Positions 1 through 64,000 of a stretch of DNA of 64,000 nt are shown here, in pieces. Location of the stretch: positions 37,386,001 to 37,450,000 of the forward strand of contig NC_135763.1 in the NCBI RefSeq assembly GCF_052425735.1. Direction: 5' to 3'. The notes below the pieces were generated by a model. That model made no database searches. It was not told the DNA's origin and worked only from the letters and a program-made list of their open reading frames with translations. The position numbers and the translations under genes were made by a program. This stretch comes from Oculina patagonica (Eukaryota). The first letter of the stretch is position 1, and every line of letters begins with the position of its first letter.

Positions 1-423
1 GGCAGCTATGCAAGGAGGAATAAATGATGAGATTTGCCCACCTTTTTTCTTCTTGGCATCTCGATAAAGATCCTCACTCAACTTGTCAAGCTTCTCTTCG
101 CATTTGTTCAGCTTTTGAAGCACTTTATTAACAACTTTTTGCCTTTTGGTAGTATTTCCCTTTCTCGTTAACAGTTCATTGTTTATTAAGTCAAAGAAAC
201 CCTTCAGTTCCACTTGAAACCTGTGCAACATACTCACATACTTTTTGTGGTCTATCGCCAAGCCCTCCATCTCTTGAACTAACGTCAAGTTACTTTGCAT
301 TAAACCAGTACCAAGATTAGATATTTTTTGCAAAATCGGCGACGAGTCTGATGAACATCCACCAAGTTCAAGAACATCCAGAAGCAATTGGCGGATCTCG
401 TTTAGGTTTTTGTTTGCTGCCAT
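1..423 (-). CDS. Unknown protein, 5' part only (runs off the left edge)
   Basis: ATG at 423-421 (context AGAAATGGCA), then 141 codons with no stop to base 1: MAANKNLNEIRQLLLDVLELGG...QKVVNKVLQKLNKCEEKLDKLSEDLYRDAKKKKGG.... It looks helical or coiled-coil. It is missing from the ORF track because no stop falls in the window. No family recognised. Confidence 0.6.
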   Translation of the reverse strand, partial: MAANKNLNEIRQLLLDVLELGGCSSDSSPILQKISNLGTGLMQSNLTLVQEMEGLAIDHKKYVSMLHRFQVELKGFFDLINNELLTRKGNTTKRQKVVNKVLQKLNKCEEKLDKLSEDLYRDAKKKKGGQISSFIPPCIAA

Positions 424-645
424 TTCTTCAAGAAGAACAACGGTATTCGGTCTAGAGATCTTTTGTCTGATCTGATCAATCTGATCAGTCGCGATGGCAG
501 GGGAATTTAGTTTCGATTTTGCTGGTAACCGCGCTTTGTTTTTCATTTATAACTTCCGCTCAAATATCTAATCAGTACAAAGGTAGCGGGCGATCGCGTT
601 TCACTCCTTCCACGATCAAATTGCAAAACCCGATCGCCCCTAAAA

Positions 646-745
646 TAGCCTGCAGAACAGGCGGTTTATTTTGCGGGTCGCATTTCGCGCTCACTGTGTC
701 ACGCTTCGCACGACCTGCAAAATAAACCGCCTGTTCTGCAGGCTA
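646..745. mobile_element. 100-bp hairpin MITE with TAG...CTA ends and a 9-bp TSD (AcademH-like non-autonomous element, tentative)
   Basis: TAGCCTGCAGAACAGGCGGTTTATTTTGC pairs with GCAAAATAAACCGCCTGTTCTGCAGGCTA. The identical flank CCCCTAAAA is at 637-645 and 746-754. Confidence 0.85.
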
Positions 746-3621
746 CCCCTAAAAAGGCCTGCGTGTGACGCTATTGCAAAGGTGACATACAGTATTTCCT
801 CGATTAAACGCCCCCGGCGTTAATTTTAAACTTCTCGTGGTACGCGGGATTTTCGGCGCGAAACTCCTAATAATCGGGAAACAAATATCCTAGCTGTACA
901 GCGCTTTTAAAAAACCTTTCGAAAGAGATGTTTTTTGATTTGTTATTTACTTCTTGAGAAACGCCTTTCAACTGAGCAGTATTGAAAATACAACAACTGC
1001 CATCGATGACTCCGTGAAAAAAACAAAAGTATCATGTTACAGCATCTGCAAGAAAAACAAAAGTATCTTGTTACAACAAAGAACAAAAGTATCGTTTTAC
1101 GGTTGCAAAGAGAAGCGTAAGTAACTTAACAGGGTCCCAAAGGGGTTTAGGGCTCCAGGGCTCCGGGCTAAAAAATGCAGGGCTCCAGGACCCTCCAGGG
1201 CTCCAAGACAGAAATGTCAGGCTCGAAAAAAGGCAAATTATGCTTTTTATAGCAGAGGTCATATTTTTTAGAAATTGTGCAAAAATTATACTACTTTCTG
1301 AAAGTTATGCTCTCTGTCACCGAAATAATGCTACTTAGATTTTAAGGAAAATAAAGATCACCAGTGGCTCAACTGTATCAATTTTAACTTTAATGAACAT
1401 TTATATAGTCCACCTTCCAGTCTCACAGTCTTTAGCATCGCAAATAATAATAATATAATAATAAAAGATTCATATAGCGCCATATCCATGGTTCATGGCG
1501 CTTTACAGTAAAAATATTATTAAAAAGTGAAATTTACTTAAAAAATACGAATGTGCGCACCTCGAAAAGCCAAATGATTAACAAATGATATCCAAATCAA
1601 CCGTTTCTGGGTTCTGAATCTGGGTCAGAAAGTTACCTGTATATACTTGTTTTAGACGCCATCCAGGCAAAGCCCTCATTTTAGTATAAAGACAATTATG
1701 CATTAAATTGTTTTTTAAAAAAAATAAAAAAATTAACAATTCAAAAAATAAAGAAATTCAAAATTCAAAAAACAAACTCTCAGATATGCACAGGGTGACC
1801 TGGAGTCTGCCGACCATACTTGACCATGGGCCTTAGCACAGACCTCAATATTTTCCAAAAACAATACAGAAATAAAATACAAACTTGTGGCGTTCCCGTG
1901 GGGTAGCCCAGATAAACCAGACGTGTAGTTTCCAGTATAACTGATTTATTTAGTACACATCAAACGGTGAAACTATAAAGTAAAATTACAACAACAAAAA
2001 AGCCTAAATAGAAAATTGAAATACATAGGTAGAGGAAGAAAAAAGTTATAATGACATAAGGAAGAAAAAGAAAACTTACATTTGATGATTTCTCCGGGTT
2101 TTGGTGAACAGCTTATTGGAGTGGTAAAAACGTGTTTATATACGAGGGCTTAAAATTTAGGTCTGAAATCGATATATATATAAAACTGGATATAAATGAA
2201 AATAACGTAACGCACGGAGAGCGTCACGCCTGACGCGCGAACGTCACAAAACTGAATCATTCTAGAACTATGATGTTTTTTTTTTTTTTTTCAAAGTATA
2301 AAAGCTCGGATTATGATAGCAGTGCTAAACTGAAATAAAAGCTTGAATAATGCTATTTTTGCTAAATTATGCTTAAAATTATGCTAGCACAATCTACCAA
2401 AGCCTTAGTATGACCTAGCCTGTGTATACAGCCGTCCCGCTCCGCGAGCGGGATGGAGTGTACAGAGGCTATAGCGCTCCATAAAATTTGCTTTAGGGCT
2501 CCATGCTCCACTGTGGTCTACAACTTTGATATATACAAATTCCTTTTTTAACTAAATCAAATCCGCATATAAAAAAGTCACAATTTTTCATTTCAAACCC
2601 GAGCTTTCCTTTAACATGTCTCCGCCTTGTGTGTTATTTTTTGGTGTTTCGTGTTACTTATCGGTAGGGTTATATTCGAATAGAATAAGGTCAACTCCAA
2701 GACCATGGAGCAACTCCATTTGACAGAACTGGACAGTCATCTAACCTCTATATCTTTTACGCGACATTATTCATGCCCAAAATCATGTTTGCCCTTTTTG
2801 TCATTGCGAAAAATGGAAAATTTGGGTCAGTCCAACAAGGCTTTGCACCTAAGGAACTGGCCAACGAACTGTGTCCATTGATTTTTATTAAAAAATTCAA
2901 AGAGGACATCATGACCCTGTCAATCTGTCAATCTGTCAAAAGATAGCTTCTTCATGACGACTGCTTCTGGTCATTTAAATTAACTTGATGTATAGATATT
3001 TTCTTTTTTTCTTTTTTTTAATCTTCTTTTCTTAGTAATCTTTTTAAATTATGTACATTTTTTTAATCTTCCTTTCTGAGTAATCTTTTTAAATTATGTA
3101 CATATTTTATTAGATATTTTTAAGGTCTTTTACCCCTTTCCCCTGCATTTTAAAGTTTTTAATTGTAGTCTTGCAGTCGATGGGAGCATGTCTATGTAGA
3201 TGTAGATGGTCATGGTTAAGGACATGAAGAGGCAGTAAACTTTGAAAAGATAATTTGAAAAAGCAAAAAAAAAAGTGCTGGGAATAAAAAATGTTCGTTG
3301 CTGCAAACGGTAATAGACATGATCAGACAATTAAGTAATATGCACAATCCAGACAATACCCAAAAGTCAGAAATGAATAGAAAGGGGCCATGAATGGTGA
3401 ACAATTTAGGGCTGGATAAGTAATGAAATTACCGATCAATTTCTTCAAACTTTACTTGTTACATCACAGTGATAAGACGAATAATCGATGAATTTGAGAA
3501 TTTATATGGTACAATTTGCGGTAACTGATATCTGCAAGCAAGCGTGAAAACGGCCAATGACACGTTAATGGTCTTCATATAAAAACAGCCTGCACGTCAA
3601 GGGAAGCCCTGTTTCGCAACA

Positions 3622-4078
3622 TATATAGAGGATATAACATGGTTGCGCGGAGATATGAAATTTATCTTCGAGTGTTGAAATCGATATCTCACGAGTGAGC
3701 GCAGCGAACGAGTGGGATATTGATTTAAACACGAGAAGATAAATTTCATATCTCCAAGCAACCATGTAATATTCTGTTTATTATATAAACCTACTAATTG
3801 CGATGTTTTTGACGATTTTCCGAAGATTTCCGACCATTTTCCGAAGATTTCCTAAGATTTTCAAAATGTTGTCCGAAGGTCGTACAAATGTTTCCGAACA
3901 TTTTCCGAACTTTTCCGGAAATTTCCGAAGATATCCGATGACTGTCGAGGAAGATCCGAGGATGTTTCGACTAATATCGATTTTCTTTGGCTTATTCAGC
4001 ATTGAAACTGGTCAAACTTGTCAGAAAATGTTCCGAAATCGATATCTTCACATGTGAAAATTATGTACTTATTGACTA

Positions 4079-4109
<31 letters not shown>

Positions 4110-5110
4110 TCGAGGTCCGTGCGTCCTGACCGAGAGCCAAATATTTTCCCGTCCGGCATTTTTTATTACACGACTAAGGCGGTCCGAGGGCCAATAACTG
4201 AATCAGCCAATCAGATTACTTAATTTCCGGTCCCGCGAGGGCCGATATTTTCCAAGTATCGGACCGGGTTTTGTCCCGGATGATCCCGCGCTAATTCCAG
4301 CGCGATTTAGCGCAAGATTTTTTGCAAGATTTTTCCGGAGTTTTTATTGCTTTGAAAATGAAATGACCTTAAACACAGAAATAATTATAACTTCTTTTTA
4401 ATAGCGCGCGGAAAAGTTTTGCCGCACATTGTTTTCCAGGACATCTACCGGGTAGCAATTCTTACTACACAAAGTTTCCAGTCGTGTAATAAATCTCTTA
4501 TTAACCAAGCTTGCTCTGGACCTCGGTCTTTTTTGTACGGACCTCGCTGCGCTCGATCCGTACTGTCAAGACCTCGGGCCAATATTCGCCTAGTACGGCC
4601 CTCGCGCGTGGTTAATTAACAATTATCCTGCGAAATCGCGCGGAATATCGCCTGATACTTAGCCGACGAGGCCGTAGGCTGAGTTGGCTAAAATCAGACG
4701 ATATTTCGCAAGATTGAGCAAGATAATTGTTTTATTATTCAACAAATTGTCAACGAAACACATTTTGCACATAGAAAAACTGTAATTATGTAGCGCTTTA
4801 CAAGATTTCGGACGAATCTTCACAACTACGAATATCGCAGGATATCTGTTATGTACGGATGACAGATATCGTTGACTTTTTGACCATATATGGGCAGCGC
4901 GCGCATCTGTTGAAATAAGATATATTTCCGGCCCTGCCAGAGCGAGGCGTACGGCCCTCAAACGGGACTTTTTCTCATATGGTTTTCCAAGGAAATTGCG
5001 CGCGGGTCCGTACGGGTCATATGATAAAACATGTTATTTTCACGTGTGAAGATATGATTTTTTCGTGCGAAAGATTTCCTGGTATTTCACTGATGTTTAT
5101 ATAATAAATA
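3622..5110. repeat. Nested cluster of at least 4 palindrome-rich non-autonomous repeats
   Basis: The outer element (ATATCTTCACATGTGAAAA ... TTTTCACGTGTGAAGATAT) is interrupted by GCCGGACGGGAAAATATTTGGCTC/GAGCCAAATATTTTCCCGTCCGGC, by TTTATTACACGACT...AGTCGTGTAATAAA (about 4163-4493) and by a TTAGCCGACGAGGCCGTAGGCTGAGTTGGCTAA hairpin element. Confidence 0.65.
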
Positions 5111-5295
5111 AAGTTCTCGCACCGGGCTAAAACGCTTAAATATCGGCACAAATCAAAGGCTCTTCGAGTAACCTCATGGTAATTCGGTAAAGTGCCGACC
5201 TTCGCACTTCTTTTTTTTAATAGGCGTCGAATAATGGAGCGCAATCTGGCTTCATTTGCCTTTGAATGTTTTATTTTTCCATGGGAGTTATGCAG

Positions 5296-5346
5296 TGAAT
5301 GAATGAATGAATGAATGGATGAATGAATGAATGAATGAATGAATGA
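5296..5346 (+). repeat. (TGAA)n microsatellite
   Basis: About 12 TGAA/GAAT units, the same motif as the LINE tail near 30825-30840. Confidence 0.9.
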
Positions 5347-6038
5347 GAACTTAATTAAAGTGTCAAAACCTTATAGCCTGGGAATATTACTTCATACTAT
5401 AGAGGACACTGCAAAAAACTAAAAACTACACTAATACCAATATCAATACATGCTCTTCGTGCTCTCAGGCTTCGTAGCACGAATTCTATTTTTTCGCCAC
5501 CAAAATAATGGATGGGATGGATGTTTTGTAAAGGACAAAGACAAAAAAAAAAAAGCATCTGGACAGGGACCTAGGAAAGAATTATTCCACACAAATTAGC
5601 TGTATAAGCTACTCTTCAAATCCGAGGGTAAACAAAGTCATGACGATGATGATGATGATTAGTCAGTAAAACAATTGTTCACTGAAGAATAAGAAATTAT
5701 TAAATAAGTGTATTTTTATTCTGACTATTATTATTTAATATCTTCATCCTCGCCATCTTCAATTCTTCTTTAATTAGTGTGTTGTCCTCAAGGATTCTAC
5801 ATGTTTGAGTACCAAATTGAATTAAATAAAAAGTAGGTCTATATATGTGTGTAGATGAAAGGTGTTTGGGTCTCCGGCTCCCTGTGTTTGGTTCTGTTAT
5901 CTCTTAGTTCTTAACAAGGCGGACACCTTCCGTAGAGGATGTAACGTTTTAGGAGGAATGTCATTGTCAGCTTGAGCCGCCTTGGCCTGCCAGGGTTCTG
6001 ATGTTACATATTTTTTGTGAAAGTAAACTGACTGCGTT

Positions 6039-9000
6039 CTAACTTTCAGAATCACAAAAATTGAATCTGAAGTTATTGTCCGATTTTTCAAATCTCCAAT
6101 CATCTTTTAGTGTCTCCGTGTGTCCCTGAAACAAAACAAATTTAAATTTCTGTTATCTCAAATTACCTGCAAACAGCTGAGTGTTCTGTTGTTTCGAATC
6201 TCTAGCTTATGAGATAATACCAGGGATTTAAATATTTTTTGTAATACCTGGCTACCAGTAAAATTGAGAAATCTAGAGAACTGGAAATGCATTTGCCATT
6301 AGTCTTGGCAACAAGTTAGTGTTATTAATTTTATTACTTTTTAAAGTTTTTTTTTTAATTTAATTTTTTTGTAATATAAAACTGAGGCACAAATGTCTTA
6401 GTTTCAGTCTACAGCAATCTAACATAAAATCAAAATAAATTCTGAGTAAAATTCTATGCGGCACTCAAAATTGACTTACCAGTAATTTAAACTAACCTGT
6501 GCATCTGATTCTTTTGATTTTGTCTGGCAGACTTGTACAAATAAACTTCTTTGTTCCTCCTTATTGACAGCTGAGAGCTTTGGCTTCCCAGATGGCTCTA
6601 GATATGAAAATTTACTTTAATTTATTTATTAAGTACATTTAATTTTTAAATATATATTATAAAAATTCACTCTTACTAGTGTTTAAAATGCAAGAAGATA
6701 GTGAAACAGCTAGACTGATATATTTTCTGCAAGGAGAAAAGACTGGAAAATCTGATTAAACATGTGCTATTGTGATGATAAAAGCTCACAGGTAAAACGT
6801 ATAAATTAAAAGCTATTATTATTATTTATATTATTATAATTATTATTATTATTATTGAAGATTAGATTCATGAATGATAAAGTTCTGTCAAGTCATAGCA
6901 AAAGAAGATACTGATAACTGACACCTTGTTTTTCTTTCTTTTTATCATCTTGCATCTTTTTCCTGTAGTCTCCAAACAGTGAAAACATTAGCTGCCTTTT
7001 TCTTGGCTGGGAATAAAAATATAAATAACAAATTAAAGTTTAATTTCAGGGATTGACTACATGATAACAAGATACATGGACAAGCCATGAGTTACATGTC
7101 GCTCTCACAAAAAAAAAAAAACTGTCTGTTCTGCAGGTTACAAGCCAGGGGTATATATTTAATCACACAGATTGCAGCTGTAAAACGGCAGGTCAAAGAA
7201 CAAATTTAAACAAAAATTAATCTAAATCTTAAAACCCTACAGGTCAGTATGAGAAACAATTTGTGGCAAATGCTGAGTTCTTAAAAATAACTTCCTACCC
7301 CCCTCCTGCAATCTCCCAAACTGTGCAACTGATCAATCAGAATATAACTATCATATTAGAGAGGTTTAGCATGACGTTTATTTTTCCCGCAAACAGCAAA
7401 AATTCAACTTCTGCCATCTGCCGTTTGGCATTCTTACGCAGGAATGAGTAGTTTTGTGTTTATCGCGAGTGTGGGATTTTTACCCAATTTTTTATGAGGG
7501 ATGTTAGAATTCCATACAAAGGTAACAAAAGGAAAGGCAAGCTCACATTTGCCGTTTTCCGTATAACGTCATGCTTATTCTCTCTATTAATGGGTAAGGT
7601 CGTATTAAAGGAGTTGTTAGAACAAGAAAATAACTGACGAAGTATTTTCGTTGGGGCAAAAAGTTACACTTCTTAAATGTTGTGGGAAATCTTTTTCTAC
7701 TAGAAAACTTGTAAAAATAGTAAGATTGATGCCCAGGGGGAGGGGGGGGGGGACTCTGGCTTGTAAATGACGGGGATGATCGAATAGAGGCAAAAATCAG
7801 GACCCCAAAAATCCCTAAGTCTTCGGACATTACCCAAAAAAATCCCTGGACCAAAAATAACCCCCCAAAAAAATCCCTTGTCAAATTACCCATAAATTGC
7901 CAGGAAGGGCAATAATATAACACAAAGAAAACCATAATAAATTGAACGCTCGTGTTTGTTTATTCATCATACCATAATAAAACAATGTTTAAATCTGTTT
8001 ATCGTTCAATTTGGCGAGGTTTACGCAGCGAAGTCACTGTGGCACGGCGTGAAGTCGCGATTGTAAGTTTTTCTGGAAAACAACGCGTGAAAAATTAAAC
8101 TTGAGGATTGATTTGATAGTAGTTAATATATCAATTGTTCGCTATGTCAGTTTTCATTCTGTGTTTGCTTCAGTGACAACCATAGTTAGTAGAGGCAACT
8201 GATTTCATTTTTCTTCAATGCGGGATGCTTACGTATTTAATTCAGTTTCAGTTTCTTTGTCTTCATCGTAGTCACAACCTTTTATGTTGACTGATAACAG
8301 ACGTATCACGTTAATAACCACAAGCAGAGCGCCCGCTAAAACGTAAACATTATCTGAAAACACAAACTGCACAGCAAGCGATCGAAAAATAAAGATATTG
8401 CAATGTTTTTGTTTGCTATTTATAAGCGCGTATCAAAAACTGTCCATGTCGCTAAGGTGTCCATCCATTATTAAATGCAGACACTCTTTCAGCTTGTCGT
8501 GAGTGTGCACAAAAATAGCGAGTATTGTGTTATGAATTTTCACGCCTCGAATAAAGCTCTAACGAGGAATAATGCCAATTGAGTGAAAAGTCTAAATTTT
8601 TCTTTAAGTTAGCTGTGCGCCAGAAAATTACCCAGCAAGTTATGGAATAACGAATAAAAAGACGCGAAAAACGACACACTGAGCCCAAAGGGGCTTTTGA
8701 TCCTTTATTTGTATGAATGTAAAAACATGTTTCTGTGAGAAGTTATTCAGACATCCTACGTGAACGCCTTTAGATGTCTCATTCTGGCGAAATCTGCTTT
8801 TCACACACACACACACACAACCCAAAAAAAAACTGACAAGGCGTATTTAATAATTAAAGTGCCCAAACTAGTCAACTATTCAAATACAGCTCACCGCGGC
8901 TATTCGCATCGTAACAAGAGAAAACAATAACTATTCTTTTGTTGGTGAGCCATCCAGCGATCAATTTTCTAAATGTCTTCGCACGAAAAACACGGAAAGC

Positions 9001-12000
9001 AAGAAAAAGGTGCATTCTTAACAAGCACAATATAAAATCATGGCACTATCAAATCTCTTCAAACTCGAACTACCAAATTATATGCCAATTTCACTAGGAG
9101 TTTTGTAGAAAATCATGGCATTAGCAAATATCCCAACATTCGTACAGCCCCAATTCCCCCTGCCCCTTAAAAAAACCTCTTAGAACTGGATAAAATCTGG
9201 AAGTGTTGACAACATCATCTTACGAGACCGCGCGCAGCTTTAGTCCAAGGAAATCTGGAGCTTTTCGTCTTCTCATTCTGCGATACAGTGCTCAAGAGCA
9301 TACCGTAAAAACCCGCAGATAAGCCGCACCTTTTTTCCAAAAATTTTCGCTCGAAAGCAGGGGTGCGGCTTATCTGCGGGAACATTCGGAAAAGGTGCCG
9401 TAAATTTTTGTTAACTGATGCTAATTTATGGAAAATTATGTAAATTAAAAAACCTAAAAACTACAAGAGAGTACCGGTCATTGCTTTTGCAAGTTTGACA
9501 GCTCCTATACTGTTGCAGTGTCGACAATAGCCTAAAACTTTAACAGTAATATTGATACTTTTACGAGCGAGAAAATACCACGAGTATTCACGAGTAAGAT
9601 GGCCAATTGTTTCTCTCTCATTTTGCACTTTGATGAAAAATTTGTCGAACTGATTACGAAACACTCATTATGCAACAAGTTTTTCTTCAATAGATGGCTC
9701 CCAAATCTCTTTAATTTGTCAATATGATCACCACGAAACTCGAACGCCTCCATCGCTATCTTGTTTTGCTTTACGTTCTCTCCCTAGTCCCATATTTCGA
9801 GTCCGATCAAATGCCTGGTTACTAAGCTACGAACGTTTTGCAAACGAAAGCTCTTGTTGTTGTCACACAAAAATCTATGGAAAACTGCGTTGAATGAAGA
9901 AATACCTGTCAACAAATGCCAGAAAAAGATCACCCATAAAATGTCAAAGTTGGTTTTCATTATATTAAAGAGCTCAAATTGTGGGTAAGACTGAAGTATT
10001 TTCTGTTTCAATGTTCATTGAGTTTACGTTTGATGAAGAAGACTTCCTAAAGACTCAACTTTGGATTTTTGACTCGACTTTGGATTTTCTTTGATTTACT
10101 TTCAAAAAACTTTTTTTTCCAACATTTGAGTTGTTAAACTCAGGGTGCGGCTTATCTGCGGGTGCGGCTTATACGCGGGTGTTTACGGTAATTTTAAAGC
10201 GACGAAAACGAAGCTGTGGCTTAGCTTTGCGGACTACATTCTTGAAAGCAGGGGAATTAATTTTAAATTTATTTTCCCCCTACAAATGTTTGATGTTATA
10301 TACAAATGCTTTCTGGTGTTTTGTTTTGTTTTTTGTTCGTTAATTATTATTACTTTAGCGCGGCTAATAAAAAAATACGATCTCCCCACATCACTTTAAT
10401 TGCCGAATCCTGCAGATTCAAAAAGTTATTTTTAGCGGGAGCAAGCGATTACATCTGTCAAGTGATGAGTTGTGACTGATGTTTTGCACTCCTCCTGCGA
10501 GCTTTTCCGAGCTTCAAATTGCAAGATCTGTCAACACGCCTATTGTTAACTATTGCGAAATCGGTGCACTGAATGTACCCATGGCCGACACTATCGCAGG
10601 TTGCTAAGGCATGCGGGTCCTCATGAAATACTTGCCAAATTTTCCAACCCAAAAAAATCCCGGAATCAAAAATTTCAAACCCAAAAACATCCTTCGATCA
10701 TCCCCGTCATTTACAAACTGGAGTACCCCCCCCCCCCTGGGGATTGATGCAACTCTGCTAGCAGGCTATCCAGGAACTTACCAAAGGTGTTTTAGAAGAA
10801 TTTAAAGATCTTAAATGACGATGAACGACTTCAGCTATAAAACAAAAAGAATATATTTTCCATTTTAACAATTAGTTAGAAGGAACAAAGATGAAGTCAG
10901 AAGAATAATGTTTGATATAACAATCATTTATAATTTGCAAACGATCATGGCAAATATTTAACCTAGCTTTTGAGAATTAGAATGCTTAATTTCATATTTT
11001 CCTTATCTTTGAATAACACAGCTACCTTGTTTCTTATCAGGTTTTTGAAATGCAAGCCCCATTTCAAGTTGTTCAATGCACCAGTTCAGCTCACTCTGAA
11101 ACTTGTCTTCTGCTGACTGTAAAATAATTAAAAACAACAAATTATAACAAGTTTTATACTGACTAAATTATAAATCACATCAGAGGTATTCTTGAAAAAA
11201 CTGTAGAAATTGTCCAGGTTTGATGGTTGAGGGTAATATTCGATGGTTGAGGGTAATATCCTGAAAAGGGTAAGCCATGAGCCATGCAGCCCACACTGCC
11301 AAAGCTTATTACAGTTTCCTTACCATTATGCGGCTAGGAATGGTTGTTACGTGTTACCCGTCTGCGTCGCTAGTATAAAGACGGGCACAAGGCAAGTTAC
11401 CTGTCTAGATGAGCTTCCTTTCGAGATGCGTCTCAAAGGACGGATAACAAAAGGAAGCTCTTTTGACGCGCAACGCATCTTGTGCCCGTCTTTATACTGG
11501 AGACGCATAACAAGACGAACAACAAATTTTTTGCTGAAGCTCGTCCAGACGAGTAACACGTCTCTAGTATAAAAACGACCAATATTTCCACATCCCCTTG
11601 AATGGGATGCTAATCCATTGTAGGGTACACCCCCAGCATGATGTTGCCGGTTTTCATAGTCCCCCAAAAAAGATTTCCATATAAAATAATCAAAAAACTT
11701 AAAATGTATTTAGCTGTACAGAATGAGATAAGCTATTTGGGGACACTATTAATCTAATCTAATCTAATCTAATTTAAATTAAGAAGCTAACAACTGTGAC
11801 GCCAAAATTATACATACAGTATCCGTTTTTACAAAATACTGAAATCTTGCCGGTAATCTTTTTACCTCACTTGTTTCTTCTGTTTTAGCTACGCCATCTT
11901 CACGTGTACTTTCTGCTGAAACCTGGACTGTCTCCTAAGAAATATGCAAAAATAGCATTTATTAAAAATGTTTACCAAGTATTTCAACGTAAATTCCAAA

Positions 12001-12110
12001 GACGGTACCTGAAGTTTCTGCTCCTGCTTTTTTCGCTTAGCAGCTTCCTTTTTCTTCTTGTTTTTCCGCTGTTTTGCCGTGAGTTCTTTCTCTGCTTCTC
12101 CATCCGCCAT
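6039..12110 (-). CDS. C8orf33: UPF0488 protein C8orf33 homolog (194 aa, 7 exons)
   Basis: Exons 12110-12009, 11934-11866, 11116-11026, 10834-10782, 7006-6925, 6597-6497 and 6125-6039; all GT-AG with consistent phases. Motifs FQSELNWCIEQLEMGL...KTPLPRKRQLMFSLFGDYRKKM and C-terminal FRFNF match the C8orf33 family. Confidence 0.92.
9303..10188. mobile_element. Tc1/mariner (pogo/Tigger-like) non-autonomous DNA transposon in a C8orf33 intron
   Basis: TIRs CCGTAAAAACCCGCAGATAAGCCGCACC and GGTGCGGCTTATACGCGGGTGTTTACGG, flanked by TA at 9301-9302 and 10189-10190. No intact transposase ORF. Confidence 0.85.
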
Positions 12111-12268
12111 TTTTGATCTTCTTTCCCAACTCATCCAATCAAATCAAAGAACATTGAAATTTTTCAACCAATGAGAACGCAAAGATGTAGCCAATCAAAT
12201 GTCTCGGAACTGCGCCAAATGCGCGCGTTACCGGAAATCCAACGGTTTGTTTACAAACAAACACTTCA
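12111..12268. promoter_or_regulatory. Compact bidirectional promoter (C8orf33 / SOCS-box gene)
   Basis: Only 158 bp separate the divergent ATGs. CCAAT boxes at 12136, 12168 and 12191, ETS-like CCGGAA at 12231, and a CGCGCG element. Confidence 0.75.
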
Positions 12269-13680
12269 ATGGCTTCCGTAATGGATGTCGAGATGCCCGC
12301 TCGCTATTTTTTCAGCGAAGCGTTTGATTTTTACCACGATTTTCACGGGGAATGTGAAGACTGCGGTAGAATAGTTCCAGAGTGGTCGTTGTTACAATGC
12401 CAATATGGCTTCTGTGGGAAATTTTTCTGTCAAAGCTGTGGATTTCGTTGTCGAAGATGTGGCGATCACGAAGCCCGCGCAGTTACAATTTGCTCGTCTC
12501 ACGCCAGTCTGGTTTATCCGCCTTGTGATGGATGCAAGAAACAATTCTGTGATGTCTGTTCCAAAATAAATGTAACTCAGGTATGTTTATACATGTAAAT
12601 ACGTCTATTTCATATGGTGACGTGGCGAATTATTTTTTTTTTAAAAAGATTGTACATAATTCTATAGTTTGTGTACATCGTCGTGAATAAATTTACCGGC
12701 TTTCTGGTTGTAAACAAAAGCGATGTTTGCGCGCCAAGATCGAGAACAGTTTTTTTTTTTATTTCGGATCAAATGGATAAACTCAGTAAAACACGTTTTA
12801 AAAACATTAATAATTAAAGACATCGATCGATCTTCAATTTTTTCATTTTCGCTTCGAATCAAGGTTGCCAAAATTAATTTATTATCGCGTAGAAGCTCAT
12901 CTGATTTGGTTTTAACTTCTTATTTCTACGGTAGAATTTATATACATCTATAGAACACCATACTCTAAATTTTAAAGAAATGATTGGAGATTTTTGGTGA
13001 TTACAGGTGTCACAATATGAAACAGACACCGCGGTACCGTTGTAAACAAAGCGTGTGGTGGGGGCCATTCCATTTTATATTCACCCCCCCCCCCCCCTGT
13101 TGACGACTGTTTTTGAAGGGGTTTTGAAAGTCATTTCTGAGGGGTAGCTCCGTCGGCGTTCTTTGATCTTTCAAATATTTCTGAAGGGGTTAAGGGTAAA
13201 GTTGGCTTTTTTCTGATGGGGTGAAGAAAAATCGGGTTTTTCTGAGGGGGGGATCATGTCGGCACTTTGATCTTTTCTTCTTAGGGGGTAATTTTTGACT
13301 TTCCTCGTCAACAGAGGGGTTTGGATATAAAATGGAATGGCCCTGGGAGGCCTAAGAGTGACCGGCTTTTTTACTCCTAGAAGAATACACTTTACATATT
13401 AACACTGTTTCTCTTGTTTTTGAAGTGCAAATCCTGTCTGAAGCATTTCTGTTCCAAATGCCAAGGTCAAGAAAATGGGAACATTGTCAAGAGTGGAACA
13501 TGTGACCAGTGCGACATTAAAGTACTCCGCACCCTGCAAGAGATTTGCCGCAGCAATATCAGGCACACAATCAGAGGAGCTTGTGGAACTGTTCGCATGC
13601 TACAGTCAAGGGACATTGATCAAAATGTTCAACACCTTCCAATCCCTGGTCCTGTAAAGAACTTTGTATGCTATAAATAA
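12269..13680 (+). CDS. Cys-rich (CxxC-repeat) protein with a C-terminal SOCS box, 188 aa, 2 exons
   Basis: Exon 12269-12580 (CAG|GTATGT) joins exon 13426-13680 (TTTTTGAAG|TGC) in phase 0. About ten Cys/His pairs are followed by LRTLQEICRSNIRHTI...VQHLPIPGPVKNFVCYK* (BC box plus LPxP Cul5 box). Confidence 0.85.
13062..13343. mobile_element. MITE with GGGCCATTCC termini (PIF/Harbinger-like, tentative)
   Basis: TIR GGGCCATTCCATTTTATAT / ATATAAAATGGAATGGCCC with TGG on both flanks. A related terminus lies at about 58357-58380. Confidence 0.75.
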
Positions 13681-15909
13681 GTTTGACCCTCCCCCCTCCC
13701 CCCGCCCTTTGGTTGGAAGGGAGAAAATGGAAGATTGAATTGAATCGAGAAACATTCCCAGAAGCATTATTGCTAATTTAGAAGGATAAATGTTTTAAGG
13801 TGAAAATATTTTCTGCTATACATAGATTTCTTTAATTTTTATGTATATAAAAGTGAAAGTTGTAGTTGAGAAATTTACTATTGTGTTGTATGAATTAAAC
13901 ATAAACATAAATACCGGTATTTTAACTTCAATAATTTATTGAAGATAGCTTAAAAGATGTAAGTTGCTTTAAATGTTAAACATAAATATGTAGAATTAGA
14001 GTAAAATTACCCAGTTAATTTAATATATTAATTAATTTAACGAAGACAAGATTTTTATTTATCACTGGTCCAAAGAATAGGTGGTTTACTTTTGCAAAGC
14101 GTGTTGCAATTTGGCAAGGTATGTACCGTGCAAGGAAATGCACACCTTTCTCTCTTGCTTAATCATGCTTTGCACCAATTCACAAGGTGCTTCACAAAAA
14201 TAAACCACCTGATCTGCAGGCTATACTTTTGGGGTTTTTAGTTCCTTTCCTCTGGCTGTGGAAAAGGGCCAAGCAATGTATATATTCACCAACAAACTTG
14301 AGAGGAGTTTGATGTTAGATTGTTGTAGAACAATACATGTATACAGAGAAATAATGTTCCAATAAAAATAAAGTTTGTAACTGCATCAGCTAACTGTATA
14401 TATTTACAAAACAATCATACATTTTTATCCTTATATTTTTTTTTTTTCCTCTCTTCCTAAAGTAAAACTAACAGACCACAACTCTGCACTAAACCAAATA
14501 AACAACTTACATCTGAAATGTTACTAAAACCTAGGTTTCCCATGGGAGTATCCTGTGATGCGCAAAGTGTCATCCTCAGAGACCAAGGGGCAGTTAGTGG
14601 GTTAGTAGAGGCAAGGGAAAGTCTAAAAAGGCGAAAAAAAAAAAAATCAGCAAAAAAAAATTTCAAGAACAAAAAGAGGAGCTCCTTGCCTAGACTTGCA
14701 CCAAGTCGCCCTGACTTTGAGAAAGTCTACTCCTTGCCCCATTCTTGACTTTTCTTTGCCAATTTTTTTTGCCCGATAGACTTTCCCTCACCCCAATAAT
14801 TCTCCCTGGGTCACCACACTAACAAAAGGTGTCACAATCCTTTATCCACCGTTTTTGCGCACAAGGTATTGTGGGTAAATGTACCAGCTGCCATCTGTTT
14901 TGGTATGGTGGAATATTTAAAGCACAGACCCATTTTACACTTATACCTCCCTTGGGAGATAAATCAGCTTTAACTAATAATTTGAACAAAATTAATGACA
15001 AAAAAGCAACCACAATACAATTTTATTGTGCACATTTTTAAATTATTTTTCCTTACATGGCTGTAAAATAAAGTCAATTTAAAAATTAACTAAGGTTATC
15101 ATCTTTTTACATTTGTGTATTAAAATACATTCTCTGGATAAAACTATTATCAATTTTCATTAAATCTACATTAATCTACTCTAGTTTTAAAAACTAAAAA
15201 TCGGGAAAATTTTGTTAAAATGACAGAAAATTTGTTATCAGAGTTTTCATTAACACAACTCACCCCTTGTAAAAACACCTACATTTATGTGAAGTGCATG
15301 TTACTTTCTAGGAATTATTGCCTAACACTGTCTGTAGAATGTGGTCTCTTTTCCTAACTTTTCTATGGTACAAGAAAGCAAGGAAAAAAAGAGGGGCAAG
15401 CACTACTCACGAGAATCACAAAAAATTCTTTTCATTTTTTCTAAAGATTTGTGTAAAAATTCATAATTATTAACAAGTTTTTGCTGCCAGATTGGATCTG
15501 ATTAATTAAGGGACTGCTCGAGATCTATTGAAGCTAAGAGAATGAATAAAGAAAAATTAACTTGGTCCCCCACTTCCTCACTGAACAGGACTTGTCATCG
15601 GATATAAAAATCATAGAAATGTAGAACATCTAAGTTGTTAAATTTCTCTATGGGAGAATATTGACATTTTGTATAAAAGACGTATGTTTCTCCTGACACG
15701 AAAAGGTCTTTTACTTGCATGACATGCTTATCAAGTTTGTAATTATTAAAATAAGTTAAAACAGACCAGAAATAAATCACTATTGTGACAATGAATTAAA
15801 AACTAAAGTTAAATAAAAATTTATGTGAAATTTCCTTAAAATCTTTTAAAAATTTATAGATTTATTAATTTTGTGCTAAATTTATTTGAACTACTAAAAA
15901 TTTTTATGT

Positions 15910-18900
15910 CTAGTTGGCAGCAAGGTTCTCTAGACAGTGCTCCATGTATTCATGTGTTAAGTTGTATCTTGTGATCATTCCAACAAGCTGAAAAGAAACA
16001 CAATCAAACTAATTAAAAATATAGCTCAGGGACCAGCTGAAAGGTGACACTGGCTGAAATTTCACAAAAAACAGAGACTTAGATAAACTTTTAGAGCTGC
16101 AAAGACCAGAAATCCAGTTGGGCTTGTTAATGATCCAGCTTAGTGTTTTCTTAGCTACTTCCCTGATAGCTACAATGAGTAGTTATAAGTAGACACCTGG
16201 TGTGTTCTTGTGGAAATCCACAAATTTGATTGGTTCTAAAGATGTTGTCTTCGTTGACCGTGTACACAATAGATCTCAGAAATAAAACACTTAGCTGAAA
16301 ATGGATTAGGGCTGAGAAAAAAAAGGCAGTGAGGTCCCTACCTGCCCCTTAGTGTTAACCACTATTAAATGCCGCAGGCCCATTGTCCTAAACAGGTTGA
16401 AAACCAGTGGCACAGGAGTCCAAGGGAACACCATATATGGGCATGGGTTCATATAAGGGGTTACATCCTGAAAAACAAAAACAACGATCCTATACTGTAT
16501 TCAAAATCATATATTAAATTAATTTCTATTATATGTCAAAGGACGGACACATTTTTGAGAACCAAAATCTTCCTGCATAGGAAAACAAGTAAAACAATCA
16601 ATATACACAATAAGCCATTTAGAAAAAAAGTTTTAAAAAATATTCTCAGATGTAAAAGAATGAAGCATTGCTCAGAACAAAATTGCCCAACCCCTCACCC
16701 CCTTTTTCCATAGCAAACTATATGTTTTAAGCATTTGACACAACAATAAAATAATAATTATACTTTAAATTGGACAGGTGCTTTCCCATGTTGACGTGCT
16801 GTTAAACAAATTACGCTAGCATTTATTGTTATGTACGTAGCTATTATTTTCATAAGCTACTCCTCTCAAGACATCTCAAAAAGAAGTTATAGTGCTTACC
16901 ATAATTTTTTGTTGGTCTTCAAATTCAACGTGTAGATCATGAATGTCAGGGAACCTAGGGTATTCTTCTGTCATACTTGCAAAATTAAGTTCTGGTCGAT
17001 TAGGCTTCTGAAAATTTAATGGTAGCATAAGGTTTTACAAGGAAAGCATGATCTATAATTAATTGTGAAAATTTATAAAAGATGATAACACATAATTAGT
17101 AAATAATACAAGATGGTAAATTTCAAGCTCAGTGATAAATAGTGAAGAAATTATTCAACATAACACGAGCGTGGGACAAAGAAAAAATCTGAGTCCCCAA
17201 TGGGAATCGAACCCATGGCCTCCCAGATACCGGTTGGGCGCTCTAACCAACTGAGCTACGAGAGACTCGTTGTGAGCTGGGCCATTTACTAGGTTGATAT
17301 ATGGGCCATTTACTAGGTTGGTCATTTACTAGGTTGATATATTATCTCACATAATTAGTTACAAAGAGATGATTATTGCCATGCTCATTTGGCATATACA
17401 GTTACATGTAAATCTCCATTATTGTCTCTAAACATTTCATTATCAATCCTCAAGAACAGAAAAACTTGTGAAAACAAACATGACAAACAAATCTTGGTAA
17501 AAAGGTGAAGCCTGCATCAGGCCAAAGCTTATCCTAGTTTCCAAAGCAAGAAGCAACTACCGGTAGAATGTATTTTGTTTCCCCCTGGATGAGATGCTAG
17601 ACCATTGCAAGGTTATCCTCAGCATTAAATTCGTTGGTACCCAATTATACACCTGGGTGGAGAGAGGCACTATGAGAGTAAGAGGTTTGACCAAAAACAC
17701 AACACAGTGACCCAGCCAGGCCTTGAACCGGGATTGCTCGATCTGGAGACCAGTGCAATAACCATTAGGCCATAGACATGACATAGACATGACATACAAG
17801 CCTGTGATTAAATTCACCTGTGAATTCTCTGAGTAGAAAACTCTCTTCTTGAGAAGAGTTACCAGTTGTGACCTGAGGATGATCCCATGGAATGTTAGAG
17901 CCTGGGGCTCCTGTTCCTCTGGGTCTCTTGGGAGCACAGTAGGGGCTGGCACAGCACTAGAACCTGGAACAGATGCACTGTAACGGACATCTGAAAAAGA
18001 TATATATTAAATTGTTTAATGCACCAGAATAATATTTTCAGACTCTTCTAACAGAGGTGGTTTTCATTGACTGATTGTGTTTACAGCCTAGAAATAATTT
18101 CTTTGTTAAAATGGAACAAAAAAAAAACTTCTCACAACGTCGACTTGAAAAACTGAGCTCTCTGCATATTTTATTCCTTTCAAACGAAGCAAAAACCATG
18201 GAAAATAAATACAAATTAATACAATGTTTCATATAGTATGTCAACAAACCCACATGCAAAATTTGGAGTCGTTTTCTCGATGTTCTTTTAAGTCCATTAA
18301 ATCACTTCCACCTTTTTGCACCAAACTCTTCAATTGCAACTTTCAAAAGCTGACCTGCACAGAATTATAATGTTCCCTTCATCTTACCATCATCAAGATC
18401 AACTGCCACTCTCTCTTGTTCTGAATAGTTAATAACCAATTTGGAGATCAGGGGAGCAGAGGAGGAGAACGGCAGAGAATCTTGATCACTCTCACTTTTC
18501 AGTCTTTTTCCTTTGATATTTATGCCATGACCGCCTGGATGGTGTTCAGACCCAGTCCTACTCCTATGCAGTAAACTACTCTCTGCACCACTTGTTAAGG
18601 TGCGTCGCAGCTTCTGTTCACTTGTTAAGCTGGAAAGGGTATGTGTACGAGCAAATCGCTCATTAGACGAATCAATGTTCTCCATGAAGTTATTTTCATT
18701 GGTGACTTGTTGAGTGTTTTTGTCAATAGTCACTACTGGGAATGCATTGTGCGCTGTGGTTTTGAGAATTCCTACAATGGAGTGAATTCTTGTGTGAGGA
18801 TAAATATACGACAGACAAGACTCCATGATGTCAGAGGCTTTTAATCTGTGTAAAGAAATATAAACAATGTGTTAACTTACACATAGCACTTCTAAATTAA

Positions 18901-21900
18901 TTTTGAGTCACCCAAGTGTATTGGTTGAACCAGGTGATGCAAATCAGAGGATTTAACAATCTGTGTTCAAGGCATGCTACAGTAATGTTCTCATAGTACC
19001 TATACATTTCTTGAGGTGCTGTCCATTCTAGAAGGGGAACACTCTTTAATTTGATATGAATGTCGTAAAGTCCTTCGTTAAACAAATCCCCTGACCACTT
19101 TGCCACCTGCAGGAAACCAAACAAACAAATGTATCTACTGCAATCAAAACAGGCCTTATTTCAAATGTTCATTCCACATCTGAGGGCAACAAAGTTCTAT
19201 CCACAATGGATTTTGCAATAGCTGCAACCCTCTTGTGTGCAACCCTTAAACGAGCTCACTACTGGGCAGCCCCAAGAGGCTTCATAGCATGGTAAAGCAG
19301 TGTAATGATGTAATGGCCAGATTGTGCAAGAAGAGTTAAAAATGAAATTTTTTTATCATACATGACTTGTACTGTCAAAGCAAGCTCACAGTGAGCTGAC
19401 ATTTATCTGCATGTCAGATGAGCAACACGCTACTCCCATGCATGATGATAATGTTACGGATGCGTTCACTCAATGTCATGGGTAAAGATGTTGATTGGTG
19501 CTATGTTGCACTTGCATATGGAGCAAAATGCAACGGGTGATAACTTTAATATAACAGCTGCTTTAAAACTTAATGACAGCCCTGATGAGAGCGCACAACA
19601 GCCCATATGAGTGCATCCATGCTGTTGGCATTGAAGGACAGTGTTACGAATGGATTCGGTTTGGTGAAGTAAACGTTTACCAAACTGAACGCAGGATTCT
19701 CGGTAACACAACAATTTTACTCAATTTCAGCTTTAACATGTCGCACCCTTCAACAATCAACTCAAAACACTTCTCGTCTAAAGTTCTTCTCAGAAAGTCT
19801 CTCTCACGTGACCTAAACTAAAGTCTAAAAATAAATATCCTCGTGGGAAAATATGTCACATGGACAATGTCATGAACAATGTCACGCTCAGTTTTGGAAG
19901 TTACACAATTTTTTGTAACAGACGGCAAGTTGTGACTCTCATTCTTAATAAGAAACTTACAGTATCCATAAAGTAGGTATAAAGATTGTATAAAATTAAT
20001 ACCCTTCTGGAGCAGCTTTTACTGGCTGTTGTTGATAGCTGGTCATTAATAGGGGTTTTTTGGGGGTTTTATGAGAGGTTTACATAATACATACCATGAG
20101 TGTTATCATGATTGGCAGGCCATAACTGATCTCATTGGTTGATTCTATTAGTATAACAGTCAGGCTGATTGTCATGCGCACGACTCCGCCCAGGAAAGAT
20201 GCAGCTCCTATCAGTGCAAATGTCCCATGGTAGGTGTGTTGGTATCCAAGCATTCTAAAAACACACATAATTTATTGCATTTTTATCACAGTGACTGTAA
20301 ACTTAGTAGATAGAGAGATCTAGTGAGATCTTTAAGTAAATAAATCACATGTTGCTCTTATGGAGCAAAACCAGCCTGGCCCCCTGTTTCGATGACCGTA
20401 AAGAGGGTAGGGGGTTTTTTTTTTTTTTTTTTCTGCAAAGCCTAGGGCAAAGCCCAGACTCCCTTGAGCCGAGAACGCCTCGGGACTAGGCTGGAGCAAA
20501 ACCATAACCTCCTCGCTGTATGCACATTAGAAGTTACTGTAATACTTGCAGGCAACCAATAACGTTTTCAAACCTCCAAGTGTGCTTTATTTGATGTTAC
20601 CTGCATAGTTCTCCAATAAACCGGCCATAAGCTGCACCACATAACAAACAAGGAACAAACAGGCCACTGGGAACACTGGCACCATATGTCCAACAGGCCA
20701 GGAAGTAGAAACAGATAAAAAAGATCCCCAGTGATGTCAAACTGAAGGCACCTAATGAGCAATCATAAACAGATGTAGTATACCTATTCGTCAATTCAAT
20801 ACATGTAAGAACATCTATCAAAAAGGGTAAAATCTGTCATTTAGTTAATGGACCTATACACTCCTGGATGCTGCTTATGATAAACCAATGCATTGCAATA
20901 ATGAGCTAAGTAATGGCAGTCCTGCATCCTAGACAGTTGAGGAACATTTGTATGTCAAATACTTACAGAAAGCTCAGAGAATGATCAGCAAAAAGCCCAG
21001 GCCAAAAAATATTTTAAACAGTCAGGGAAATTGTCTGATCAATAGTTGATGGTAAAAGTTAACTCTTTCTGAAAAGTCTTAATATATAGAATACATAATT
21101 CAAATGAAAGCAATTCACTGTAAAACAGAGTCCTTAACAGATTTTGAATAGATTAGTGAATATTATTTTTATTGTCGAGCACCCAAGCAAGTAAGTATTA
21201 GTACAGAAATTTACCATCAAGGTGGAAGAGCTGCCTTATTGCTGATTCTTGGGAGGTGAAGAACAATGTTGCCATGTCATTGTACTGTCCATCTTGACAA
21301 AAATAAGGTTTGGTGTTATTCCCATTTGTGCTGCCCTATGGAATAAAAATTGTTGTGTAAAAGGATGCATAACAATAGACTTTCCTTTAATAGTGAGGCT
21401 GTATTTAGGACGTTACAGAACATGTTCAAATAGACACTTTAAGCCTTACTTTTAATTTTCTTAGTGGTCACCATAAATCCTTTATTATTGATCTCCTTGT
21501 GAGCATAATTATTTTATTATCAGTGTAGAAATAATCCAGTGTGATTAGTTCCTTTCTTCTCATAACCTCAACTTTTGGTTTTGTCGGTATCAATAATATG
21601 TGGAGAAATAAGGTGTCAATCACTCAAGAATCAAATAGTAATTAGAGCTGAAAGGTTAAAGAATTACATAACACTGACAAGGATTGACAAACAGTGACAT
21701 CTTGGATCTTGGAGCTTTCCACTATAATTTCTAGTCACAAGATGAAGGTTACAGTAGCTCCCTGTAAATTTTGCAAAAAGTTGATGTTTTCGACTTACTG
21801 GAGGAAGTGTCTTACAGCGTGCAAGGTAAATTGGACCAAAGAATGCAACAGATGTGGTAAGGAAACCAACCAGAACTGCTTCAAGAATCCTATAAAAATA

Positions 21901-24900
21901 AATGCAAAGACATTTCAAGGATGTAAACAATAGACAAATCATATTAGGAAGTGGGAGGCTAGGGTGAACTAAAGGGATTTTGTGAACTGTCACTGAGAAC
22001 ACTTTACAGAGAACTGACAAAATGATGTACAGTGTACATGTTAAACTATTAATCTAACTATAACTTACAGAATTCTCTTGACTATTAGATTGGTTATGCC
22101 CGCCATTGGTGTCATCAATCACGTGCATTTGAATGGGTTTTTTCTTGCTGTTTTCCCACTTTCTGTACAACCAATTGAATTTATTTTTTCTTACAAAAAA
22201 GGTTCCCAAAGACTTCCTAACCTTGAATTTTGTTATTGGCACGATTGGACCTTGTGTTGTACTTGTGTTGTGTTGTAATGAGGGGGTAATTGTGCTAGTG
22301 ATTTCAAATTGGCCTCCCGCTGCATGCTCGGCTGATTTCTCCATGAATTGTACTCCGCTCAGTCCATTTACTATTACTAATAATAACTAGTATTGTTCTT
22401 TGAATTTAGTGGGTATATCAAGACATGCTAGCTTGTATCTCCTGGTTGATCTCTTTCTGTATTCTCACAACCTGTTACCTTGATGATGTCATGATACTGT
22501 AAGGAGAAGACAGCTGTTTACCACTTCTTGGCTTATGGAAAATACAAGTTTGATGAACTTAGCACTAACCTGACATGCTTAGCTCGCGAATAGACATGCA
22601 AGATGCGATGTACTGTAAGATGTTTGTTCAGTGCATTGAACCATGCTCCAAGAAGACCACCAACAAAGCCCATAGCAATGAAAATCAGAAGGTCTTGTAT
22701 GTTCCACAGATTACACTTCTCTGTTCCTTTGCTACACTTTAAATTAAAAAGAAAATAATAATAAAATTATAATTTTCAGCTTCATTATTGTAAGTTGTCC
22801 TATATTCAATGGTTGATTCCTAGACCAAAAACCAGACAGTGTCTTTAAAATAGCTGGTGAGATTAAATGTTAGCTGTACTAAGAAGAAATTTGTCTAAGT
22901 CCAGGTGATTTCCTCCTTGGGCTGGACTGTTTTCTGTTGGCCTCCTCTCTTACAGGGGTTTCTTGTGAAATGTTTAAAAGTAGGTGTCAACATGTATCTG
23001 GAAGAGTAGCCAGCTGTGACAGTGCTGAGCTTGTTTGTCACGAGCTGACTGCTTTGACCAGAGTAACCAGTGACATAATGATTATGATCAAGTTAGTAGC
23101 CAGTGGAACTCTTGTGGTCGCTGGCTTGTTTTCAAAATCCTGTCCTACAACCCAGTTATTACTCATCACTGTTCATAACGAGTTATAGGAGACTAGTCCC
23201 TGGTGTTTGTGGGCCTTTGCAGGTCTGAACAAAATGAAAGTTGTGTTTCACCCGAGTGAGATCATTCAAAATGCCCAATATAAAAGTATTTAACAACTGC
23301 GAGAAAAAAATCAATACGCACACTAAAGACTCCAAAGTTGAGCAAGCCAGGCTGGTTAAATGAGCCCCAGCCATATCTGAACATACCAGACAAACAAAAG
23401 TTCAGTGTGAATGTGGACGCCATGGAACAGAAGAACTGAAAACAGGGAGAAAAATGTATTAGGAGCACATTTTGTAACTGGTAAAATGTATATAACTATC
23501 CCATGCATCTAATTTTCCAATACTGTTGCTGCATGGTAAATCTTTGGCTGAATTTTTAAAATGAATCAACCTTACACTTCTCCATGTCAGTCCTTGGTTC
23601 CAAAAGGAGCTTCCTTCTTCCAAGCTAAATAACACTCCTCCAATAGGTGCCCCAAAAGCCGCTGAAAAAAGAGAAATGGTTGACAGAACAGTAATCAATG
23701 TTGATAAATTTAGTTTGTTAATGATATTATAATCGAATAATGATGACAATGATCACATTCTAAATTTTAATCTTGCAATTGCCTTTTACCTGCCACCCCG
23801 GCAGCTGCACCTCCTGACACAAAATCTCTCTTCTCTCTGAAAAAAATATAATTAAGTTTTTATTTATTTAGCTATTTGAAACAATCATTAAAAAGGTGAT
23901 TAGTTTGATATTCTATAGAGGAACTGTTGTGCTGTGTCTGTGTGCAAGTTATGATTATCGAAATGGAGGATTGTGCACATAATAAATAATTTATTATGTG
24001 CACAAGGAGGCAATTATTGTCTTATATAAAAAAACAATAATTATTATTGTTTTTTTATATAAGACAATGATTGTAAAGGTGTTCAACAACAACAACAAAA
24101 ACTTTACAAAATTACACATATTAATAATATTCTAATTAATAATAATATAAATTAAACATATTAATAATACATATTAATAATATTATTTGTTCAATTACAC
24201 ATATTATTAATATTCAGTTTGAAACCTGTCTGTTCAAAAGAAGGGATAGTCAAACATATGATTATCAGCATGAAGTTAACAAACTAAGTATCAAATCATC
24301 ATTTTTGTAGTGAATATTTCAAAAAGCTGAGTTGGAGCAAAATGGTGGATTTTACACAAATTTTTCATTAGTATTAATGAATGAGAAATAAGACAGCATG
24401 TGTAAAGGTGTTCAATACATATCATTTATATAAATAAATATATATTAATCAGTTTATTACCTGTCTGTTCGGAAATAGGGAAAGTCGAAGTTGATTTTTC
24501 TAAATGCAATACTTTGAAACTGTAGAAAGAAAAATAACATACAACCATATGTTACTGCAAGTAAATAAGATTAGAACTAACAATAACTTGAGTAGGGTCA
24601 TTTTTCATGTTCCACTGTGCACATGTCATGTTGTGTGTAAATGACAATTAGTAAAAAGGAAAAATTAATTATTAAAAACTAAATAAAACAGTGCGAAAAG
24701 AGCCTCAAAATTTCTCCTGAGTGAAAATTTCTTGATCAAAGTTTTTATGATTTATTTATTTTATTTATTATTATGATTTATTTAATAAATTTAAAATTTA
24801 TGTACTACCTGAGGCACTCCAGCTCCAATGATTGCACCGCTGTGGATCATAGGTCCTTCTTTACCAACAAACAAACCTGATGTCAAAAAAAGGAAATCCA

Positions 24901-27900
24901 CAACACAGTCACAAAAATCAATGATTAAAAATATTCTAAGCAGAAAAAAATATTTGATGCGTACAGAACACAGGACTTCAAGTTATTTGGCAACATCATC
25001 AGGAGACATGTGGGGCTTTCAACAAGACCCATCACCAGCTTAAGTTCAACCTAGCTCCCTATAAAGGGGAGATAATATTGATCAGCATTTTTGTTGCTCT
25101 CTGGAGGCCCTGCCAGGTGGGTTCCCATGTTGCTTGTCTAAATTAAAAAATGCACCATGTCGAAGTTAGCGTCACTGTCGGTAGTAAAATTGAAGGAAAA
25201 TTACATGTCCTTGTCGGAATTTAAGTTTTTCCAAAAGGGTTGTAGTTTGTCGAGATTTTATTTTATGTGCTGTGGCTACTTTTTGGGCCATGTCGCTTGT
25301 CAGAATTTACCCTGGCAGGGCCTCTCTCTGACCAGCGCCGCATAAAGACAGCCACCTAGTTCAAATCTTTTTTAAAGCCCTGGATATGTAGTTAACCACC
25401 TTGTTGGACTTTTTCAAATCTAACTGAAGAGTTCTCTTACCTCCAGCCACACTGAACAGTACACCAACTGCCTTGCATACGAGAGTTTTAAGTCGTACCA
25501 CATGAGGCACCTACAACAAGAAATGAATGCCTCAATTATGCAGCCAGCTGCCAATTCAAATTTTTTGAAAACCTGCTAAGCCATGAAGTGCTATCATGAT
25601 AATAATAGGTGTTTATTTCAAAATTAACTAGTAACCTTTACTCCATTTAAGTAACACTTGATTTCAGGAATTCCACTTCCAGCTGCTACTGGCTACAAAA
25701 AGAAAGTAAAATTATTATTGTCAGTGATTAATATTAGGGTAAGTGAAAGTGTCCTGGGAAAAATAGGGAGGAGAATATTTAGGAGAAGAGCAATAAGGTA
25801 CTGAGGAGGGAGGGTAGGGAATGTATCTTGAGGTACTGAGACGGGGGTTAGGGGCAAACATGTGCTGAGGATGAGGGTTAGGGGAGTTACCTTGGGTAGC
25901 ACAGGGAGAGGTACCCTTACCTGATGTAGTAAGGGTGGGGGAGGAGGTGGTGGTGGCAGTGGATCAGGAGGAGGTACCATGAGATACTGAGGAGGCTCAA
26001 GGTTTATGGAAACTTCCCGAGACACTAAGGGGTAGGGTTGAAATAAAAATGAGGTACATAATTATTAATTGCAAAATAACAACTTTCCCCTACCTCAATG
26101 GCACAAAGAATCCCAGCTACAAGACAGAATACGCCATTAATTGCCATCAGAATAAGAAGAGTTATGGCTAAACAACCAGAGGGTGTGCAGTTCATAAGAG
26201 CTAAACGTTCACAGTGGAAGGTGGGTTAAGGTTAATATATATCACATATCAGATTATCTATCTCATAACATCTATGTTGTGGTTACCGTATTTACTCGAA
26301 TAAGCTCCGCCCCAGAATAAGCGCCGCATTTGGGACCAAGAAGTTAATAAGCGCCGCCCCCCGAATAAGCGCCGCAGCCCCAATGAGGCGCTTATTAGAG
26401 GAATTCCGTATAACTAAAAATAGCACTACAAAGCAACTCTAAAACAGCCTTGGAAATTCCTTTTCGTCAAAAGCGATGTTGCGCAGTTCAAAGTTATTAT
26501 ATTTTACCGCTCGCCCATTATTTTTTCTATCCAAAATTCTTACAATATGTAGTTCTGTTAACATTGTGAAGGCCGTGAACTTTGTCGGGACAGCAAGCGC
26601 AAAAACTCTCCTCCATAAGAGACCATTACCCACAATCAAAAGTCCCTTGTTTTTGTTACTGTGGAAGTTTCGTCTATATTAGATTGTTAATGTGGCGTCC
26701 AATTTTTAAATAAGCGCCGCCCTCAAATAAGCGCTGCCCTCAAATAAGCGTCGCACTTGAGGCGCGGAAAATTTAATACGCGCCGCGGCGCTTATTTGAG
26801 TAAATACAGTATATGGGAGATGCAGGCCTTATGGTCAGCATGCTAGACTCGGATCAAGTGGTCCAGGTTCAGGCCCTGGCCAGGGTCATTGTGTTGTGTT
26901 CTTGGGGAAGATGGTGCCTTTCTCGACCCAGGTGTATAAATGGGTAACAGGGAACTATAATGCAGGGGGGTAACCCTGTGATGGACTAGTATCCCATCCA
27001 GGGAGGAGTAGAAATACTCTTAGTTACCCTTGGTACAATTTGGTATTAATTAAAAATATACACTGGTCAGAACAAAGGAAAATACCAAATTGTACCAAGG
27101 GTAAAATTGAACCAGCGCACACAACTTATAAACATCCCCCAACTAAAGATTGTCAACATTCTTGTTGCCTGTCTCCTTGACAGTGTTTGTATCAATTTCC
27201 AAAAAGAAAATGGCTTGCAAAAAGATACATTTGTCAATAGTGTCAAACTTCCATTTGGTTAAAAGCGTCACAAAATAATCAATAAAAACAGCAACCTGAA
27301 ATAAACATTTTACATTAATTTTTGTTAGCCATTCCATAAATATCTACAGTGTATACACAATCATCAATGTTAGAACTTCAGTTACTGTAGTGATCAGACT
27401 CAACTGAATGTGCTTGCAGATTTGTGATTCAACAGGTAGCCTTTAGGTGAATGCGAAAACTTAACAGAACGTAAAAGCTAGTAAATGTACACTAAGTAAC
27501 TCTATTCACAGTACATGTAACTACTGAGGTATCAAAACCTAAGATGAGTGCATTACATGTCAGGAAAAGTCACAAATTAAATGGCATGTGCACTTGACTA
27601 TGGTCAAGAAAGAAAGAAGCAAAGAACCTCAAGTCACATACAAATGTATGGGGCACTTACTATTACAAGAAAGTAATTTATTTTGTGAAAATTATTAATA
27701 AAAATAAATACTGCTGAGACCTATTTATATCATTGTTAATATGTAACTAACACTAGCAGCACATTATGGTTCCTTTGTTATACATCCATACTATCACTGG
27801 AATATATCACCAAACAATTAATTCATTTACTAGCCTTTTGATTGGTTGTCTTTCTGATATATGAACAACTTACCAGGCCTGTGAGTATTCCAATTGCACC

Positions 27901-29929
27901 TGTCACTAACCATCTGACAACTTCCTGTCCCCATAGTGACTATCATCGTAAGAAAACACATAAGGTCGTGATAAAATCACAAAATATGATTGGTCGAATG
28001 AGTTACTTGGCAATTCTTAGTAACATTCAATGTGTGGTTCCAGAAAATATCCATACCCCCACCACGGAGGGTATTTCACGTAAGACCCCCCACCTCTCTG
28101 GAATTTCCGTTTTTGTTAAGAAAAATAAACCCCCCCCACCCCTCCGGAATTTCCAAAAGTATATTGCGTACCCCCCAGCCCCTCTGGAAAAAAAAAGATA
28201 AATTGTACAATGCTCTAAATTTTAGGCCACCTCTCTTGTAAACAGTTACAGTGTATAACTGATCGATCGGAACGGGAAGATATGTTAGAACGATACATAC
28301 GTTACATGTACTGCTGAAGACAAAATAAGAAATTTCCTCAAAAGTAAACAAACAAAATATCTGGTAGTCACTTGTCAAATTACCTTGTTGTATAACCATC
28401 CATCCCTTTTCATTCCAATCGCTTTAGAAAACCGCTATTAAAATGTATCAGAACACGGATTTGAAGTGTTGATATAAACCATAAACATTCAGCGTAAACG
28501 CGATCGCAAAATCGCTAATGCTCGCTGAGAAAGCAAAATTTAACAGGAAAATTACAAACAAATAGCCAGAAATAACAAAACCATGTTAATCTCGAGTTTC
28601 TGACATCATTACACTATTTTCATCTATTCACTATTTTTGTGAAACTTTTCACAAACAAGGACGATTTTCCTTCGATCGAACGTGAAACAAGCAACCCTTG
28701 ACACCAGTGCCTTTCGGTCAAACCACGTGACAAGTTTCGGGGGACTGGTAACAAGTAATGGCGGACGAACGAACATGGAGGATTTCAGTGAAATTATTTG
28801 CTTTCAGTGTGCTTTCAGGAGAAAGAAAACCCGTTTTAAATGTAAAGCGATTGTGAATCAAGAACCCAGAGTGCTATTTTTGCTATGTAAAACACTTGTA
28901 GAGTAGGTAAGAAACGATTTTTGAAACTAGTTTGCACTGCATCAAACTTGACCGTCTGGAAACATAATTCCACTGGCAACCCCCCTCCTCTTCGGAATTT
29001 CCTGGGCCCTTGACCCCCCCACCCCCCTGGAATTTCCAATTTCCTCCGTGGTGGGGGTATGGATATTTTCTGGAACCACACAATCATAGGGGGTGGGCAA
29101 ATTAATTTTGTTTGCCAATATCTCAAATGCTAGATATCAGGTATTTTAATTGTTCATCGCCATGAATAATTAACCCATATTAAACCATATTTACTTGCTG
29201 TTAAATCCCCAGTTTCATCGGTTTAAGGCACACTCCAGAACTTTACATTGCTAGCTATATACCATACACACTATGGCAAGCAGCATTTTGATGTTTTCTC
29301 GAACCACTACGGTAATTAAAAGAACACATTTATTTTTTTTAGTTTATTTATTTTCAATTTAATACATGAATCTACCTTTTTGTCTCTTGATGCAAGCATC
29401 TGTGAAAAAGGTTTGTTGTAGCAGACATCATAATCAAGGCTCTGTTGAAGAACAATAACATTGCAGATTCTCAAAATACAACTTGAAGAACAGAAACGTC
29501 ATTAATCTCTTGCAAATGGCAGAGAACAAGTTTGTTCAATAATACTGAATGCAATCTTTATTTGGATGAAATATAGGTACCTTATATATACCTTAGGGAT
29601 CTTAATGCTATAAGAGTCAAGAAGAATTTAACAGTATTATTAATTGTAAAATTCATTAATAATGCATGAGGGTGCAAACCAATCCCAGCACAGTATCAGA
29701 TCACATGTACACAACTGTAAACCCCAATACAAATCAGACAAAAGAATTAACTTTTGATACAAACTCCTGCTCAGCTAATTAGTATTCATTAACTTTTGAT
29801 ACAGATCTCTACTGATTCGCATAACAATACTTTACATTCAATTTATTGTTTTCATTTCACAAGTAGAATAAAATTTCGTGTCCGATCTGTATGGCCGTTA
29901 CAATGGCTCGCCTAGCGGCTCGCCATTGT

Positions 29930-29972
<43 letters not shown>

Positions 29973-32582
29973 AAAAATTGAAATGTAACCAGGATAAGAC
30001 ATATTAAAAATGTAAAAAGCGTTCTCTGGTTTAAAAAGTTAATTAAGAAAAAATATAAGCTTTGGCTATTTTACTATATCCTTTAACGAATGTAAAAAGA
30101 GAGTCATATTTCCAATCACGCGCTTACTCTCTTTTTTTCATTCGTTAAAGGCTATAGTAAAATAGCAGAAAGCTTATATTTTTTCTTAAATTTTTTAAAC
30201 CAGAGAACGGTTTTTACATTTTTAATAAGTATTATTAATAACAGCTCAATGTCTAGCTAGTACCTCATAGTCTTTACTTGGAAGGTTAGATCTTGCATGA
30301 GAATGTCCCTCAGTATGAAGCTCTATCTGCTTGATGAAAAATCAACCTTTAATGTTCTGACCAGTAACTGTATCAGTATTGTATAATATTATAATTTTCC
30401 TGTACGGCGCTGAGATGTGGAGGATTACATTAACAGATATCGAGCAGCTAGACGTTTTCCACCGAAAATGTCTAAGAAGAATCCTCTGAATATTCTGGCC
30501 ACACACCATCTCTAACTGTGATCTCTTTGAAAGAACTAAGCAGAGACCCATCTCAGAAACCGTGAAGGTCAGGCGATGGAGATGGATAGGTCATATCTTG
30601 AGGAGGGAAAAAGACAACAATTGCCGAGTTGCTCTCACCTGGACCCCTGAAGGCAAGAGAAAGCGAGGAAGACCCAAGATTTCGTGGAGAAGAACTGTGG
30701 AAGGTGAGCGTAAAGACCTGGGCTGGGCTAGCTGGAATGAGGTGAAACAGCGAGCAAAAGACCGTGAAGGATGGAGGACGTTTCTGGGTAGCCTTATGCT
30801 CCAGTCAGAGGAGCAAAGAGGATGAATGAATGAATAAATGATAATATTATACTCTGATGGTTATAAACACACTGGAATCCTGCAAGTGGTCTGGGTTTGA
30901 GTGCTGATCCAGGTCACTGTCATGTGTTCTTGGGCAACTAAGTTAATTTTCTGACTCTCACAGTGCCCCTCCCCACCCAGGAGTATAGCTGGAGGCAAAT
31001 GAGGAGAAGCAACAATCCAGTAGCTTTGTATTATCATGGAAAGCAGTAAAGGTTCATGGCAATGCTGGCCAGTTTGGCTTGAGTGAAGATTTTATTACCT
31101 TTTTTTACCTTGCACTGAGCTGAGGGTGACATGTAAAGGCTTTAGGGTTTTGTAGGGTTTTTGTAACTTTAAGATCTAGAGATGCAAAAGACTATAGGAG
31201 ACAACTGTCTTGTGAAACAGAGGATTAGTACAAGAGAAAAATGGATAAGGAACTAGAGTGAAGCTTAATTCAGGGGAAGATGATAAGTGGGATGAAACAA
31301 AGATGGGGTACATGTATATGAATGCGAAAAAAATCTGTGTGTGTAAAACAGGAACACAAACCAGTCTTTGCCACTATCTGCACCCTTATTTGCAGGTCAA
31401 TTCTACATGTAAAATTAAATCTTATCATTGTCTACCTAATATCACTGCCTTGGTAGTCAGTGGCTTTTCACCAGACTCACCTCAATAATAACATTGCTAT
31501 CTTAGGTCCTATTTACATGAAAAGACTTGATGATCCTTATAATGCTAGGATTATCCTAGCACTAGGATCATTTGAGCACAACATGTTTTCAGCTTTCAGT
31601 ATATAAATGAACGGTTGCATTTGACCCTAGGGAGTGCTAGGATCATCCTTATCCCATCTGAGAGGCAGGGTTTTCAAAACAAGCTGGTGACTGCCAGAGT
31701 TCCACCAGCTACTTGATTAAATGTCACCGGTTACTCTGGTTTTAGCAAATTATCAGTCGGCTTGTGACAACAACCTACTCTTTCAGTTGCCGATGCCTAC
31801 TCTGAAAACATTTTGAAACCCGTAGAGAGGCAGGATGAATTTTATGCAAGGATGATCCTAGCGCTAGAGCCAAATGCAGCCATTCACGTGTAAACTGCAG
31901 TGAAAAGCTGATAAACATGTCATGCTCAGACGATCCTTGTGCTAGGTCCTCTTTCTATGTAAATAGGGTATCAGCCTAGTCCACAGCCGTTCTCGGCACA
32001 GAAGCAGTCTGGACTTTACTGTAAGTGGTGATGTCACTACATTTGCCAAGAACAGCCCTCTCTCATTCACCTCATCCCTGGCTTTTTGACGATATTCAAA
32101 CAAGGACAATGCCTGCAGAGTAAGCTGACGAGACATATTTTAGTCGAGACCCTGTTTGGGACTCACAAGACAATGATGACGTTCTTGTTCGCTTTTTCTT
32201 CCATTAAATAATGTTTATTTCAATTTTGGTAATGACCATGAGAGGGCAGGGGAGATCAGGTCTGTAACAAGTCACTTGGGACAGATCAGATATGTCGATC
32301 TCCCCAAGGATCTTTGATCTCCCCTGCCCTCTCATTCAAGAAGTCTCTTCGGTAAAAAGTGAAAGTAGCATTTTCTGAATTCATTGTCCTGATTTTGAAA
32401 CCATGACATTTTTGACATCGATCTCAAGCATTTCCTGAACAACTTAAGCGTTCTTGAGCTCATATTAGAGTTTAATAGAGTTTAAGTTTTTAATATAACC
32501 ATATCGAATGAAATTATAGGATGTAATTCCCACTCACCAGTTCTGAGCCTTCAGTAAAACGCAGCCTTTGTTGTTCTTCCAT
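15910..32582 (-). CDS. CLCN6: H+/Cl- exchange transporter ClC-6 (884 aa, 24 exons)
   Basis: Exons 32582-32538, 30326-30264, 29441-29376, 27939-27874, 27295-27229, 26200-26094, 25692-25636, 25510-25441, 24876-24809, 24519-24461, 23836-23790, 23661-23576, 23435-23322, 22736-22570, 21889-21799, 21335-21215, 20751-20601, 20254-20095, 19106-19000, 18845-18388, 17990-17818, 17007-16900, 16467-16342 and 15987-15910; 2655 nt in frame. Motifs KDYESLDYD, GSGIPE, GKEGP (gating Glu), [16 protein letters not shown] (proton Glu), GLFVP, YPHTRI, and CBS segments [16 protein letters not shown] and FRTMGLRHL match ClC-6. The start exon is the least certain part. Confidence 0.95.
17190..17268 (-). mobile_element. 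tRNA-like head of a tRNA-derived repeat/SINE (probably not a functional tRNA)
   Basis: GAGTCTCTCGTAGCTCAGTTGGTTAGAGCGCCCAACCGGTATCTGGGAGGCCATGGGTTCGATTCCCATTGGGGACTCA followed by GATTTTTT. A and B boxes are intact, but the anticodon arm is mismatched and has no U33. Confidence 0.7.
17515..17772 (-). mobile_element. tRNA-derived SINE with a CORE/Meta-like central domain
   Basis: Minus strand reads ...GGTTCAAGGCCTGGCTGGGTCACTGTGTTGTGTTTTTGGTCAAACCTCTTACTCTCATAGTGCCTCTCTCCACCCAGGTGTATAATTGGGTACC.... Same family as 26815-27025. Confidence 0.75.
20372..20493. mobile_element. Short MITE with CAG...CTG ends and a 9-bp TSD
   Basis: GAGCAAAAC at 20363-20371 and 20494-20502 flanks CAGCCTGGCCCC...GGGACTAGGCTG. 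Confidence 0.8.
24226..24283 (-). pseudogene. Decayed duplicate of CLCN6 exon 10 (pseudo-exon)
   Basis: 58 nt bounded by TTAG and GT. Its 3' half reads FDYPFF*TDR against [10 protein letters not shown] in the real 59-nt exon at 24519-24461. Confidence 0.8.
26286..26809. mobile_element. Tc1/mariner-type MITE
   Basis: TIR CCGTATTTACTCGAATAAG / CTTATTTGAGTAAATACAG with TA flanks and internal AATAAGCGCCGC repeats. Related end fragments at about 49435-49536 and 790-830. Confidence 0.85.
26815..27025 (+). mobile_element. tRNA-derived SINE with a CORE/Meta-like domain
   Basis: GGCCTTATGGTCAGCATGCTAGACTC...GGTTCAGGCCCTGGCCAGGGTCATTGTGTTGTGTTCTTGGG...CCCAGGTGTATAAATGGGTA...GGACTAGTATCCCATCCAGGGAGGAGTAGAAATACTC. 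Further degraded copies at about 30880-30990, 37870-38050, 47520-47640, 54200-54310 and 59760-59880. Confidence 0.75.
28032..29081. mobile_element. ~1-kb non-autonomous DNA transposon with an AAT TSD
   Basis: TIR GTGTGGTTCCAGAAAATATCCATACCCCCACCACGGAGG at both ends, with AAT at 28029-28031 and 29082-29084. A short family member lies at about 52429-52615. Confidence 0.85.
30003..30226. repeat. Long near-perfect inverted repeat (foldback, ~100-bp arms)
   Basis: AAAAATGTAAAAAGCGTTCTCTGGTTTAAAAA...AAGAGAGT is mirrored by ACTCTCTTT...TTTTTAAACCAGAGAACGGTTTTTACATTTTT. Confidence 0.85.
30394..30840 (+). mobile_element. 5'-truncated RTE-like LINE (RT C-terminal region)
   Basis: Translates [11 protein letters not shown]...[19 protein letters not shown]...RWIGHILRR...[19 protein letters not shown]. 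It has a (TGAA)n tail and an 11-bp TSD ATAATATTATA at 30383-30393 and 30841-30851. Confidence 0.85.
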
Positions 32583-34843
32583 GTTGATTGCACCGTTTTA
32601 TAAATGGCAATTGAACGGCAAAGAGAATAGCCAACAGATGTAAGGTTCTCTGCAGCTCTTTTCTCATGAAAAAGCTCAAACTTTGCCTTTTTCTAGAACA
32701 TTTCCTTCAGCAAACCGCTTGGTGGCTGTCATCGATGGTTCGAACCACAGAATTTCCGAACCACACACTCCCCACACAGGTCACAGAGAGAGTAGATTGG
32801 GTACCAATTATCGAGATCGACAACAAGGATAAATGGCGCGAATTACTTCTGCAGCTTCTATAAATGGCGCGCTAAAAAAGCATACCTCTGATGGTGTGGA
32901 AAATACAGCAGATTCGCAGTTAAAATATGAATTAGAAATAGAAAAAGAAAACCTCCGGAACCTGAATCCCGGGGAAGTTAATCACCATGCCAGAGGGGGT
33001 AGGGGAGGGTAAATGGGGATATGAGATCTCAGAGCCAGCACAGTTGACCAGACTTGGCCCAACTGAAGGTCTTGAAGAGAAATGAGCCTTATCTCCATCT
33101 GTGGTTGTCCATCGGGTGGATAACACTATCCTGGCACTGTTAAATCACTATCCGGTGGATAATTTTTCCCACCCGTCCCCCACCCCCTACTTTTAAATCC
33201 CTCCTTACTCCAGTAACATTGCGATAATCCGTTGCAGCCTGGGTACGAATTTATTGTGAGAGTGCTTCTTCATGCATCCGATCCATCCGGCATGTGAAAA
33301 AAAATTTGTTTGGCGACAATTTTTGCTTCCCTGCCAAGTTTTCTTTGTGACCGGCTCGTGATGCTGTAGACGAAAGGTAAGAATTATTATTTTTGTGTTT
33401 CATGAAATGGTTGATTCCTTTCCGTTGCCTTCGCCGCGTTGCAGCTGGCGAGTTCTTTTCATTGAGCTCACTTCGTTGTTCCTCTGTGTTTACTTTTTTA
33501 TCACAGTCATTTCCATGATAATTTTGCCAATTTTCGATGTATTTTTCCCAACGTGAAACTTCAGATAATCCCCTAAAGATTATTTGAATATTTCTCCAAA
33601 GCCTAAACTTGACGATTTTTAATTTTGTGATCGTGGGAAGGTATTTGATCTCGTCTTCCATTGAACACAGATCTTGATGCGAGCTGTTTCTTTGTTTGAT
33701 TGCGTGTGCGGAAGTCTTTACATTTTCAGCAGAATGATAGTCGATCGGTCTAAATATCTGTCAACGTTGTGGCAAAAATTATCCACTGAAGTTTTTCAGC
33801 GTTCACTTTTGATTAATTGTTAATAAATTTTTTTTTCTATTGTACAATTTTCATTTATCGCAACTCAATGTTTATAAGCTATTAGTGAACTAAAATGTGC
33901 AATTTCGAATGGAAGACTAGTTACTTATAAAAACTACCATGTTGAAGGTTTTATGTTTATTACTTTAAACTAATATTTTTATTGAAGCTTTCCAGCCGTT
34001 GTTGCATTGTTTTTTTTGGTATGGCACTCAAAAGAAATATATTAAATGGTGCAGTGCCCAAATTGTATATGCTAAAATCCTAAATATAATAAAAACAACC
34101 TGGAATACTGGTATTAACATGAATTGGACATATATATTTGCATTTCTACATATAATAACACCCATTTTGCTAGTTTTGATTGTAGCTGAATCTGTATGGA
34201 TTTAAAAAAACTGCAAGTTTATAACAAAAGGTGTCAGTTTTACTTGTATGTGATAAATCTCACTCTTTTGTCTCAAGTGAAAATATAAGACATTAAAGTG
34301 CGAAAGATGTCATGGACTTGTACAAAGCTGTCTCTTAGAATATTGTGGGTGCCCAAAGGCTCTGTCGAACGGTGCCCAGCCAAAGCTGAAGAAAGACGCA
34401 GCCCAGCAAAGTAAGTCGCTTGAGGCACCGGGCCGCCAGAGCACAGCCTGCTTGTATACAAATGTCGAAAATACATTTAGGGTTTAATTGTGCGAAATAT
34501 AGCAATTTTTGTAGCAGTTCAGGTCTTGAAAAAAGTCCAGCTTGCCCTTAAGACAAGGGGTTGCTTGCCCAGGAAGTTGCATGGTTGTCATAGTTTACTG
34601 TTTTTTTATCAGACGACTTGCCTGGGCCCTTGACCATTGAGCAAGTGAGCATAAGAAGTCACTTGCCCAACAGAAAAATCTATATGTCTCAGATGACCAG
34701 ATGGCACTTTTTTCAAGCCCTACCTATGTGACTATAGATACATTTATTTAACAAAGGTACAACAACAAACTGCTCCTATCCTCAATAAGTACATAATTTA
34801 TTATTTATTTTCCAGATCCTGTGCTAGTAGGTCGCCCCATAAG

Positions 34844-36882
34844 ATGGCTTCTGCTGAAGAAAGTGCCAGCAAATCAGAGACGAAACAGTTACCATCTACA
34901 TTTGTACACAAAGTCAAAGTTGTGTCACCATTCATCTCTGATTCTGGAACCTCGTCATCCCAAGACAACGAGGATCAACAGGTTAGTTTATACAGTTGTA
35001 CCACTCCTTACAGACATCTCAGTCACGCACACCTCCCTATATATTACACAACGTATCTGGTCACCTGGCCACCAGGGAGTCACTATGCTATAAACTGGAC
35101 ATATTCCTCTCTATTCCTCTCTGGACAAATTCTTACTTGATATACCTCTCATAACAGACATCTCAGTCTATAGCACAGACACCTCCCTATATTATTACGC
35201 AACGTTTCTGGTCACCCGGCTACCAGGGAATCATTATGCTAATGAACTTGCGACCAAGAGATAGCCCGCAGTGGAGGTGTTTCCGTGGTCGGGCGAGTGA
35301 TTAGTATTAGCTCGGGATCAAGTAGATTCGCCACCATGTTGGATAAAGGCAGAGAGAGGTTTGGAAGCCAGAAAAATCACCTGAGAGGGGGGTGGTGGCG
35401 CGAAGGGCCGCAACAAGTTGTTTCCTCTCTCCTCAGTCCTCTCTCGAGTATGAAACCAAGATGTCACTTGCCCGATCAAAATGGGTCAGTTCAGACTACC
35501 AAGAGGTTAGACCACTGCCAAGTGATTTCTCCACTGGCTATTCTAGGTTTTTTTTGACTAACCATTGTCTAAGTCTTGTCTTAAGAGTGTGTGAAAAGGG
35601 TGAAGCATGAGAAAAGATAGGCCAAAGAGAGCAAAGCTAAGTACAAATGTGACCTTCTCTTGGTGGAAATTTGTTGGTGGCATTGGTGGATATAAGCATG
35701 GAAAAGTATTATTGGTAGATAACGTTTAGAAGAGAAAATTAAGCTTGATTCTGCTTTGTTGACTAGGCACCACAGACCAGTCTTGCCAGAAGACAGCAAC
35801 GACAGCAGCGAGTTTACAACATGATGAAAGACCTTCAGCAGAAGCATTTAGCTACAATAATGCAAGGCAAAATAAGCGATCAGGAAAATTCTGATATGTC
35901 TGAGTCCCAAAGCATTTGCCGGATATGTCACTCCTCAGGGGAAGAGGTCCTCATAACGCCGTGCCACTGTTCTGGCTCTGCAAAGCATGTTCATGCATCT
36001 TGTCTGTTAACTTGGTTCAAAAAAGAAGTGAAAAATACCTGTGAACTGTGTCGACATAAAGTTAATATCAAGAAAAAGGGAAGGCCATATGCTGAGGTAC
36101 CAGTAGTTCATTATCTTTGTTTTGGTTAAAAACACTAAAGGTAGAGACTGTTTGTTTCAATCCCAGGAGTCTGCAGAGACGCCAGATGTTTATAGTTGTA
36201 TCTGAAGCATAAAATTAAATTAAATTAATTATTGCTCATCTCCCTAGATGAGAAACTTGTCCATTGCCTTCCCTTCCCCCCCCCTCCCTGCAGTATTCGC
36301 TGGTTTGCCGTTCCCATAATACATCTTGTTTACTCCCCAAAATTTTGGCATAAGCTTTGTTTTCAATTTCTCTTGGGATTTACAGTGACCTACAATCGTC
36401 CAAAGAGAAATTGAAAACAACGCTTATGAAAAAATTGTGGGGGGTAAACAAAGTGTATTATGGGATCGTGAAAAAAGCGAAATTATACACATTGATTGAG
36501 GGAGGCACTAGTTGACTAACAAACTTTTCTTGTTCACTTTTAGTGGCGCAAACCAGAAGACAAGCCTACTCCTCTGATCTGGTTTACTGTTTTTGTTGTT
36601 GGACTTTTTCTTAATGTGTTCTCTATCTCCGTGAGTGCTTCTGAACTGTGCATCTCAACAGCATGTGTAATTTTTTACGTGGTCAATGGATTTGGGATAA
36701 TTCTTGACGCTGCCCTTCTATATTGCTGGTGGACAAAATGCCTGTTTTATTGGAGAAAGTGGTGTGCTTTAAACCAGGATTGGTCCATTGTGGTTGGCCC
36801 TGGGCAAACAGCTGGGCAGCAGCTACACAGCCGAGAGGAGAGAAGCAGTGGACGGACTATACAAATGTCTCACATAGTATGA
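34844..36882 (+). CDS. MARCH-family RING-CH E3 ubiquitin ligase (268 aa, 3 coding exons, 2 TM segments)
   Basis: Exons 34844-34981, 35767-36096 and 36544-36882, all phase 0. RING-CH CRICHSSGEEVLITPCHCSGSAKHVHASCLLTWFKKEVKNTCELC is followed by two hydrophobic helices and WRKWCALNQ. An acceptor TTTCCAG ending at 34815 implies an upstream non-coding exon. Confidence 0.88.
36305..36480. mobile_element. Foldback MITE (second copy at about 55130-55300)
   Basis: TCCCATAATACATCTTGTTTAC...GTAAACAAAGTGTATTATGGGA arms with an inner TTTCAATTTCTCTT/AAGAGAAATTGAAA palindrome. Confidence 0.7.
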
Positions 36883-37531
36883 TATTAAACAAATTATTTA
36901 GCTTGTATAAAACAGTTAGTTTTAAGTCTTGGGTCTGGTTTGCCCATCCAGAGTTAATATAATTATAAATATTGATTATTGATAAGAAATACATATAATA
37001 AAAATAAATCAGGTTTATTTGTACATTAATATTTGTAAACTGGGATACCAGATCTGTTGTACCATATGAACGGCTGTCAATAAAATTGGGAGGGTAAGGT
37101 GCAAAATGTTGTCACTTAACAAATTTCACATTTTTTGTTTTGTTTTGCTATTGTGGGTGAAAGAAGCTGGTTTTTTTAATTCAAGACATTTGCAGCCAAA
37201 ACAGTTAACAAATAGCGGGTCTTTTTTATGCAACACAAATGAACACAATTCAAAGAACAGCGATTAAAACAAGTGCTGGTTTAAAACTACTATTCAATAT
37301 TTTGACCAGTCAGAACACTAGCCTAGCTACAAACGCAGGTCTATGTAGTTCTGGCTGTCGTTTCTCTCCCTCGAAAGGTAGAAATGACAGCCGGAAAAAT
37401 GTCTGCATTCGCTGGCTAAAACAACATGTGACCAAGATAAAATATGTTTGGCCGGCCAACATGACCAGCAACTGTAAGATTATTTTGAGCCCTTTTTGCA
37501 GAGCCTAATGGTTAGAACACTGGACTCTGGA

Positions 37532-37866
37532 TCCCAGGGGGGGGGGGGGAGGGGGTACTTGCAGTATACATGACAGGGAGGTCAGACGTATTTTTTTTCG
37601 GTTGAAAAATTTACACCCTCGGTATTTTTTTGGGTCAAGAGATCTGTCATATATTTTTTTAGGTCTTAAAGTCTGTTTTATTGAATAAATCAGTAAGGAG
37701 GTGCTAGGTCTTGTACTTTTTGGGGTAAAAAAAATTTTTGATGCCAGGTATTTTTTTGGGTGTAAAATTTCAGGCTCATGTATTTTTTTGGGGGTTCCCA
37801 ATATGAAGCTCCGTCACCACCCCCCTCCCCCCATCATGTATACTGCAAGTACCCCCCCCCCCCTGG
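37532..37866. mobile_element. MITE with CCCAGGGGGG...GTACTTGCAGTATACATGA termini
   Basis: Inverted termini GGGGTACTTGCAGTATACATGA / TCATGTATACTGCAAGTACCCC. Related fragments at about 7732-7900 and 10610-10741. Confidence 0.75.
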
Positions 37867-40800
37867 GCTCTGGATCTACTGTTGTCCTGGTGCAAACATT
37901 GTGTTCTTGGGCAAAACACAAGGGACTCTCCACCCAGGAGTATAAATAGGTCTAAACAGCTAACTGTTGGGCTGACCTGACAAAATGTTACAACGGACTA
38001 TTATCTCACCCAAAGGGAGTAACATTCATTCTAGTCACTTCAGGCCACAGAAACAATCAAGTACAGAGTTTACATTTTACGTAGATGTATTTATTGGTCA
38101 CTCTAGAAACAAAGTATCTGGGAACAATCCTAGTTCCCTGTAGATTTTGACAAAGTCACGGTTTCGCTTCTCATTTCCGGTCTTACCTTGTGAGCTTGAC
38201 TTGTACGCAAGTCTTAGTGCCCTGTAGATTGTGTCTTGCTGAAAAGCGGCCATTTACACATACCTTAACACTTACTTTAATTTACCATGGGTTTCTTTTG
38301 CGGTCGAAGCATTGCCCATTGTCTGGTTACCTATTTTATTTATTTATTTTATTTATCCATGCTTGGGGGTGAGACATTTGTACAAAAATTCTCAGCTAGT
38401 TTTGTCCTATGCCTAACTCCCCCTTCCACCCCCCCCCCCCCCACCACCACCACCACTATCCTGTAACATAATGCTGATAGTTGCATAATGTTTTGTGTAA
38501 ATTATGAAAAAACATTTACCACAAGTTAATCAAATCGGCTGTAACTGATAGAAGTGCATGTTTTTATTAATTTTACTACTTTTATAAAATTACTAAAAAC
38601 TTTCATGTGGTTTTTAAGGTTTAATAGCCAATAGGTATTAATTTATCAGAAATGCATACATATATTAAAAATATTGTACATAATTTATGATTCAAACTGG
38701 GAAATTATGTAAGGATTAAAAATCAAAATATCATTCAACAAATTAATTATTATAAATAGTTACTAACTTCTTATGCAAAATGTTTTGCCCAAATAAATTT
38801 GCTTACTATTTGAGTGCCAGTTGTATAAAAAAAAAGCCTGATGTAAATAACGTGATCAGAATTGTGAAAAATACTTCCTACATTGAGACTGTAACATTGT
38901 TTTTCCTCTGAGAAGTAAAAATAAATGAATTAAACAGAAACTTAACACAAGCCTGTAAAACGTCAAAGGGTAGAGAAACAGGACAATCATTGCTTACGTC
39001 GGGGCTCTTTGGGCTCCTTATAAGTATTCATATTTTTAACGAAAATTAAATTTTGTCTGGGAAACTTTTTGATACGATGAATTGATAGCGATTGTGCCAT
39101 TTTGTAACCTCGTTTCTCGTCTTTTTATACAGGGAGTCTTAGCATCGAGGTCCAAATCCTTACCCTTTTATAAACCATTCTTGACAGAAAAAGTAAACCT
39201 CTCGTATACCTTCGATAGAAAATGGTACCCCTTTCATATACGTACGGAAGGGATACCTCAACTCTTACTTTTTCACTTGGATAACTTGTAAAAAATAAAA
39301 TAATAAATTAATCGACCGGTCAGAGGGTCTGTTCTAGATATTTTGAAAGGTCGTTTAAAAACTATAATAACTATAATTATATACCTGCAAACTGAAAAAG
39401 GCCACCCTTCGGGCGGAGCCTCCCCGTATGGTCTACTTTAGTCACTATAGGGAATACCCCCTCCCCGGGTTTGTAACTGGCCAATTTGACGGAGTCCACT
39501 GAACACTAAACAAATATTTTTGTCAAATTTATAAATGTAGGTGTGACGAGTTGCTACATAGCCATACAGACGTCTAATGTATATGATTGGGGCATTTTCT
39601 AAATGAGAGATAAATAGACAATGTCGCGTACTGTTTTCATTAGTTGACGCACTTGTAAGTTTTAAGAAAAATAGAATATTCATGAAACAACAGTATTAGG
39701 CAATCAACTCCAAATTAAAGTTGTACGTTTGCCAAATTTTATTTGCATGGGTCAACAAACATGTACAAATTAATATTACAAAACTTGCGGTGTTTGTAAA
39801 TTGCGTACAATACGCGTACGTCTTTTTTACAATATGATAATGCCGCGTTCCTTTAGATCATCGTGAAAGGACTGTCTGGTCGGTTATTAACGCTTTTTAC
39901 GTTTTTGTGACCATTCAAATGAAAGCTATTGGGCAATTCTTTACGTGGTAATGTTTAAGTATGTGGATTAAACCCTGTGTGCGACCACTCAAATAAAAGC
40001 TATTGATCATGAGCAATACTTAAACTTGGTGCTGTTCATTTCTTTAATATTTTGTAAAGTGGAATTTGTTTTGACCGTGTTTCGGCATTTTTCAAAATCT
40101 ATCAGTTCTATCCCTATTATGATCTATTACCCATGTCGAATTTATTAGTCACGCGACATAAAACTTAACCTGCTATTCAGGCGTTCTTTTTTTATCCCCC
40201 CTTTCACTAATTTATGGTATTAATTCTGTCAACAAGTACTATATGAAATAAATGAACGATGGTGTGGAGAATTTGCTTATCGCTATTTGTTTTTGTTTTT
40301 TTAACGCGCGCTTTTGCAATTTATCTTCAGTGGTTACAACATTCACTGTGACAACACATTGACAGTGCTTCAAGAGTTTTACCTTTTCCGATTTATTTAA
40401 CAAAAAGGTATACGTACCCTTACATATCTTTGCATACTAATCAAAAAATATGTACAACACATGTTCGAAAAGGTTTTTGTGTACTTAAGCACTTGCTGAA
40501 TTTTTTTTGCATAATCTGGTTACATGGTATGCTTTCAGGCGTTTATATACTTTAATTTGTTACTCTCACAAAGCAACAATATCCATGATCAGTCTGGGAC
40601 TGCTACAGAAGTTAAATGTTCTTCTATACAACTACAAACAGGCTAATAAAACCGGTTTTACGCAACGCACGATTCAAGTTGAGTAAGTTGGCTTGATTGA
40701 TTGACATCCGCTAAGCCGTGATTCCAGGCGTTGCTAAGAAACAGCAAACTCACTTCAAGGCCAGTTTGTCCGGGTATCATTACATAACACAACTTGCATC

Positions 40801-40972
40801 GCTTTTATAACTATTGTACACTGATTTACGTTGTTTTAAAGTGTATCTACAATGATCACTATTCAATGGTCTCTCAAATCTCTACATACTATACAAATTA
40901 TTCGGATGCAAGCTTAGCTTTTTAAACTAAGTTACTCTGACTGTAGTTTTTGTAGCTTGCGACTTGTCTGTT

Positions 40973-42106
40973 TTACTTGTTAAGCGTAGTAAAATGGCTA
41001 TGAGCTGTAGGCGAAAGCTCTTGTCTGCAGGGCGGCATAACTGTAGAGATTTTTCTCTGTCGTGTCGGTTTTTCAGCCGGCTTTGCAGGCGTAGCGCTAT
41101 TGAACCCCGGCACAGCCATCCTAAAGAAGCAGGCTCCCCGAAAGATTTCTGCCTGTTCACTCTTTGGCAGATCTTTTACCAATTTCACCGTTTGCTGCCA
41201 GCGACAGATCTCTTTGCTAATTGTGGGCGCCGTCTCGCTCGCCACAGTCACCCTCCTTTGCAGCTGTTTCCTTCTCTTGATAAGCGCTTCGGCTGGAGTT
41301 TCACCTCCTTTCTCTGCGTTAGTTCCAGCATTTTCTTTGCACCCTTCTTGTGTAAGACCTTCCAACTTCGGAGCGACACACTGCGAAATGCTTCTTGAAT
41401 TCTTTGGTTTTAGTATGGCGGCGTCGCCGCTGTTCTCCTTTTCGTCCCAAGCGTGGAACCTTGTTGGGGCGTTTCCTGATTCTTTTTCGCCCCCCACCAT
41501 GAAACGTTTTGGGGCCACAACTTCTGACAAACTACGTCGATACTTTGGCTTGGCCTGTTGAGCTGAAACTAGCCGACGGGGACTGCTGGGCTGACTGCAA
41601 GTGCTGTGGGTCTTGCCTTCGTCTTCCACGCCTCCTTTTTCGTCAGCTAAATTCGCTGACAAGGTAAGAGACTTCTCAGAAAAGCTCCTACGATACCTTG
41701 GTTTGGATGTTACGCAATCGCCTCTCGGTTCCAAACAAGCTTGTGACGGCTGCTGTTGTTGTTTCTCAGTGCCTTTTGTCAAACGTGGCAAGGAGCAAAC
41801 ACTGTTCGGTGCGACTTTGAGCGGTGGGCGGCATTGCTCTCCGTTTTTCGCGTCATAGTACTTGGCAATGTACAAATGTTGCAGGGCAAAGTTGGACATT
41901 TTTGCGGTTGTTTCCCGAAGAATCTTGTTTTTCATCTTGTCAATCTCGTCCAGCTTTTTGCAAAGCGACTTTTCTTCGCAAGGATTCTTGCTCAGCAGAG
42001 CAATTGATAAACTACTCTTCATTTCGACACTTGCCTGCTTTCTGCGTTCACTTGTTGCTCTACTTTGTAAGAAGTTCACGCTACAACTGTGGCTAAGATT
42101 TAACAT
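40973..42106 (-). CDS. Single-exon 377-aa Ser/Lys/Arg/Glu-rich, probably disordered protein of unknown function
   Basis: 1134-nt uninterrupted ORF with higher GC than its flanks. Internal repeats KPRYRRSFSE, KPKYRRSLSEVVAPK and KPKNSRSISQCVAPK. No recognisable domain. Confidence 0.7.
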   Translation of the reverse strand: MLNLSHSCSVNFLQSRATSERRKQASVEMKSSLSIALLSKNPCEEKSLCKKLDEIDKMKNKILRETTAKMSNFALQHLYIAKYYDAKNGEQCRPPLKVAPNSVCSLPRLTKGTEKQQQQPSQACLEPRGDCVTSKPRYRRSFSEKSLTLSANLADEKGGVEDEGKTHSTCSQPSSPRRLVSAQQAKPKYRRSLSEVVAPKRFMVGGEKESGNAPTRFHAWDEKENSGDAAILKPKNSRSISQCVAPKLEGLTQEGCKENAGTNAEKGGETPAEALIKRRKQLQRRVTVASETAPTISKEICRWQQTVKLVKDLPKSEQAEIFRGACFFRMAVPGFNSATPAKPAEKPTRQRKISTVMPPCRQELSPTAHSHFTTLNK

Positions 42107-44262
42107 TATTTAAGCCCATCAGTTAATTAAGTACCATTTAGTTGTTTGAGCAACGAAGCATTCCAATAAGTTAGTTCTTCTGTGCGACGGGTTCGTTTAT
42201 TTACTTTGACCAGGCTTAGCTTAATTCTTGTTTGAACAACACCTTTTGGTCTTTTCCGAAGAGTCCACGTGCAGTGCACGCTGATGGCTGATTCTGAAGG
42301 GCACAGCAGTATAGAGTACACAGTGTAGCACGATACCAAGCTAAATCCTCGTGCATGGTTAAGGCCGTGCACGCGGCTATCCAGAAAAAACGTATTAAAA
42401 AAGTTATCTGCTTTTCCTAGGTCTGCAATTTCTTTGTACATGTCTGCAGCGACTTTGCCTGTGCTTTTATTTTATTGCTCAAAAAGGTGAAAAAATGAAA
42501 CGTGCAAAAAGGATCAACTACGTTCCATTGAATGCACGTGTAACTGCAGACACATTGAGTGACACGTGAGATGTTCAAAGATTTTTTAATGAACAGAACA
42601 ACGCATGCAAGTCACTTTACGAAAGCTTCTATCGCTAAATTGTAGTCGATAGGCAGCACATGGATTCAGTTTCGCACCAACGTTTCCGAATTTTCTTTTC
42701 CGCTCAGTTACATAATAAAGTGCTTATGTGATACGCAATACACTCTTTGGTTACGTAACAAGTCGCGCGAAAATCACATCCTCGCGTGAAAAACGCACGA
42801 GAACACAGCCGACTCCCAAGGCAGGGGCTACGTCACGGCGCTTTTCAGTTTGTTTTCTTTACGGTCAGTACTGAGTAAAAACGCTGACCGCGGACTTCGG
42901 TCTGGGTATAAAAACACTGAATGAAGTATAAAACGCGAGCTACTGACTGCGGACTAGGTGTTAAATACGGACAAGGGTATAACATGCGGACTAAACATAC
43001 AAACTGCTTATAAACGTTAACTGAAGGGAAAATAACAAGAAGCAAGGCTGTAAGCATAAAAGTTGATTAACCTCAACAAAGTTAGGCTTTTTCCCGCAGA
43101 AAGCCTGCTTGTAGGCAACGGCAAAGTTCGTCGGACAGACGGCCAAAACAGTCAAAACAGTCAAAACAGCTAAAAACTTTGTCCAAGTGTGAGAAACTAA
43201 TTCTTTTTTTGTTTCCTTTACTCTAGTCTTCCATTGTTGGAGTTGAAGTGGAGACTCGTTTCAAGACTCAAAATGTTGTTGATTTCATTCAGTAGGCATG
43301 TGAGAATCTGAAAATGAAAACCGGATCAGACATCTTTTCCCTGTACGTTTCTCTTCCGCCAGTAGAATTTTTTAGCCTCTTCATTACATCAAAATTTTGT
43401 TCCTCTCCTTTGGTATTATGGGAGTGTTATAAAATAAGCGAGTGGCGAAACGTGAGAACAAACCTTGTGCTAGTAAGCGAAAGGATGCAAATTTTAGCCA
43501 AAGTGAAACGTGTATGTTTTGTGAAGCCAGACAATAATCCACTCAACAATCGAGTTTGGATTTTGGTTTTGAATCGAGCTGCCGTTTTAACAAGGAATTA
43601 CTGACTCATTTCGAAAATGGAATGTTGAAGAAAAAATGAAAGCAAATTCCTATTTATAATGAATCATTAATTCACTCTTGAACGAAAATTAAACCTTTCA
43701 GTTGTTTTGTCCGTAAGGGCTCCGATCCGAAAGGTAGGTTCAATTGTTTTGACTGTAGGAAACTTTGCCGAGGTAGACTAGCTCGGGGTGAATGCCTACG
43801 AAGTTCAACGGACGACAAAACTTTGAACAAGACGTTTACACTCTCTTCGATAAAAAACAACAACGTATAAATACGAGCCGACAACGATTAACACAAGGTC
43901 CCATAAAGTCGTTGCGTTGCATGCCATCACTTGCGCAGTCTTGGCGCGCAAAATAATTTAATTTATGCTTTACATCCTTGATCGGTTCTCGTTATTTTTA
44001 TCCGTAGTTCACTTTTAAACGCATTTTATATGCTTAGTCCGCACTTTATACCCTTGTCCTGGTCCGCAGTCCGTAGCCCGAATTTTATATCTCAATTCGT
44101 GTTCTACCCTTCGTACGCGTTGCGTGCCCTTGTTTTGAATCATTGGAGACTGGTATCGACATGTGACGACGCACATGACTGATGAGATGCATTGATGCAA
44201 TGCACATCGCATCAGATGGGAATACAGCAATTTCTTCTTCGCTTAACTTGGCTTTACTTCAC

Positions 44263-45348
44263 ATGTTTACAATAAGACGGAGACGCCGATTTCTTTGGCT
44301 AGCACTATGCATTACAGTGATTGCACCTTTAATATATTTCGTCAAGAATATCTTGAACGATTTCACACCAGAAAACATCCAAACTGATCTCAGAAAACCT
44401 CACAGCAATTACGAAATCATTTTGCCTATCACTGAACCAAGCGGATACCTTGAGCAACCTTTATTTCTTTTTGTGATCATTTCATCCTCTCCAAACAAGC
44501 AAGAAAACGCGGAAAGGAGGGCCATGATACGTCAAACTTGGGGAAATTTCAAAAGAACTCACATACGTGGCGATCAACCCTGGAAAATTGTGTTTATGAT
44601 GGGAAAAGCTTCGAGCTCTGAAATGAATAAATCCATCATGGCGGAACACGAGAAATACGGAGACTTGCTAATCGGTGATTACACAGACGGTTATCGAAAT
44701 ATTACCACGAAACTTCTAATGGCATTTCAATGGGCATCAAAAATTAGATGTAATTATATTCTGAAGACGGATGACGATGTTTATATCGATATACCCAAGT
44801 TGATTGAGTGGTTGAACGTTAATGGTGACCCAAGTTCTTTTTACGGAGGAGTTCTATATAGTGGAATCGTAGTGAGAGATGAAACTCATCGTCATTTTGT
44901 TGCTGAGGACGAGCTACCTTTGAATAGATACCCCATGTTTTGTAAAGGGGCCATGTTTGTAGTTTCATGGAGTTTAGTTCCAAAAATGGTCGAGTTATCG
45001 AGAAAGGTGACAAGAATTCCCCCAGACGATGCTTATGTCGGCATTTTAGCGAATCAGCTTGGGATTTATCCAGTGAGAATTGATGGATTTTTTCAAGCCG
45101 GTTGGTTACAGTGGGTTTTCAATTTTGTCAGCATTTGTCAGTTGCGAGATGTTCTAGGAATTGGTGATTCTCTTACTCCAGATGAAGTGAATTATGTTCA
45201 CCAACTTAAAACTTCTTTGTCAAACCGTGAAAGTTTTTACACAGTTTGTATATCGATTCATATGAAGTTTCTTCTTCTATTGTTATTCGTTTGTACTTGT
45301 TTGCTGGTCTGTTGCTACAGAATATGCTGTCGAAGAAAACATTCCTAA
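44263..45348 (+). CDS. GT31 family beta-1,3-galactosyltransferase-like protein, copy A (361 aa)
   Basis: Single exon. N-terminal RRRRR plus TM, then RRAMIRQTWG, EHEKYGDLL, DGYRNITTKLL, ILKTDDDVYI (DxD), YPMFCKGAMF and DDAYVGI. Start placed at 44263 by alignment with copy B; the upstream in-frame ATG at 44182 is not shared. Confidence 0.9.
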   Translation: MFTIRRRRRFLWLALCITVIAPLIYFVKNILNDFTPENIQTDLRKPHSNYEIILPITEPSGYLEQPLFLFVIISSSPNKQENAERRAMIRQTWGNFKRTHIRGDQPWKIVFMMGKASSSEMNKSIMAEHEKYGDLLIGDYTDGYRNITTKLLMAFQWASKIRCNYILKTDDDVYIDIPKLIEWLNVNGDPSSFYGGVLYSGIVVRDETHRHFVAEDELPLNRYPMFCKGAMFVVSWSLVPKMVELSRKVTRIPPDDAYVGILANQLGIYPVRIDGFFQAGWLQWVFNFVSICQLRDVLGIGDSLTPDEVNYVHQLKTSLSNRESFYTVCISIHMKFLLLLLFVCTCLLVCCYRICCRRKHS

Positions 45349-45474
45349 ATTAAATTGAATTAAATTTATTTATTATTTTAATAAAATGAGAAAATTTGAA
45401 TGCAGTTGAAATGTTACAGCTTGTGTGATGGGGGAGGAAAAATTGGAAAAGGTGATGGGAATTAGGGGTGGTGA

Positions 45475-45650
45475 TAGCCTGTTCCAGGCATTCGGTTAGT
45501 TGGGAAGAGGCGCAAGGAACAGCGAGCGAAAAAATGACGAGAGGTCTAAGGCGAGGGGGCGTTCTTCTCCCCACCCCCCTCCCCTAATTTTTTCACTCGC
45601 TTTTTTTTTTTGCACCGCTTTCCAACTAACCGAACGCCTGGAACAGGCAA
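45475..45650. mobile_element. TAG-ended MITE with a 9-bp TSD, absent from the paralogous site
   Basis: TAGCCTGTTCCAGGCATTCGGTTAGTTGG...CCAACTAACCGAACGCCTGGAACAGGCAA is flanked by GGGTGGTGA and GGGTGGTAA. The paralogous site near 52129-52137 has a single GGGTGGTGA. Confidence 0.85.
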
Positions 45651-47064
45651 GGGTGGTAAATTGTCCTTCAAAAAATGCGTATCTGTGTATCTTGCAAACT
45701 TTTAGCCAAATTTCGAATTTTTCTTTGACACCTTCTCAGGATCTCGATTTCATTTGCAAGGTTTAAAAGGTCTTGGCTTGCAGAAAAGATATCAGTCTTG
45801 CTGCCTCCTAAAGTCGTGCATTATCCCTTCCACACCCCTGGAATTGGAAGTCTACAAGAGAGGACAAGGGATTCCCAAGTTGGTGGAAATCCAAGAGAAA
45901 TAGGGAAAAAATTGTTATGTGTAGTTTTTTGCAATGTGCAATCTCAGGAGATATACCCACTCCAAGAGTAGTCTCCTTCACAGCTGTTATTTGGGTCATC
46001 ATGTAACACTTTTCCCCACAAACGTCTAACAGTCGCTTAAACCCAAACCACATTTGTTTTCTTTTGTTTTGACCCCAGTAGCTTTGCACCTTTTGGCAAA
46101 AAAGTGACAGTGGCTTAGAATTATGTGATAGCCAATAGAGCATAACCTGGAGCGTGCAAATTTCCATATATTTGTGACAGCATTTTCACAAGTAGCCAAG
46201 CCTTACCCCACGAAAATTACTGCTTCCAAAGAAGTCACCTACTGCTTTGCAAGGAAATACTGAAATCATCGCTCGAAATGCTGTCAGAACTGCACTTCAG
46301 AGAAAATTCCTTGTATGTGTCCACCATGTTAACTTCCCATCTGGACAAGGTACTGTAGTTACATATCAACAGAAAATCGTAACTAAAAAAAATTAACTTG
46401 TGAAAAATATGCAGGGATGTAGCTAAGAAAAGGCTAAGCCAACTTATCAACCAGCCAGGCTGCCTTTTCTGGCCTTGGCAGCTTTAAAAGTTGACCCAAG
46501 TCATTTTCATGTGAAACTTCAGCCGGATTTACATCCTTTCAGCCAGGGAAATAAGCCGACAGCCAACATCCCTCAAAATGCCGTTTCACAGACAAAGTAT
46601 GGACCGCAGTTGCTTGCTCTGGGTAATGGGCTCATGATGAGCCAAGTCTTGATTGGCTAAACCGGTGAGAGAAGTGTGGTTGAATCTGATCTTGCTGATG
46701 GGTACAAGGGTTATCATGTTTAAAGTTGGTCAAAGTTACTCAACAACTTTACTTCATGTTGATCCTTTCTTAGTGAAAATTTTGGGGTTTCATTTGAACA
46801 AGAGATCATTTAATTAAAACATCTTTTAATACAAGATTCAAACTTGAATATATAAAATAACATTAAATAACTTGACAACTCTGACTTGCTTTTGAACTGA
46901 TAAGTTAAACATGAAGATGCACTTAAGCATAAGTTTACGATTCCAAATATTAATATGACATGGAAAGTAAAATGTTGGAGCCTAGCCCCATTTATAGTAA
47001 ACCTTCATGTATAATGCTTAATAAAATTTGATCTTTTCTTTTGAATTATACAACACAAAGAATG

Positions 47065-48878
47065 TTAGATATCTAAATCATCATCAGGATCATCTTCATC
47101 AAAGTCGTCTGCTTCATCAGGTTGATAGAAGACTTTCCCCTCCCCTGTAGGGTTAACTGTGACCTCGCTGCTTTTCTTCTCTTCATGATACATGTAAGGT
47201 AGTTTGAGGTTGGAGCGAGCTTGGCGTTCATTGTCTGTCAGTTTGAGGTTAAATGTGAGGTTTTGAGTTGGATCAACCTGTGAGAGAATGAAAAGTAACT
47301 TTTAAGTGAAAATTAAATTATTTGATGTATAGTGAAACATGAGGCTTGTGGTGAAATCCAGTTTCTATGACTAGAAGTGGCTAGGATTATTGCTACAGCC
47401 CATGAATGGGATGTTAATCCTTCGCAAGTTACCCAGCCTCAACAATTTTGCCAGGTCTTTTCCAACATTATTATCTGCTGATAACATTAATTTTATAAAT
47501 TTTCTGAGCGAAAAGAGGTACAGTGAGAGTAAAGTGTCTTTGTGCAAGATCCCAACACAACACAATAACCCTGGAGAGGGCTTAAATTAGAACCCCTCCA
47601 CTAAGAGTCTGACACACCAACCACTAGCCCACTGCACCTCTCAAAATAACAAAGCTATTTTTCAGTTTTTAATATTTTTTTTATTATAAATTTTTGTTGG
47701 AAGAGCATGCAGGTTACGTTGTCATAATAAATTATTATGCTCACCTCTTTGACTGCCATTGGTTCACTGTGAGCTGTATAAGAGGAAGCATTCCAATCTT
47801 TTTCTTCATTTTCTATCAGTTCATATTCATCACTGATGGTGGGGAAGCTTTCAACCTTGAACAAGAATTGATTTTGTAATATGTTAATTTTAATTTGACT
47901 TGCCCTACTGGCTTGCAAAAACACAGAAAGACTCCTAAAATATACAGCAGTACTTAACACCCTATAAAAATTCACATTTTTAAAGATATTGTTAAATTTT
48001 TGTCAGTTAAGTTTTAACTTGCAAATATACCTTTCTGATCACTTTTCCAGTTTTCCTTTTGTGAAGAATTTTACACCAACTAACTGATTGATCTGAAAAA
48101 AGTATTTAATACCTAATGAAATTATAAACCAACAACTCATGCAATGTAACATACGTACACTATAAAAACACATTTATTTCTTTTGCAGTGCTAACATTTT
48201 TTGTAAAATATTATCATTATAAAGCAGAGATAAAATTCAACTAATGATATTTTACCAGCATCTTTTGGTTCATTGTCTTGTGTTATCCAAAGTAGAGTTG
48301 AAGCTAGGAAATTGACAGCATTTAACGTCTGATCATCATGAAGATCTGCATGCACCAAACCAACAACCTGAGCAACGTGATAACCTGGCAGGAATAAAAA
48401 TTAAACTATCTCACTGAATGACATCTGTAACTCTTCTCTGCTGGGCAAGGTTAGAAAAATAATATTATACTTAGTAACTCAAAAGTGAAAATGACATATA
48501 GTACTGCAGTATCGATAGTATTTCTTGAATTTTTGTCTGAAGGCCTTATGGAAATATGAGACGGAATAAAATGAAACATGTTCAACAAGTAGATTTGCAT
48601 GGATTTCCTTAATTCACAACTGCCAGCAATGGATACAGAGGTGCTCAAAGTACGGGAGGGAGGGGGGTAGGTTATATATTTCCAGCATAAGGGGAGCCAG
48701 GGGGTCCTGAGTGCATTGCAGTGTAAAACAACTACATGCCATTAACAGTGCATACCTGCCTGTGAGTCCAGAGGGTCGGAATACAGCTGATTAAGTAATG
48801 TACACACTGCTGACGAGGATTTCCATAGCAACAGTCTACTTAGGGAGTTAATTACAACAGCTACTTTTACCACGTTAC
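47065..48878 (-). other. ELP5: Duplicated ELP5 exons 6-10 lacking exons 1-5; open frame, splice sites intact (alternative 3' module or partial duplicate)
   Basis: Exons 48878-48756, 48384-48256, 48092-48031, 47855-47745 and 47277-47065. No stops or frameshifts, one in-frame Pro codon insertion, and the last exon is protein-identical to 53513-53301. Confidence 0.85.
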
Positions 48879-50926
48879 CTGGAAAATACAAAGAAAATAT
48901 GAATTGTATTTATTAATAAACAGCATAAATTAAACTGAATTTAAAATAAAATTTCTTAATTTTAGGATAAATTTAAATTGTGTACATTTCACATAGTATA
49001 TACCTGCCAACTCTCACGCCTTGGGCGTGAGTCTCATGCCTACGAGTTGAAAACTTCGATCTCACGCCAACTCACGCTCACGAACCAATTTCTCACGCCT
49101 AGTCAAAAATGGGAGTTATTACAACCAAAAACGACACATTTTCCAAAAAATGTACCGGTAATCTCCAACCAGTGTGAGAAAATAAAACACCATGTAAAAT
49201 GAGTAAATGGCGATACCTTCCCTGAAATGACAGAGTTTTGAGGAAAAAAGCATTGGGAACGAGGTCGTGTTTTAATAGCAAAACACGTCCACATACTGGC
49301 ATCGGGAGATGTTAGGAACGTCTTCGGAATACTTTGGACAACTTTCTTTTTTTCGTACAACTTTTGCGTTTAGTTTTTATACATTTTTTTCTTGCAAAAT
49401 AAACGTACTACTTGCTAAAGATGGTGAAAATTAAATAAGCGCCCAGCCTCGAATAAGCGCCCACCTCGAATAAGCGCCCACCCTCAGGGTCCAAAAATTT
49501 AATACGCGCCCAGGGCGCTTAATCGAATAAATACGGTAACCTCTTTTCTCGAACACTTTGCAAATGTGAGTTATAGACAGTGGTTGTAGACAGTTTCTGA
49601 ATTAATTATTCATTAATTATTCTATATTAATTATTCTAAATATATTACGAATTAATATTACGTACTGTTTCAGATTTGCACATTTTTGTGTCTAAATTTT
49701 TCCATAGAAAGTGTCCATCAGGGAAAATTAGGGTGGTGTATGTAGGGAATCACACTTTAAAAGCTGATTTCAAATCAAAAACCTCCAACAGCTTACAGAA
49801 TAATGAATTTTATGAGCAAAGGGGGTGGGTCATGTAATTTTCAACCCCGTATCAGGGGTGGGGCAGTCAGTTTTGAGCCAGAAGAAAGGGGTGGGTCACA
49901 AATTTTCAAGCCACCACTTTTCCAACATGTTCCCTCGTGTGTGCTGATAATTTTTGGCTCTTGCAACACGAGTTCTTGAAACATTTTGTCCCTGCGACAT
50001 GTTGCACGAAGTTCAACGAGTTGAACTGTGCAACATGTCGCAGGGACAAAACTGTTGCAAGAATGTTGCAAGAACTCCTGTTACAAGAGCCAAAAATTAT
50101 CAGCACACACGAGGGGTCATGTTGCTGCGACATGTCCCTCAGCCTGGCCACTTTTTTTCTTGTGCGTGTACACATTGTGATTCTGTCACTGCTACATGCC
50201 CCCGCTACACGTCCCTGCTACATGTTCCCTCAGTGTGAAAAACACACGATTTTGTCGCTGCTACAATAATGTCACTGCGATATGTCCCACTTGTGCAGGG
50301 ACCTTTACGTAGGAATTTTTCGCCCCCTTGCCAACCAACTTCAAAGTTAAGGTTTTAATTTTTACAGTAAAAAGATTGGTACATTACCTGTATCATGACA
50401 ATTTACTACTTTTTTGGAGCTTTACCAAAAAAGTTCTACGAGTTTGAAAATAGCGACATGTGGACTTGTCGGCGCCATTTCAGTGTCCGAGCACTTTTTG
50501 CATAGTTCGGATGCGAAACATTTAAAAAGTACAAACACACGTTCACCTGAGGAAATGGGAATATGTTTACACTCAGCAACTATTTTATCGATCCTTGCTC
50601 ATACACTTCGATATGAACAAAAAATATGAACGAAATTCACCGAACTGAAAGAAAAGCTGCCTAAGACGTTTGACCGTAGACTGTCCACAGCCCTCTATTT
50701 TTTCGTGTTTTTTCGATCGATGAGCGCGCGGTGAGAACGGCGAGAGAACTGGACGCCAGCGCAAAACGAAAGAAGCAAATAGTTTGACCGCGTAGAAACC
50801 CTTCGCACGCGTTGCGTACCCTTGTTTTGAATTCTTGGAGACTGGTGACGACACATTTGACGCAACGACTGATACACAGCAAATGCAGCAATTTCTTCTT
50901 TCACATGGCGTTAGCCTTTACTTCAC

Positions 50927-51997
50927 ATGTTTACAATAAGACGGAGACGCCGATTACTTCGGCTAGCACTATGCATTACAGTGATTGCACCTTTAATATA
51001 TTTCGTCAAGAATATCTTGGGCGATTTCACACCACAAAACATCCAGACGGATCTCAGAAAACCTCACAGCAATTACGAAATCATTTTGCCTATCACCGAA
51101 CCAAGCGGATACCTTGAGCAACCTTTATTTCTTTTTGTGATCATTTCATCCTCTCCAAACAAGCAAGAAAACGCGGAAAGGAGGGCCATGATACGTCAAA
51201 CTTGGGGAAATTTCAAAAGAACTCACATACGTGGCGATCAACCCTGGAAAATTGTGTTTATGATGGGAAGAGCGTCCAGCGCTGAAATGAATAAATCCAT
51301 CATGGCGGAACACGAGAAATATGGAGACTTGCTAATCGGTGATTACACTGACGGTTATCGAAATATTACCACGAAACTTCTAATGGCATTTCAGTGGGCA
51401 TCAAAAATTAGATGTAATTATATTCTGAAGACGGATGACGATGTTTATATTGATATACCCAAGTTGATAGAATGGTTGAACGTTAATGGTGACCCAAGTT
51501 CTTTTTACGGAGGAGTTCTATATAGTGGAATTGTAGTGAGAGATGAAACTCATCGTCATTTTGTTGCTGAGGACGAGCTACCTTTGGATAGATACCCCAT
51601 GTTTTGTACAGGGGCCATGTTTGTAGTTTCATGGAGTTTAGTTCCAAAAATGGTCGAGTTATCGAGAAAGGTGACAAGAATTCCCCCTGATGATGCTTAT
51701 GTCGGCATTTTAGCGAATCAGCTTGGGATTTATCCAGTGAGAATTGATGGATTTTTTCAAGCCGATTGGTTACAGTGGGTTTTCAATTTTGTCAGCATTT
51801 GTCAGTTGCGAGATGTTCTAGGAATTGGTGATTCTCTTACTCCAGATCAAGTGAAATATGTTCACCAACTTAAGACTTCTTTGTCAAACCGTGAAAGTTT
51901 TTACACAGTTTGTATATCGATTCATATGAAGTTTCTTCTTCTATTGTTATTCGTTTGTACTTGTTTGCTGGTCTGTTGCTACAGAATATGCTGTTGA
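50927..51997 (+). CDS. GT31 family beta-1,3-galactosyltransferase-like protein, copy B (356 aa)
   Basis: About 97% identical to copy A. A CGA>TGA change removes the final RRKHS. Confidence 0.9.
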   Translation: MFTIRRRRRLLRLALCITVIAPLIYFVKNILGDFTPQNIQTDLRKPHSNYEIILPITEPSGYLEQPLFLFVIISSSPNKQENAERRAMIRQTWGNFKRTHIRGDQPWKIVFMMGRASSAEMNKSIMAEHEKYGDLLIGDYTDGYRNITTKLLMAFQWASKIRCNYILKTDDDVYIDIPKLIEWLNVNGDPSSFYGGVLYSGIVVRDETHRHFVAEDELPLDRYPMFCTGAMFVVSWSLVPKMVELSRKVTRIPPDDAYVGILANQLGIYPVRIDGFFQADWLQWVFNFVSICQLRDVLGIGDSLTPDQVKYVHQLKTSLSNRESFYTVCISIHMKFLLLLLFVCTCLLVCCYRICC

Positions 51998-53300
51998 AGA
52001 AAACATTCCTAAATTAAATTGAATTAAATTTATTTATTATTTAAATAAAATGAGAAAATTTGAATGCAGTTGAAATGTTACAGCTTGTGTGACAGGGGAG
52101 AAAGTTGGGAAAAGGTGATGGGAATTAGGGGTGGTGAATGGTCCTTCAAGAAATGTGTGTCTCGCAAACTTTTAGCCAAATTTTAGGGGTCTCGTCATCT
52201 CGAATTTTTCTTTGATGCCTTCTCGGAGTCTCAATTTCTTTTGCAAGGCTAAAAAGGTCTTGGGCTTGCAGAAAAGATATCTATCTCAATGTCTCACAAA
52301 GTCCACATTTACCATTCGACACCCCTGGAACTGGAAGTCTAGAAGAGAGGATGAGGACAAGGGATTCCCAAGTTTTTGGAAATCCGAGAGAAATAAGGAA
52401 AAAATTATTATTTGTAATTTTTCACAATGTGAAGCTCCAGAAAATATCAATACCCACCCCATGGAAGGTCAATGGAAATTCTGAGGGGGTTGGTCTCAAA
52501 AGCCAAAATTTTAAAAGGTCTGTATGGGGCCTAACTGGAATTTCCAGAGGGATGGCAGGGATTCAAACCAAAAAACCTTCTGTGGGAGGGGTACGGATAT
52601 TTTCTGGAACAACACAATGTGCAATCTCAGGAAATATACCCACTGCAAAGGTAGTCTCCTTCAAACCTGTTATTTGGGTCATCATGCAACACTTTTCCCC
52701 ACAAACGTCTAATCTTGGCAATAGTAACAACAGAGCAGTTCTCACAATGTCTACAAGTAGGTCATGCTTGTACCGGCATGAGTTATTGTTCTTAAGTCAG
52801 TTAATTTTTGTGTCATGTTATGTTTGCGACACTTATTTTTTTTTTTGAAATTATCACAAAATTAATGAGTTGCGAAAATTTCATGTAATAAGGTACCTTA
52901 GATCTTGCTGAAGTATACATGTGAGAGTTGGTCAAAGTTACTTAATATCTGCATTGCTTTTTGCATAACAGCATCCAACTGTAACAACTTTAATTAAGTT
53001 GATCCTTTTCCGTAAAGATTCTGGGTTTTATTTTTAAAACTTCTTTTAAATACAATATTCAAACTTGAATATATAAAATAACATTAATAAAATAACTTGA
53101 CAACTCTGACCTTGCTTTTAAACTAATAAGTGGTAAACATGAAGATGCACTTAAGCAAAAGTTTATACTTCCAAAGTAATGCAATGGCATGGAAAGTAAA
53201 ATGTAGGAGCCTAGCCCCATTTATAGTAAACCTTCATGTATATTAAATGCTTGATAAAACTTATTTATCTTTTCTTTTGAATTATTCAAGACAAAAAATG

Positions 53301-56300
53301 CTAGATATCTAAATCATCATCAGGATCATCTTCATCAAAATCGTCTGCTTCATCAGGCTGGTAGAAGACTTTCCCCTCCCCGGTAGGGTTAACTGTGACC
53401 TCGCTGCTTTTCTTCTCTTCATGATACATGTAAGGTAGTTTGAGGTTGGAGCGAGCTTGGCGTTCATTGTCTGTCAGTTTGAGGTTGAATGTGAGGTTTT
53501 GGGTTGGATCAACCTGTGAGAGTATGAAGAAAAAAATTAAGTTAAAATCATATCCTTCTTTTTGGTTTTTTAGTGACTTGTGAGGCTTGTGGTGAACTCC
53601 AGTTTCTGTCACTAGAAACCATGAAGTGGCTAGGATTATTTTGGGATGGTAATCCTTCACAAGTTGTAACGCAGCCTCAACAATTTCGCCAGTCTTTCCA
53701 ACAGCATTATTTGTTTCAGCTTGGGATTTATCCAGTGAATATTGAGGTGAATACAGTAAAAACCCACGATTAAGAACCTATTGTTTTTCAGAATAGCCTC
53801 AACAGGTTCTTACATAAATGGTTATTAAACACAATATTAGGCTAATTAGGTTCTTAATAGGTTCCTAATTTCTGTGAAAAATAATTCAATGTTATTAAAT
53901 AGAGATTTTAGTGGTATTCGGCCTTTTTCTGGTATAAAATTTGCATTACATTGCATCTGGGGTAATAAGGCTTCTAGGTTATATATCTCCAAGGAGGATC
54001 CGGAATGTCGACTTATCATATTTTCCCAAGAGTAAACATAAATAATCAATTTTAGAAAATAAGAACCTGTTTTCAAATTTTAGGCTAAATAGGTTCTTAT
54101 AAAAATGGTATCTAATTTGCAAAATTTTAGCCTAACAGGTTCTTAAATGTTAGGTTCTTACTTGCGGGTTTTTACTGCATTATAAATTTCTAAGCACAGA
54201 GACGTACAGTGAGAGTAAAGTGTCTTTGTGTAAGAACACAACACAACCCTGGAGAGGGCTCAACCTACAACTCCTCTGTTGTGAGTCTGACACACTAACA
54301 ATGAAGACAATGCGCCTCCCATTATAACAAAAAAAAATATTTAATTATATTACTGTGGGTATTATTTTCTATTATTTGCTCACCTCTTTGACTGCCATAG
54401 GTTCGCTGTGAGCAGTATAAGAGGAAGCATTCCAATCTTTTTCTTCATTTTCTATCAGTTCATATTCATCACTGATGGTGAAGCTTTCAACCTTGAACAA
54501 GAAATGATTTTGTAATATGTCACTTTTAATTTGACTTGCCCTACTGGCTTGCAGAAACACAGAAAGACTCCTAAAATATACAGCAGTACTTAACACCCTA
54601 TAAAAATTCACATTTTTGAAGATATCATTAAATCTTTGTCAGTTTAGTTTTAACTTGCAAATATACCTTTCTGATCACTTTTCCAGTTTTTCTTTTGTGA
54701 AGAATTTTACACCAACTGACTGATTGATCTGAAAAAAGTATTTAATATGAAATTATAAACAAACTGTCAATTCATGCAATGTATCATACACTATATAATC
54801 ACATTTATTTCTTTTGCAGTGCCAATATTTTTTGTAAAAATATTATAATTATAAAGCAGAGATAAAATTCAACTAATGATATTTTACCAGCATCTTTTTG
54901 TTGATTGTTTTGTGTTATCCAAAGTAGAGTTGAAGCAAGGTAATTGACGACATTTAATGTCTGATCATCATGAAGATCTGCATGCACCAAACCAACAACC
55001 TGAACAACTTGATACCCTGGCAGGGAATAGAAATTAATCAATCTCACAAATTGACATCTGTCTCTTCTCGGCTGGGTAAGAATATTTTTGTCTGAAGGCC
55101 TAATAGAAATACCACATTCACTGTTTTCACTGTTCCCATAATACACCTTGTTAACCCCCCTCCCCCACCCCCAGCCCCCCCCAATTTTTTTTCATAAGCA
55201 ATGACAACGTACAATCGTTCCCAGAGAAATTGAAAACAATGCTTATGCAAAAATATTGGGGGGTAAACAAAGTATATATGGGATCGTGAAAAAAGCGAAA
55301 TATGGAACAAAATGAAATACACTCACAAGTGGGATTGCATGGATTTCCTGAATGCACTACTGCCAGCGGTGGATACAGAGGTGCTCAAAATAGGAGGGGG
55401 GGGGGGGTAGATTATAATTATTTCAAGTATAAGGGGAGCAAGGAGGTCCTGAGTGCATTGCAGTGTAGAAAGGCTGCCGAGAATTTAGCCAGCATGCAAT
55501 TTAGCCAACAACAGTGCATACCTGCCTGTGAGTCCAGAGGGTTGGAATACAGCTGATTTAGTAATGTACACACTGCTGTCGAGGATTTCCACAGCAACAG
55601 TCTGCTCAAAGAATTGATTACAACAGCTATTTTTACCACATTACCTGGAAAATACAAAGAAAGAATTGATTCTATGTATAAAACACAAACTGTAGGACTT
55701 AAAACAAACTCCTTTCCCCAAAACGCTACTAGGAGAGGTCTGCAATCTGTTAAATTTGACATTAGAGCACACATTTCTGCCCTCTGATGTCTAAAGAACA
55801 ACCCCAAAAGCATGGTAAAACAGGATTGTCTGAACTTCCAGGTAATGCATTGTCACAAATCGTCTACAAACACATGAGTAGGGGGATGTCAGGGCTGTAA
55901 CTGACAAGAGGCAAGACCAGGCACTTGCCTCACCTAGATTTGAACCAAAAATTAAAAAAAAAAAACGTTTAGTTGTATGGGAAGATAAGTCCCAGTTGAA
56001 CAAGATTGATTTTGTCTCAAGTAATAACCTATGAAAAATGTTAAAAAAACATGTTTCAATGCTTCTAGACTTCAAAGTTTTCTAGGGGTACACCCCAACC
56101 CCCCAAGCAAAATCTTGCCTCATCTATGCTTAAAGTCTGGCTATGGCCCTGGATGTGCCCCCCTGGGGGCAGGGGGTATATGCTCAGTTTGGAGTAGGAT
56201 GCCCCCTCCCTCACACATTTCAAAATGCTCTGCTGCCTCATAAACTTACATAAGACAACAAAAGTTGTACATTTTACACAATCAAGTGCACTGAGTGCCA

Positions 56301-58680
56301 CTCTCACCAGAATTGCTGTTTTGTGAGGAACTTGCCATGTTATTCTTCACTACTTGGGCTAAATTAGAGTTATGATGAATAACGGAAACACGACTGTTGT
56401 CACATTCATTTCTGTGGAAAAAGAAAACATCATTTAAATCTCTGTAGAGCAGAGCAAACAACTTCCTCACACCTATATTGGCAATTCAAAAAAAATAACA
56501 GAAACGTACTAAAAATATTGACTAGGAACTTTTATTATGGGATAATTTACTCGACAATGTAGAAAAGGATTAATAGTATTGATTTTTATTTACATTTGAA
56601 ATAACACTTTCTTTTTTTTCAGATAGTGAAGTAATTCACAAAGAAAAAAAAATTAAAAATTCTTAGTTACCTTGTAAGATCCCATCCAAGAGGATCAGTG
56701 AAACCATCATAGCAGAAAATTCTGTAAAGTATATGTAAGAGAATTGAAGTTATTGATAAGAATATCAATCTGGGCCGGTAAGTAACTGAGATAAATGAAA
56801 CAGAAATTCAGTGTAAACATAATGGAACATGGAATTGTATTGTATTATTTATGTCTGCAAACCTTTCTCTCAAATGCGGGTCAAATGCACCAATAAACTG
56901 ATCCGGTGACACATCCCAGAGTATGGCATGTACAAAGTCAACGCTGAAAAGTAAAAACAATAAAGATGGCAGAAATAAGTAAGAGAACTTTATACACTTT
57001 CTTACATTTAATTTTATATCCACCCTCCTTCCTCCCCCCTCCACCACAGATAAGATTTTCTGAATGGGCTTTGAAAGTGACTGTCATAATTTTCTGAGGG
57101 GGTAGCCCTGTTGGCATTCTTTTATCTCTCAAATATTTCTGAAGGGGTTATGTATCAGTCAATTCCAAGCGAGATCATCCCCCCAAGCATTTGACTGCTA
57201 CTGAGGGCCAGATAGTGGGGAATTTGATCGAACAAAAGCTCAGATGATCGGGCATTTGGTTACGTTAATGTTAAGTAGTTTCAAACTATCCTTTCCTATT
57301 AAAATTGGCTGATTACACTCCTTCTTATAAAAGCGTGAACACTAAAAAATATGTCTGGAATGTTTGTGTTTAGCCAATCACAAGCGAGAACTTCAGACCG
57401 CATAAACCACAAACAATAAATGGGTTTCCATCGGTCACGGAGCAACTTAAGTTCATATTTTGTTTCAGGATACACGCTCTGTCTTTTTCAGGAATTTAAA
57501 GAACTGCTATTCTTTCGTATCGAGGGCCACATCCAGAACATGGTTTCAGGGATTTTTGAAAGAAAGAAAAAAGGACAGTTTCTCTAGCGACGTTATATGA
57601 CATGGTTCAGCGCATGCAGTTTGTTGTAGACACGTCTAGACATAAGATGTAAACACGATATTAAAACCGAATATAAAATACAAAATTGTGGAGTTTTCGT
57701 TACTGATTGTAAATCTTTTCGGTAGAACAAGGGATTCAATTTATTTTGGCAAACGATTTCAACCCTTAAACAATCAGAGGTTCCGTGATCGTAAGACTGC
57801 AAACTGCAAAGGCTCCAGACGAAAATTATTCAAAATGTTGGCGTGATTGGTGCAAAGTAAACACCTCAATCGCTCAATCGTTTGATTTTCGCTTTTCCTT
57901 CCCGCTATCGTTTCGCTGTTATCGAAGAAACGAACCATCCTTCTATCAGTGTATCAAATACGAATTGCAGATACGAATTCGTTACAATTTTTGAAAATTG
58001 GCGGCAACTGGGGCAAATCGTAGCGTCGGGCGCATCGGTTTTTCATTTTTTTTATAAAAAAATCACTCAAACATATTCTTCAGTAGGGCAGTGAATGTTC
58101 TCAAAAAGGAAGGAATTACAGTTAGTGTTTACTTGTAAATTGGAGCGAAACGAGAACCGAATATCGTTCCGTGACCAATGACCCATTCGTTGTTTGTGGT
58201 TTCTGCGGTCTGAAGTTCTCGCATGTGATTGGTTAAAACACAAAGAACATTCCAGACATATTTTAAGTGTTCACGCTTTAATAAGAAGCGGTGTAATAGG
58301 GTATGAGTGTCCGTTTAAACCTAGTGTTAACGAGAAAACTCAACTCACAATAAAAATGGATAATAAAAATGGAATGGCCCTTAGAATTGTCTAAAAGTTA
58401 TAAAAACTAAATTAGTTTTCTGCATTTACCTTTCAAGCAGCGATTTGACGAAACAGCATAACAAAGGTTTACCATTTTCGTTTACATTGTCTGCAAAAAG
58501 ACGTATTTATATGCAAAACATATTTTTGCAAAATCTGGAGGGTTGGAAAGGTTCAGAGGAAAACTTTACCTTATTGAAACCAGACAGGATCTAATTCCCA
58601 GAAATGTGCCAAGAAAACTTACCATGGACGAGAATGAGATGAGAATTTTCTTTTCCATTGACAATATCTCCCAAAATCAT
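53301..58680 (-). CDS. ELP5: Elongator complex protein 5 (329 aa, 10 exons)
   Basis: Exons 58680-58623, 58490-58430, 56943-56863, 56721-56671, 56411-56308, 55644-55522, 55016-54888, 54728-54667, 54491-54384 and 53513-53301; 990 nt in frame. Motifs YDGFTDPLGW, INSLSRLLL, GLVHADLH and VDPTQNLTFNLKLT...FYQPDEADDFDEDDPDDDLDI*. Confidence 0.93.
53754..54177. mobile_element. Tc1/mariner-type MITE in ELP5 intron 9 (absent from the duplicate)
   Basis: TIR CAGTAAAAACCCACGATTAAGAACCT / AGGTTCTTACTTGCGGGTTTTTACTG with internal AGGTTCTTA repeats and TA on the left flank. Confidence 0.8.
57312..58296. mobile_element. ~1-kb element with ~130-bp terminal inverted repeats, nested in a GGGCCATTCC-family MITE in ELP5 intron 2
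   Basis: TTACACTCCTTCTTATAAAAGCGTGAACAC...GGTCACGGA is mirrored by TCCGTGACC...GTGTTCACGCTTTAATAAGAAGCGGTGTAA. Host element halves are at about 57005-57150 and 58320-58380. Confidence 0.75.
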
Positions 58681-58913
58681 TTTAGTTATCGTGTATTTAT
58701 GGAGGAAAGAGAAGATTCATCTTACATCCGCATGGACCGCCATATTGGCCGCGCAAAAATACCGAAACTGGGTCGAGCCAGTGAAAACGGACAAATTGGT
58801 CAGCGGAAGTGTTACCTAGCAACAACGCGTCCATGACAACAATTTTCATTGAAACGAAACAAATATTTCTCATTACAGTTCTAATTGCTTTTTCCATAAC
58901 TTCGAGAACAAGA
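58681..58913. promoter_or_regulatory. Bidirectional ELP5/CFAP107 promoter with an RFX X-box
   Basis: 233 bp between ATGs. X-box GTTACCTAGCAAC at 58811-58823, a second X-box-like GTCCATGACAAC at 58829-58840, ETS-type GCGGAAGT at 58803, and ATTGG boxes at 58744 and 58795. Confidence 0.8.
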
Positions 58914-61900
58914 ATGGAAGAACAAGCTATTGCGAAATGGAATCAACCGGGCTGGAGAATAGAACAAAGGTATAACACCGATGTATTGATTGGAAATTGG
59001 AACGAAGAGAGACGAGTGGTAAGTTAAAGTTTTATTATAATAAAATCACTTTCGGAACATTCCGTGGCTATGTAATAATTTCCTTCTTGCACAATGAAAA
59101 CCAACAAGCTGTGCATAATTAGTCTGGAAAACTTATCTTGTGAATCTTTAGCGTCAAGTAATCACTCAGTCAGGTTGTTTTAATAAAGAGGGTTTCTATC
59201 CATAATTTTCGTAAACGTTCCGTCAAATGGCACACGAATAGTTTCACTAATTTTCATGTCTGTTGTTGCAAGTGTTTAAAATGCCGATCATTGATTTATT
59301 ATTCTGTACACAGCTGTAGCAAAAGTTAACAATTTCTTTGGGCACATAGCCAGCTCCGGCGCTGAGGTTTTTGTTTTATTAAAATTCCTTGTTTCTGATT
59401 TTCCCACAGTCCGTTGACAAAATATGAGATATTTAATTTCCTTTACAATTGTTTGTAAGCATTTTTGTCTGCCTGACCAAAGTTTTTATCGTGCTCTTGT
59501 TAAAAGATCGTTTTAAAAAGAAGGGAAATTTGACAATAATTATGTATCATTTTCTTATTATGAAATCATGGAGCATTTTTAAAACTTTTGTTCAGAAATT
59601 TTTTAAAACATTTTCACACCAGGAAGTAAAGAATTTCTCAAGATGTGGACTACACTGTAGCATTCCATCCCTGCATACTGCATCCTTCATAAGGGATATG
59701 GAATCAAGTGGTGTATTATTTCTAAAAATAATTGGATGAAGCAACTAGGCAAATTGCTACGGCTACTAGATGGGATGCTATTTCATTGTTGGTTAACCCC
59801 TGCATTTTTTTCAGCATGCTTTTTCAATTCGCTGGTACCCATCTAATCTATACTCCTAGGTGGAGGGAGGTACTCTGAGATTAGAACCAAGATCTCATCA
59901 TCCAACCTTCTACCTTACCATTCCAATTTCTGATCTTCTTTTTTCTTTTTCTTTTTGCTACTAGTTTGAGCGTGGCTCATCCAAATTTAACAGTACTCAC
60001 CGAGTAGATTTTAAGAACTATGGAAAATATCTCCCCGATGTCACAACCAGGAGAAAAGCACTTCAACAACACAATGTAAGTAATTACTTGGTTATCAACC
60101 TTGCACAGTTTTCTGTGCTATGGAATTAATTAGATTTAATCCACTGCAAAACCATTGAAACTGTGAGTCATGTATATTTCCCAAGATGATTACTCACCAG
60201 CTTAATGCAAAACTGTGCACAAATAAAGCTGATGTCAAACTGATCACTAGACAAAAGGCCAGATGAATACAGTGGAACCCTGTCATGCGACCACCATCAG
60301 CCCCAGGGGGGTGGGGATGTGCCACTCAGGTCTCCAAAGTAGCACCCCATTTTAGAAAGAATTTGCATTCAAAATGATACTCGAACTAGAAAGAGGTCAA
60401 TTTTTTAATTTAAGCCATTTTGGTTGCTGATAAGTTAAAACGTTTGTGCGTTCAAAATATTCCATTCTAGAAATCGTCTCTAAACTTCTTGATCAGGAGC
60501 CCAAAATCACGACCCCGTTAGGCAGCACATACCCATATAGGTATTTTTGGGGAGAACCAGATGAATACAGTGGATCCCTGTTACGCGACCACCATCAGCA
60601 CACCAGAACCTGGTCATTAGGTCAGATTCTAATTTAATTTTTGATTGGTCTTACAGGGTCTAGGAAGGGAGTTCATTTTTTCTCACCACCAAAAAGCTTA
60701 TGAAGGCAACAGAATATCATGGTATGATCAGCAATTTAATAAACGTGAGATCATTGAGTCTAGGCTGCCTCCGCTGAGGAGCTGGGACAGTCAGAAGCTG
60801 GCCTGGGCACCAGAAAAATCTGATTACCCTATTCAAGGTTTGTCAATTTACTATGCATTCATTTTACAAAAGGTTTTCTTTTACCATCACATTCAGTAGC
60901 CATCCAAGAATACTGCACAGTAATCAGTCGTCACTGGAGCTACTTCTCTCTCTTAGCCGGCAAAGGCTGTGTACAAGAAACAAGTGGCTCTGGGGACACA
61001 ATTTGATTGGGCAGGCTTGATTTTAACAAAGGGAGCTTCAAATCTACAGCCAATCAAAACAATTTACCACTCAAACTCTTACAAACTCTTGTTAGCCTGC
61101 GTGGCTGGCGTTCGTAAGAGCAGGGAGAAGGGGACGCAGGCTAAACTCTCGTATGACAAAGAGAAATTCAAAACGGTTCATTTGATTGGCTTCCTTTTGT
61201 TAAAATCCAGCCAATCAAGTCATGTGTCCCCAAGGCCACTTGTTTCTCGTGCACAGGGTTCACCGGCTAAGAGAAAATAGCCGCTATGGGGATGAGAATG
61301 CGCAGTTATTACCAAGGTCCTCATTTTGACTGTCCTTATTGCTTTTGCAGGAGAGGAGGGGAGGTGATGAAAAAAGATACATACACAAGTTTCACCTCAT
61401 ACAAACACACCTAATTTCTCCTTAAAATATCAGCAAATTTTGCAAAGCACTATACAGATCATGAGCAAAAGAATTAAGCAATCCTCAATGAAATTGTTGA
61501 CTGCAAATTTACACTACCTATACAGAAGGAAATATTTTGTTAACCAGTAATAAATATTTTCAATTTCAACATCTTGGCTCCTCAAACTCATTAATAATTC
61601 AACAAGTTAAAACAAAAACATGACCAAGAAGGTTTGGATGCCCAGTCTTAACTAGCATTGATTTTTAAGATTTTATTTCTCCATTAACTTCGTAGTTTTC
61701 GCTTCGATTGAGAAGATACATCAAACACTCAAGACAGTGTTTCATCTGCTATCCAAACACCTTGAATTTTGTCAATAGATCACTGCATGTCATATTTTTA
61801 GCTCTCTTCTCGGTGTTAGGAAATCCATATGGAACATTGTCGCTTGTGTTTGATATACAGTAAAACCCCGGTAACTCGAACTCGGATAACTCGAACAACC

Positions 61901-62727
61901 CCGCTTACTCGAACAAACTTCCATTTCCCTTGGATTTGACCTCACTTTTCAGTCATTTTTACTTGGTTAACTCGAACTCGGATAACTCGAAAACCCCGCT
62001 AACTTGAACTAAATTTCGTTTCCCTTGATCAAAATTTGGGCCAAATTTACCCCGATAACTCAAATTCCGGTTCCTGCAACTCACCGCGGTTGCCCATTGA
62101 TTAGAACAACAAAACAGATCACGTATTTGACAGCCTTTTTCCACTCTTATCCTAAGAATTTATGATCGTGTTAGAGTTTCTGACGCGATAAGTTTAATTT
62201 GCACTGTGCTGAATACTGAAATGCTGTAAAATCAGTTAACTATCAATTATTAACTTGGCAAATTAAATATTCAATCTACCCCGATAACTCGAAACCGCGC
62301 TAACTCGAATGGTTTTTCGTTTCCCTTCAGAGTTCGAGTTACCGGGGTTCTACTGTATTACTTTAAGGGTAAATTGTTATCAGGAATAACACAGTTTTGT
62401 TTTCATTTGTCTCTAGGACATCCCACAAACTATGGACTTTTACAAAAACTTCAGGAAAAGTGGAAAAAAGAGGCAGCTATGGAGAGCCTGGGGACAAATG
62501 TAACGACATACAATCTGTCGTACAACCCTCATCCAAGGGAATCTTTTTCTTACCAACACCATGCCCCATCTAAGAGTATCTCATGTCACTTTCATCCTCA
62601 TCGTGTCAACAAAGATCTGCATTTACGCGGGAAACAGATGAACAGTGTTCCAGAATTTCCACCGACTCTTGCTGTTCCACACAATGTACCACCTGATTTT
62701 CCACAATCAACAATTCTCATGATTTAA
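58914..62727 (+). CDS. CFAP107: Cilia- and flagella-associated protein 107 (C1orf158 homolog), 235 aa, 4 exons
   Basis: Exons 58914-59018, 59965-60075, 60657-60837 and 62417-62727. Motifs PGWRIEQRYNTDVLIGNWNEERR, ISWYDQQFN and LPPLRSWDSQKLAWAPEKSDYPIQGHPTNYGL. Confidence 0.88.
60940..61285. repeat. Foldback element with a 51-bp TAG...CTA MITE (61093-61143, 9-bp TSD) inserted at its centre
   Basis: Outer arms CTCTTAGCCGG...AGAAACAAGTGGC / GCCACTTGTTTCT...CCGGCTAAGAG. Inner TAGCCTGCGT...ACGCAGGCTA flanked by AACTCTTGT and AACTCTCGT. Confidence 0.75.
61858..62355. mobile_element. Tc1/mariner-type MITE in CFAP107 intron 3
   Basis: TIR CAGTAAAACCCCGGTAACTCGAAC / GTTCGAGTTACCGGGGTTCTACTG with TA flanks and internal TAACTCGAA repeats. 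Confidence 0.85.
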
Positions 62728-63671
62728 AATAATACTGATTGGTGGTATTGATTGCTTAAAAGGAACTTTTCCCTCACTCCACTTCACTTCACGTTCCCAG
62801 ATTCTAAATAACCTCGACAAGTTTATAAAAGTTAAAAAATGATTTTTATTCTCTTTTTGTAAAGAGGTATTCATTGTATCACATACACCTATGATAACTT
62901 ACAGCTTGTTTTCCCCAGATAACCAAAAAAAGATTAAGAAATCTCTGAAAGCGTCATAAAAAAATTTCCCAAGAAGTTCATCTTCATGTCTTTTAATGTG
63001 TACCAAACAAATAATGCTGTGAACTAGCAGTGCTCTAGTTGTTCCACCATGCAGGCAGTTTTCAGCCAACAAGCTGTAAGCTTATAGTTGGTGACCCAAA
63101 ACACATCAATTTTGACACCCATAGCTGATCACTTAAAAGTACATGTATGTGGCAACTATAAACTACCGGTAAATCATGAAAAGCTAGTAATAACAGTCCC
63201 CTAGTTTAAGAAAGGCAGCTCTGTGAATTCTACTAACAATAAAGAAAACACCATTGCCAGCATCTAGCTATCTAGTAGTATCTCAGTTAACAAATAAAAC
63301 TTCAAACTAAAAAAAAAAGAAAATGAGATAAGCCATTTTTTCCTTGAGATAAAACATTTACAACCTGAATATCTGAAACTATTATGAAGTCACAGTAATG
63401 TAGTTATAGAGAGTGAAGATTAACTGGCAAGCTTGTTTCAAAAGAAAAGTGTGAGATATCAATGGAACTAACTTCTGTAAAAAGCAGTTTGAAAGAAGTC
63501 AATTCATGACTTGTGCAATTGAGATAAATTTGTAATATATTTTTAAAAAATAAAGTTATTGTACTTTTTTACATACAAGGTTATGGCATTTTAATTTAAT
63601 TCTTATAGGTTACCATTTAAATAGTAAATTATTAATCTATCCCTGTACCCTCAGCATCCTTTATCATTGTG

Positions 63672-63917
63672 TTACTTGGTTGGTTCTTTTTTCCTAGTCA
63701 CTGGTAATTTTCTATTTCCAGGCCGATGCAGTTGTTGTGGATTATTCTCTGGAACTGCCATTAGTAGAACTTGTTCTAGGATTATTGCAGTCAGCCCCCA
63801 TATCCGGTGAGGTCCATTAAGAAATAGCGGTAAGACAGCTTGTGATGTAAACTTGGTATACCCGCGATTGATTGGATTACAGACATGCTCCAGAGTAAGC
63901 GTAAAGACAGATTCCAC
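63672..63917 (-). CDS. NUDT8: Last exon of the Nudix hydrolase NUDT8 (CoA diphosphatase type); the rest lies beyond the window
   Basis: Acceptor CTGCAG|GTG at 63917, then VESVFTLTLEHVCNPINRGYTKF...LPLFLNGPHRIWGLTAIILEQVL, matching the NUDT8 C-terminus. Confidence 0.8.
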   Translation of the reverse strand: MESVFTLTLEHVCNPINRGYTKFTSQAVLPLFLNGPHRIWGLTAIILEQVLLMAVPENNPQQLHRPGNRKLPVTRKKEPTK

Positions 63918-64000
63918 CTGCAGACATGGCAAATGATTATGGAATCTCAGATGACGCTAAAGCGACTCAGATTTGTCCTTGTTACTGTTTTTTCGAAATA

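Follow-up and report, generated by a model that had tools for sequence, protein, structure and literature searches.

Gene organization and genomic context

The 64,000-nucleotide window of the Oculina patagonica genome analyzed here contains a small two-exon gene, the zinc-SOCS gene. Exon 1 (12269..12580, + strand) carries the start codon and residues 1–104 (104 codons), which span an unstructured N terminus, a first putative zinc module, and the first part of a second. It ends in ACTCAG and is followed by GTATGT, the beginning of an 845-nt GT..AG intron in phase 0 (12581..13425, + strand) that terminates in TTGAAG at position 13425. Exon 2 (13426..13680, + strand) encodes residues 105–188 (84 codons) with the last three cysteine pairs and the SOCS box, and closes with TAA. 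The spliced product of both exons has 188 amino acids, among them 22 cysteines and 7 histidines, and its phase-0 join agrees with the two-exon model that the first-pass annotation had put forward.

We aligned public sequencing runs to positions 11900–14100 and searched them for evidence of the junction. A 499-nt contig from run X1 and a 2082-nt contig from run X2 skip the 845 intron bases. The joint in these contigs was called at 12578->13424; shifting the cut by +2 to the GT..AG boundaries places it exactly at 12580/13426, the junction that had been proposed. Runs X1 and X2 are designated RNA by guess only, but an intron-less contig with canonical GT..AG ends is an mRNA-type product and is hard to account for otherwise. 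Runs X19 and X22 read through the intron and thus behave as DNA. The O. patagonica zinc-SOCS gene is a real, spliced, and expressed small coral gene.

Exon 1 is 82% identical to its counterpart in Pocillopora P0010, and the intron lies at the same position in the divergent homologue L005. Among the coding differences listed relative to closely related corals, 7 of 10 are synonymous, a count that is indicative only. A stronger argument for constraint is the invariant set of putative zinc ligands and the BC box at an overall identity of ∼30%.

The intron also harbors a MITE-like, high-copy repeat of ∼282 bp (13062..13343) that lies outside the protein. Its 28-nt terminal inverted repeats are 89% complementary, and it contains short internal TTTCTGA(A/G)GGGG repeats. 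In the DNA-like runs, its word depth amounts to thousands, compared with ∼100 in the flanks.

Upstream of the zinc-SOCS gene, in a head-to-head arrangement, lies a DUF4615/UPF0488 (C8orf33-like) gene (11006–12134, − strand). Its first exon (12008..12134, − strand) is followed by a minus-strand intron (11934–12007), a downstream exon matches PF15393 (E 1.6e-7), and the gene starts ∼130 bp away from the start codon of the zinc-SOCS gene. The two genes probably share this ∼130-bp region as a bidirectional promoter. A DUF4615 exon is likewise found head-to-head upstream of the homologue in L005 (1995–2090, − strand). That the same pairing occurs in L005 and in Oculina argues for orthology and suggests a conserved bidirectional promoter pair. 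The 2082-nt contig of run X2 (a Logan contig) spans both genes.

The C-terminal SOCS box

When the exon-2 product was compared with Pfam, residues 139–185 (13528..13668, + strand) matched the SOCS_box family PF07525 (E 5.6e-5) over profile positions 3–38 of 39. The score of 23.7 bits exceeds the gathering score of 23.5 by just 0.2 bits and is marginal taken alone. The gathering score is also passed in 6 of 10 relatives scanned, with 27.5 bits for Pocillopora P0010, 28.5 for P0015, 26.2 for P0037, 26.7 for Porites P0039, and 29.6 for Actinostola P0019/P0026. Three relatives remain under the cut-off (18.2–22.4 bits), and the divergent relative P0025 gives no SOCS_box match. The SOCS box of L005 scores 21.2 bits.

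Both functional elements of a SOCS box can be located in the sequence. The BC box TLQEICRSNI (residues 140–149; 13531..13560, + strand) follows the consensus [STP]-L-x3-[CSA]-x3-hydrophobic. The Cul5 box VQHLPIPGPVKNFV (residues 172–185; 13627..13668, + strand), placed by motif and alignment, contains LPIP at residues 175–178, nine residues short of the C terminus. In ten aligned C termini, the invariant positions are the BC-box leucine and cysteine, the leucine and first proline of LP-Φ-P, and one arginine, one isoleucine, and one valine. The LP-Φ-P site reads LPIP in Oculina and LPLP in other corals and anemones; LPII and LPKT are found in the two members that diverge most. This motif is needed for Cul5 binding and selectivity (PMC4812663), and Cul5 selectivity may therefore not extend to the whole family. 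On these sequence criteria, the C-terminal part is a genuine, canonical SOCS box, as the first-pass annotation had claimed.

In an AF2 model of full-length P0037, the nearest orthologue, this region forms helices 141–157, 163–177, and 183–187 at moderate confidence (mean pLDDT 64). Comparison of a profile of the SOCS half with the PDB returned PCMTD1, SOCS3, and SOCS1 at E 0.4–0.9. At 188 amino acids, the Oculina protein falls 4 short of the 192 found in other coral orthologues, and the difference lies in the linker between BC box and Cul5 box. In this linker (residues ∼154–162; 13573–13600), Oculina also has an extra cysteine, with RGACGT in place of the RGAIG of the others.

Predicted docking to Elongin C

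When searched for Skp1_POZ, the Oculina genome yielded Skp1 (L006) and the first exon of Elongin C (L007). With the latter we retrieved a full-length Elongin C from Acropora cervicornis (P0075, 123 amino acids), which served as partner for complex prediction with the 84-residue product of Oculina exon 2. The predicted complex has a median ipSAE of 0.74, compared with 0.00 for the best of three controls; the three runs share at least 85% of contacts, and the pLDDT of the partner is at least 62. Of 78 solved complexes, 51 attain the mark set for this score, as do 2 of 108 mismatched pairs.

The contacts of lowest predicted error are provided by the BC-box residues Leu-141, Cys-145, and Ile-149 (residues 37, 41, and 45 of the modeled piece). 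Further contacts are predicted for the Cul5-box helix (Leu-175 to Ile-177, Val-181, Phe-184, and Val-185). All of them fall on the C-terminal helices of Elongin C, the canonical BC-box pocket. Many SOCS-box/Elongin C structures have been solved, and the complex score may reflect the memory of the model for these; it speaks for likeness, not binding. As for the cullin, CUL5 has been reported in Nematostella, that is, in Cnidaria (PMC2785787).

The predicted N-terminal zinc array

The N-terminal ∼110 residues, with the array proper at residues ∼29–133, contain ten Cys/His pairs that are kept in relatives of only ∼30–40% identity. All pairs named in the first-pass annotation are found (CEDC, CQYGFC, FCQSC, CRRC, CSSH, CDGC, FCDVC, CKSC, FCSKC, and CDQC). 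Its statement that the unit C-x2-C-x3-F-C-x2-C occurs about three times is also fair, because the unit is exact at residues 86 and 105 and recurs in looser form as C44-x4-C49-x3-F-C54-x2-C57.

The pairs are organized in two modules. The first (Cys-29 to Cys-64; 12353..12460, + strand) comprises four cysteine pairs in a predicted cross-brace. The second is divided by the intron: its first part (Cys-75 to Gln-104; 12491..12580, + strand) holds Cys-75/His-78, Cys-86/Cys-89, and Cys-94/Cys-97, and its second part (Cys-105 to Cys-133; 13426..13512, + strand) holds Cys-105/Cys-108, Cys-113/Cys-116, and Cys-130/Cys-133. Across 13 sequences, none of the twelve cysteines at the fourteen exon-1 ligand positions varies, and the seven full-length proteins likewise share all six ligand cysteines of exon 2. 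In 4 of the 5 divergent sequences of the alignment, His-78 gives way to cysteine, as would be expected for a metal ligand. Apart from this exchange, all 20 proposed zinc-ligand positions are conserved across the family. Ten Cys/His pairs imply five zinc ions, and the array is accordingly predicted to bind about five. Taken together with the SOCS_box match at E 5.6e-5, the family-wide conservation of 20 proposed ligands excludes chance.

We folded residues 22–137 of P0037 alone with a cleaned alignment, which gave an AF2 model with a pLDDT of 82.9 and a pTM of 0.64. In an exhaustive VIA-align search with model residues 1–70, ranks 1–14 are all FYVE or FYVE-related Rab-effector fingers (Z 3.6–5.4). 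The best match is RIM (2cjs_C; Z 5.4, rmsd 2.6 over 53 residues), and the others include ZFYVE19, RUFY, melanophilin, Slp4, Hrs, CARP2, EEA1, endofin, rabphilin, ALFY, and Rubicon. Model residues 55–116 match PHD fingers at Z 2–3.1. These matches are consistent with one another but weak; because Z values below 8 may reflect just a common arrangement, the best value of 5.4 is to be read with this caution. The first module is thus predicted to be FYVE-like, without the lipid-binding motifs, and the second to be PHD/B-box-like.

Simple tandem repetition, as envisaged in the first-pass annotation, is not borne out. Profile–profile comparison of the two halves (hhalign) yielded a non-significant E of 0.09 over 16 columns, and we rejected an internal duplication of the two zinc modules. 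The model instead suggests two different cross-brace zinc modules in a new domain combination, which most likely form a protein-binding surface.

The likeness of module 1 to the FYVE-type fingers of RIM, rabphilin, melanophilin, ZFYVE19, and EEA1 lies in its eight cysteines in four pairs, its modeled cross-brace, and a stretch C-G-x-x-F-C-x-x-C that resembles the FYVE core. In contrast to FYVE domains, its second pair is spaced C-x4-C, and Z reaches only 3.6–5.4. The FYVE signatures WxxD, (R/K)(R/K)HHCR, and RVC are absent from the sequence, and Pfam returns no FYVE match. We therefore do not place the protein among FYVE domains and confine the relationship to fold likeness.

The proximity of module 1 to FYVE-type fingers (Z up to 5.4), together with weak sequence echoes of SBP, CXXC, and AN1 families, could also mean that the array is directed at a non-protein ligand, such as a membrane lipid, a nucleic acid, or ubiquitin, and localizes the ligase to a compartment. 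We regard this as improbable, since the PI3P signatures WxxD, RRHHCR, and RVC are lacking, the SBP/CXXC/AN1 echoes are all non-significant, and the best structural match, the Rab/Munc13-binding RIM finger, is a protein–protein module.

The first-pass annotation further suggested that the array might sense metal or redox state. In such a receptor, substrate binding or the stability of the receptor itself would depend on how far the array is loaded with zinc or its cysteines are oxidized. The sole support is composition, 22 cysteines in 188 residues, whereas the regular ligand pairs model as compact cross-brace fingers like the structural zinc of FYVE and PHD domains. Both the invariance of the ligand pattern and the compactness of the cross-brace model speak for structural zinc, and we consider a sensing role very unlikely.

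Relationship to known domain families

The exon-1 product matches no Pfam family, even at E up to 10. Domains listed ahead of SOCS boxes are SH2, ankyrin, SPRY, WD40, LRR, and GTPase domains (PMC4812663), none of which has a Pfam match in the Oculina protein (E up to 10) or its relatives (E up to 1). The pairing of a Cys-rich part with a SOCS box is indeed unfamiliar, as previously supposed, with no usual pre-SOCS domain and no Pfam family at threshold ahead of the box. Our literature searches on the SOCS box combined with Cnidaria, Nematostella, coral, or zinc finger found no description of the architecture.

Searches for structural relatives gave a similar picture. A full-family profile compared with the PDB returned only non-significant echoes of SBP, CXXC, eL40, and CARP2 (E at least 0.011). 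With Foldseek, no PDB structure reached E ≤1e-3, whether the query was the full-length model (pLDDT 64) or the N-terminal model (pLDDT 83); for the latter, the top rows, none at E ≤1e-3, are tandem PHD, LIM, and FYVE. Among AFDB clusters, the matches, to RING, B-box, and AN1, are all weak (TM ∼0.2). The ESM Atlas gave no usable match when searched by features, and only prokaryotic and viral multi-zinc-ribbon proteins (TM ∼0.5) when searched by shape.

A sequence-based candidate is the ANCHR-like B-box (PF22586), which gives sub-threshold matches (E 0.006–0.08) in seven family members, at CxxC pairs spaced by 7 and 4 residues in turn, a position that corresponds to the second part of zinc module 2 (Cys-105 to Cys-133). 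The family reaches 13.4–17.1 bits against a cut-off of 27. PF22586 matches more than 135 places in the Oculina genome with up to 41 bits, and the zinc-SOCS locus is not among them. With true B-box genes of the same genome scoring up to 41 bits and this locus absent, we rejected membership and leave the array outside the B-box family. Many of the PF22586 matches lie in tandem clusters of open frames of 700–800 amino acids (C12:9.33–9.44 Mb, C5:26.36–26.39 Mb, C11:6.45–6.69 Mb, and C2:23.13–23.15 Mb), an indication that B-box (TRIM-like) genes have undergone large, lineage-specific expansions in this coral genome.

With the known SOCS-box Cullin-5 receptors (SOCS/CIS, ASB, SPSB, WSB, Rab40, and others), the coral protein has in common the ∼45-residue C-terminal box with a BC box of the type [STP]LxxxCxxxΦ and an LP-Φ-P motif, the PF07525 match above threshold, and the predicted docking to Elongin C through the leucine and cysteine of the BC box. 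It differs from them in its predicted five-zinc, Cys-rich array, which belongs to no Pfam family, in its length of just 188 amino acids, and in that all named members are anthozoan.

Family and distribution

The Oculina genome has a single copy of the gene; no paralogues were found, and the only other match has an E of 0.76. We gathered relatives by word-indexed and profile searches. Full-length orthologues of 188–196 amino acids occur in Pocillopora verrucosa, Acropora digitifera, Porites harrisoni, and Montipora capricornis (the Montipora record being partial), and the anemone Actinostola has proteins of 181 amino acids. The NCBI orthologue records are all labeled uncharacterized or hypothetical. 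Most coral annotations nevertheless already contain an orthologue, so the concern that annotation could miss the gene does not hold generally. The literature yielded no mention of the LOC identifiers of the orthologues or of the sample accessions.

The RefSeq model of the orthologue in Actinia tenebrosa (P0013, LOC116291426) has 109 amino acids and ends nine residues past the exon-1 homologue. It lacks the last cysteine pairs and the SOCS box, both of which are present in the Actinostola orthologue, and is probably mis-annotated or represents an alternative 3′ end.

An exhaustive HMMER search with exon 1 against 1.84 billion representative proteins returned 15 sequences at E ≤0.001, 14 of which look like members of the family. 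The remaining one (P0021, 399 amino acids, E 5e-7) is rich in repetitive CxxC; we set it aside as a compositional match that appears to lie outside the family. A divergent group (P0020 and P0022–P0025) is ∼35–40% identical; these sequences and P0043 derive from samples ERR6349712 and ERZ25066852. For one member of the divergent group (locus L005), we also found a second exon with the last cysteine pairs and a SOCS box. The family is probably restricted to Anthozoa, as seen for the named members, which belong to Scleractinia and Actiniaria.

Proposed function

We favor the reading that the protein is a substrate receptor of the Cullin-5 ligase (CRL5) and represents a new class with a five-zinc, FYVE/PHD-like array. 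On balance this appears likely to us, with binding to Elongin C and Cul5 (in silico), zinc binding, and the receptor role as the parts that we infer. Within the Elongin BC dimer, Elongin C would accommodate the BC box, and the LPIP-containing Cul5 box would select Cullin-5/Rbx2. The zinc array would recruit a protein partner, to be ubiquitinated by Elongin BC–Cul5–Rbx2.

A protein of this kind could also bind Elongin BC without being a receptor, either by titrating Elongin BC or Cul5, in the manner of a small competitor or regulator, or by using the SOCS box to set its own stability. The very small size of 188 amino acids would fit such a role, as would the failure of structure searches to recognize a substrate-binding fold and the degenerate Cul5 box of the divergent members in which the BC box is kept. 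Nevertheless, the zinc array is conserved as strongly as the SOCS box, which argues for a specific binding function, and the characterized SOCS-box classes listed in PMC4812663 all act as receptors. We therefore judge a purely regulatory role to be unlikely, although less so than a non-protein ligand of the array.

Of the lineage-restricted CRL5 adaptor suggested in the first-pass annotation, the SOCS box, the predicted docking to Elongin C, and the anthozoan-only distribution of named members stand, and the metal- or redox-responsive arm is unsupported. Since named members come from Anthozoa only, the protein is best read as a candidate CRL5 receptor that is lineage-restricted and has a new substrate arm.

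A bolder reading is that the five-zinc array is regulated, not merely structural, so that zinc loading or cysteine oxidation would gate substrate capture by an anthozoan-specific CRL5 receptor. We give it very little credence. Metal or oxidative stress is central to coral bleaching, and a regulated array, if true, would tie such stress directly to targeted protein degradation.

The SOCS box itself is already recognized as a mobile module and would act here by the standard mechanism. The family would form a new SOCS-box subfamily. It leaves thinking on how SOCS boxes work unchanged, and its importance is accordingly moderate. SOCS-box receptors are defined by the domain ahead of the box, and to the field's catalogue, which is without a zinc-finger class, the family would add one. 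It also offers a compact new zinc domain. Small, single-copy, and conserved in stony corals and sea anemones, the family would provide an entry to the CRL5 biology of early-branching animals.

Follow-up and report, generated by a model that had tools for sequence, protein, structure and literature searches.

The ELP5 locus of the coral Oculina patagonica is probably (at about 0.8) one gene with two alternative 3′ halves, which would have arisen by a tandem duplication in the Oculina lineage, with the left half captured as a second 3′ terminal cassette. ELP5 is a subunit of a core tRNA-modification complex and is normally single-copy with an invariant structure. The locus was analysed in a window of 64,000 nt (contig NC_135763.1, positions 37,386,001 to 37,450,000, assembly GCF_052425735.1). 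For transcripts, the RNA-like public runs X7, X3 and X6 were used, which come from three studies and carry three organism labels; X17 is a DNA run.

Two tandem units (44106-48896 vs. 50798-55662) were paired by a series of local alignments. Each contains a GT31 gene and ELP5 exons 10-6, and exons 1-5 were found once (58680 to 56308), beside the right unit. The features are listed below in window coordinates; PF01762 (Galactosyl_T) was scored against a gathering cutoff of 23.

44106-48896: left unit from local alignments, GT31 copy A + ELP5 exons 10-6 + 18 nt of intron 5
44263-45348, plus strand: GT31 galactosyltransferase copy A, ancestral upstream side retained, the well-expressed copy (PF01762, E = 4e-45, 154.5 bits)
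46801-47064, minus strand: left 3′ UTR (an X7 contig covers 46809-47275 and runs past the end of the stretch analysed)
46830-46825 and 46814-46809: left ATTAAA hexamers, 235 and 251 nt downstream of the stop
47065-47277, minus strand: left exon 10, coding part, stop TAA at 47067-47065 (PF10483 match; joint 47743 to 47275 in three RNA runs)
47745-47855, minus strand: left exon 9, extra CCC codon at about 47842-47844
48031-48092, minus strand: left exon 8 (RNA joint 48256 to 48092 in X7, X3 and X6)
48256-48384, minus strand: left exon 7, holding 7 of the 10 amino acid differences (0 other letters in the RNA contigs)
48756-48878, minus strand: left exon 6, distal acceptor AG at 48880-48879 (RNA joint 48754 to 48382 in X7, X3 and X6)
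48897-50797: spacer of interspersed repeats (DNA contig depth 190 to 357,000 vs. about 20-35 for single copy)
50798-55662: right unit from local alignments, GT31 copy B + ELP5 exons 10-6, contiguous with intron 5 and exons 5-1
50927-51997, plus strand: GT31 copy B, intact 356 aa ORF, upstream side of transposon sequence (PF01762, E = 6e-45, 153.9 bits)
53032-53027: right poly(A) signal AATAAA, 269 nt downstream of the stop
53301-53513, minus strand: right exon 10, coding part, stop TAG at 53303-53301
54384-54491, minus strand: right exon 9
54667-54728, minus strand: right exon 8
54888-55016, minus strand: right exon 7
55522-55644, minus strand: right exon 6, proximal acceptor
56308-56411, minus strand: exon 5, common donor G|GTGAGA after 56308, phase 1
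56671-56721, minus strand: exon 4
56863-56943, minus strand: exon 3
58430-58490, minus strand: exon 2
58623-58680, minus strand: exon 1, coding part, ATG at 58680

Identity between the units is 96.5% across the GT31 gene and 80-93% across aligned non-coding and mixed segments; global identity of the ELP5 exons ranges from 90% (exon 6) up to 97% (exons 8-10). Exons 6-10 are present twice on the same strand with equal phases and lengths, apart from the additional codon in exon 9. All eight internal splice sites per copy read AG/GT, the reading frame is open in both copies, and both cassettes carry their own stop codon and polyadenylation signal. Left/right homology stops 18-30 nt upstream of the exon 6 acceptor, with the last 16 nt at the acceptor, in the polypyrimidine tract, being the same in both copies. 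The 1.9 kb spacer 48897-50797 is without a partner in the other copy, and a third copy of the ELP5 block was not found elsewhere in the 529 Mb assembly. Exon 1 of ELP5 lies head-to-head with CFAP107, the first exon of which begins near 58840. The original prediction had described a tandemly repeated block of GT31 and ELP5 exons 10-6, with exons 1-5 beside the right copy only, a left copy keeping every GT/AG and the frame, homology ending about 20 nt into intron 5, and a phase 1 donor at exon 5; this observation was confirmed in all details.

Between the left and right ELP5 halves there are 24 synonymous differences, 10 non-synonymous ones and a CCC codon that is extra in left exon 9, exactly as had been counted by hand. 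Exon 10 shows 6 silent changes and a TAA (left) vs. TAG (right) stop codon, which together give the seven silent differences reported for it. Substitutions in exons 8 and 9 are silent only, and the replacements are distributed over exon 7 (7 changes) and exon 6 (3 changes), again as stated beforehand. According to NG86, dS is 0.206, dN 0.020 and omega 0.10 between the halves; under neutrality, the binomial probability of ≤10 replacements among 34 changes is P = 9e-10. Changes were polarised on branches with two outgroups, Orbicella and Pocillopora: the left branch received 11 silent changes and 4 replacements (P = 2e-5 vs. neutrality), the right branch 13 silent changes and 6 replacements (P = 1e-5 vs. 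neutrality). Judged from these substitution counts, neutral decay is rejected for left and right halves alike, and the predicted purifying selection on the left copy is thus borne out on its own branch.

Relative to the reference, the left-copy allele of X7 has ≥17 differing sites within 256 nt of 3′ UTR, against some 2 within about 560 nt of coding sequence (one silent in exon 10, the other in exon 6), so that constraint on the left copy is visible within the population too. None of the three RNA contigs has the extra CCC codon, and of the two X17 DNA contigs one lacks it; the codon is a polymorphism of the reference allele and no fixed difference. For GT31 A vs. B, values of 0.069 (dS), 0.014 (dN) and 0.21 (omega) were obtained. 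Along the block, dS is uneven: 0.07 for GT31, about 0.15 for ELP5 exons 8-10, and about 0.3 for exons 6-7. This uneven divergence points to gene conversion, which complicates dating and does not account for the silent excess.

Spliced transcripts with left-copy SNPs, which had been named as a check, were found in X7, X3 and X6. One contig each is spliced over left exons 10-9-8-7-6 with left-copy letters (joints 47275/47743, 48092/48256 and 48382/48754), and 0-1 other letters occur in exons 6, 7 and 9. The ends skipped are CT..AC, corresponding to GT..AG on the minus strand, and the intron bins of X7 and X3 are at zero depth. In the DNA run X17, the introns are covered and all of these joints are missing. 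A processed pseudogene or retrocopy was rejected, since introns 6-9 are kept in the left copy and the spliced form is missing from X17. The share of left-copy 31-mers observed was 0.18-0.24, vs. 0.07-0.11 that right-copy transcripts could supply. The RNA contig matches one base (G) past the exon 6 start, as expected with exon 5 preceding. A junction 30-mer, degenerate for both cassettes, gave 0 matches in JGI metagenome contigs.

The RefSeq models, which are computational predictions, comprise both products: XP_078374171.1, named elongator complex protein 5-like isoform X1 (Oculina patagonica), reproduces exons 1-5 and the left half letter for letter, and XP_078374172.1 consists of exons 1-5 and the right half. 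Against PF10483 (ELP5/Iki1; cutoff 22.5), isoform X1 scored 84.4 bits over residues 3-295 and the right-half isoform 84.2 bits, both matching over the full length; orthologues carry the name ELP5 across Metazoa. The right-half isoform has 329 aa and the left-half isoform 330/329 aa, the two differing at 10 conservative positions only, all in exons 6-7. A phmmer search with isoform X1 against PDB sequences returned nothing at E ≤ 0.001. The 90% protein cluster of the Oculina ELP5 holds three NCBI entries only, none of which is Logan-derived. The selection data, the spliced left mRNA and the RefSeq isoform models together support the prediction of a functional left block that the exon 5 donor can use as an alternative 3′ half.

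The following course of events is proposed. A 4.8 kb segment would have been copied in tandem, with one end about 130 bp before the GT31 start codon and the other in ELP5 intron 5, of which it took in the final 20 nt or so. This would have left one complete and one truncated copy of each gene: GT31 B would have come to lie behind transposon sequence, and the left ELP5 half would have been left without promoter or 5′ exons, with the right half remaining beside exons 1-5. Transcription would start from the single ELP5 promoter, common to ELP5 and CFAP107 in head-to-head arrangement. By the proximal route, the exon 5 donor would be joined to the acceptor at 55644 and the transcript would end at the proximal poly(A) signal, giving the 329 aa protein XP_078374172.1. 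The distal route would require read-through past the proximal poly(A) site, antisense over GT31 B and the spacer, with exon 5 joined to 48878 to give isoform X1; GT31 B thus sits antisense in a 7.4 kb intron of the left-half isoform. Since the final 16 nt are the same at both acceptors, the choice is presumably made by kinetic competition of proximal splicing and polyadenylation vs. read-through. Docking/selector RNA pairing of intron 5 with the spacer was searched for and no convincing case was found; the only docking candidate, an AU-rich 17 nt pair (49368-49384/55674-55690, 82% complementary), was judged to be chance. The outcome is likely a near-equivalent ELP5 from two cassettes with different 3′ UTRs, rather than two functions.

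As an alternative, the left block could be a separate gene whose promoter and first exon lie in the spacer and whose product is an N-terminally truncated ELP5 C-terminal half, as in the GenBank model KAL9971345.1 (235 aa) from the submitter's annotation. The first 23 residues of that model map to about 49920-49990, which falls in a transposon inverted repeat (49923-50124) of a spacer with >5000 first-look candidates genome-wide. Contig record 9 of X3 (1369 nt) reaches 742 nt upstream of left exon 6, past 48879, and among its pieces listed none lies on 48880-52800 or elsewhere on 46801-52800. Among the best-supported joints listed for the three RNA runs, none ties 48879 to the spacer, though all four left introns were seen at depth 40-150; the GenBank first exon is backed by no listed RNA joint and was set aside as spurious. 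An ELP5 without its first 119 residues would in addition be missing roughly one third of the PF10483 domain. The X3 contig and the listed joints, good but not complete evidence, disfavour an own promoter in the spacer, and a separate gene is extremely unlikely. From the RefSeq X1 model and the 742-nt upstream extension we infer that the RNA contigs contain the junction of exon 5 to 48878. These contigs and a split alignment 56308 to 48878 would arise as well if the left and right blocks were divergent haplotypes of one locus, misjoined in the spacer, with the left mRNAs and RefSeq X1 representing the other allele. The entire spacer is high-copy repeat, so that short-read contigs are unable to bridge it, and in Orbicella faveolata exactly the same locus is falsely duplicated in the assembly. 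There, extra 'ELP5-like' genes of 218 aa and a second GT31 belong to copies with 98.6-100% identity that begin at N gaps, and are artefacts; the Oculina copies, in contrast, are 80-96% identical with many indels, in a window free of N runs. The marks of a false duplication (near-identical copies, abutting gaps, half depth) are accordingly seen at the Orbicella locus and are absent from the Oculina locus. X17 contains two left-copy alleles that can be told apart by the presence or absence of CCC (depths of 17.5 and 20.8), next to B-type GT31 contigs at depths of 14-33 (33.3 at a site covered by one contig). Each of the two, the left block and GT31 B, is thus present at roughly diploid dose, which rules them out as alleles of each other. 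Left-half and B-type GT31 contigs are also both present in X7 and X6. Left-copy words reach 0.68-0.81 in nine DNA runs (six samples) and 0.40-0.47 in five further runs, and known coral heterozygosity is far below the silent divergence of 0.2. The uncollapsed haplotype, which the original prediction had named as an alternative, therefore fares poorly and is very improbable; a recent duplication joining long-diverged alleles, though conceivable, fares poorly too and is not needed. In the other corals compared, the same arrangement, for which a search of related species had been suggested, was not found: Pocillopora verrucosa and Porites lutea have a single ELP5 in the ancestral order NUDT8-CFAP107-ELP5-><-GT31, so the duplication is lineage-specific, and the Orbicella look-alikes are the artefacts described. 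Transcript-derived clusters of other corals gave no convincing protein pairs with the same N-half and divergent C-halves.

The use of the two cassettes may be unequal. In X3 and X7, the left-type contigs (depth 117-150) do not break at the exon 5/6 branch point; right-type k-mers that compete are therefore probably scarce, and the right half may be rarely used in the two samples. GT31 B is weakly expressed relative to GT31 A: an X3 RNA contig (depth 206) aligned to copy B agrees with copy A at 16 of the 18 sites listed, and B-type GT31 RNA contigs reach a depth of 8-15 only. Both observations would fit a replacement, with the left cassette now the main or only 3′ half and the right cassette and GT31 B becoming intronic debris. 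The right half, though, retains its splice sites, frame and AATAAA signal, and its branch (13 silent and 6 replacement changes) indicates that constraint has acted over most of the period since the duplication, so that a replacement is very unlikely. The evidence differs in kind between the cassettes, the right one being known from this constraint and the RefSeq/GenBank model, and the left one from spliced mRNA in three runs. Regulation of cassette choice is conceivable too, with tissue, life stage, symbiotic state or stress as inputs and with mutual antagonism to GT31 B expression, because the left-half isoform needs antisense transcription through GT31 B; we consider this unlikely. If true, one duplication would have produced a two-gene toggle, and the differing 3′ UTRs would give ELP5 mRNAs different stability or translation.

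One ELP5 gene with two 3′ terminal cassettes would be a clean young case of a promoterless partial duplicate that escapes decay by being captured at once as its parent's alternative 3′ terminal cassette, followed by purifying selection (omega about 0.1 for either branch). The C-terminal tandem-exon substitutions on record are mostly ancient; here an early stage would be seen, with lineage-specific cassettes whose protein products are still nearly the same. As regards annotation, the 235 aa 'gene' of GenBank would be a mis-model and the RefSeq two-isoform model right, and the Orbicella faveolata parallel, as an assembly artefact, is unfit to be cited as conservation.

The ELP5 arrangement probably belongs, as a young member, to the 3′ tandem cassette clusters, a class already described; the architecture is known and no new mechanism is involved. 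C-terminal substitutions by tandem-duplicated exons are described for Drosophila PGRP-LC x/y/a, CG42235 and Pip, and among 236 human events with tandem duplicated exons, 77 are given as swapping one C-terminal region for another (PMC6191721, PMC9741552). As in the clusters described there, the 3′ terminal coding cassettes are duplicated with a stop and poly(A) signal each, a common upstream donor would serve either cassette, as the RefSeq models have it for ELP5, and the isoforms are the same except for a homologous C-terminal region with mostly conservative changes (PMC6191721, PMC9741552). The ELP5 cassette differs in being a five-exon block that makes up two thirds of the protein, and in that the unit includes a whole opposite-strand gene, leaving an intact GT31 antisense in the long alternative intron; unlike most human events, which are ancient, its duplication is young and lineage-specific. 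With the mutually exclusive exons of Dscam1, tropomyosin and myosin heavy chain it shares the origin by tandem duplication, conserved frame and phase, and purifying selection on both copies, whereas the ELP5 cassettes are terminal, and polyadenylation and the stop codon, rather than steric or RNA-structure rules, would make them exclusive. Like truncated duplicates that decay as pseudogenes, the headless left copy lacks promoter and 5′ exons and derives from a segmental tandem duplication, but unlike these it has kept its splice sites, yields spliced mRNA and has an omega of about 0.1 along its own branch.

Comparison of the window with itself by repeat finding and BLAST revealed a diverged direct duplication, 44106–48896 (left unit) versus 50798–55662 (right unit). 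Each unit carries one plus-strand GT31 galactosyltransferase gene without introns (GT31 A left, GT31 B right; PF01762, ~154 bits each in a profile search), with the five 3′-most coding exons of ELP5 converging on it from the minus strand. PF10483 was matched by the exon 10 pieces of the units, with full-length ELP5 proteins scoring 84 bits. Intron 5 and exons 5–1 continue from the right unit only, the exons being mapped as single copies:

56411–56308, minus strand, ELP5 exon 5
56721–56671, minus strand, ELP5 exon 4
56943–56863, minus strand, ELP5 exon 3
58490–58430, minus strand, ELP5 exon 2
58680–58623, minus strand, ELP5 exon 1

The 64-kb window, part of a chromosome-scale contig of a 529 Mb assembly, contains no N runs, and in that assembly the left block has no copy beyond these two. 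The GT31 A protein is five residues (RRKHS) longer than GT31 B after the Cys-rich tail, because it reads CGA at the position of the TGA stop of GT31 B (45334–45351, 51983–52000). Two families of interspersed repeats, with numerous copies across the genome at 88–96% identity, occupy 48989–49345 and 49536–49925 of the spacer between the units (48897–50797), and a DNA contig reached a depth of 357,000 in bin 49401–49600, between and partly overlapping both. CFAP107 (58780–62740) lies head-to-head with ELP5, with ~160 nt separating its first exon from the ELP5 ATG, which makes a bidirectional promoter probable; next comes NUDT8 (63672–64000), an arrangement also seen in Pocillopora, Porites and Orbicella.

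Both exon sets were derived from the sequence and the spliced coding sequences were compared. In exons 6–10 of both copies (123, 129, 62, 111/108 and 213 nt) every acceptor is AG and every donor GT, and both reading frames are open, ending in TAA on the left and TAG on the right. The halves differ by 24 synonymous and 10 non-synonymous changes, and left exon 9 has one additional CCC codon; exon 7 contains seven of the replacements and exon 6 the other three, all substitutions in exons 8–10 being silent. The hand counts of the original prediction for silent and replacement changes, the codon and the distribution over exons were thus reproduced exactly. Each of the ten amino-acid exchanges is conservative (V/I, S/T, D/N twice, H/Q, A/V twice, F/Y, E/Q and P/Q). 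According to NG86, dS is 0.206, dN 0.020 and omega 0.10. Since well-aligned intron parts differ by 5–12% and locally aligned non-coding segments by ~15–20%, silent-site divergence is within the neutral range and the shortfall lies in replacements.

As a pairwise ratio cannot tell which copy is constrained, the orthologous coding sequence of exons 6–10 was reconstructed at the loci of two outgroups, Orbicella faveolata and Pocillopora verrucosa, to polarise each difference. Silent changes numbered 11 on the left branch and 13 on the right, and replacements 4 and 6, respectively. Given 133.5 silent sites and 496.5 replacement sites, 79% replacements are expected under neutrality, and the binomial probability of so few is 2e-5 (left) and 1e-5 (right). 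Purifying selection has therefore acted on both halves about equally strongly since their separation (omega ~0.10 and ~0.12), as had been proposed for the headless left copy.

Public runs were ranked by 31-mers. Of the left-block words, a share of 0.18–0.24 was present in RNA-like runs, against an expected share of at most 0.07–0.11 from right-copy transcripts alone and 0.31 at full left-exon coverage. Three RNA-like runs from three studies with three organism labels (X7, X3, X6) and one DNA run (X17) were aligned to 46801–52800. Each RNA-like run yielded one contig spliced through left exons 10, 9, 8, 7 and 6, with joints at the derived exon borders, GT..AG ends on the minus strand, and 0–1 other letters in exons 6, 7 and 9; intron-bin depth was zero in X7 and X3. 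X17 covered the introns and showed no left exon joints, so the spliced left half is RNA and a retrocopy is ruled out. The X3 contig (1369 nt) extends 742 nt past left exon 6 and that of X7 168 nt; among the pieces listed for both, neither the spacer nor GT31 B is represented, and the well-supported joints listed include none between 48879 and the spacer, which is strong but not complete evidence for left-half transcripts without a spacer exon. RNA contig alignment proceeds one base (G) beyond the start of left exon 6, a G that exon 5 would supply. Left-type contigs of X3 and X7 cross the exon 5/6 branch point unbroken at depth 117–150; this hints that the distal (left) cassette may be the major form in those samples.

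A 70-residue exon 10 query against protein representatives led to full-length coral ELP5 and, by homology search, to an Oculina cluster of three members; the ELP5 of the window is identical to Oculina patagonica NCBI entries:

XP_078374172.1/KAL9971346.1, 329 aa, exons 1–5 plus right half
XP_078374171.1 ('elongator complex protein 5-like isoform X1'), 330 aa, exons 1–5 plus left half, including the extra proline
KAL9971345.1 (ACROYT_G023858), 235 aa, left half plus a 23-residue first exon in the spacer (49920–49990)

Two isoforms with mutually exclusive 3′ halves, formed from the exon 5 donor, had been predicted, and exactly this pair is modelled in RefSeq (XP_078374171.1/XP_078374172.1), where it is already implicit; a literature search found no paper describing the two-cassette locus. 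The first exon of KAL9971345.1 is probably an ab initio artefact: it lies within a transposon inverted repeat (49923–50124), and no RNA joint among those listed reaches 49920–49990.

The blocks could instead be haplotypes wrongly set in tandem by the assembly, an alternative already raised with the prediction. Such haplotypes would likewise explain the RNA contigs and any split alignment that joins exon 5 to the left block, and the spacer consists entirely of repeat. However, there is no assembly gap, and the copies are only 80–96% identical with many indels. X17 further contains two left-copy alleles, one with CCC (depth 17.5) and one lacking it (20.8), together with B-type GT31 contigs at depths of 14–33 (33.3 where one contig alone covers the site); a single sample thus carries both blocks at roughly diploid dose, which excludes an allelic relationship between them. 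X6 and X7, too, each contain left-half as well as B-type GT31 contigs, and the share of left-copy words present was 0.68–0.81 in nine DNA runs (six samples) and 0.40–0.47 in five more. These observations speak against an artefact. By comparison, the extra copies in the draft assembly of Orbicella faveolata (MZGG01000224.1, L010:3336-22380, also L001; ELP5 3′ part three times, GT31 twice) look like false duplications, being 98.6%, 99.96% and 100% identical and beginning or ending at N gaps. In NCBI annotation the Orbicella copies appear as distinct genes named 'elongator complex protein 5-like' (XP_020626424.1, XP_020626429.1).

The duplication is specific to the Oculina lineage, since ELP5 is single in the order DSBA-NUDT8-CFAP107-ELP5-><-GT31 in Pocillopora verrucosa and Porites lutea, an order shared by the Oculina window, and since the Oculina halves agree at 200/210 residues, either matching Orbicella at ~174/208. 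Its geometry is that of a simple tandem duplication of a segment that starts in the 5′ region of GT31 and extends to the 3′ end of ELP5 intron 5. GT31 A retains the ancestral upstream flank, the 5′ exons stay with the right ELP5 half, and the junction is now filled by transposons. Stronger expression of GT31 A is in line with this: the X3 GT31 RNA contig has copy-A letters at 16/18 sites listed (depth 206), B-type contigs reaching depths of only 8–15. A second GT31-like sequence in Pocillopora verrucosa, ~4 kb beyond the annotated GT31 and not called as a gene (L008:21369-22420, in two matching pieces, 21369–21758 and 21764–22420), has no ELP5 fragment beside it and may be a frameshifted tandem copy.

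GT31 A and B are less diverged than the ELP5 halves (dS 0.069, dN 0.014, omega 0.21), and such uneven divergence along the unit suggests some gene conversion after duplication. Variants common to both copies suggest that conversion is ongoing: the X17 GT31 B contig matches copy A at just two diagnostic sites (51046, 51097), and one X17 left-ELP5 allele lacks CCC (47842–47844), as does the right copy. All three RNA contigs and one of the two X17 DNA contigs lack this codon, which is therefore a polymorphism carried by the reference allele. Compared with the reference, the X7 left allele has about two differences in ~560 coding nt (a silent one in exon 10 and another in exon 6) and 17 or more in 256 nt of 3′ UTR, the latter mostly private and not right-copy letters.

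Both exon 6 acceptors share an identical final 16 nt. The proximal (right) cassette has AATAAA 269 nt past the stop and the distal cassette two ATTAAA hexamers at 235 and 251 nt; a search for long-range docking/selector-type RNA pairing gave nothing convincing. Competition is the simplest reading of cassette choice: proximal splicing and polyadenylation would give the right-half mRNA, and read-through of 7.4 kb antisense over GT31 B with splicing to 48878 the left-half mRNA.

Overall, the predicted arrangement was confirmed and its interpretation as an alternative 3′ half is supported, with a probability of about 0.8; a shared donor is supported indirectly, and use of the right cassette is suggested by its constraint. 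The locus is an evolutionary snapshot and an annotation lesson, its mechanism not being new. PMC6191721 describes 3′ tandem cassette clusters (PGRP-LC, CG42235, Pip), and in human, according to PMC9741552, 77/236 tandem-duplicated exon substitutions exchange C-terminal regions, mostly with conservative changes. ELP5 has the structural features of a 3′ tandem cassette cluster, but differs from the known ones in being young, in a cassette of five exons encoding two thirds of the protein, in almost identical products, and in an intact, co-duplicated gene on the opposite strand inside its alternative intron.
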